A stretch of 28,495 nucleotides of DNA from the NCBI GenBank assembly GCA_044347345.1, contig JBIKUX010000028.1, positions 1-28,495 of the forward strand, read 5' to 3'. Below the pieces are notes generated by a model. It was not told the DNA's origin. It searched no databases and saw nothing but the letters and a program-made list of their open reading frames with translations. This document shows positions 1 to 28,495 of this stretch, piece by piece. How positions within the stretch are numbered: the first letter of the stretch is position 1; each line of letters opens with the position of its first letter. The translations under genes were made by a program, and so were the position numbers. This DNA is from Bdellovibrionota bacterium (GTDB lineage Bacteria > Bdellovibrionota_C > UBA2361 > JBIKUX01).

Positions 1-47
1 ACTTTGTTAGACTGAAGCCGATTCTTTACTGAATCGGCTTTTTTGTT
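1..47 (+). repeat. 47-bp exact direct repeat, copy 1 (element left end, att-adjacent)
   Basis: ACTTTGTTAGACTGAAGCCGATTCTTTACTGAATCGGCTTTTTTGTT is identical to 15755-15801. Confidence 0.95.
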
Positions 48-1580
48 TTTGCTTGTATCGCTTGCCAGTAAAGTGATTGCCTCGAACAAGCTATTTACTT
101 TTGGAGTTCGAACTACCCCTTTTTGCTTGTTATACAGGATTCCTTCGGGGAACACCAGCTTTTGTACTTGTTGCTTTGTTTCATACTCTGATGTAATCCA
201 AGCCCGGCTTAGGTTCTGCGCAATAGACATACATTTCTCCACAGTACTATTGAGGTTCGAACCAATCATTTGTGTTGCATCAGTTTCTTTGGATAATGCA
301 GCTATTTCCTCTCGAATCTTGCTGCTATGCTTTTGATAGATATCCTCACTTATCTGATCGGTAATAAACTTGTGTTCAATTTTTTCAAGCAAGGCTTTTT
401 TCTCTGCGATCTTCTTTTTTGTCAGCATGGCATCTCTGCTACTTTCAAATAAACGCTCCTTCAACTGCTTCATTATCGCATTGACGATTTTAGTTCTTTG
501 ATTGGGGTTATACTCAAATCCGCTGAGCAGCGTAACAAATAAAGAGTTCAAGTTCTTAGCACTCACGTTAACAGGATGCTTTCCTTCCTTAATCTTGTAA
601 TACCAGTTCCCTTTTGTCTTATATCCCGTAAAGGGCATCTTACTCACCTCATCTTTTGCAAATGTTTTTAGTGGCACTTCATCATGGCGGGAAACTTTTG
701 GTACGCCCGCAATAGGGTTATCGTTTAGGATATCTTGAACCCTCATAAAGGTTTTGATATCTATCAGCGCTGGGTGTTGACCTTTGATTAGCTTTCCCCC
801 TACAAGTTTTCCGGTTACATAGCCTGCATAAAAGGGATTGCTGAATACATGCCGAAAGCTTGTTTTGGTAATACGAACTCCTCTACGGCTAAGAAACTCT
901 ACTACTTCTTTAAACTGACACTTACCATCAGCTACCATCTGAAAACCTCGCTTTAAGTGTTTGCCTTCTTCGGTGATTACATACTCATGGAAGCAGGCTC
1001 TATGCTTGGGCTTTAGGTTTTTGTAACCCATCGGAGTAGCATAAGGCCAATAGCCTTTTAGCATTACCTCCCTAGTATTGATCGTAGTTCTGTCACTTTT
1101 TAATCGGTTGTCAAAATTGTTAAGCATGTGAAAGAAGTTCTCCTGCAACCTACCAATGGCCGTAGAAGTATCTATGTCCTGCGTAACTGATTTTACGGTT
1201 ATCCCTTGCTTGCTCAGTTCCTCACTTAAATGCGAAGCAGCAGCACCGCTTCGGGAGAAGCGGTCATAATTGAAAACTATGATGTAGGATATGTTCTTGT
1301 GCTTTTTTACGTATTCCAACATGCGTTGGAACTCTTTACGGCCATCTGTCTTTGCGGATTCATACGTACCCCCAAAATACTCTTTGATTGTGATACTGTG
1401 AGTGGCAGCATAGTTATTACAGTACTTACTTTGTACCTCAAGGCTTCCGTTGTTTTGCGCCTGCTCTTGGCTACTCACACGGGTGTAGATCACTCCGTCA
1501 CCACCGCGTTTTTTAGAGCTGTCCTGATAACGGTTGCGAGTTATTGTTTCAAGAGCTGTTTGAATGTTTGCCGTTTTCAT
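1..1580 (-). CDS. Large serine recombinase (resolvase + recombinase domains), open at the window edge
   Basis: Manual translation from ATG 1580: MKTANIQ...VIYTRVSSQEQ...FNYDRFSR...GYWPYATPMGYKN...FSNPFYAG...GQHPALID...KNKKADSVKNRLQSNK. It has the catalytic YxRVS and DRxxR motifs; 526 codons with no stop before base 1. Confidence 0.93.
   Translation of the reverse strand, partial: MKTANIQTALETITRNRYQDSSKKRGGDGVIYTRVSSQEQAQNNGSLEVQSKYCNNYAATHSITIKEYFGGTYESAKTDGRKEFQRMLEYVKKHKNISYIIVFNYDRFSRSGAAASHLSEELSKQGITVKSVTQDIDTSTAIGRLQENFFHMLNNFDNRLKSDRTTINTREVMLKGYWPYATPMGYKNLKPKHRACFHEYVITEEGKHLKRGFQMVADGKCQFKEVVEFLSRRGVRITKTSFRHVFSNPFYAGYVTGKLVGGKLIKGQHPALIDIKTFMRVQDILNDNPIAGVPKVSRHDEVPLKTFAKDEVSKMPFTGYKTKGNWYYKIKEGKHPVNVSAKNLNSLFVTLLSGFEYNPNQRTKIVNAIMKQLKERLFESSRDAMLTKKKIAEKKALLEKIEHKFITDQISEDIYQKHSSKIREEIAALSKETDATQMIGSNLNSTVEKCMSIAQNLSRAWITSEYETKQQVQKLVFPEGILYNKQKGVVRTPKVNSLFEAITLLASDTSKNKKADSVKNRLQSNK
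15..44 (+). terminator. Intrinsic terminator, probably for a tRNA upstream of the window
   Basis: 10-bp perfect stem AAGCCGATTC / GAATCGGCTT with a 6-nt loop, running into a T tract. Confidence 0.8.
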
Positions 1581-1740
1581 ACTTGTGTTCAGTTTGCAGG
1601 TAGATATCAATGATTAAGTTAGCGAATTGATCTATCTGTTCCTCCTCTGTTAAGAAGTTGATGGTAGTTTCTGCTTCGCTTTTCTTTTTTCGATCTTTTT
1701 GGGTTGCTTCTTTTACATAGGCCTTTCCATTTTGAGCCAT
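1549..1740 (-). CDS. Small hypothetical protein overlapping the recombinase start (candidate directionality/accessory factor)
   Basis: 63-aa ORF, co-oriented, overlaps the recombinase ATG by 32 nt. The role is inferred from position only. Confidence 0.55.
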   Translation of the reverse strand: MAQNGKAYVKEATQKDRKKKSEAETTINFLTEEEQIDQFANLIIDIYLQTEHKYENGKHSNSS

Positions 1741-1795
1741 CGTGATTTAAAGATTCACCACCCGGCCCCATGAGGGGATGCGAGTAAGTATCTTG

Positions 1796-2731
1796 TTAAT
1801 CCTTGGAGCCGGGCTTACCGGAAGTCATTATCTTATTGGTTCTATTAAAATTGATAGTTCGGTTATCTCGTGTACTAATGGTCACCTCTTCATAGTTTTT
1901 CATTCGAAGGATTCTTTTTACTTCTTCAGCTTGATCCGCAGTTATCGTCTGCTTGGTTTGAGTGTCAATGCGGACTATTTTTTCTGATTGTACAACAATG
2001 CGTAACTCTTTTACATTTTTTTTGCGAAGTTCTTTTAGGACAATGCGCTCTTCGTCTTCAAGCAAGTGCGGTATTACAATGTTTGCAAGCTCCTTGTTGT
2101 CAACAAATTCATCTAGTAGTGCCTTTATTGAGATATAGATATGTGGTCTTTCAACATCGGATACTAATTCAGTATGTTTGAAAAACTGTTCGCCTCTCTT
2201 TTCAATCACTTCCCCTTTCGGAAATATTAATATGCCTGCTTCCTTTCCAACGCGGACACACCATATAACAAGGTTTGATAAATAGCTAACATCAAACTTC
2301 AACCCGTATAAGAGCATCTTGTCTCCAAGAATGTACTCAACCTCTGCAAGCACCTGTTCATCCTCTGGCTCACTTATGCCTTTTGCTCTTTTTTCTTCAA
2401 GTTGCTTCTTTAATTCCAGCAGGTTCTTACTAGGTAGTTCATCAAAGTATGCATCTTTAAAAAAGTAATTGGTCACTTTTTCAGTGGAGGCAACTGGATA
2501 ACCCAAAGCCCGCAGATTATCCAGTATTCTTAACCATATAAGTTGCGAGAGGCTCACATTCAGTCCCCAGTCACCTTTTGGGATAAAGGGCAGTAACTTA
2601 TTCCTTCGCCAATAAGGCAAAAATTTATATAGTGATGACTCGCCATCGATGCTCATGAATTTTTCCAGCTCAAAAACAGGCTGGAAGTACTGTTGCTGGA
2701 ACATTTCCAGGGATAATTTTTTGGGAAGCAT
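1796..2731 (-). CDS. Hypothetical protein with MerR-like N-terminal HTH
   Basis: Long ORF; YWRRNKLLPF...LSQLIWLRILDNLRALG resembles a MerR winged HTH. Start moved from 2818 to ATG 2731 because a promoter-like motif lies between them. Confidence 0.65.
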   Translation of the reverse strand: MLPKKLSLEMFQQQYFQPVFELEKFMSIDGESSLYKFLPYWRRNKLLPFIPKGDWGLNVSLSQLIWLRILDNLRALGYPVASTEKVTNYFFKDAYFDELPSKNLLELKKQLEEKRAKGISEPEDEQVLAEVEYILGDKMLLYGLKFDVSYLSNLVIWCVRVGKEAGILIFPKGEVIEKRGEQFFKHTELVSDVERPHIYISIKALLDEFVDNKELANIVIPHLLEDEERIVLKELRKKNVKELRIVVQSEKIVRIDTQTKQTITADQAEEVKRILRMKNYEEVTISTRDNRTINFNRTNKIMTSGKPGSKD

Positions 2732-2775
2732 TTTGCAATTTGGGGTTTTATGTGTTATTTTGTCCAACTTCGATA

Positions 2776-2805
2776 CAAAATTAGGAGTTAAGGTGACATG
2801 GCAAA
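2776..2805 (-). promoter_or_regulatory. Bacteroidetes-type sigma promoter for the leftward core operon
   Basis: Minus strand TTTG (2805-2802), 18 nt, TAATTTTG (2783-2776), close to the TTTG...TAnnTTTG consensus. Confidence 0.5.
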
Positions 2806-2967
2806 AATTATCTTTCAACCCCTTAATCCAGCCGTTCGGTACGGTTCCTGTGCCTACTGCGGCAAGGTTTTTCCCAATTCCAGCTAACTATCCAAAGGAG
2901 ACTGCGAAGCAGGTTAAAGGATAGCCCATATTTGCGAGAACATCAATTTACAATAAAAACAACAACA

Positions 2968-3396
2968 ATGAAACGTAAAACAATCAACACTGCCAATGGC
3001 CCAGCAAAAACCTTTGCACTGGGCCGAGTCTGCCAGCATTGCGGGGAGCCAATTGCCGACCAGGAGCGAGCCTCAAAAACCCACTGCACCAGGTACCGAG
3101 ATGAGTTTGGGGTCATTCACGATTGCAAAAGGCGTAAACATCAACTCAAAACACAGTTGCAAGAGGATGTCCTACTCGATTTCTCAGCCAAACAAAGAGA
3201 GACGAAGCGACAAATTGAAAAAGTAATTGCAGCGCATGGCGATCTAGTCTCCACAGAAGTACTTATTGCGTACAATATAAATCCCGGAGAAAGTATCAGT
3301 TGGCACTATCACTCTGGCCTTCTCTACGCTGAAATGCTGGGATATAAAATAACTTCCAATCCAACACTCAATAATCACAAAATCGAAAAAATATGA
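2968..3396 (+). CDS. Hypothetical protein with Cys-rich zinc-binding motif
   Basis: CQHCGEPI...THC...HDC; ATG 2968 after an A-rich leader preferred over TTG 2932. Confidence 0.65.
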   Translation: MKRKTINTANGPAKTFALGRVCQHCGEPIADQERASKTHCTRYRDEFGVIHDCKRRKHQLKTQLQEDVLLDFSAKQRETKRQIEKVIAAHGDLVSTEVLIAYNINPGESISWHYHSGLLYAEMLGYKITSNPTLNNHKIEKI

Positions 3397-3725
3397 ACTT
3401 ATATGAATACATGGCCGTTGGCCGTAAGCTAAGTAAACAGGATAATCAAAGTAATCAAATTGCAGGCCTTATCGTAACAACTCTTGTTATTGGTGGTTGC
3501 TGGTATATCACCTACCGACTTGCCAACGAACGAGCCAAAAAAATATCATGGCTTAACCACAGTATGGATCAACTAAAAGATCAGCGTAACCAACTAGGTG
3601 AGGCCAATTCCCGGCTCACACAAGAAAATGCTTTGCAAAAGCAGAAAATCCACAACCTTGAGAGAGAGAAGCAATCGTTGGCAAGGCAGTTGAAAGAAAA
3701 ACAAAAACAAGAGCCCGAGGCCTAA
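3393..3725 (+). CDS. Single-TM coiled-coil protein
   Basis: ATGA overlap with the upstream gene; hydrophobic IAGLIVTTLVIGGCWYITY followed by a Q/E/K/L-rich heptad tail. Confidence 0.7.
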   Translation: MNLYEYMAVGRKLSKQDNQSNQIAGLIVTTLVIGGCWYITYRLANERAKKISWLNHSMDQLKDQRNQLGEANSRLTQENALQKQKIHNLEREKQSLARQLKEKQKQEPEA

Positions 3726-3743
3726 TTGCCGAATCAAAAGGGA

Positions 3744-3888
3744 GTTCCAAATGCGTAGATGCTGTTCCGGGACGGTTTTAAATAACCGTAGTACAACTGT
3801 TCCGGAACGGCGTTTACCGTCCTGGAACTTTCGTAGTCATTCTTACGAGTTCTAAAACTTTCTTGATAGTTCATGGGCGTTCTGGAAC
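3744..3888. repeat. Degenerate 10-bp-periodic repeat tract (consensus GTTCYGGAAC) with a hairpin
   Basis: GTTCCGGGAC 3764, GTTCCGGAAC 3799, GTCCTGGAAC 3819, GTTCTAAAAC 3849, GTTCATGGGC 3869, GTTCTGGAAC 3879; hairpin ACGGTT-N6-AACCGT at 3772-3789. Confidence 0.75.
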
Positions 3889-3930
3889 CTTTTCGCCAGG
3901 GCAAATTTTTAATCTTAAATTTATACTGTC

Positions 3931-4308
3931 ATGAAAAAAGTTAAGTATGGAATAGCGCTTTTTGCTATTGTTTTGGTAGTTACATTCGGTATTATTTCGA
4001 TTGGGAAAATCATTTTTATTAAGTACACTGGCGAAAAGGTAGTGGCTATTATTAGCCAGGTTCCATCATCATGTGATAGGTACAACCATATCAACGTTTT
4101 ATTTAAAGGCGAGGTCTATGAAGTAAGTATAAGCAAAGCCGATTGTCGAGAAGGTTTTTATAAAATAGGCCAAAAAGTAACATTGCTAAAGAATAAAAAA
4201 TATAAAGAGCTCGTATGGCCAGATAGTCAACCCGAATTGTTACCTATCATATTTGCAGGTGTTTTTGTTTTAGCATTTATCAGTATGAAAGGACAGATTA
4301 AAAAATAA
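3931..4308 (+). CDS. Two-TM membrane protein (DUF3592-like architecture), cargo
   Basis: N- and C-terminal TM helices around a small beta-rich domain (YKIGQKVTL); same layout as 5370-5759. Confidence 0.7.
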   Translation: MKKVKYGIALFAIVLVVTFGIISIGKIIFIKYTGEKVVAIISQVPSSCDRYNHINVLFKGEVYEVSISKADCREGFYKIGQKVTLLKNKKYKELVWPDSQPELLPIIFAGVFVLAFISMKGQIKK

Positions 4309-4332
4309 TTGTATCGTAACATTAATTCATTC

Positions 4333-4424
4333 TTACAGCTTCCCCAAAGATCTGCCATTTAGTTGTTACCCAGATTTTAAGCATTTAAACAATTACCATT
4401 ATTCCATGTCGATTGCGAAGTTTG
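4333..4424 (+). repeat. Right-end repeat copy 1 (partial)
   Basis: CAGCTTCCCCAAAGATCTGCCATTTAGTTG...TTATTCCATGTCGATTGCGAAGTTTG aligns with 15607-15701. Confidence 0.9.
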
Positions 4425-4507
4425 AAAACCAGGAAGATAAGCACATCGTAAAAACTTTTATTGATGCCCTCCTTACTAAACAACAATTACAACAACTTGC
4501 ACAATAA
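4421..4507 (+). pseudogene. 3' fragment of an XRE-type regulator gene
   Basis: Reads FENQEDKHIVKTFIDALLTKQQLQQLAQ*, like the C-termini of Bacteroidetes XRE repressors; no start codon. Confidence 0.45.
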
Positions 4508-4510
4508 AAT

Positions 4511-5008
4511 TTAGTTATAAACAAAGGGAATTTTTGACATCCGAATATTTATTTTGCCAGTTACATTTTTATAAAATCCAACGTATGGAAAATCCTGAGT
4601 GTTCACAAGAAAAGAATCTTTGCTATTGTTAATGATTAATGATAGCTTTATTGGCTCGCTAAACTTAGAACATGATATTCTTTGTTCAAAAAAGATAATT
4701 TGACTTTTTGTATTTCCTCGATAAACTTTAATTGTCAAATTTGCTCTTTCATCATTAGAATCGCTTACTAAACTAATATTGTCAAAAACTCGGCAGTTAT
4801 TAATAAATAACTCGGTTTTATCACCTTGAAATCCGCCTTGAAAATGAATTTCAAAGAGTTTATTCTCGTCTATACTAATTTTTTTGCAGGGCATGCAAGA
4901 AAATAAAAATATTATGCTTTGTAAGAAAAGTATTGTCAGCTTCCCCGAAGATCGGCCTGGCTTAAGTGCTTTGACAATCTGTGATTCTGTGAACTTTGAC
5001 TTTTTCAT
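4511..5008 (-). CDS. Chimeric ORF: IS3-type N-terminus + repeat-encoded linker + 5'-truncated lipoprotein
   Basis: MKKSKFTESQIVKALK (IS3 OrfA-like), then PGRSSGKL (antisense of repeat copy 2), then TILFLQSIIFLFSC lipobox and a soluble domain. Confidence 0.6.
   Translation of the reverse strand: MKKSKFTESQIVKALKPGRSSGKLTILFLQSIIFLFSCMPCKKISIDENKLFEIHFQGGFQGDKTELFINNCRVFDNISLVSDSNDERANLTIKVYRGNTKSQIIFFEQRISCSKFSEPIKLSLIINNSKDSFLVNTQDFPYVGFYKNVTGKINIRMSKIPFVYN
4931..4957 (+). repeat. Right-end repeat copy 2 (short)
   Basis: TATTGTCAGCTTCCCCGAAGATCGGCC. Confidence 0.9.
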
Positions 5009-5058
5009 ATTTACCATTTAAAGTTAGCAATTCCGCTAACTTCTAAATGGCACTTTTC
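4958..5058 (-). mobile_element. IS3-family left-end remnant
   Basis: First 16 codons MKKSKFTESQIVKALK plus the upstream hairpin AAGTTAGC-GGAATT-GCTAACTT; rest of the transposase absent. Confidence 0.65.
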
Positions 5059-5123
5059 ACCTCCTTGATAATAACATCATGTTCGGCAAGATTTAAATGA
5101 AAGTACTCGCTAATAATTCGTGC

Positions 5124-5263
5124 TATCAGCTTCCCCGAGGATTGACCATTTAGTTGTTAGCTAAATTTCAAGCATTTAAGTAATTGCCCTTATTCCATGT
5201 CGGTTACGAAGTTTGCAGTTTCAACCAAATCCTTCAATATTTCGTTCGAACTTAGTCCAGCAA
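5124..5263 (+). repeat. Right-end repeat copy 3 (near full length, includes recombinase-tail codons)
   Basis: Colinear with about 15610-15749; minus strand encodes AGLSSNEILKDLVETANFVTDME*. Confidence 0.93.
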
Positions 5264-5369
5264 TACCATGCCAAGCAAAACACTATTATTGCGGTTGGAA
5301 ATACTGCACTATAAATCCAATACATCATAAGATTTTTAAGGGTTGTTGGCCAATCAAAGCTAATTTAGC

Positions 5370-5759
5370 TCATGTTCCTGATTTCATTTTACGCCATTGG
5401 GAGATACTAATACCTATTCCTAATAACCCTAATGCAACAAAGGATAATAAATTCATCATTGCTGATTCATCTGGACGAAGTATTGTTTTTGAACCTTCTA
5501 AAAACTTCATATCAATTAACTCTCCTACGTGATGAGTCTCACAAAAATTTCCTCTCGTTGCTTTATCATAAATTTCTCCTTCGTAACTATACTTCACAAA
5601 ATATCTGACTTTTGTACCGATGGATGATTTTGGTAATTCCTCTATCTTCATTTTAACTATTATGCCATTCCTTTCAACATTCAGTGTTTCATAGTTTGAA
5701 ATAAATAAGATGATAGACCCAATAAAAAAAACTATCCCAGCCACAAACAAAAACTTCAT
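5370..5759 (-). CDS. Two-TM membrane protein (DUF3592-like architecture), cargo
   Basis: TM - beta domain (YFVKYSYEGEIY...HVGELIDMKF) - TM. Confidence 0.7.
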   Translation of the reverse strand: MKFLFVAGIVFFIGSIILFISNYETLNVERNGIIVKMKIEELPKSSIGTKVRYFVKYSYEGEIYDKATRGNFCETHHVGELIDMKFLEGSKTILRPDESAMMNLLSFVALGLLGIGISISQWRKMKSGT

Positions 5760-5805
5760 AATCGTTTAGAATTAAAATTTTATAAGAATTGGTTTTATGG
5801 GCGGG

Positions 5806-6276
5806 CTATTTATCCTCCCTTTTGAAACTATTTACCATTTGTCTGTATCTCGCAATTGCTATTTCAGTTATTGACTTAGTTAACCCTAGCTTGATGCAAC
5901 CTGATACGATAGGTTTCTTATAGCCAGCGTCTGCATAATTTATAGCTAAAACATCCTTAGAAAGAAGTCTGCCAACTGAATCAGCCTCCTTCACTGTTTG
6001 GTAGGAGATTACTTCAATATCTACAAACAAACCATTATCGCCGTTATTGATCATAAATGTTTTGAGACTGTCATTCGTTAATTCATTTATGCAGCCACAT
6101 ATTGCTGCAGCCTTATAACTCTTGACAAAGTCTGTCTTAGAAACATAATAATCAGATTTTTTGAAATTACGTGCGGACGTACAACTATATAAATAAGTTG
6201 AAGCAAATAGTACTATAATTAACACCATTTGATTAACAGCCATGACATTTTTTGTATTTATGATGGGGTTGATCAT
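5806..6276 (-). CDS. Hypothetical lipoprotein, cargo
   Basis: Hydrophobic stretch ending LYSC; internal CGC and C-terminal C. True start may be a downstream Met. Confidence 0.7.
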   Translation of the reverse strand: MINPIINTKNVMAVNQMVLIIVLFASTYLYSCTSARNFKKSDYYVSKTDFVKSYKAAAICGCINELTNDSLKTFMINNGDNGLFVDIEVISYQTVKEADSVGRLLSKDVLAINYADAGYKKPIVSGCIKLGLTKSITEIAIARYRQMVNSFKREDK

Positions 6277-6514
6277 ATGCTACAGCATTTAGAAATCTCA
6301 AACTAAAGATATCTTAATTTATCAAAAAATACCTCTTACTGCCTAGAAAATCCTCTGATGAAAACTCATATCGAGCAAAAGCGATTTCAAATTGCTTTGT
6401 GAAGAAAATTGCCCAGAAATGAGTAACTTATCAACATGAATACTACCGTAAGGGAGAAACCTAGATACAAAGTGATTTATTTTGCTGATTAAATGACAGT
6501 AACCAACTTTTAAT

Positions 6515-6964
6515 ATGAGTGTTAAAAGCTATTTTCTAAGTGTTTTTCTGACAGTAGGCGTACTGTCCAGCTGTTTTTCTCAACAGTTAGTAAAAAAACA
6601 AAGTGATGCAAAGTTTCTTACCGAACAAAAAGAACGCTTTATCAATATGCCGTTAAAAGTTCTTCTAAATGAGATTAAGCCAGCCATAAAATATGCGTAT
6701 GGTGAGGATGCTAAAGACCACGGGAGGCCTGCCTATTTCACGTTTAAATTTGTTACGAAACAACAAAACTATAGCCTTGTTGAGAAGGGAATTGCCCCTA
6801 TTGTAATTTATGTTTATGTAAAGGAAAAATGCATTGATTGGGGTAAATTCAAAAAACTAAAAAAAGAAACATTTACTTCTTGGACAACTGATGACTCTCA
6901 TTTCTATAATAATTTCACCGTAATCAATATAGATGTTTACGGTGAGGCTACTTTTGATGAATGA
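6515..6964 (+). CDS. Hypothetical secreted protein/lipoprotein, cargo
   Basis: Signal peptide MSVKSYFLSVFLTVGVLSSC. Confidence 0.7.
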   Translation: MSVKSYFLSVFLTVGVLSSCFSQQLVKKQSDAKFLTEQKERFINMPLKVLLNEIKPAIKYAYGEDAKDHGRPAYFTFKFVTKQQNYSLVEKGIAPIVIYVYVKEKCIDWGKFKKLKKETFTSWTTDDSHFYNNFTVINIDVYGEATFDE

Positions 6965-6997
6965 AAGATCTTTAACTCAATATCAAAATAGAACTCT

Positions 6998-7210
6998 TTA
7001 GGGTGATACAACCTCAATTACCCCCAGCTTATTCATTGTTATCAAGGTAAGCAGAACAATGATCAAGAAGTAATGCAAGGTGAGCATCCCTTTATCAACC
7101 TTAGGCTTGAAAATTGGATGATTCAAAATGGGAATGTCAATCCACAAGTTGATCAGTCGTAGAGTACTAAGCAATATGATTAAAACGGAAAAGACGGTTA
7201 ACAATGTCAT
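6998..7210 (-). CDS. 70-aa two-TM protein, copy A
   Basis: Near-identical paralog at 12024-12236 with frame kept and many synonymous changes. Confidence 0.7.
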   Translation of the reverse strand: MTLLTVFSVLIILLSTLRLINLWIDIPILNHPIFKPKVDKGMLTLHYFLIIVLLTLITMNKLGVIEVVSP

Positions 7211-7362
7211 ACGGTAATATTCAATCCAAATTTAACAACCCAATTTGAGAGTTAAGACTATTTCAAACCGACCAAACGTTATTTTAAGTAGAATTGTGCG
7301 TGTACTTGTCAAAAATGCGTAGCTATAAATAGCAAAACCTGAAGTTCAAAACCTTTAACTCT

Positions 7363-7764
7363 ATGAAATTACTACCAAGAATTGGCAGTCTACTAACGCT
7401 ATCATTCCTTTTCCTGTTATGCTCCACAAGTGTCAAGGCTCAGGAGGAAAAGCGTTCTGCAATAGCTGACTTCCACATCACTATCCAGAACACCCCAAAT
7501 GGTATTGCTCTCACAAGCTCAAAAGGGAGTGCTTGGGCAACCCTGGAGTTCACCCTTCCTTACGATAAGCCACAAACAATAAATGAGTATGGAATGGCTG
7601 ATCCTGCAAAAGGGCTGGAGAATGGGTCCTACCTGTTCACCATCACAAGGACCCATAGCGGCTTAAAGCTAAAAGGCTTACAGGGTACAGCTTGGATAGA
7701 CTTGGAATTCACGCTTCCCCCTAATAAAGCTCAAAGTATTGACCAGCTGGGAATGGCTATGTAG
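7363..7764 (+). CDS. Secreted protein with internal two-fold repeat, copy A
   Basis: Signal peptide ending VKA-Q; repeated unit GSAWATLEFTLP...INEYGM / GTAWIDLEFTLP...IDQLGM; paralog at 12375-12779. Confidence 0.8.
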   Translation: MKLLPRIGSLLTLSFLFLLCSTSVKAQEEKRSAIADFHITIQNTPNGIALTSSKGSAWATLEFTLPYDKPQTINEYGMADPAKGLENGSYLFTITRTHSGLKLKGLQGTAWIDLEFTLPPNKAQSIDQLGMAM

Positions 7765-7839
7765 TTCGTATTTTAGTTAAAAGCTCTAAATCATGAGATT
7801 CTTTGTCAGAACCACCTTACTCATTATTTTATAAAATTA

Positions 7840-8300
7840 TTGTCATCTAAATTGCGTTTTCGAATAATTATTAAATCAGTTTTTGTGCTATTTTTTCTTT
7901 TTTGTTTAATTCCAATAAAGTCATCATCGCAAAATTTTGATAGTTTACATGTGTATGCGGTTTATATGCATTCAATGTACATAATAAACATGGATAAAGA
8001 TTTAATAAAAAACGAAGTTGATCCGATAAAAATAGAGAATCAGCAAACAGTAAAAGAAATTTATTCTTTTTTAATTAACAATGTAAAAGGATCTTATTTA
8101 AAAAATATTAAAAGTAATTATCTTGATGTGCGACTTACTTTTGAATATTTTAAAAAAATAATAGAATTATTCAAACATTTGGTTTAACACACCTAAAAAC
8201 AATGTTTATAAATAATGAGCTTTATTCATATGATATTAAAAAGCTAAAGCAATTAGATAAATATATTACGGGCTTATCAACAAAATTAGGTGTAAGGTAA
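7840..8300 (+). pseudogene. Secreted protein gene frameshifted at an A7 run
   Basis: ORF stops at 8187; one extra A in 8152-8158 extends it to ...NNRIIQTFGLTHLKTMFINNELYSYDIKKLKQLDKYITGLSTKLGVR* at 8300. Confidence 0.6.
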
Positions 8301-8322
8301 GTGTCAGTTTCAATGATTATCG

Positions 8323-8398
8323 TATTGTCAGCTTCCCTAAAGATCGGCCATTTAGAATTTACTCAGGTTTTAAGCATTAAAGCAGTACTACCTTATTC
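8323..8398 (+). repeat. Right-end repeat copy 4 (partial)
   Basis: TATTGTCAGCTTCCCTAAAGATCGGCCATTTAG...TTAAGCATT...CTTATTC. Confidence 0.9.
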
Positions 8399-8482
8399 TT
8401 TCGTCAAAATGATATTTGTAGGGATATTAAAATCGGGTTCATCAGGGAGGCGTATACCATGTCTTTTCTATGCAGTGATTCG

Positions 8483-9271
8483 TCAATCGTTCGCTTCCCA
8501 GTCGCTATAAGTAAACCAACTCTCTTCCCCAGCTTTCATATAGGCTACAATTCTCTTTTTCGGCTTTTCCATCGTTTTTGTCACTTCATTGTAAACTAAA
8601 GTGTCTCCATTGTCATAAGATATTATTCCTTTTTTGTCACAACAGTCAAGCAATTTGACTTTGATGAAAAACTTTTCTTCATCCCTTGCTGTAATAACGC
8701 CTTTTGCTGTGCAAATGTCATTAACGTATTTGTTTTCCTGTTCCTTTGACACAAAGCCGTTTCGGTAATTGAAAACAACTGTGTCACCAATATTGTAGCT
8801 TGAATATTCATCCTGTTTCAGCTCCAAATCTCGCTTTTTTGCTTTTTCCCAAAAGTCTTGATAGTACTTAATTTGTTCTGTGAGTTTTATATCCTGTCCT
8901 GTTAAATAACGATAATAGCTGTCAAGTATGATGCCCGACATATCATCAGGATGATAAATGCCTCTTTCATTAAAGAACTTCGAAAGTCTTGAACCCTTCC
9001 ATAGTTCCCAGTTGTTTCTCATCCAAATTCCAAAGTTCAAATGCATTCGTGCGGAAAAGTGGTCTTCACTCATCGATTTAATTTTCACTTTACTGCTGTC
9101 CGCAAATATTTTGTCAAGCTGTTTAAGGCAATCATCCAAGTCAATAGGAATGTAAGTCGTGTCTTTTAAGGCTTTTGTATGGGTTTTATTATTGGAACTT
9201 GTCTGTCCATATGAAGGAGTAAGCTGTGTCGCTAAAAACGTTACTAAGAGTATTATAGTCTTATTTGTCAT
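8483..9271 (-). CDS. Secreted protein, DUF6794-like
   Basis: IPIDLDDCLKQLD...HLNFGIWMRNNWELW...GIYHPDDMSGIILDSY motif; signal peptide from MTNKTII (ATG 9271). Confidence 0.75.
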   Translation of the reverse strand: MTNKTIILLVTFLATQLTPSYGQTSSNNKTHTKALKDTTYIPIDLDDCLKQLDKIFADSSKVKIKSMSEDHFSARMHLNFGIWMRNNWELWKGSRLSKFFNERGIYHPDDMSGIILDSYYRYLTGQDIKLTEQIKYYQDFWEKAKKRDLELKQDEYSSYNIGDTVVFNYRNGFVSKEQENKYVNDICTAKGVITARDEEKFFIKVKLLDCCDKKGIISYDNGDTLVYNEVTKTMEKPKKRIVAYMKAGEESWFTYSDWEAND

Positions 9272-9412
9272 TGTGCTCAAGGTTTCTGGGCTTTGTGTTC
9301 GTAGCGGACACAGAATTCCCAAAGCTTGGGTTAAGATATACAGCTAAATTGAAAAATATATATTCATTCTATGTTTGTCCGTCTACATGATGCAAAACCC
9401 ATATTACCAGCC
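9272..9412 (-). other. Degenerate attC-like integron cassette recombination site
   Basis: Long imperfect inverted repeat: GGGCTTTG (9288) / CAAAACCC (9393) and GTAGCGGACA (9301) / TGTCCGTCTAC (9376) with one unpaired base; fills the gap between a stop and the next ATG. Confidence 0.6.
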
Positions 9413-9416
9413 CGTG

Positions 9417-10040
9417 TTATTTGGGATAACAAGCTGCTTCTGCTTCTTTAAGAGTTCTTCCTTTTCTGTCAAACAACAGCGTCAATTTTGTTTCAAAGGC
9501 CGGAACTGCAATTTCTCAACCCCAATCATTTGGAATTGATGGAATGTGCTCGCTAAGTCGCTTTTGAAACTGATACCAGCCTGGCGTGCTTTCAGTCAGC
9601 CGTAATGAGGCACTGTCACTGATAAAAATGTCCATGCAAATTTCATCTGTCGTGAAGCGGTCTTCTTTAAACCCAAATATAGTGTCGAAGTCTGCCCACC
9701 TATAAGATTTAACTCCACTATTCTCTGCCATGATAAAGCCGCGTTCAGTGTAGGAGAAAAAGCCCAAACTTTCCTGCTCCCTGTGAAACTGTTCAGCCAA
9801 TATCTTTTTGCCAAGTTTTGTGTCTTGTGTCACGAAAAGTTTTTTGGGATTGAGTAGGCGAGCCATTAAGAAAAGTCCAATACCGCCGAAAAAGGTGAGT
9901 GCAGCCCAGAAAGAGAATGAAGAAGACTTGCCTCTTGTATAAATAATGGCTACAACGAATAGAAAGTTCAAAACGATTAATCCAACTTGCTTTTGTTTGC
10001 TCTCCCAAATCACCCTCTTGTCATTATAGGTTGGTTGCAT
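9417..10040 (-). pseudogene. Membrane protein gene with a premature TGA at 9516-9518
   Basis: Frame continues past TGA: DWG*EIAVPAFETKLTLLFDRKGRTLKEAEAACYPK* to 9417; ATG 10040 directly follows the upstream stop. Confidence 0.65.
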
Positions 10041-10041
10041 G

Positions 10042-10674
10042 TTATGGGTTCTTAAATAATGCAAATAAGTCCTTTTTACTTTTACCCATCAAATCCTTTA
10101 CACCTTCTTTTTGAATTTTATCAAACTCGGTGTAAGATGGCAATGAGTCATAAAGTGTCTGTAGTAACTTATTAGCCTGTTTTGTGTCATCAAGATAAAT
10201 TAAGTTGATTGCTTTATTCGTCATCAATAATACAAAGTCTCTATTTGTTTTCTGCATTGTGTCCAGTACTTCGTTGCAAATTGACAACGACTTGTCGAAA
10301 TATTTTTTTGCAGAAATTGTATCGCCTAGTTGAAATGATAATATACCGCTTTGCAAATAAAGATCATGTGCATTTGGGCAGAGCTGTATCAATTTAATAT
10401 TTGTCTTAAGAGCTTTGTCAAACTGTTTTAGCTGATAATAGAACATCAATTTATTAGAATGCCCGAGAAAATAATTGCTATCTATCTGTGTGGCCTTCTC
10501 GAGAAGTGTAAGTGCCTTCTTTGCGCTATCGAAATTGTCAATATATGCAACTAGTGCCATCGCCTGATTGTTATACTGTACTGCAGCAGGATCAGGTTTC
10601 TGTCTCTCAGTAGTCTTACCACACGAGGCGAGTACTGTCAATATAAGTCCAACTAAAATCTTGGTGAGTGTCAT
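10042..10674 (-). CDS. TPR-repeat lipoprotein, cargo
   Basis: Lipobox LASC; TPR-like helices (ALTLLEKATQIDSNY, AKKYFDKSL). Confidence 0.8.
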   Translation of the reverse strand: MTLTKILVGLILTVLASCGKTTERQKPDPAAVQYNNQAMALVAYIDNFDSAKKALTLLEKATQIDSNYFLGHSNKLMFYYQLKQFDKALKTNIKLIQLCPNAHDLYLQSGILSFQLGDTISAKKYFDKSLSICNEVLDTMQKTNRDFVLLMTNKAINLIYLDDTKQANKLLQTLYDSLPSYTEFDKIQKEGVKDLMGKSKKDLFALFKNP

Positions 10675-10700
10675 TATTTTAAGCCAGAGTTATGTGTACG

Positions 10701-11261
10701 TTATTCGGTCGCCAAATTATAGCTATCAGTCGTCTTATCGTATTGTACTTTGATTAAATCACTTTTACTTACTTTCATTTTTCTATCAATTGTCAATAAG
10801 CCGTTGATATAAATATTACTTTCGTCACTTACATGCCTAGTGAGTTTTGTCGAAAGAAATTCAGTCAATGTAACTGCATCAGTAAGTCCTTTTATAAGTT
10901 CTATGATAATAATACCGCGTTTTGCAATGTCTCCAAAGAATGGTCGACCGCTGTTACACTTTATAACAGTAAGTGACTTTACATTTTTGTTTTCAGTAAA
11001 CTTTTTGGCTGTCACAGTAGAAAGTAGCACATTGTCTTTTGTTAAGTAAATTGGCTTGTCTGTTGAATTGAGTGCTCTTGAATTGATTGCAAGTGTGTCG
11101 CCGTTTGTCTTGACAAGATTACCACAGAAGTCTGTCCAACAGTCATTACACTCAACTACTCTGTCACCAATAACATACCTTTTAATATTTGATGTATCGA
11201 TATTTTGTCCAAACGTAAAAGTTGAAGCTAAAAGTATTGTTATGGTTAGAAGCTCTTTCAT
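10701..11261 (-). CDS. Hypothetical secreted protein, cargo
   Basis: Signal peptide MKELLTITILLASTFTFG-Q from ATG 11261. Confidence 0.7.
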   Translation of the reverse strand: MKELLTITILLASTFTFGQNIDTSNIKRYVIGDRVVECNDCWTDFCGNLVKTNGDTLAINSRALNSTDKPIYLTKDNVLLSTVTAKKFTENKNVKSLTVIKCNSGRPFFGDIAKRGIIIIELIKGLTDAVTLTEFLSTKLTRHVSDESNIYINGLLTIDRKMKVSKSDLIKVQYDKTTDSYNLATE

Positions 11262-11534
11262 AATAATGCACAACTTATTTATTGGTCCTACTTTCACATC
11301 CCTAGACAATCAATTCCTTGTGCATAGGTCTGTAATTTTTTCTTGTTGTAATTTATTATAAATCGTCGAATGGGCCTAGAAATTGTTGCAAATTTTGGAC
11401 TAATAGTGGACAAAAGCCCTTAGAAAGGTCTAATTAAAGCTTCTGTAATTTACTCAAAGAATATCCTTTACCTCATAGGTAGTCCACCAAATCTAATTAC
11501 ACATGGACCAAACATAGTTTCGGGGCTAAATTGT

Positions 11535-11891
11535 TTAACTATTTATTACTTCTTCATCTAATCGTCCTGCCAATACAGCTTTTTCAAGGTGTGTTATCGT
11601 TAATTCTTTTGTTTGTCGCCTCTGCTTTCCTGTAACCATTCTTATTATAGCACGAAGTATCGGTTCTCCTTCATCATCAAAGTACTCATCTATTTTAAAT
11701 TTACTAACATCTACTTTAAACTCATTCCCAAAAGCTATTAAAAACTTATCTGCGTCATCACCATTGATTTTTAAATCTTCTTTTATTCTCGTATTAATGC
11801 CAATTTCCTTTTCTTCAAATAAGGGTAATGTTATTCCCCATCCACTTCCCAATAAAAAGGACTTTAGCTTATTAAAAACCTCATTATTCAT
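11535..11891 (-). CDS. DUF1493-like (acyl-carrier-like) protein
   Basis: TRIKEDLKINGDDADKFLIAFGNEFKVDVSKF...YFDDEG...LTITHLEKAVLAGRL pattern. Confidence 0.7.
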   Translation of the reverse strand: MNNEVFNKLKSFLLGSGWGITLPLFEEKEIGINTRIKEDLKINGDDADKFLIAFGNEFKVDVSKFKIDEYFDDEGEPILRAIIRMVTGKQRRQTKELTITHLEKAVLAGRLDEEVINS

Positions 11892-12023
11892 TAATTATTT
11901 TTTAGTGAACCTGATGTCTTTTGTAATTGTTCCTAAAAGGTTTAAGCCTATTAAAATATTATACTTCCTCCAAATTTAGCCCAAATCTCCTTGAGTTTGT
12001 GGCAGCTATTCAAAAGGAATGTT

Positions 12024-12236
12024 TTAGGGTGATACAACCTCAATCACCCCCAGCTTATTCATTATTATCAAGGTAAGCAGAACAATGATCAAAAAGTAAT
12101 GCAAGGTGAGCATTCCTCTATCAACCTTAGGCTTGAAAATAGGATGATTCAATAAAGGAATATTAATCCACAAGTTGATCAGTCGTAGAGCACTAAGTAA
12201 TATGATTAGAACGGAAAAGACTGTTAGCAATGTCAT
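12024..12236 (-). CDS. 70-aa two-TM protein, copy B
   Basis: Paralog of 6998-7210. Confidence 0.7.
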   Translation of the reverse strand: MTLLTVFSVLIILLSALRLINLWINIPLLNHPIFKPKVDRGMLTLHYFLIIVLLTLIIMNKLGVIEVVSP

Positions 12237-12374
12237 ACAGTAATATTCAATCCAAATTTAATAACCCAATTCGAGAGTTAAGACTATTTCACACCGACCA
12301 AACGTTATTTCGAATAGAGGCATGCAAAAACTTGCCAGAAATTCGTAGCTTCAGAGAGCAAAACCTTTTATAGT

Positions 12375-12779
12375 ATGAACTTACTACCAAGAATTAGCAG
12401 CTTACTTTTGCTCTCATTCCTTTTCCTGTTAAGCACCACTAGTGTCAAGGCTCAGGAGGAAAAGCGCCCTGCAATTGCTGATTTTCACATCACTATCCAG
12501 AACACCCCAAATGGTATTGCTCTCACAAGCTCAAAAGGGAGTGCTTGGGTAACCTTGGAGTTCACCCTTCCTTACGATAAGCCACAAACGATAAATGAGT
12601 ATGGAATGGCTGATCCTGTGAAAGGGCTGGAGAATGGGTCTTATCTGTTCACCATCACTAGGACCCAAAGTGGCATAAAGCTTAAAGGTTTACAGGGTAC
12701 AGCCTGGATAGACTTGGGGTTCTCAATTCCTTCTAGCAAAGCTCAAAGTATTGACCAGCTGGGGATGATTATACACTAG
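12375..12779 (+). CDS. Secreted protein with internal two-fold repeat, copy B
   Basis: Paralog of 7363-7764. Confidence 0.8.
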   Translation: MNLLPRISSLLLLSFLFLLSTTSVKAQEEKRPAIADFHITIQNTPNGIALTSSKGSAWVTLEFTLPYDKPQTINEYGMADPVKGLENGSYLFTITRTQSGIKLKGLQGTAWIDLGFSIPSSKAQSIDQLGMIIH

Positions 12780-12883
12780 TTGAGACGAAAAATAATATGC
12801 CAAAAACCAAGTGTCTCAAAAAGTTCATCAAATATTAATATAATTGAAGGCAGCGTACAAATGGCATCAAAATTAATCACATT

Positions 12884-13552
12884 ATGACTAATCAAGAGTG
12901 GTTCCGAGGCCCTGAATGGGATAAAGAAACTCAGGATTTATTTGAAAATAAACTTAAAAAGTCAAGGGGGAGTTATAACAAATCTCAGTATATTTTAATC
13001 AAAGGAGGATATTTATTGCGCTCAAAAGACATAGTTAAAGAGTCTGAAGGGTGCAGATTAATGGGAAGGCTAATTAATGAATTTCCCAAAGAAACATCTC
13101 ATGTAATGTCTGCATATGAACAGTTGGGAGATTATTACTTTTCCAAAAGTGAATATGAAAAGGCAGAATTCAACTACCGAAGTAGTATATCATACTACAA
13201 GAATAATGGCAGAAGTGGCTCAAGTGGCATTGGAGACATTAAATTAGCGGAGACCATCATTAATGCAGGCAAATCTGATGTTTACCTTGAATTATATAAG
13301 CTTTTAACAGATCAATTCAGACAGACAAAAGGTCAGTTAATACTAAATGATGAGATATTTAGACATTATTCAGCTTTGGCAAAAATTTGTATTGCATTAG
13401 AAAAAAAAGAAGAAGCTAAAGAATATGCTCGAAAAGCATTACGATTAGCTGAAATTAAAGAGCCACAATTAGACAACTATCTGCAAATGGGCATTATTAA
13501 GGTTAGTAAAGACGAGTTAACAAAGTTGAATGACATTTTAAACGATCATTAA
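12884..13552 (+). CDS. Cytoplasmic TPR-like protein, cargo
   Basis: AYEQLGDYYFSKSEYEKAEFNYR and ALAKICIALEKKEEAKEYARKAL helices. Confidence 0.75.
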   Translation: MTNQEWFRGPEWDKETQDLFENKLKKSRGSYNKSQYILIKGGYLLRSKDIVKESEGCRLMGRLINEFPKETSHVMSAYEQLGDYYFSKSEYEKAEFNYRSSISYYKNNGRSGSSGIGDIKLAETIINAGKSDVYLELYKLLTDQFRQTKGQLILNDEIFRHYSALAKICIALEKKEEAKEYARKALRLAEIKEPQLDNYLQMGIIKVSKDELTKLNDILNDH

Positions 13553-13581
13553 TATACGACGAGAAGCATCTTTTTAGTATA

Positions 13582-13809
13582 ATGAATAAGCATAGAAAAA
13601 TATTACACATAACACTAATTGGCTTATGTTGTGCAACCTTTAGAAAATTAGAGTATGGTCCTTTAAAGATTACATTATTCATTCTTTTATCAAGTGTCGT
13701 AATTCAACAGTTCTTATACACTTTTAATTCCGAAACTTCTGACAAAAACCTAAAGCTTACGTCATCCATTAAAAATGAAGTTTTAAAGTCCATCCTAATA
13801 GTTTTTTAG
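13582..13809 (+). CDS. Small hydrophobic ORF, possibly a decayed membrane protein gene
   Basis: 75-aa ORF with hydrophobic segments just downstream of 13552. Confidence 0.35.
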   Translation: MNKHRKILHITLIGLCCATFRKLEYGPLKITLFILLSSVVIQQFLYTFNSETSDKNLKLTSSIKNEVLKSILIVF

Positions 13810-13868
13810 AGGTATTCTTAATTTATATTATCTACTTTTTATCAACGGAATTATTGAAAAAGTAGCAG

Positions 13869-13896
13869 TGTCAGCTTCCCCGTAGATCGGCCATTT
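13869..13896 (+). repeat. Right-end repeat copy 5 (short)
   Basis: TGTCAGCTTCCCCGTAGATCGGCCATTT. Confidence 0.9.
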
Positions 13897-14056
13897 GCTG
13901 TTCTTCATTTATACGGGTCTTTACTTTTGGGAGACTTTGGTTTTTTTGATAATTTTCCTGTTATAAATTTTGAAATAGTGCAAAGCTATTTCAGGACAAG
14001 ACACAGGAATCTTACAAAAAGCTTGAGAGACAATAAAACCAATATTAAACCTGAGA

Positions 14057-14803
14057 ATGTTACTGCCAAAGAGAAATAAAGTGATTAGGATACTATTTAT
14101 TTTTGTATTTCTATGTTTTATTTTTTCTTGTAACTTCTTTACCAATAAACAAGAAACGCAGGAAAATAATCAGGAAGCAAATTTATATTTGAATAAAGGA
14201 ACTTATCTTTTAGATGAAGATACTGAAACTCCTCGCTATGACTCTGCAATTATTTATTTAGAAAAAGCATCAGCTTTGGGCAGTTCTAATGCTGACAGAA
14301 TACTTGCTGAACAGTATTATTTTGGATATAAAATTAATGCTGATACAATTAAAGCAAAAGAGCATATAGAAAAAGCAATATGGAGAGATGATAGTTTAAT
14401 TTATGTTACGCTTGCGAAAATTAATTATTATAAAGGAGAGATTGATTCTTCTATTGAGTCCTTAAAAAAAGGAGATAGTAAGTACAGTAGTTATGAGCTA
14501 TCGCAATTGCTTATTTCAGGATATGCGTTTGGTCAACCTGACCCGATTTATAAGGATAAGATAAACATAAAAGAAGGATTAAAATATCTTATTAAAAGTG
14601 CAGAAAATGGTCATTTTGAGGCACAGCAAAGTTTATCATATTATTATTTAAAAGGGATAAATAACCTTTTAATAATAGATACTTCAAAAGCTAAATATTA
14701 TTACGAAAAAGCATTAAATAATTCAGCGGTTAAAGAAATTCCAGGTGCAATGGATGAATTACAGGAATTGAACAAGAGCTTCAATCGTACAGCTCAGAAC
14801 TAA
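14057..14803 (+). CDS. Sel1-like repeat lipoprotein, cargo
   Basis: Lipobox IFSC; YLEKASALGSSNADRILAEQYYFG and YLIKSAENGHFEAQQSLSYYYLKG repeats. Confidence 0.8.
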   Translation: MLLPKRNKVIRILFIFVFLCFIFSCNFFTNKQETQENNQEANLYLNKGTYLLDEDTETPRYDSAIIYLEKASALGSSNADRILAEQYYFGYKINADTIKAKEHIEKAIWRDDSLIYVTLAKINYYKGEIDSSIESLKKGDSKYSSYELSQLLISGYAFGQPDPIYKDKINIKEGLKYLIKSAENGHFEAQQSLSYYYLKGINNLLIIDTSKAKYYYEKALNNSAVKEIPGAMDELQELNKSFNRTAQN

Positions 14804-14960
14804 AGATTCTTCTTGTCCTGCGTCTTACATCTTTGATAAAACTCTCTGTAGACTTCTGTCTTTGATTTGTTTCCATAATCTTTCTTTTTTAGGTTAAAAA
14901 ATTGGGAAACACTATCTTAAATTACTAAATTAGTGGTACACTTTATGCTGAAAGTTTACA
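14793..14960 (-). mobile_element. IS left-end remnant (IS3/IS481-like transposase N-terminus)
   Basis: Minus strand starts TGTAAACTTTCAGCATAAAGTGTACCACT at 14960; ATG 14876 gives METNQRQKSTESFIKDVRRRTRRIFSSE and the similarity then stops. Confidence 0.6.
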
Positions 14961-15016
14961 ACAGTTGGTGCATTATTATCAATAATTATTCTACTAAAAA
15001 AATAATTTGTCAGGTT

Positions 15017-15580
15017 TTGAAAAAGTTATTTCCTTATATTATTTACGGTTTATTCTTTTGTATTTCTATATTTTGCTTTATAAAGTACGATAGTGAAAGA
15101 TTTGATTATGGCTGGCAATGTAATTTTTGTAATAAAAAACTGCCGTATAATTTAGTACATAAATTTTATGATGATTCTCCACTAAATTTTGTTTTGATTG
15201 ATGAGGATGATTTTGAACTGGCTGGGGTTGGATTTAAATACTATACCAATAGCTTCACAATCAAAGATTTTTTAGGTTACGGTTACAATGATACTTCTAT
15301 AATTTTGAAATGCACAGACAGCCTAAACGCAATCAAATACCTAATTTCATACCAAAAAAAGTATAGGAGCAAAAAAGGCAATCCCGAAATAAGTTTCAAG
15401 GATTTAAGCAATAGTGATTTTGAAAAGGTAAACGAGAAATACAGTTGGGTTGTATTTAGTCAGGAAGAAGCCCAAAAAGTTACTTTTAAAAGGTTTTTAT
15501 CATTCATTGGAGCTTTACTCGCATTAATTTTAATCGCTTGGAGATTATTTAAGTTAAGAAGCAATAAAGTTGGCAACTAG
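15017..15580 (+). CDS. Two-TM membrane protein, cargo
   Basis: N- and C-terminal TM segments. The ORF-track start 14933 lies inside the IS remnant; TTG 15017 (MKKLFPY) preferred. Confidence 0.65.
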   Translation: MKKLFPYIIYGLFFCISIFCFIKYDSERFDYGWQCNFCNKKLPYNLVHKFYDDSPLNFVLIDEDDFELAGVGFKYYTNSFTIKDFLGYGYNDTSIILKCTDSLNAIKYLISYQKKYRSKKGNPEISFKDLSNSDFEKVNEKYSWVVFSQEEAQKVTFKRFLSFIGALLALILIAWRLFKLRSNKVGN

Positions 15581-15606
15581 GTGGCTGTTTGTCATTCATT
15601 AATATC

Positions 15607-15756
15607 TATTGTCAGCTTCCCAGAAAATCGGCCATTTAGTAGTTTGCTAAATTCCAAGTATTTAAGCAATTACTCTTATTTCATGTCGGTTGCGAAGTTT
15701 GCTGCTTCAACCAAATCCATCAATATCTCGTTCGAACTCAGTCCAGCAAAGGGCAC
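15607..15756 (+). repeat. Right-end repeat copy 6 = functional right end (attR-like) of island 1
   Basis: Full unit from TATTGTCAGCTTCCCAGAAAATCGGCCATTTAG to TCAGTCCAGCAAAGGGCAC. Confidence 0.9.
15676..15756 (-). other. Detached 3' end of the recombinase gene (26 codons + stop)
   Basis: VPFAGLSSNEILMDLVEAANFATDMK*; in frame with the recombinase when base 1 is superimposed on 15755. Confidence 0.8.
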
Positions 15757-15801
15757 TTTGTTAGACTGAAGCCGATTCTTTACTGAATCGGCTTTTTTGT
15801 T
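15755..15801 (+). repeat. 47-bp exact direct repeat, copy 2 (with terminator hairpin 15769-15798)
   Basis: Identical to 1-47. Confidence 0.95.
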
Positions 15802-15808
15802 GTTTTCA

Positions 15809-16354
15809 TCAATCAGTCCAACGTCCACCAGCTGCCACCCATTGCTCAATGACCTGTCGGTCAGATAATGGAATCAAACCCGTGGAAGGCATAGTGGATG
15901 GGACTCCCAAGACGGCTCGCTGAAAGATACGTTCCTTACTTACGATAACAGAGCAAGAGTCAGTCAGGTCAATTCCTGCATGCGGATTATTACCGCTATG
16001 GCAGTTGCTGCAATATCTTTTTAATACCGGCATGACTGTCAAAAAACGAGGTCCAGGCATTTGATGTACAATAGTAATCAGCGTATCAGTTGTACAGGCT
16101 CCATCACTGTAGAGTACCACCGGATATTGCCCGAAATGCAATCCTTGAATTATGCTATCACCCCAACGATTAATAGAGGGCATATATATCTTACCCTTAA
16201 AGTTCTTCAGAATAATTTTTCCATTTGCACAACCCGAGTCGACAAAACTGCCTCCCCAGGTGAAGCTTCGGTCGCAGATTGGCGAGTGCTTATTCTTCTG
16301 GCAAGAAATCAGCACAAAAAATACAAAGAAAAGAAGTGTGGAACGACCGTACAT
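15809..16354 (-). CDS. Lipoprotein with C-terminal c-type cytochrome domain
   Basis: Lipobox LISC; CSNCH haem motif; distal MP and IEQWVAAG ending. Confidence 0.8.
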   Translation of the reverse strand: MYGRSTLLFFVFFVLISCQKNKHSPICDRSFTWGGSFVDSGCANGKIILKNFKGKIYMPSINRWGDSIIQGLHFGQYPVVLYSDGACTTDTLITIVHQMPGPRFLTVMPVLKRYCSNCHSGNNPHAGIDLTDSCSVIVSKERIFQRAVLGVPSTMPSTGLIPLSDRQVIEQWVAAGGRWTD

Positions 16355-16356
16355 TA

Positions 16357-18138
16357 TTACTTATCGGATAAGGTATTCAAAAATGCGAGAAGAGCATCTT
16401 TATCATCAGCACTTAACACCAGTGTGTCGAATGGGAGCGACTGGTTAGGTAAGGTAATGCCAATACCTGTGCCCCCTCCTCGTTGGTAGAAAAGAATCAC
16501 CTCGTTTAGAGACTTATATACCCCATTGTGCATGTAGGGAGCTGTAATAGCAGTATTCCGGACCGTGGGTGTCTTGAACGCATACAAAAGCTCATTCATT
16601 TTATTGATCTCATAGCGCCCCCTATCGGGATCAATACGAGCATTTTTCCAAGCAGTAGTGGATGGAACGCCAATAATCTCAGACTCCGACTTCGAATACC
16701 AGGGAGGAAGTGTTCCATTAAAAATAGGAAAGAAATGACAAGTACCGCACTTGGCCTTGCCCATAAATATATTAAAGCCTCGAATGGCTGGAGCGGGATA
16801 TTGCCTTATTTCACTGCGAATGTATTGATCAAAAAGAGAGGAAAAGGGGCTAAGGGTTCTGACGTAACTCGCCAATGCGTTACGAACTTCATACGACCCC
16901 ATGCCATCGGTTCTTGAAAAGGCCTGTTGGAACGCTGAGCGGTATGAAGTGTCCTCTTTTAACATGGCTGCAACAGCAACCGGAGATAAATCAAATTCAT
17001 TTTCATTATGCATGACTTCATTGATCTGGTCCTCAAGTGTAACGGATCGTAAATCATAGAACTGTGTGGCTTGAAGCGAGGCGTAATACAGCGATGGAGT
17101 ATTACGGGGCAAGGAGCCGCCATGTAAAAAATTGGTGGCTTTTTGTTTTCCGTCAGTAAAATATAGCGCAGGCTGATGACAGCTGCCGCAACTTATATTT
17201 TTTGATTTTGATAAACGTGTCTCATAAAATAAACGCTTGCCTAGGCTATCCTTGTAGGGATTAGGAGTGCCGTTAGCATAATTTACAAAGAATGAGGAAT
17301 TAAATCGTCCACTGGCCCAATCGACCATTCCACCCTCAAAGGGCTTTACAAACTGTAGATCGTCGACATCCGGCTTATGAAACGAAGCTATTTGAATACT
17401 GATGGGAAAGAGGTGACCCTTTAAAAACGCTAGGCGGTCGAATTGATCAAAGTTTTCATGCGCCCTGAGATATTGTTGTGCGTCTGTTATTAGCTGACCT
17501 ATTTTAGTAATTTCATTTACATCTTGATAATAGTGTTCCGAAAAAAGACGAACCCCTTCTAGTGCATGCCTTGCTTCGGATATAGAATTAAGGGCGAGTG
17601 GAGAATCAAATCCTGTAAGACCAAAAGCAACTATACGAATCAATTGATGTTGCAAAAGCTCTTGTGCATGACGATCAAGCAATGGTTGTAAAGGCAGATT
17701 ATACCGTACAAAGCGCAAATCGGTTAGCAGCAACTGAATTTCATTTCGAATATTACTCGTATTAGTATCAATAGCATCTGTAAACAGGGCTTGCTCAATT
17801 ACCTGAAATCCATGAGGTGGCCACACTTGTCCATCTTCGACTTTGATGTCAGGCAGTGCTGGCCCGTTGATACGTTTTAAAAGACCCTGAAAATAATACT
17901 CAGTCAAAAGTTCAATTCTTTTGTAGCGATGACGAGCCTCGAAAAAGTTTCTCCGAAGAGTTGGTAGTGGGTCATCTTTCTGAATACTGGTATCCAGCAA
18001 GTTCAACAATTGCTCTACTTGTGCTAGCTCAGCATCTGCCCATCTAAAGACAACAGCAGCACCGTGTGGCTTTTTACTTTGAGTACAGTTTACCAAAAGA
18101 CTTAGAAATGCAATTAAGATGAAAGTGGCCGTTTTCAT
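16357..18138 (-). CDS. Di-haem cytochrome c peroxidase (CCP/MauG family) with helical N-terminal extension
   Basis: Two haem motifs CGSCH and CGTCH; LGKRLFYETRLS, RNTPSL, FKTPTVRN, TAPYMHNG. Confidence 0.9.
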   Translation of the reverse strand: MKTATFILIAFLSLLVNCTQSKKPHGAAVVFRWADAELAQVEQLLNLLDTSIQKDDPLPTLRRNFFEARHRYKRIELLTEYYFQGLLKRINGPALPDIKVEDGQVWPPHGFQVIEQALFTDAIDTNTSNIRNEIQLLLTDLRFVRYNLPLQPLLDRHAQELLQHQLIRIVAFGLTGFDSPLALNSISEARHALEGVRLFSEHYYQDVNEITKIGQLITDAQQYLRAHENFDQFDRLAFLKGHLFPISIQIASFHKPDVDDLQFVKPFEGGMVDWASGRFNSSFFVNYANGTPNPYKDSLGKRLFYETRLSKSKNISCGSCHQPALYFTDGKQKATNFLHGGSLPRNTPSLYYASLQATQFYDLRSVTLEDQINEVMHNENEFDLSPVAVAAMLKEDTSYRSAFQQAFSRTDGMGSYEVRNALASYVRTLSPFSSLFDQYIRSEIRQYPAPAIRGFNIFMGKAKCGTCHFFPIFNGTLPPWYSKSESEIIGVPSTTAWKNARIDPDRGRYEINKMNELLYAFKTPTVRNTAITAPYMHNGVYKSLNEVILFYQRGGGTGIGITLPNQSLPFDTLVLSADDKDALLAFLNTLSDK

Positions 18139-18160
18139 TGGCAGAGTAGATTATTATATT

Positions 18161-18193
18161 AAAAAATCCCTCTCTCACAGTGGAGAGAGGGAT
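18161..18193 (-). terminator. Intrinsic terminator after the PhoX-like gene
   Basis: ATCCCTCTCTC-N6-GAGAGAGGGAT stem with a U tract on the minus strand. Confidence 0.75.
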
Positions 18194-18213
18194 CTACAGA
18201 GATGTAGCAAAAA

Positions 18214-19638
18214 TTAACGCGGTACGCCTTTCAAGATCAGCGTTTGACCACCTGACTTGTAAGATTGTACAGAAGTTGCCTTGCTGGGATTGAGGTACCG
18301 ATCTCCTTCTACCCAGCTATGGGCATGAATATTGATTAAGAAAACATCCTGCTCACCAATCGTTTCAGATATATCGATCATAGCGCCATGTTCCCACAAA
18401 CCAAAACGCTGGTCGTTAGTGGGATTGAATTTGGTACCACCAGCGGTCTTATTCTTCATATCGAGCATTCTCTTTTTGGTTCCGGTAGCAATGTTCCACT
18501 GCCAAATCAAAGAATTGTGTGTAGCGCCTGGAAAGTATGAATCACCATCCTCTTGAATGTAGACGAAGTTATTTGTAACGCAGACATTGTCTGGGTTGAT
18601 GACTCCCACACCAGGTTCAAGATCACCGTCTTCTACCACTTCAAGGGTACCGTTGAGAGGAGAAGAGGCACTCAGCTTCAGCCGATACATACGACCCCAA
18701 TACGTCTTGTCTGGGGCACCTGACATTCCTGTAGCTACAAAATAGATTTCACGATTATTGGCAGCACTTCCCTTTCTGTAATCCAGATCTTCGACACGCG
18801 CAAATTGGATAGATTTCAGCGTCGCATTCAAATTCTCGATCTCAGTCCCAGTCAAATTTTTGGCGTTAGGTACCTCCACGAACTCAATTGGATAAGTGTT
18901 TCCCTTCGTAATATTTTTTTCGATTTGGTCGAGATTTGTTCGTCTTAAGGCATAGAATTTTCCATTATCTAAATCACCAGGGGTATCGGCCACATAGAGA
19001 TAGACTTGTCCATTGCCTGCATCCTCTCCCAAAATGATCACAGTTTTGCCAGGATAGGCTTCCTTAGTTAAAGGAACGGAGTTTTCTCCACTAAATTTAC
19101 CAAGGGCTGGCTTTACGCGGCTTTGGCTTGAAGGATTAGCAGCGCCAATCGGATCAATGGCATGGGTCATGGCATTGACGTTACTTTCTCCGGTGCTCAG
19201 AAATACTGCCTGAGGGAAACCATGCTCAGCAGGAGTAGCCAGCGACCCGGAGCAAAGTCTGAACATTCCGCCATCAGTATTAACAATGTATTCCCCTTTC
19301 GTAGGGTTCAATTTTTTATCTAGATACACTCTGGAGATGGCCCAGGTGTTTTCATGGTTGGTCACCATAATATAACCTGTTCCATCAGGATTCTTAAGAA
19401 ACCCTTGACCATCAGGTGCGCCTCCATAAATAAAGTTGGGGGAACCTTGAATTGTATCACTACTGCTGATGAGCGTGTACGCTTTGACCGTAGAGGCGAA
19501 TTCTGGCTCAACCGTTACAAAAGACTCTGCGTTAGAGCGGTCGCGGAACTCCGCTTTATCGACAGGCGCAACTTTTTCGCGCTTGCAACTGACCATTAAA
19601 AACAAAATGGAAATTGAGAGAATAAAAACTTTTTTCAT
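18214..19638 (-). CDS. phoX: PhoX-like (DUF839) alkaline phosphatase lipoprotein
   Basis: Lipobox MVSC; PDG...NHE, RLCSG, GEN, FARVED, NPDNV, IQEDG, INIHAH motifs of PhoX beta-propellers. Confidence 0.75.
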   Translation of the reverse strand: MKKVFILSISILFLMVSCKREKVAPVDKAEFRDRSNAESFVTVEPEFASTVKAYTLISSSDTIQGSPNFIYGGAPDGQGFLKNPDGTGYIMVTNHENTWAISRVYLDKKLNPTKGEYIVNTDGGMFRLCSGSLATPAEHGFPQAVFLSTGESNVNAMTHAIDPIGAANPSSQSRVKPALGKFSGENSVPLTKEAYPGKTVIILGEDAGNGQVYLYVADTPGDLDNGKFYALRRTNLDQIEKNITKGNTYPIEFVEVPNAKNLTGTEIENLNATLKSIQFARVEDLDYRKGSAANNREIYFVATGMSGAPDKTYWGRMYRLKLSASSPLNGTLEVVEDGDLEPGVGVINPDNVCVTNNFVYIQEDGDSYFPGATHNSLIWQWNIATGTKKRMLDMKNKTAGGTKFNPTNDQRFGLWEHGAMIDISETIGEQDVFLINIHAHSWVEGDRYLNPSKATSVQSYKSGGQTLILKGVPR

Positions 19639-19813
19639 AAAATGATTTTGAACTACAAAAATCAGCTCACTATGTAACCAAAATCAATTTTTGATATTAA
19701 GTTTTTATTTTATTCGTGTTATCAAAATATTATCGAATAAGCAAGAACATCGCATAATTACCTTATCAGAAAATAGTTAAACAGACTAATGGAAACCAAT
19801 AGGCATGCTATAT

Positions 19814-19953
19814 GGGCTTTTTTAATTGGATGCGGGGCAAGTTTACTTGCCGAAGCAGACAAGTAAAAAGCTCGTCACGGCGAGGCCGTGTGGGGCTTTG
19901 GATAAGACCAACTAATTGTAATGTTTGAGTGAAGCGAACACCATCCAGTACTG
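19814..19953 (+). repeat. About 140-bp structured repeat, copy 1
   Basis: Colinear with 27970-28108; hairpins GGCAAG-TTTA-CTTGCC and CACGGC-GAG-GCCGTG. Confidence 0.9.
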
Positions 19954-20053
19954 GGCATGATGAAAAAGTCCTGCACAAAGTGCGGTATTATTTTATGGCG
20001 TGCAAATAAAAGGCATAAATACTAAAATAGTCGCTGATATTTTATTCTATACT

Positions 20054-21028
20054 CTATCCTTTTATTATTGTAGTTCTATACAACTCTTTACCTTGATAGT
20101 TTATCACTTTTAAATAGAAAGTATCTTTTTTTAAATGTACGCTCAAGAAGCCATGATCTGATGCTGCAAATTTTGTTTGCGAGCTGTCTTTGGTTACTGG
20201 ACGAATTTCACTTCCTGCTCCACTAACAAAATAATGCGTAAATCCTGTTGGTTTTTGGTGTTGCAGATCATGTTCATGTCCTGAAAAATAAATGTCCACC
20301 TTGTTTTTTTCAAAAATTGGTAAGATTGATTTTCTCACGTCAAGCATTTTATCTCTTCTTACTCCTGTTGTATAAAGCGGATGGTGACCAATCACAATTT
20401 TCCAATTAGCAGAAGTGTTAGAAAGTGTACTATCAAGCCATGCAAGTTGCAAAGAACCATTTTGTTTTGATAGGTCGCTATGACTCATTCTATCTAATGT
20501 TCCATCAAAAGGATTAGTGTCAATAAAAACAAAAATTACTTTATCAGAAGAATTAGGTAGGGTTCGCACAAAACTGTAGTATCTTTCTTTAGTTCGCCAC
20601 CTTCCACTTACATTACTATAGTCGAGTTGGGCTTGAATACTACCTCTATAGTCATGATTCCCAAAAGCTGTATACCATGGGATATTTAAGCTGTAGGCAG
20701 CATAAATATCTTCAAACGATTTATTCCACTGCGGATCTGAAATACTTATAACGCCATCAGGATAAAAATTATCTCCCATACTTAGAATGAAACTTGGGTG
20801 AATTTTTTCTGCTTCGATGCCCATTTGGTTGGCAACATCTTTTTATTGATATTCTCCTTTTCTTCCCCAGTCACCAACTACCAGGAAATTAATACTGTTG
20901 TTTTTTTTCCAATAGTTATCTCCTTTATCATCTATAGAACTTGCATTATGCAAGTGACTACAACTAGGCGTCAATGCGCAACAGTATAAATATAAAAGTA
21001 TTTGTAACACCTTATTTTTCATTCTCAT
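20054..21028 (-). pseudogene. Purple/tartrate-resistant acid phosphatase-like metallophosphoesterase with internal TAA
   Basis: GDWG in the 5' ORF; GDNFY, GNHD, GHH and GHEH in the 3' ORF; same frame: GEYQ*KDVANQMG with the stop at 20843-20845. Confidence 0.85.
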
Positions 21029-21030
21029 TG

Positions 21031-21393
21031 TTATTTTGGGTTTACATTTATTGAATTTTTGACATTAAGTATGTGGCCGATTATAATAAATCCTGCAGAA
21101 ATATTTACCATGTATTCCATTGAATGATATCTTTCTTCAAGTAAACTGGATAATAAGAAGCACCCGAAGGATATCCAAAGAAGCGCGGCGATTTTTCTAT
21201 TTTTTGTTTTGTTAAGCGCGTTATAGATCGTAATAAAAGAAAAAAATACAAACGCGTATTTAACAAAAGGACTTGTTAGGTATCCTACACCAAGTGCAAT
21301 TAATAAAGATGTGGCAAAACAGTGTACTATGCAAATGAATGAATTCAGTATGCCTATCAAATCTGATTTTATATATTTAACATGTCTTATCAA
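21031..21393 (-). CDS. MerC-domain membrane protein
   Basis: DLIGILNSFICIVHCFAT N-terminus, four TM segments, GHILN ending. Confidence 0.7.
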   Translation of the reverse strand: MIRHVKYIKSDLIGILNSFICIVHCFATSLLIALGVGYLTSPFVKYAFVFFSFITIYNALNKTKNRKIAALLWISFGCFLLSSLLEERYHSMEYMVNISAGFIIIGHILNVKNSINVNPK

Positions 21394-21478
21394 TATGGAT
21401 TAATTTTAAAAAGAATAAAAGTATTTTTAAATTTATAAACAGCTTAATGAGATAATAAGTCGTGTGATATAAGCATAT

Positions 21479-22312
21479 TTATAATTTATATTTAACTAAG
21501 CGAGTCCATAGTTTTATTGGCGACTTATTACTACCTGAATAAAACCGGGATCTTATTTTTTTATAGTAAGAAAGTGTTTGGTTGGCTTTTATATAAATCA
21601 ATGAATCCGTTTCATTTTTTTGATACCCTTTTGGAACTGCATACGTGAAATATCCTTTTTCATTTGCATAAACAGGAATAGAAATAAAATCTCTTTTTAC
21701 AAATTCCTTAGTACTATCCTGCGATTTACCAGCATTTACAAAAAAGTCAACAGCATAATCAGGATAGCCAAACAGGTAGCCATAACTTCTCCAACGGTCG
21801 TACTTTTGTTCATATTCGGTAATGGCTAACACAGAGGCAGGATGGCTTCGAGGATTAATCCCTAAATAATTAAAGAAAGTTTGATGTTTTGCAATTACTT
21901 TAGCCATCTGGCTTCTACGAACAGCAAAAATTTCAATGTTTTTAAAAATACTATCAATGCGTTCAAAAGGATTTGCGAGAAAAAGGATATCACCATTACT
22001 CAATTTGTTTACCACATATTGAATGCTATGTAATACTAAAAAAGCGGAGTCTACCTGTTTGCTGTCTTTACTTACTAGGGGTAACTTGTAAAATTTTACA
22101 CTACTAATCGGTTTTAGTGTATCTAATAGGGTATAAATTGCTTCATGGTCTAAAGCATAAGCTATAAAAGAATCAGCGATTTGCTTTTCAGTTTTATTCA
22201 TATTTTGGTAGGCTTTTTTTACACTAGCATTACCGGTTACACAAGCAAAATAAATGGTGCACATTGAAAGTAATAATACGATAAGAATGAAGTGACGGAA
22301 GTTTTTAATCAT
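21479..22312 (-). CDS. Hypothetical exported protein
   Basis: Signal-like N-terminus; GYLFGYPDYAVDFFV motif; in operon. Confidence 0.75.
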   Translation of the reverse strand: MIKNFRHFILIVLLLSMCTIYFACVTGNASVKKAYQNMNKTEKQIADSFIAYALDHEAIYTLLDTLKPISSVKFYKLPLVSKDSKQVDSAFLVLHSIQYVVNKLSNGDILFLANPFERIDSIFKNIEIFAVRRSQMAKVIAKHQTFFNYLGINPRSHPASVLAITEYEQKYDRWRSYGYLFGYPDYAVDFFVNAGKSQDSTKEFVKRDFISIPVYANEKGYFTYAVPKGYQKNETDSLIYIKANQTLSYYKKIRSRFYSGSNKSPIKLWTRLVKYKL

Positions 22313-22322
22313 AAAGTAATTT

Positions 22323-23714
22323 CTATATAATATTCCGATTTTTAATACTATTATATAGAATTACAATTAGTACTATTGTAATCAAAGGAAGCAGATATTT
22401 TATCAAACCATTTTGCGTATCCGTCCTTTCCAGTTTCGGCATCGCCACAAAATCATTCTTTGTAAAATGCAACTGGTTGATCATTTTTTCAAATAAATAC
22501 TTTAGCTTTTTTTCACGGTAAGCAAATACATCTTTCTCAAAATTTTGTTGATGTTTGAGACTAGTTTGACTTACAGTTGCAAATGATCGCATAACACCAC
22601 CTACAGGATTTATCAGAAATGTTTTTTCCTCTGCCGAGGCTCGCTCATCAGCTTTTCCGATTATTAAACCATGTAGTTCTTTTTCTCTATTAAAAACTTG
22701 AAGTGAATAGCTAAATGTTTTAATTTGATTTGTGTCCAATTTTTCAGCTTCCTTCTGAAGTTGCGGATATATTCCAAATAAATATTTTTTATGATCATCT
22801 ATTGAAATATTCCACGCCTTAAAATCAAAATCCCTGTACTCTGCTATTTCAGTTTTATTTGCAGCGGGATATTTATAGTTTAACCATGTATTTAGAAGCC
22901 CTGGTATTGCGATTAAAAATAATACCCAAACACTAGTTAATGTAATTGCGTTAATTAATGATGAATATTGAAAATATTGCACAAATGCCACCAATATTAA
23001 CCAAAATATCGCGTACAAGAATGCAATTCCCCACCATTGCAAAAATGCAGTTAATGCAAAACCGGGTAATACCGATAACATAAAAAAAGAAACTGCTGCA
23101 ATTACAATAAAAGGAAGTAATGCAACCATCCAGCGATAAAGCAATCTGTATCTGAGCATTTTTTGTAGGGAGGAAACCTGTGCATTAAGTAATGGGGAGA
23201 TTCCATCTTCTTTATCTGCTGATTGAAGGTTATATGTAAGCGTCAGCAACAATAACGGGAAAAGAAAAAGTATAAAAAATGACGTATCTAAATTACCCGC
23301 TAGTAACTGCTCCGGGTTTTTAAATTCGGCATAATTGTTCTTAAAATAATCGCCATTAAAACGGCCACTAAGAAGCGAGATATAAACGTCATTTTGGCCT
23401 ATACTTAAAATGCTTAAAGGCGATATCTCCTTTGCCACTACATCTTGCAAGCGCCATTCAAGCACCCATGGTTGTTCAACATCACTACGGTTTTCAGATT
23501 TATAAGTGAGTGTATCAAATGTTTTTTTTACCAAGCTATAGCTCCGAGCTTTCTTGGCCATTGCGCTATCTACAGTGATTATTTGATTTTGATAAATTGC
23601 ATTGCCTTGACTTAAACAATAAAAACCAATTACCATCAAAATAAGCAACGAAATAATTATTCCTTTGCTGCGGAGCAATTGTATGCTTTCATATTTGAAA
23701 ATAGTTTGTAGCAT
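22323..23714 (-). CDS. ABC-2 type permease (DUF3526-like)
   Basis: Multiple TMs; PLSILSIGQND, GNLDTSFFILFLFPL. Confidence 0.8.
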   Translation of the reverse strand: MLQTIFKYESIQLLRSKGIIISLLILMVIGFYCLSQGNAIYQNQIITVDSAMAKKARSYSLVKKTFDTLTYKSENRSDVEQPWVLEWRLQDVVAKEISPLSILSIGQNDVYISLLSGRFNGDYFKNNYAEFKNPEQLLAGNLDTSFFILFLFPLLLLTLTYNLQSADKEDGISPLLNAQVSSLQKMLRYRLLYRWMVALLPFIVIAAVSFFMLSVLPGFALTAFLQWWGIAFLYAIFWLILVAFVQYFQYSSLINAITLTSVWVLFLIAIPGLLNTWLNYKYPAANKTEIAEYRDFDFKAWNISIDDHKKYLFGIYPQLQKEAEKLDTNQIKTFSYSLQVFNREKELHGLIIGKADERASAEEKTFLINPVGGVMRSFATVSQTSLKHQQNFEKDVFAYREKKLKYLFEKMINQLHFTKNDFVAMPKLERTDTQNGLIKYLLPLITIVLIVILYNSIKNRNII

Positions 23715-23715
23715 A

Positions 23716-25152
23716 TTATAACACAGTTAGTTTTTTTGATGTAATAGTAGTACTCACTGTAACCAGCAGTATCCAAAAAAGGATAGCTGCTAATTCAACG
23801 TTAATTGATTTAACACTCTGTGAAAGCTTTGCATTTGGATAGGTAAAATCCTTAATAGTTCCCCAATAGTTGGCATCCACTTTCCAGTCCCAGTCGCCGG
23901 TTTTGCTGCCTCCATAAGCCATTTTATTATTTAACTCTTTTATTAGATACCGACGATATAATTCTGCGGATATCAATAAATTCAAATGACTGCTAAAATC
24001 ACTCTGGCTGATACCCATACTTGTATTTCGTATGGCGAGGTAAGGGTTTACAAACGAAGCATATTTGCTAATGCTGTTTTGCTTCATAATATTTTCCCTA
24101 ACCCTTTTAAAATGCTTGTCATAAACTAAATTAGAATACTCCTCATCTGCTTGCATGATTAATCCAGATAGGTTTACTGGCAATGAGGCATAAATATCTT
24201 TTACGTTGTTAGAATCGATATTATAGTGGGAAACTACTGAATCCATAAACTTCTTAGACCTTTGGTCTGCCGGATTGTGACCGTCTATCCCTTTCTCCCG
24301 GTCTTCTTTCAGCGCCTTAGTAAAAACTGCTTTATGTTCCATCGGGTATAGAGCTGCTCCTACGCCAGCGGTAATTTTCGGCATAACAATCATTAGCAAT
24401 ATCCAGCATGCTAATTGCATCACCAATGATGTACTACTTTTTTTAACCCATGCACTGACCAATACACTTAAACATGTTAATACAAATAAATAGGCAGCAT
24501 TTACTGCAAACCAAAAAGCAATTCTTAAAAATAGAATAGGGTGAGTTCCGCTAGAAAATAATTGATAAGAAAATAACTGTATGAGCAAGCCTACTAATGA
24601 CAAGCTGACAACCACAGCATATAATGACAATATTTTCCCCCACAAATAGCTGCTGTTCCTGATACCTTGTGCTGATAACAATTTTAGGTTTTGATTTTCC
24701 CAATCGGCACTAACCGCATTAAAGCAAAATAGGATGATGAAAAGCGGCATCAACACTTGCAACATCCATGCAAAACTCATATCGCCAAAGCGGCTTAGTT
24801 CTGTTTTATCCTGCGCAGGGCTAAAAGCTGCTTCGTTTTGTGCGTGCGCCTCTAATCGTAATACAGTCCCAGTGAATGGCTTTGTACCATTATCTAAAAA
24901 CTGCATCGCATCAACAGGTTGAAAGATATAATGCCCATAATGTGCACTATTGTGAGGGTTTTGTGGACCCTGGTTAAGCCATGCTTTTCTTACGGCATCT
25001 TTTGCCCTTTCAAAACTCTGGATCCTTGCTTTGTAGGCTATCATACTGTTAAATGCCACAATGGAAAAAAGCAAAATCAAAATAACAGACATTACCTGCA
25101 AATGTCTTTGCCGCAGTGCATTTGTTATGGTTTGAGTGAAAATTGATCTCAT
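23716..25152 (-). CDS. ABC-2 type permease (DUF3526-like)
   Basis: NPHNSAHYGHYIF, LEAHAQN, GIDGHNP motifs; multiple TMs. Confidence 0.85.
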   Translation of the reverse strand: MRSIFTQTITNALRQRHLQVMSVILILLFSIVAFNSMIAYKARIQSFERAKDAVRKAWLNQGPQNPHNSAHYGHYIFQPVDAMQFLDNGTKPFTGTVLRLEAHAQNEAAFSPAQDKTELSRFGDMSFAWMLQVLMPLFIILFCFNAVSADWENQNLKLLSAQGIRNSSYLWGKILSLYAVVVSLSLVGLLIQLFSYQLFSSGTHPILFLRIAFWFAVNAAYLFVLTCLSVLVSAWVKKSSTSLVMQLACWILLMIVMPKITAGVGAALYPMEHKAVFTKALKEDREKGIDGHNPADQRSKKFMDSVVSHYNIDSNNVKDIYASLPVNLSGLIMQADEEYSNLVYDKHFKRVRENIMKQNSISKYASFVNPYLAIRNTSMGISQSDFSSHLNLLISAELYRRYLIKELNNKMAYGGSKTGDWDWKVDANYWGTIKDFTYPNAKLSQSVKSINVELAAILFWILLVTVSTTITSKKLTVL

Positions 25153-25173
25153 AATATGAGGAGTATTAAATGA

Positions 25174-26388
25174 TTAATATTCAGGGAAAGGATCTTTAAA
25201 CCGTAGCCCCACTTCCATATCTTTTACTTCATTTTCTGTGCAAAGACAAGCCTGCAGTTCGCTGATGATTTCATCTTTATCTAATTCCTGCCCTATGATG
25301 ACCAATTCGTTTTGCCGGTCACCAAAACGCTTATCCCATTTACTTTCAATTACTTTTTGATTTTCTACAAACCCTGCGTACTTTATTCTCTCAGCATAAG
25401 GCATACTGCTCCACCACACACCCGCTTTATCGGCCCGAAGGCTGCCGCCTGCCTGGCTCCAGTTTAGTGCATCATTTTTACGGCTAGCAATCCAAAACAA
25501 ACCTTTGCTACGGATGATATTGCTGCGCCAGTTTTGGTTGAGATAATTCCAGAAGCGTTGAGGATGAAAGGGACGTTTGTCTCTAAATACAAAACTGCTA
25601 ATAGCATACTCTTCAGTTTCGGGAGTATGCTCTTTATTCAGTTCTTCAATCCATCCAGCACTTTGACTAGTTTTCTCAAAGTCGAACAAGCCGGTATTTA
25701 GAATTTTATCTAAGTCCACTCTACTCATTTCGGATGTAATGATAGTGGCTTCGCTGTTTAGCTTTTTAATCAACCCTTTTATCATCCCCACTTGTTCGGC
25801 ACTTACCAAATCGGTTTTATTGAGTACAATTACATTAGCAAATTCTATCTGGTCGGTTAGTAGATTTACAATTGTTCTGGTATCACCTTCCATGTCGCTT
25901 ACCTTACGTTGCTGCAATGTTTCCAGTGAAGAGAAATCTTTGATAAAGTTGAAGCAATCAACAACCGTTACCAGCGTATCCAGCTTGGATATTTTACTGA
26001 GGTCAATTCCATTAGCTTCATCCTGGTAAGTAAATGTTTGGGCAACCGGTAAAGGTTCACTGATGCCTGTACTTTCAATCAGCAGGTAGTCAAACCTTTT
26101 TTCATTTGCTAGTCGTTCTACTTCTTTCAGTAAATCTTCCCGTAGTGTGCAGCAAATACAACCATTGCTCATCTCTACCAGCTTCTCTTCCGTTTTACTT
26201 AGCGTATTCTCATTCTTCACCAATTGCGCATCGATATTTACTTCGCTCATGTCATTTACAATCACAGCTACTCTCATACCTTGTTTGTTATGCAGCACAT
26301 GATTAAGTAGGGTGGTTTTCCCGGCGCCCAAAAAACCAGAGAGAACTGTAACAGGAAGTTTTTTTTCAATTAAATCATTTTTAACCAT
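25174..26388 (-). CDS. COG0523 (CobW/ZigA/YciC) zinc metallochaperone GTPase
   Basis: [33 protein letters not shown] motifs. Confidence 0.95.
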
Positions 26389-26560
26389 TGTATTATATTT
26401 TGATGGTGTTGTTTACCATATAGTGTTATAATTTTTTTGTTTCTCCATTCTTTGAATTTTCATAAATGGCCAATCTTTCTCTTGCAAACTGTTTGGTAAG
26501 CGTAATGCCACAATCTTTTTCTATACAATGCCTCCATTGCTCAAATGTTTGCGGTATCAT
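26370..26560 (-). pseudogene. Small conserved-looking protein (about 63 aa) frameshifted near 26431-26438
   Basis: MIPQTFEQWRHCIEKDCGITLTKQFARERLAIYENSKNGETKK continues as [19 protein letters not shown] after adding one base; fills the operon gap. Confidence 0.65.
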
Positions 26561-26569
26561 AGTCAGGAT

Positions 26570-27271
26570 TTAAATGGTTTCTAAATACAGTTTCTGTAGT
26601 TCATTGGCAGTGATCGCACTGGTCGCAATAGTATGTACCAATTCACCTTGCTTCATAATACCAATCTTTGTACCCACATTTACCGCATTAAAAATATCGT
26701 GTGTAGCCATGAGAATAGTTTTGCCCTCAGCTGCTAGTTCTTTGCAGCTATTCGTAAATTCAGCTGTCGCTTTAGGGTCAAGACCACTGGTAGGTTCGTC
26801 CATTAAAATTACCTCCGCATTTTTTGCAAGGGCAATAGCAATACCCACCTTTTGTCGCATACCTTTACTATAAGTAGAAAGTAGTTTAGAATGTGCCTCA
26901 GTTTGCAACCCCGCTTTGGCTAAAAAGCCAGTTAGCATTTCTTTACCATATTTAAATCCAGCTAAGCGACTAAAGAAGTCTAGATTTTCTACTCCATTTA
27001 AATTTCCATAGAGCTGTACTACTTCAGGTATGTAGGCTACAAACTTTTTAGTTCTGACTTCATTCAATTTTACTTCCACATCGTTAATAGTGGCTTTGCC
27101 ACTGGTAGCTTCCGTAAAGCCGAGAAATAAATTTATAGTGGTAGTTTTACCGGCACCGTTCTGCCCTAATAGGCAAAAGATTTCACCCTTATTTATTGAT
27201 AAATTGAGATTGCTTAACGCAGCCGTACTATTGTACTGCTTACTAAGCTTTATAGCTTGTAATACAGGCAT
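26570..27271 (-). CDS. ABC transporter ATP-binding protein
   Basis: GQNGAGKTT, YSKGMRQK, ILMDEP, ATHD. Confidence 0.95.
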   Translation of the reverse strand: MPVLQAIKLSKQYNSTAALSNLNLSINKGEIFCLLGQNGAGKTTTINLFLGFTEATSGKATINDVEVKLNEVRTKKFVAYIPEVVQLYGNLNGVENLDFFSRLAGFKYGKEMLTGFLAKAGLQTEAHSKLLSTYSKGMRQKVGIAIALAKNAEVILMDEPTSGLDPKATAEFTNSCKELAAEGKTILMATHDIFNAVNVGTKIGIMKQGELVHTIATSAITANELQKLYLETI

Positions 27272-27354
27272 AAATTTTATTTTTAAATTAATTATATGAT
27301 GTAATAGGAAACATCATTAACTGAGTCTAATTGACAGGGTGGGAAAGTTGAAAA

Positions 27355-27705
27355 TTAGGCCTTCGCAGGTGGGCCTTTGTTGTACTGAAAATAGCTAGGA
27401 TTGAGTATCTTTTTAGAAAAACAAAAATTTCCAACCTTATCAAAATCAGTTAGCGGAAAAAAGTAAATAAAAATAGCATCATTTAAGGTTACATAATAAT
27501 GGTAAGCACAAATTTTACAACTTGCATCGGCTGATGCATTAGATTCTTTCACAACCAGCGCATCTTGCTCAGAATAATTCTTATCACCCGCACTTTTGTG
27601 ATGATGCCAAAGAGAAACAGGAGTTGCAATGAATGTATACAATATCAACAGGAAAGCTGTTAATAAATTTGTATAGTTTCTTTTTAATTTCAATAAATGC
27701 AACAT
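27355..27705 (-). CDS. DUF2946-like small leader protein
   Basis: N-terminal TM, WHHHK, CKIC and C-terminal KGPP. Confidence 0.6.
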   Translation of the reverse strand: MLHLLKLKRNYTNLLTAFLLILYTFIATPVSLWHHHKSAGDKNYSEQDALVVKESNASADASCKICAYHYYVTLNDAIFIYFFPLTDFDKVGNFCFSKKILNPSYFQYNKGPPAKA

Positions 27706-27718
27706 TGTTGCAAAAGTA
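27698..27718 (-). promoter_or_regulatory. Zur/Fur-type operator overlapping a -7 promoter element
   Basis: Palindrome TGCAAC-ATT-GTTGCA at 27698-27712; TACTTTTG (TAnnTTTG) on the minus strand at 27718-27711; heads an operon with a COG0523 gene. Confidence 0.7.
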
Positions 27719-27864
27719 GGGTATTTTTCTTCACAAAATTCTCTTGTCTACACTTGATTCATCTAGCTGCGTTCTCATTACTTTCCTTTCGCAGATATTA
27801 ATTCGTTCTACAAAAGCACAAAGCCTTTCAACACATTCATTTTGAACAAGATATTGTAGGGACC

Positions 27865-27945
27865 CTATATATCAGGCGATCCAAATTTTGAGGCATTTAC
27901 TAAATCTTTAAGTATCTCGTTCGAACTCAGTCCAGCAAAGGGCAC
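27865..27945 (-). repeat. Right end (attR-like) of island 2 with a homologous recombinase tail
   Basis: 33 bp (27913-27945) identical to 15724-15756; minus strand reads VPFAGLSSNEILKDLVNASKFGSPDI*. Confidence 0.88.
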
Positions 27946-27979
27946 AAAGCCCCCAACACGAAGTGTTGAGGGCTTTTTT
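27946..27979 (+). terminator. Intrinsic terminator, probably the original one downstream of the target tRNA
   Basis: AAAGCCCCCAACAC-GAA-GTGTTGAGGGCTTT followed by Ts, immediately after GGGCAC. Confidence 0.7.
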
Positions 27980-28108
27980 AGTTGGTGCGTGGCAAGTTTA
28001 CTTGCCTAAGCAGACAAGTAAAAAGCCCGTCACGGCGAAGCCGTGTGGGGCTTTGGGTAAGACCAATTTAAAGCGATGTGTGAGCGTAGCGAACACCATC
28101 CAGTCCTG
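27970..28108 (+). repeat. About 140-bp structured repeat, copy 2
   Basis: Colinear with 19814-19953. Confidence 0.9.
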
Positions 28109-28147
28109 AAAAAAAAGCACACCCCCTTCTTCAAAAGGAAGATGTGC
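28109..28147 (-). terminator. Intrinsic terminator of the TonB-dependent receptor gene
   Basis: Minus strand GCACATCTTCC...GGGGGTGTGC followed by a long U tract, about 20 nt after the stop. Confidence 0.65.
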
Positions 28148-28166
28148 CATATTCATCAGTTACTTT

Positions 28167-28495
28167 TTAGAACGAGTAGCGAACAGTAAGCTGGCCTCTC
28201 CAACGCGTGGAGAGGTAGTTGCTGCCGCGTATATCCAAAATATCTCCAGCCTTTGAGTTTATAATATTACGATAGGTAAACCGGGGGGTAAGCGTATTAC
28301 CAGTTACACGGTATCCCTCCATGCTGATGAGAGAAAAGGCATCAACACCGGGCGTTACATAGATCTTTCCCCAGTTACGGCTCAGGAAATTAGTAAAGTT
28401 AAACATATCAAATATCACTGAAACTTTGTGTGCATACTTTCCTTTTCCCAGCATTAGGTCCTCTTGCAACTTAAGATCAATCACATTACTCCAGG
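28167..28495 (-). CDS. TonB-dependent receptor (Oar-like), 3' end only
   Basis: DMFNFTNFLSRNWG and terminal beta-strand RWRGQLTVRYSF ending in Phe; frame enters from the window edge. Confidence 0.8.
   Translation of the reverse strand, partial: WSNVIDLKLQEDLMLGKGKYAHKVSVIFDMFNFTNFLSRNWGKIYVTPGVDAFSLISMEGYRVTGNTLTPRFTYRNIINSKAGDILDIRGSNYLSTRWRGQLTVRYSF

Follow-up and report, generated by a model that had tools for sequence, protein, structure and literature searches.

The window, an entire contig of 28,495 nucleotides, probably carries a tandem series of islands inserted by a large serine recombinase (LSR) at the 3' end of a tRNA-Leu gene, with a recombinase reading frame that crosses its own att site and has its C-terminal tail swapped on insertion. 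The recombinase gene lies at 3..1580 on the minus strand and runs for 526 codons from the ATG at 1580 with no stop before the contig ends (the open reading frame is listed as 3..1610, minus strand, '3open'), just as the earlier note had read it. The window is the whole contig (C62, one of 68 in the assembly), so the frame runs off a true contig end here and was not truncated by the choice of window. The frame leaves the contig beside the putative crossover, base 1 being position 2 of a half-site and adjoining the proposed central GC.

The recombinase and its attachment site

The protein matches the Pfam Resolvase domain (PF00239, E=6.1e-26, 91.7 bits against a cut-off of 23.3) and the Recombinase domain of LSRs (PF07508, E=1.5e-7, 32.1 bits against a cut-off of 21.1). 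It has an N-terminal catalytic domain of the resolvase type that includes the nucleophile serine, with Y32, T33, R34, V35 and S36 invariant across 83 aligned homologues, and it matches the catalytic domain of TP901-1 integrase (E=8.8e-9). A homologue with 74% identity, P0012, stood in for structure modelling; its AF2 model has a beta region at residues 308-340 and long helices at 359-406 and 412-436, and it aligns to the SPbeta, Bxb1 and PhiC31 integrases over 527-556 columns (E 7e-17 to 8e-13). For the zinc-ribbon domain with its coiled-coil motif, Pfam gave no match in the recombinase, although the P0012 model matches those integrases over their full length. The clade is large, with 2079 database proteins at E<=0.001 among 7998 candidates scored.

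Homologues reveal what lies beyond the end of the gene. An antisense tRNA is read directly after an invariant Val codon (V527, alignment A3) in 102 of 120 homologues, an element-type tail (VPFAGxSS...) follows in two, and the other 16 have truncated or other C-terminal ends. In all ten homologous loci given to ARAGORN, a full tRNA-Leu (CAG, GAG or TAA) ends at the junction and abuts the gene, leaving the tRNA intact there; the corresponding flank of the window is unassembled. The recombinase of L008/P0002, 97% identical to that of the window, is joined to a tRNA. The complete attP configuration, with recombinase and element tail contiguous, is present in L097/P0012 and L114, and within the clade P0022-P0036 one hairpin peptide leads into either of two different tRNA tails or into an attP tail. 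At these junctions attP lies within the integrase coding sequence and integration alters the product.

The same junctions, together with the dyad geometry described below, bear out the proposal of the earlier note that an att site occupies the 3' end of the recombinase frame. Its expectations of a host antisense-tRNA tail in the integrated state and of an element-encoded tail closing the frame in the attP configuration likewise agree with the homologues. The claim that the C terminus is completed only in the excised circle is unsupported or too simple, since the same full frame arises at tandem-island junctions (P|P').

Metagenomic contigs add to this picture. Run X14, where 95% of the sampled words of the window are present, contains a tRNA-Leu(CAG)-hairpin junction, although the X14 contig might equally well continue into the side of a cytochrome-c-like gene, because the 47-mer at the junction is repeated and Logan contigs use short words. 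Record 17 of Logan run X17 apparently extends about 699 nt past base 1. None of the joints listed for the Logan contigs links base 1 to 15754, and no circle junction was observed; the repeat and the short words make this listing uninformative.

The two arms of the att site are related by dyad symmetry centred on GTG|CCC: P and P' agree at 16 of 24 positions when this point is taken as the centre, whereas eight slid centres give 3-8. Comparisons of junctions confine the exchange to GTGCCC, and by the dyad symmetry we would place the crossover at the GC within GTG|CCC, tRNA positions 71-72. The P' half-site (15730..15753, minus strand) extends 24 nt outward from the centre, with CTGGA at 8-12 and TTCGAAC at 18-24. 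In the B' arm, which is the tRNA arm, CTGGA occupies the same positions and TTCGAAC lies at 13-19. In silico, the site is thus short and dyad symmetric, with the outer motif of attB 5 bp nearer the centre than that of attP. Codons 1-8 of the tail are this P' half-site, which imitates the T-arm of the tRNA except that its TTCGAAC lies 5 bp farther from the centre. In a model for LI integrase, as set out in the accessible part of that work, a 5-bp shift of an outer motif separates attP from attB (PMC3783163). By copying the tRNA arm with its T-loop motif displaced 5 bp, P' would reproduce the geometry by which LSRs tell the two sites apart. The B arms are mutually unrelated, which suggests that the tRNA arm is what the enzyme recognizes. 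The proposed central GC is palindromic, which is unusual for LSRs, and it would leave the orientation of insertion unfixed.

The P arm beside the recombinase (copy W, 1..47, plus strand, in the sense of the tRNA) encodes NKKADSVKNRLQSNK on its minus strand. It contains a 9-bp hairpin in which 16-24 pair with 31-39, followed by a T run at 39-44, and we read this as a terminator for the restored tRNA. Across the alignment, 99.2% of the cells of the nine pairs are paired and two pairs have compensatory changes; six U-G cells would become C-A mismatches if the hairpin were read in the recombinase mRNA. The last codons of the recombinase thus appear, from their covariation, to double as a terminator hairpin behind the tRNA on the opposite strand. 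This hairpin, encoded opposite the last 15 codons, and its T run would replace the tRNA's own terminator after insertion. Eight attR sites carry unrelated host hairpins up to an identical GTG|CCC.

Site Y and a probable array of islands

The P arm and its hairpin recur unchanged at site Y (15755..15801, plus strand), with no recombinase upstream. The direct repeat of 1-47 and 15755-15801 is exact over 47 nt (98% over 50 nt). A cytochrome-c-like reading frame has its stop at 15809, beside site Y, and this cytochrome c-hairpin junction recurs in record 31 of run X2. Read on the minus strand from 15801 to 15676, site Y fuses 15 codons identical to the final 15 of the recombinase in frame to a 26-codon tail and stop, tail Y (15676..15756), VPFAGLSSNEILMDLVEAANFATDMK*. 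The note's finding of a tail at 15756-15676 in the recombinase frame (526+26 aa) is upheld, and the 47-nt repeat makes that frame visible without joining the ends of the contig, Y itself reading NKKADSVKNRLQSNK-VPFAG...*. Y is not a canonical attR, its left arm being the recombinase's own 47-nt end and not host DNA; it is instead attP-like.

Two further copies of the tail are present in the window. Tail X (27865..27945, minus strand; 26 codons and a stop) has a host-type arm at its right and forms a canonical attR (B|P'); its B arm (27946..27979, plus strand) is a different hairpin with a T run, unrelated to the end of the recombinase, and in metagenome contig L137 the same left arm is joined to another tail. 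Tail Z (5190..5270, minus strand) is a relic that keeps codons 4-26 and the stop, its crossover region having been replaced. X and Y are of equal length, stop at the same codon and share 12 identical codons, with six synonymous (one TAA>TAG) and nine non-synonymous differences. Z compared with Y has 18 identical, two synonymous and seven non-synonymous codons and has lost the first three, those of the crossover region. The two additional copies that the earlier note had described, with synonymous substitutions, do exist and do keep the stop, but their changes are mostly non-synonymous and Z lacks its first three codons.

X, Y and Z resemble the junctions that would separate one decayed island from the next in a tandem array. 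L024, L076, L042, L045, L064, L094, L127 and L137 each have a canonical attR beside an unrelated host hairpin, and L031, L072 and L096 have relic junctions. L042, which is the closest sister element, measures about 7 kb, has a canonical attR and is collinear with window positions 956-3894 at 96.9% identity; tail Y is 95.7% identical to its tail over 46 nt. Tails X, Y and Z had no BLAST match in loci L008-L019, for which the DNA covered stops short of the distal ends of the islands.

In the mechanism that we favour, an LSR would have inserted one island after the next at the 3' end of a tRNA-Leu gene, and the older islands would have lost their recombinase genes after the successive insertions at X, Y and Z, leaving a single, tRNA-proximal copy. 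The flank to the left of base 1 would be tRNA-Leu(CAG). In the integrated form the recombinase frame would continue into the antisense tRNA, and in the attP configuration, whether an excised circle or a tandem junction, it would end in the element-encoded tail. An origin of Y by re-insertion is mechanistically unexplained, since its left arm is of P type and recombination between attP-like and attL-like sites is not a reaction of canonical LSRs.

Two alternatives concern the contig end and the repeat. The gene may be unsplit here, the assembler having broken at the 47-nt repeat, or the molecule being circular or tandem, so that the VPFAG tail lies to the left of base 1. The contig does begin exactly at a repeat whose other copy leads into the tail, full P|P' forms with recombinase exist in metagenomes (L097, L114), and independent Logan contigs end at or near base 1 (X1 record 1, X2 record 24). 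We nevertheless consider this quite improbable, given the tRNA joined to 102 of the 120 homologues, L008/P0002 at 97% identity among them, and the tRNA-Leu(CAG)-hairpin junction in run X14; moreover, a 47-nt repeat is below the usual final assembly word and alone should not break a contig. Still less credible is a true crossover across the 47-nt identity, by homologous recombination or a long-core mechanism, with a hairpin derived from the host. A perfect 47-nt direct repeat bounding an island at 1..15801 is indeed unusual for serine recombinases. Yet the hairpin tracks the recombinase clade and not the target (P0022-P0036), the unrelated host hairpins of the eight canonical attR sites extend up to GTG|CCC, and the dyad symmetry has its centre at that same point.

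The wider setting of the contig bears on the search for its target. Within the 2.53-Mb source assembly (G000), the tail, the 47-mer and the recombinase are unique to this contig; their absence elsewhere in the assembly makes the pattern of matches more than chance. The word GTTCGAAC occurs 22 times genome-wide, five of them in the contig. A search with the P' arm pattern found no genome besides G000 among 91 of its order and 124 representatives of its class. The nearest relatives of the contig sit in MAGs labelled Chitinophagaceae, and the contig may be mis-binned. The five tRNA-Leu genes of G000 fit the target arm poorly (7-21 of 30 positions), and tRNA-Leu(CAG) was not found in that assembly, which is weak evidence given the possible mis-binning. 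The host flank of L008 has no counterpart in G000. Across the whole window Rfam returned a single sub-threshold match, RT-11 (26.5 bits against a gathering score of 143.5, E=0.065).

The C-terminal tail and its probable selection as protein

Selection on the tail was assessed with 16 distinct tails, X, Y and Z plus 13 from metagenomes. Of the 120 stretches that a pattern scan of metagenomes yielded, about 100 were chance matches; the 17 retained had GTG or a relic of it and, in addition, an upstream hairpin or recombinase end, an extended tail, or both. Four were left out of the codon analysis: L094 and L137 because contig ends truncate their tails, and L076 and L097 because they are identical to L024.

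The clearest signal lies in codons 10-15, which fall outside the 24-bp half-site and yet bear a coding signature across the set. Codon 11 is I, L or V, codon 14 D or E and codon 15 L, I, V or M in all 16 tails, each with four different third bases, and the second positions of the aliphatic codons are invariant. Mean pairwise differences at codon positions 1, 2 and 3 are 0.425, 0.251 and 0.632, and the observed value was reached in 61 of 5000 column permutations, statistics that overstate independence because the 16 tails are related. The frame is open in every homologous tail examined, as the claim of frame conservation had anticipated: a stop occurs within seven codons in 0/16 tails in frame, against 14/16 in frame +1 and 11/16 in frame +2. 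The same register is found in P0027, P0074 and P0093, of which P0074 and P0093 keep it at 50-56% identity and with different P' arms. Tail length ranges from 15 to >42 codons, with no conservation past about codon 16. In the AF2 model of P0012, residues 534-556 form a helix behind a disordered linker with moderate confidence (block means 57, 77 and 53); a predicted complex of P0012 residues 1-505 with the tail, 527-557, scored 0.00 and gives no verdict either way.

The codon pattern makes the tail beyond the att half-site look selected as protein, and from codon 10 onward it is probably kept as a short amphipathic helix. The earlier note had argued as much from the copies in the window; the idea gains from the codon 10-15 signature in the 16 tails, whereas within the window alone the codon counts of X and Z against Y make any synonymous excess weak. 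The tail might also be without function as protein, the frame merely having no stop before att, the conservation reflecting DNA constraint and ancestry, and the isoforms being equivalent. The P' half-site wholly accounts for the first eight codons, and the variable length, the lack of conservation past codon 16, the 2 synonymous against 7 non-synonymous codons between Y and Z, and the low to moderate pLDDT of linker and tail would all fit such an account. In addition, the conservation shared by Y, Z and the copy at 4336 continues for about 70 nt beyond the stop codon, so something besides coding is conserved there. We judge this explanation somewhat unlikely, because it leaves aside the third-position variability beyond the half-site at codons 10-15, with D or E in 16 of 16 tails, the open frame in all 16 against 2/16 and 5/16 in the other frames, and the register shared by P0074 and P0093 despite their different P' arms.

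In the favoured mechanism the two isoforms would behave differently. A switch of directionality or stability between them, of the kind the earlier note suggested, is plausible by analogy with IntP and IntX of phage Mx8. We hold out less hope for a more specific proposal, in which the attP-form helix would act as a state sensor, either required for integration or confining the enzyme to it, and would be swapped on insertion for a proline-rich antisense-tRNA peptide that changes activity, partner binding or stability, with the clade targeting tRNA genes through an outer DNA-binding domain that reads the T-loop. Were this doubtful idea correct, the enzyme would be a serine integrase with a built-in switch for directionality or commitment, making a separate factor unnecessary.

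Related systems and other elements of the contig

Serine integrases are prized as genome-engineering tools for being simple and one-directional, and how direction is set without, or beside, a separate factor is an active question. The LI/A118, Bxb1, PhiC31 and SPbeta integrases resemble the window enzyme in their Resolvase and Recombinase domains and in a model alignment of about 550 columns, and LI integrase, in what is available of its description, also in the short dyad att site and the 5-bp outer-motif shift. Unlike these phage enzymes, the window LSR targets a tRNA gene, has attP inside its own reading frame, shows no Pfam zinc ribbon, and appears to combine a palindromic central dinucleotide with mutually unrelated B arms.

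Work on the Mx8 integrase was reportedly published by Tojo in 1996. According to the accessible portion of a later source, attP of Mx8 lies inside the integrase coding sequence, integration gives a new 3' end, and the prophage form keeps its activity with changed specificity (PMC6070905). The placement of attP is shared with IntP/IntX, but Mx8 Int is a tyrosine recombinase, whereas here the enzyme is a serine recombinase by Pfam and its replacement tail comes from antisense tRNA; it works like the Mx8 IntP/SSV Int type and does not belong to it. Archaeal SSV-type 'suicidal' integrases, in the part of the description available, also have their recombination site inside the integrase frame (PMC7253208); they are tyrosine recombinases whose gene is split into two inactive parts, whereas here only the last ~26 codons are swapped.

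Closer in chemistry are the ssrA islands of Dehalococcoides, for which the portion of the report at hand describes DsiB, a CcrB-like serine recombinase of ~540 residues beside attL at a tRNA-like gene, insertion in the T-loop region, and tandem arrays of islands, many of which lack an integrase; that portion describes no overlap of reading frame and att (PMC3146451). As described there, those islands differ from the window in their tmRNA target, their 20-bp flanking repeats and a second, small serine recombinase, DsiA; no DsiB-DsiA pair is present here, only one of the 39 window ORFs scanned with Pfam having a Resolvase domain. The tyrosine-integrase tRNA islands catalogued by Islander/TIGER are alike in restoring a tRNA 3' end and in accreting at one tRNA, but they duplicate a long tRNA fragment, whereas the window island replaces only ~2-3 nt of the tRNA plus its terminator and shows no such duplication. 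According to the Islander paper, in its accessible text, no serine integrase is known to use a tRNA gene, a statement on which this recombinase clade bears. Our literature searches turned up no account of serine integrases forming a family that has tRNA-Leu as its target or whose gene overlaps its own attP, and catalogues such as TIGER may list cases in their supplements. The clade is widespread and environmental and targets a universal RNA gene. With an attP arm that is a 5-bp-shifted copy of its target, a tRNA terminator antisense to its own coding sequence and a C terminus altered on insertion, it is naturally suited to testing the attP/attB discrimination model, the reprogramming of target sites and control that depends on state.

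The contig contains several further elements. A 135-nt repeat, D5 (19819..19953, minus strand), which starts with a P'-like half-site, is 86% identical to its other copy at 27974-28108; its likeness to tRNA-Leu past the first ~15 nt was not above that of shuffles. A module of ~90-140 nt, made of the 3' end of the tail and a conserved stretch ending ...GAAGCTGACAATAC, has a copy at 4336..4424 (minus strand) and others at 4919-4957, 5109-5182, 8311-8397, 13854-13896 and 15595-15668. It has no Rfam match, its 28-nt core occurs in 0 of 138 other loci, and three copies folded on both strands gave z-scores of -1.63 to +0.85, no better than shuffles, which argues against structure in the module. The core genes at 1796..3396, which encode one hypothetical protein of 340 aa on the minus strand and another of 154 aa on the plus strand, are conserved, each protein being present in six loci. 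A 63-aa reading frame overlaps the start of the recombinase (1549..1740, minus strand); neither it nor the 340-aa protein has a Pfam, PHROGs or NCBIfam match. The 63-aa product is a candidate regulator or directionality factor, with tblastn matches beside or upstream of the recombinase in eight loci.

A recombinase gene that continues through its own att site

The recombinase gene, single-copy in the 2.53-Mb assembly, lies at the left end of the window, which spans all 28,495 nt of one of the 68 contigs. It runs on the minus strand from an ATG at 1580 to base 3 as 526 stop-free codons, in agreement with the earlier note, which had described a stopless frame running off the left end. The product matches the Pfam Resolvase (E = 6.1e-26) and Recombinase (E = 1.5e-7) domains, and NCBIfam matches to XisF and CcrB were all sub-threshold. 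An AlphaFold2 model of a homologue that is 74% identical (P0012; mean pLDDT 84.3) aligns over ~530–556 columns with the cryo-EM structures of the SPbeta, Bxb1 and PhiC31 integrases (E of 7e-17 to 8e-13). The enzyme is a large serine recombinase (LSR).

Bases 1–47 are repeated exactly at 15755–15801, and the att-site copy located there (Y, 15801..15676, minus strand) reads NKKADSVKNRLQSNK-VPFAGLSSNEILMDLVEAANFATDMK followed by a stop. Its 15 leading codons are identical to the 15 closing codons of the recombinase; the proposed frame of 526 codons plus an element-encoded tail of 26 is therefore correct and visible directly at Y. As to the other copies said to keep frame and stop, X (27945..27865) has the length and stop position of Y, and Z (5270..5190) keeps codons 4–26 and the stop and has lost the crossover region. 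The synonymous pattern that the note had invoked is weak coding evidence within the window: Y and X share 12 identical, 6 synonymous (one of them the stop) and 9 non-synonymous codons, and Y and Z share 18, 2 and 7, respectively.

A protein search returned 2079 relatives at E ≤ 0.001 among 7998 candidates scored, and we inspected the C termini of the best 120. In 102 of these, a conserved ...KNRLxSxxV sequence is directly followed by peptides of the kind PRTGFEPA..., PKTGFEPARRF..., PRTGIEPA... or QKRRFELP..., which are tRNA T-loops read antisense. Phe or Ile followed by Glu stands at codons 6–7 past the Val in all tRNA-type tails, as the fixed distance from T-loop to acceptor end predicts. 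At all 10 homologous genome loci with sequence past the gene, ARAGORN finds a complete tRNA-Leu (CAG, GAG or TAA) on the opposite strand, its end coinciding with that of the recombinase match; in locus L008 (97% protein identity), the ORF runs through tRNA-Leu(CAG) as ...QSNNVPRTGFEPAHLAAPPPEDGASTNFATWAGRQSYGK and a stop. Only 2 of the 120 (P0012 and P0027) instead carry PFAG(M/I)SS... after the junction, resembling the window tails. The remaining 16 are truncated or different, although P0074 and P0093 among them resemble diverged element tails. The two C-terminal forms anticipated by the note, an integrated form with an antisense-tRNA tail and a form with an element-derived tail, thus both exist in nature for this LSR clade. 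The junction Val (V527) is invariant in an alignment of 83 sequences, and within the clade P0022–P0036 one hairpin peptide is joined to two tRNA readings and one element tail. Exchange is therefore placed at the Val codon, with dyad centre GTG|CCC, in the 3′ end of the recombinase gene as proposed, and the hairpin is part of the element.

Geometry of the att site and its hairpin

The arms around GTG|CCC are inverted repeats, with 16 of 24 positions identical at this centre versus 3–8 at eight slid centres, and from this symmetry peak we place the central dinucleotide at GC, equal to tRNA positions 71–72. A palindromic central dinucleotide would leave orientation unfixed, and the GC centre is an oddity for an LSR-type site. 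Base 1 of the contig corresponds to position 2 of the P arm of the element. The P′ arm, CCCTTTGCTGGACTGAGTTCGAAC, and the tRNA arm, CCCAGGACTGGATTCGAACCAGCA, both have CTGGA at positions 8–12, and TTCGAAC lies at 18–24 in the former and at 13–19 in the latter. The same relation is described for LI integrase, whose zinc-ribbon-domain motif is placed at bp 16–24 in attP and 11–19 in attB, ‘shifted by 5 bp toward the center’ (PMC3783163). This spacing marks tail codons 1–8 (VPFAGLSS) as a predicted attP half-site that mimics the tRNA T-arm with wider spacing.

On the tRNA-sense strand, bases 16–24 pair with 31–39 next to a T run. In an alignment of 15 recombinase ends (14 distinct), 99.2% of hairpin cells are paired, versus at most 48% in any slid register. 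Compensatory changes affect two pairs, from C-G to G-C in five sequences and to U-A in one, and six cells are U-G, which in the recombinase mRNA would be C-A mismatches. Pairing, compensation and the U-G cells together argue that the hairpin is selected as a structure of the tRNA-sense strand; most simply, it would substitute for the tRNA terminator once the island has inserted. Its complement encodes a low-complexity linker, KKADSVKNRLQSNK, disordered in the AlphaFold2 model (pLDDT <50 at 508–515 and 522–533).

The palindrome GTTCGAAC, the outer motif of the P′ arm (window positions 5244, 15730 and 27919), also occurs twice within the recombinase coding sequence, at 106–113 (...GSNL...) and 255–262 (...VVRT...). 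These internal copies, putative binding sites, are kept in 10 of 10 and 9 of 10 homologous loci despite the scarcity of the codons involved (across six of these genes, TCG makes up just 10% of Ser codons and CGA just 17% of Arg codons). The genome holds 22 copies, five of them on this contig. A 63-aa ORF (1549–1740) overlapping the recombinase start codon, with tblastn matches in eight other loci and no known family, would be an obvious candidate regulator or directionality factor.

Coding signature of the tail and possible roles of the two forms

A degenerate P′-arm pattern run over metagenome contigs gave 120 stretches, mostly chance, and 17 genuine sites. Eight have the canonical attR order of unrelated host hairpin, GTG|CCC and tail (L024, L076, L042, L045, L064, L094, L127 and L137, the last with the left arm of X and a different tail). 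A recombinase end leads into a tail in L097, which carries P0012 and shows 50 recombinase codons in frame ahead of the tail, and in L114, recombinase-like from the first base of the contig (37 codons). In two relic sites (L031 and L072) the recombinase end is reduced to ~75 nt, and L096 is a form with a deletion. Adding X, Y and Z brings the set to 16 distinct tails.

Codons 10–15 fall outside the 24-bp half-site. There, codon 11 is I/L/V, codon 14 D/E and codon 15 L/I/V/M in 16 of 16 tails each, and every one of these codons shows four different third bases. Pairs of these related sequences differ on average by 0.425, 0.251 and 0.632 at codon positions 1, 2 and 3, and column shuffling matched the third-position excess in 61 of 5000 trials. 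A stop falls within seven codons in 0 of 16 tails in frame, versus 14 of 16 and 11 of 16 when the alternative frames are read. P0027, P0074 and P0093 have the same register, and residues 534–556 of the P0012 model form a helix at moderate confidence. Against selection stand the relatedness of the tails and their variable length (15 to >42 codons), with no conservation past about codon 16. On balance, this coding signature suggests that a short amphipathic helix in the tail is probably translated and selected as protein, as the note had argued; such selection requires an expressed attP-form gene.

Integration is necessarily carried out by the attP form, and the integrated form must be the one present at excision. 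We infer that the two differ in behaviour. The further hypothesis of a directionality or stability switch through tail exchange remains a hypothesis of low probability. The observation beneath it (the stopless ORF, the frame at Y, the X and Z copies) is confirmed, and the structural inference is supported and sharpened. Sites within integrase genes have precedents: in phage Mx8, integration reportedly gives int a new 3′ end and a product with changed specificity (PMC6070905), and SSV-type integrases are described as split by their own site. Those enzymes, however, are tyrosine recombinases, whereas the window encodes an LSR. Our literature search found no description of this LSR clade, although supplements of large catalogues may list such cases.

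A probable tandem array, its cargo and its genomic context

The note's picture of a single element whose frame is completed only in the excised circle is too simple, since X, Y and Z read as junctions of an array. X is a canonical attR. The left arm of Y is the recombinase's own 47 nt; no recombinase lies upstream, and a cytochrome-c-like ORF stops 7 nt before the site. The closest sister element (L042), only ~7 kb long and 96.9% identical over window positions 956–3894, combines a canonical attR with a tail like that of Y (95.7% over 46 nt); further Y-like relic junctions occur in L031 and L072. The simplest reading would be repeated insertion at the regenerated tRNA followed by loss of older recombinase genes. 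The account of Dehalococcoides ssrA islands describes the same scheme of successive insertion, with many islands lacking integrases (PMC3146451). The attP × attL-type recombination that the array needs lies outside canonical LSR rules, and the unrelated B arms suggest that this clade relies mainly on the tRNA arm.

Variants occur in populations. Metagenome contigs from runs X1 and X14 diverge from the window exactly at 15800, and one from X17 joins 4387 to 15730, without most of 5–13.7 kb. Cargo in 1..15800 comprises small proteins, unassigned or with TPR, Sel1, DUF6794 or DUF1493 domains; between Y and X lie ABC transporter, CobW, MerC, phosphoesterase, PhoX-like and cytochrome c peroxidase genes. 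A repeated module (4336–4424, 4919–4957, 5109–5182, 8311–8397, 13854–13896 and 15595–15668) closely follows tails Y and Z and also occurs by itself behind several cargo genes of the plus strand. It matches no Rfam family, shows no stable fold and is absent from 138 other loci; given the X17 joint, cargo blocks may be gained and lost through its copies.

The assignment of the contig to this genome is doubtful. Its tetranucleotide composition correlates with that of the remaining bin at 0.944 (median 0.983 for similar-sized contigs), and its GC content is 36.7% versus 40.2% for the genome. tRNA-Leu(CAG) is absent among the 39 tRNA genes of the assembly, which holds no sequence within five mismatches of the target arm, and its own tRNA-Leu genes match that arm at 7–21 of 30 positions. 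The class is represented by only 124 genomes, 0 of which contain the motif, and the MAGs that hold the nearest relatives of the recombinase are labelled Chitinophagaceae. The contig may therefore come from another organism or carry a recently moved island. The lake metagenome X14 holds 95% of the window's sampled words, and one of its contigs joins the exact 3′ end of tRNA-Leu(CAG) to GGGCAC and the hairpin. This fits an attL at base 1, where the assembly breaks off, but the contig may equally belong to the second 47-mer copy, because the 47-mer is repeated and the contigs were built from short words.

A 135-nt repeat (19819–19953 and 27974–28108, 86% identical) opens with a P′-like half-site, in which the TTCG of the tRNA-arm sequence is displaced outward by 5 bp. 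By BLAST coordinates, 3 nt separate it in L030 from a copy of the recombinase P-arm hairpin, and ahead of the copy at 19953 stands a hairpin resembling the L042 and L064 host arms. The repeat may mark the terminus of another kind of element or be one more relic junction, so that the ‘host’ DNA between Y and X may itself belong to an island. Some relatives carry CCCTTTGCTGG as a direct repeat of two copies ~75 nt apart, one at the 3′ end of the recombinase gene (...IPLLAG...) and one in the P′ arm. Related sites lie at L096 5788, L031 about 40–100, L071 176 and L072 about 1–125; L096 and L071 look like deletions between the copies, and L072 has the order tail, 75-nt recombinase end, another tail. 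An RT-11 RNA candidate at 14202–14362 (Rfam, 26.5 bits where the gathering score is 143.5; E = 0.065) is most likely chance. Two adjacent 300-nt blocks are duplicated ~5 kb apart (6981–7646 and 12007–12658, 91% identical), covering a 70-aa ORF on the minus strand together with the beginning of a 133-aa ORF on the plus strand; within the cargo, this looks like duplication of a small gene pair.

Follow-up and report, generated by a model that had tools for sequence, protein, structure and literature searches.

A tRNA-Leu island in a Bdellovibrionota bacterium with repeats that are probably leftover right ends of stacked mobile elements

Staphylococcal composite SCC elements and streptococcal accretions of ICEs and cis-mobilisable elements place recombinase-less elements in tandem with a recombinase-bearing one at a single chromosomal site. 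Direct repeats of the att site separate the elements, the internal repeats keep the crossover sequence, and the SCC enzymes are large serine recombinases (LSRs). In SSV-type archaeal tyrosine integrases, attP lies inside the integrase gene, and mycobacteriophages such as BPs carry integration-dependent switches. When an element gene is cut at attP on integration, as in SSV, BPs and the island described here, its product differs between the free and integrated states. Prochlorococcus tycheposons, as portrayed in one preprint, integrate at tRNA genes; newcomers push older elements deeper into the island, leaving behind partial att/tRNA copies and degenerate elements. Their cargo is variable, their populations are heterogeneous, 910 of 937 elements carry tyrosine recombinases, and fragmented integrases are present (bioRxiv 10.1101/2020.12.28.424599). 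Integrons and Bacteroidales rAID-1 arrays are described as relying on tyrosine recombinases, with all genes in one direction and each spacer holding a recombination site (bioRxiv 10.1101/471110).

The window analysed here is the whole of contig JBIKUX010000028.1 (assembly GCA_044347345.1), 28,495 nt in length. Bases 1-27945 are probably a genomic island of composite make-up whose target, a tRNA-Leu gene, lies just beyond the contig edge. The contig start coincides exactly with the 3′ end of tRNA-Leu, and the cargo array has a GC content of 33.7%, versus 41.1% in the backbone and 40.2% in the genome. The backbone next to the recombinase is kept in seven loci (L017, L018, L019, L020, L022, L023 and L025); its genes have no family match in Pfam or NCBIfam. 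All comparative data are from contigs of metagenome-assembled genomes or metagenomes. The island would resemble the SCC and ICE accretions in having tandem elements at one site and one recombinase source, but it has lost the crossover in three of four internal arms and its target is a tRNA gene. With tycheposons, as that preprint presents them, it appears to share tandem integration and decay at a tRNA site, variable cargo and heterogeneous populations. It differs from that description in using an LSR, in having no recombinase fragments between the scars, and in that each scar derives from the 3′ end of the recombinase gene itself, with an IS3 fossil tag. The features are as follows.

1-50, plus strand: putative P′ half of the att site, at the junction nearer the tRNA (attL) and within the 3′-terminal part of the recombinase ORF
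3-1610, minus strand: LSR gene, without a stop codon before the contig start
1796-3725: element backbone, with genes of 340 aa (minus), 154 aa (plus) and 110 aa (plus), function not assigned
3745-3890: series of GTTCCGGAAC-like palindromes where backbone gives way to cargo, placed by sequence and motif positions
4333-4424, plus strand: arm copy M1, IS3 left-end fossil of ~58 nt and the first ~34 nt of the putative ancestral right arm; right side truncated
4931-5053, minus strand: decayed IS3-family element with M2 (4931-4957) as its right inverted repeat; a longer form occurs in L029
5017 down to 4967, minus strand: orfA remnant of the decayed element, first 17 codons
5046-5053: left inverted repeat remnant of the decayed element
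5124-5263, plus strand: arm copy M3, IS3 fossil and putative ancestral arm minus the last 7 nt and the crossover
8326-8397, plus strand: arm copy M4, IS3 fossil and ~13 nt of putative ancestral arm
13869-14004, plus strand: copy M5, IS3 inverted-repeat tip (30 nt), then a different 106-nt "Q arm"
15610-15667, plus strand: copy M6, IS3-family left inverted repeat and subterminal region, preserved as a fossil on the outer side of the present right arm
15668-15756, minus strand: putative ancestral right arm, comprising the last 26 LSR codons of the circular, excised form (VPFAGLSSNEILMDLVEAANFATDMK; stop codon at 15680-15682) together with the attP P half
15757-15804, plus strand: putative P′ half remnant of a neighbour element, encoding the C-terminal 15 aa of a second recombinase (100% identity by tblastn)
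27884-27979, plus strand: older right-arm remnant, with arm 27884-27945 (family D7) and tail VPFAGLSSNEILKDLVNASKFGSPDI, which meets a different terminator hairpin at GGGCAC

The LSR has domains PF00239 (6.2e-26) and PF07508 (1.5e-07) and 2031 homologs, with a typical length of ~561 aa. A regular-expression search places a tRNA-antisense tail at the C-terminal end of 95 of 120 LSR homologs among the matches listed, and tRNA-Leu lies directly 3′ of the LSR gene on the opposite strand at 10 of 12 related loci. Positions 1-50, which are 98% identical to 15755-15804, form a hairpin with a T-run behind it, a structure that would act as terminator for the upstream tRNA-Leu; at 10 related loci the same hairpin, its arms bearing compensatory changes, is found 3′ of tRNA-Leu. 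ORF 3-1610 stays open in frame through the repeat and on into VPFAGLSSNEIL...; the LSR gene crosses its own attP, and its counterparts in relatives read into an antisense tRNA-Leu. In contrast to SSV and BPs, the gene is that of a bacterial serine recombinase, and only its last 26 codons would be swapped for the tRNA-antisense tail. Crossover likely takes place at or in GGGCAC, ~147 nt to the right of the 30-nt motif discussed below. GGCA sits between 14-nt inverted-repeat arms that agree at 12 of 14 positions. The distance from GTTCGAAYYCAGTCC to GGGCAC is 6 nt in the arm versus 1 nt in the tRNA. The tRNA-like motif of the P arm is therefore shifted by 5 bp, which is the shift expected for attP versus attB, as reported by Rutherford et al. 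(PMC3783163).

Searching with the 30-mer at up to 3 mismatches gives copies at 8326, 13869 and 15610 (0 expected from 100 shuffles). A looser search (up to 7 of 30 mismatches) adds 4333 and 5124, and a repeat finder gives a further 27-nt copy at 4931 (families D3, D4 and D6). The first-pass annotation had described six co-oriented, mutually diverged copies of uneven rightward extent, and these are real: all six lie on the plus strand and within the island, and the rest of the genome (68 contigs, 2.53 Mb) has no further copy of the 30-nt motif. Homology runs rightward for about 92 nt (4333), 27 nt (4931), 140 nt (5124), 72 nt (8326), 30 nt (13869) and 147 nt (15610). The four long copies (4333, 5124, 8326 and 15610) are 71-86% identical in pairwise comparison, with M3 86% identical to 15612-15749. 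To the left of the IS tip, all four have unrelated DNA or at most ~12 AT-rich nt in common. The left boundary had been placed shortly after cargo stops; ORFs do end there at 4308, 13809 and 15580, but no ORF of at least 60 aa ends at 8300, where the nearest end is 8187. The gene start said to be cut at 4931 is indeed cut: in metagenomic contig L031 the start of this lipoprotein gene is intact, in the place taken by the motif in the window (junction 4933/4934). Beyond the six copies, there are an inverted remnant at 5046-5053 and a right-part-only copy at 27884-27945.

Judged by alignment, the 30-nt motif comes from an IS3-family insertion sequence, of which it is the left terminal inverted repeat. 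Seven IS3-family elements, located upstream of orfA homologs in other genomes, have left ends that line up with it in register, and it shares with them the 5′-TG tip, the CCCC/GAAAA/GG/CA pattern and a subterminal AGTTAG; as in that family, an orfA with HTH_Tnp_1 lies ~60-80 nt inside the end. Metagenomic variant L029 has the full inverted motif 62 nt upstream of an IS3-type orfA (PF01527, 8.4e-14), and the IS part of M6 also aligns in register with this left end. The local alignment score of the IS left end against the arms is 58, versus 15.7 ± 3.1 for shuffles, with 0 of 500 shuffles as high; the homology is limited to the first ~50 nt and is not significant past there. Unlike the IS3 family, the island has ends only, with no orfB, frameshift site or demonstrable target duplication, and its copies sit in one island. 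No intact IS with such ends was found, and a right-end partner is also absent from the genome. The short copies at 4931 and 13869 are ends of other IS3 copies, so the earlier description of all six as right ends of the island does not extend to them. Metagenomic variant L033 has a second M5 and Q arm unit, 92.6% identical, after a Sel1 gene.

The proposal made in that annotation was an integron- or rAID-like platform, with the LSR capturing cargo cassettes by recombination at the 30-nt motif. Six co-oriented copies between cargo genes, confined to the island, would suit such a platform, as would the variable cargo order among contigs and one contig in which a motif copy (8357) is joined to 3850. 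As in integrons and rAID-1, a recombinase stands beside an array of small, low-GC, mostly uncharacterised genes with a repeated intergenic sequence, and some cargo falls into repeat-protein or DUF families like those to which immunity genes belong. However, the half-sites and crossover are located ~147 nt farther right than the motif, which is unlike them and is instead an IS3 end. The right extents are uneven (27 to 147 nt), M3 ends 7 nt before the crossover, relatives' arms lack the motif, and variant joints are mostly not at motif copies. The enzyme is a serine recombinase, in contrast to those described for integrons and rAID-1, the cargo genes lie in both orientations, internal crossovers are lost, and no excision between copies is seen. 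Cassette capture at the motif is thus very improbable. The array had also been put forward as the best candidate for an undescribed system in the window; its architecture, tandem accretion and decay, is of a known kind.

If the motif is an IS end, each copy could be an independent junction left when an IS3-family transposase worked on the left end of its element, whether by one-ended or otherwise aberrant transposition, by deletion of adjacent DNA or as a scar of excision, with the LSR doing no more than anchor the island. Consistent with this idea, comparison with L031 puts the 4931 junction precisely at the TG tip, tip-only IS remnants occur at variant junctions in L039 and L033, all five solo ends retain the tip on the left with the IS body lost on the right, and unrelated DNA lies left of every tip. 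It does not explain why M1, M3, M4 and M6 have one junction in common, at which a 58-nt IS part passes into non-IS arm of ~34, 82, 13 and 89 nt, respectively. This common junction, together with an arm without the IS part in G093, argues for four copies of one composite rather than separate IS ends. Moreover, the 14-29% difference among copies misfits recent transposition of one IS, and the genome lacks both a right-end partner and an intact IS. We consider IS3-driven shuffling unlikely.

By their sequences, the long copies at 4333, 5124, 8326 and 15610 all represent a single composite arm in diverged form, and for these four the first-pass view of the copies as the island's right end holds. 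The right arm is 82% identical to the G093 arm. Similar recombinase tails occur in arms of G093 and G094, and among the 120 listed proteins the tail matches P0011 and P0026 clearly and P0073 and P0092 loosely. Positions 15668-15756 and 15757-15804 together form an attP-like P-X-P′ junction at 15756 (unit 15610-15804); in L038, the corresponding arm adjoins a native-type terminator in place of the P′ remnant. The hairpin next to the 27884-27945 arm is, we take it, the native flank of the tRNA-Leu site, and the L038 flank is 76% identical to 27914-28077. The crossover is gone from three of the four long arms; M3 ends ...CAGCAA/TACC, versus ...CAGCAAAGGGCAC for M6.

These data suggest, with better than even confidence, that the repeats are leftover right ends of related mobile islands stacked at one tRNA-Leu and tagged by a fossil IS end. 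The island would have been built by an LSR whose gene spans its own attachment site. The first 40-58 bases of each repeat would be the IS3 left inverted repeat, fossilised at the outer edge of the right arm, and the next 89 bases the real arm, made up of 26 LSR codons of the circle form and the P half of attP. Four related elements may have entered the same site in succession, the newest next to the tRNA; later deletions would then have taken each internal crossover, recombinase and backbone, fusing old cargo to the sole element still holding a recombinase. The event order, the deletions and the entry of a second element into an occupied site are what we infer from these arrangements, and several points count against them. 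Between the arms there is no remnant of a recombinase or backbone, so each deletion would have had to start inside a 150-nt arm and take the whole 3.9-kb module, and such repeated whole-module deletions would need some bias. Unrelated DNA left of the IS tips would also be expected of independent transposition junctions. Canonical LSRs are described as recombining attP × attB only (PMC3783163 and established knowledge); entry into an occupied site therefore needs another route, such as attP × attL, multimers or homologous recombination.

Paired right-arm scars are present in the genomes of three relatives, with arm cores 1864 nt apart in G093:C1, 1407 nt apart and ~22-24 kb from the LSR in G094:C17, and 943 nt apart in G095:C19, where one is a P-X-P′ remnant. 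Because of these pairs, the earlier claim of repeated acquisition tied to the LSR is supported as tandem accretion, but not as integron-like capture at the motif. The IS-tagged arm was found in no other population: 8 of 13 metagenome loci have it, all of them parts of this one island, and it is absent from 123 other genomes of the class. This confinement weighs against stacking, as do the lack of an intact IS copy and the origin of every comparative sequence in metagenomic or metagenome-assembled contigs.

Alternatively, the arms could stem from duplication and unequal crossing-over within one island, plus exchange between strains by homologous recombination, rather than from separate integrations. 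The lake metagenomes contain structural variants that differ in cargo order, and in favour of this reading many of the alternative joints lie away from the motif; the palindrome run at 3745-3890 holds two alternative joints (8357 to 3850 and 3881 to 13972). As an origin of the arms, however, it seems quite improbable: they are 71-86% identical with unrelated flanks, site-specific events account for both the P-X-P′ junction and the arm that adjoins the native flank, and the paired scars recur in unrelated genomes. Also in favour of duplication, a two-gene module is present twice (6981-7646 and 12007-12658), the copies being 91% identical, and L039 has a third variant of it.

The window is the entire contig C62 of a 68-contig, 2.53-Mb genome. 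A search for the 30-nt motif at up to three mismatches returns copies at 8326, 13869 and 15610, with none expected from 100 shuffles; a looser search adds the copies at 4333 and 5124, and a repeat finder adds a 27-nt copy at 4931. All six lie on the + strand, and their homology extends rightward for 27-147 nt. Pairwise identity among the four long copies is 71-86%. The pattern search and the repeat finder thus confirm the six co-oriented, mutually diverged copies of the first-pass annotation. The features needed below are as follows.

3-1610, - strand: large serine recombinase gene
1796-3725: backbone genes of 340 (-), 154 (+) and 110 (+) aa
3931 to ~15580, both strands: cargo array
4333, 5124 and 8326, + strand: long, truncated motif copies
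4931-4957, + strand: 27-nt motif copy
13869, + strand: motif copy followed by a different arm
15610, + strand: complete motif copy, with its arm ending at 15756
27884-27945: older arm

The rest of the genome holds no further copy. None occurs in 90 other genomes of the order or 123 other genomes of the class, most of which are fragmented, so that repeats may be unassembled. On these counts, the motif was rejected as a genome-wide MITE. The stem of the motif, read from the sequence, is only the 4-bp CTTC/GAAG and is not kept in three of the six copies. The arm was also rejected as a tRNA or tmRNA, as ARAGORN finds no gene in the window, and as a known RNA; the sole Rfam match is a chance-level RT-11 hit at 14202-14362 (E 0.065, 26.5 bits versus a gathering score of 143.5).

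The motif is the end of an IS3-family insertion sequence. Window 4961-5751 has a 97% match in the metagenomic contig L029. Where the window has 5046-5053, L029 carries the full inverted motif, and 62 nt separate this from a downstream orfA (MKKSKFTESQIVKALKEHESGRSAKDVCRELGVS...), which hits PF01527 (8.4e-14) and the NCBIfam IS3 model (1.4e-5). A frameshift disrupts this orfA, and further on it is interrupted by another, complete IS3-family element (472-1690; orfA PF01527, orfB rve, TGACC... inverted repeats). In the window, 5017 down to 4967 encodes the first 17 codons of an L029-type orfA, running straight into 4931-4957, so that the 4931 copy is the right inverted repeat belonging to that orfA's decayed IS. 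In L031, a metagenomic variant of the island, 62 nt stand in place of window 4934-6128, and the lipoprotein gene start (MKGILFLQSIIFLFSC) is intact up to the exact TG tip at 4933/4934. The motif-bearing IS has 5'-TG inverted repeats, its ends reading TGTCAGCTTCCCC..., and an orfA (HTH_Tnp_1) just inside its left end, as IS3 elements do. IS3 elements further possess an orfB with a DDE (rve) domain, reached by frameshift, and make a 3-4 bp target duplication. Relatives of the orfA occur in 18 of 124 genomes, at a best identity of 55-56%. The left ends of 7 of 12 inspected loci align in register with the motif, sharing the TG tip, CCCC, GAAAA, GG, CA and AGTTAG; L054, L058, L059, L060 and L064, in which no tip was recognised by eye, were left out of this alignment. 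The IS left end scores 58 against the arms, compared to 15.7 ± 3.1 in shuffles, with 0 of 500 reaching that value. The similarity is strong over the first ~50 nt and is not significant beyond them. The genome holds no intact copy of this IS; L029 is the sole longer copy, and no reference has the two flanks of the window copy side by side. For annotation, the lesson is that where a repeat within an island breaks off sharply, the edge can mark the tip of an insertion sequence instead of a site of recombination.

The copy at 13869 consists of the 30-nt tip only; the 106 nt after it form a different arm, and the metagenomic locus L033 repeats the entire unit at 92.6% identity. From its sequence, we take this copy for another IS end. 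The 106-nt stretch, which we call the Q arm (13899-14004), has sharp ends (...GACAC), is found again at L033 2509-2613, and may correspond to the inner part of the right end of an IS3 element. The sequence after the L033 copy was considered as a P' half-site and rejected, because no recombinase remnant is present there.

The copies at 4333, 5124, 8326 and 15610 share an identical junction at which a 58-nt IS part passes into a non-IS arm, of which they hold ~34, 82, 13 and 89 nt, respectively. Because the junction is common, they are copies of one composite arm rather than separate IS ends. The arm belongs to the recombinase gene. On the minus strand, 15756-15680 extends the recombinase frame across the 50-nt repeat as VPFAGLSSNEILMDLVEAANFATDMK, followed by a stop. 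In five relatives, a strict tRNA-like pattern for right ends returned true tRNA-Leu genes only, and the arms were found by whole-arm BLAST instead. An arm in the relative's genome G093 is 82% identical to 15668-15756, has no IS-like part before it and a terminator hairpin after it, and encodes VPFAGLSSNEILIGLVEVVNFACA. Two arms in another relative, G094, encode VPFDSLSSNELAQDLMDILELDWK, and the recombinase homologs P0011 and P0026 have the C-termini VPFAG(M/I)SS..IEAEL. The continued frame and the similar tails indicate that the recombinase gene spans attP and that integration exchanges its last 26 codons. Since attP lies inside the gene, the exchange replaces the last 26 residues with a tRNA-antisense tail. 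The circle form is predicted to end in a conserved 24-26-residue VPFAGLSSNEIL..., and the integrated form to read the tRNA antisense (1-1610 with 15668-15756; L066, L070 and L075; P0011 and P0026). A literature search found no paper on a serine recombinase gene spanning attP at a tRNA, which is not proof of absence.

The half-sites locate the crossover. GTTCGAACTCAGTCC lies in the arm 6 nt from GGGCAC, and GTTCGAATCCAGTCC lies in the tRNA 1 nt from it; the half-site motif GTTCGAAYYCAGTCC is 6 nt from GGGCAC in the arm versus 1 nt in the tRNA-Leu of relatives. This 5-bp shift agrees with serine integrases, for which the available text of PMC3783163 describes a motif, common to attP and attB half-sites, whose position in attB is 5 bp closer to the centre. 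TCAGTCCAGCAAAG and CTTTGTTAGACTGA flank GGCA as inverted repeats, matching at 12 of 14 positions. This geometry places the crossover ~147 nt to the right of the motif described in the first-pass annotation.

The recombinase gene at 3-1610 carries PF00239 and PF07508 and meets no stop codon before the contig start. Its 536 aa on the contig compare with typically about 561 aa among 2031 homologs and fit the ~500-600-aa size of the resolvase/recombinase/zinc-ribbon type. Among 120 listed homologs, a regular expression finds tails such as VPKTGFEPA, the antisense reading of a tRNA T-arm, at the end of 95, and attP-type tails in 4, of which 2 are clear. Of 12 related loci, 10 have a tRNA-Leu (CAG, GAG or TAA) on the opposite strand, immediately 3' of the recombinase; the contigs of the other two stop inside the recombinase gene. 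In relatives, the hairpin of window 1-50 sits between this tRNA-Leu and the rest of the recombinase gene. Together, these positions indicate that the contig probably begins at the attL of a tRNA-Leu island. It starts at the last bases of the tRNA, leaving the tRNA itself off the contig, and loose ends of lake-run contigs read the tRNA 3' end, GGGCAC and P'. The hairpin, with a 10-bp stem and a T-run (14-46 and 15768-15800; beside the tRNA in L016-L027), lies inside the recombinase coding region directly after tRNA-Leu. Its arms vary compensatorily among relatives (gccgattc/gaatcggc, ggcgattc/gagtcgcc, ggtgattc/gagtcacc), with pairing preserved by double changes (cc..gg, gc..gc, gt..ac). Its sequence suggests a terminator provided to the tRNA by the element. 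At the related locus L020 (11602-11861), beside the target tRNA-Leu, a duplication (94 nt, 83% identity) takes in the 5' part of the tRNA together with the region upstream of it.

The first-pass annotation had proposed a candidate for an undescribed gene-capture system, an integron- or rAID-like array tied to a large serine recombinase. With the motif identified as an IS3 end, the crossover lying elsewhere and the genes in mixed orientation, capture at the motif finds no support. Integron-like capture by the serine recombinase is barely credible to us: the recombinase site lies ~147 nt away, the internal copies have no such site, gene orientation is mixed, and the arms of relatives have no motif. 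Integrons use an IntI-type tyrosine recombinase, whereas PF00239 and PF07508 are serine-recombinase domains. In integrons, recombination takes place at an attC-type imperfect palindrome closing each cassette, whereas this motif aligns with IS3 left ends; the cassettes are co-oriented and mostly promoterless after one promoter, whereas the ORFs of 3931-15580 lie on both strands. The available text on rAID-1 (10.1101/471110) gives as criteria a XerD-like tyrosine recombinase, placed 5' and of at least 44% identity, at least two co-directional downstream genes with GC of at most 41%, and cargo homologous to interbacterial immunity genes. The array, at 33.7% GC (genome, 40.2%), falls within that cut-off, but the enzyme here is a serine recombinase and the genes are not co-directional. 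A concrete, testable anatomy replaces the claim of an undescribed capture system.

On balance, we favour accretion, in which related elements would enter successively at the tRNA and push older ones outward, and later deletions would remove the internal crossover, recombinase and backbone. The layout is as expected. Arms lie at 4333, 5124, 8326, 15610 and 27884, and only the target-proximal element keeps a recombinase gene (3-1610). After the complete copy at 15610, 48 nt of a P' half follow, giving an attP-like P-X-P' junction between neighbours at 15756. At the far end, the older arm, with tail VPFAGLSSNEILKDLVNASKFGSPDI, abuts native-type flank, giving a P-X-native (attR-type) junction at 27945. 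In the metagenomic locus L038, the same arm and cargo (95.5% identity) abut a terminator 76% like window 27946-28077. SCC composite islands and ICE/CIME accretion are comparison systems for such tandem growth.

Several observations count against accretion. The only remnant of an older recombinase gene is a 15-codon piece at 15757-15801. Between the arms there is no recombinase or backbone fragment, so that the deletions would each have to start within a 150-nt arm. The DNA left of each tip is unrelated, and the IS-tagged arm is seen in this population only. Canonical serine integrases are not known to recombine attP with attL. For these reasons, two other explanations keep some weight: that the copies are IS3-driven, which we consider unlikely, and that they arose by internal duplication, which we consider very unlikely.

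Relatives also carry paired arms. The two arm cores of G093:C1 have a spacing of 1864 nt and those of G095:C19, where one is a P-X-P' remnant, a spacing of 943 nt; the pair in G094:C17 is spaced by 1407 nt and shares its contig with the L022 recombinase, about 22-24 kb away. Single cores occur in G092:C14 and G094:C4. The IS part is absent from all arm cores of these four genomes. In the cargo region of a distant relative's island (L022 957-7111), a unit is repeated four to five times at spacings of about 1.0-2.6 kb, often about 1.7 kb; this is probably a paralogous gene array.

The population itself is variable. In a metagenome pattern scan, 8 of 13 loci are pieces of the window island, several of them rearranged; the other five (L030, L032, L036, L037 and L040) share a degenerate 24-mer only and were dropped as chance matches. 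In L033, the Sel1 gene is followed by a second 13869 unit with a new gene, and then by 10982-11436; L039 shows a 19-nt remnant of the tip at a new junction. Further alternative joints occur in the contigs of four lake runs, which provide short side lengths and of which run X1 may be the window's own source. The sole joint at a motif copy, 8357->3850, connects a truncated arm with the backbone tail, as accretion followed by deletion predicts. Joints 15756->19963/19964 were treated as unreliable, with sides of only 21-29 letters, and the 27884 copy, outside the compared stretch, may be the origin of the loose end AAAGCCCCC... behind 15756.

Judged by these sequences, a widespread family of large serine recombinases targets tRNA genes with a gene that spans attP; it probably brings its own tRNA terminator and builds islands by stacking. 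The available text on tycheposons (bioRxiv 10.1101/2020.12.28.424599) describes tandem integration at tRNA genes with partial sites left behind, 27 of 937 having a large serine recombinase. A broader proposal, which we regard as quite unlikely, is that the family is the serine counterpart of accretion platforms: the attP-in-gene tail swap (last 26 residues to tRNA-antisense) would act as an integration-state switch, attP x attL recombination, in contrast to canonical serine integrases, would re-use the occupied site, and cargo stacked at tRNA genes would later be mobilised as one fused element. Large serine recombinases owe their use in genome engineering to their strict directionality. That a natural family leaves junctions of the attP type and paired scars in several genomes raises the question of how occupied sites are re-used.

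The cargo matches only the families DUF6794, DUF1493, TPR and Sel1; 13 of 19 cargo and backbone ORFs have no Pfam family, and NCBIfam gives nothing specific. The backbone genes are conserved beside the recombinase in several relatives. For L017, L018, L019 and L023, the contig stops at its last backbone gene (p154 or p110) or no more than ~450 nt past it, which variable cargo within populations would explain. Clustered GTTCCGGAAC-like palindromes (3745-3890) separate the backbone from the first cargo gene and may be an operator, origin or transfer site. A two-gene module without family (70 aa on -, 133 aa on +) occurs at 6981-7646 and 12007-12658 with 91% identity, and a third variant, about 79% identical, at L039 1-198.

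Between the attP-like junction and the older arm, 15805-27883 encodes a cytochrome c peroxidase, a PhoX-like protein, a metallophosphoesterase, MerC, an ABC transporter with DUF3526 permeases and a CobW GTPase, and its GC swings from 32% to 43%; by position, this is older island cargo. A 135-nt repeat at 19819-19953 and 27974-28108 (86-88% identity, the only two copies in the genome) follows terminator-like flank each time. It has a stable fold (-41.9 kcal/mol), no Rfam match and, in four lake runs, a contig depth several-fold above its surroundings. The repeat may be a conserved small RNA or simply a repeat, and its copy near 19800 may mark another old island boundary.
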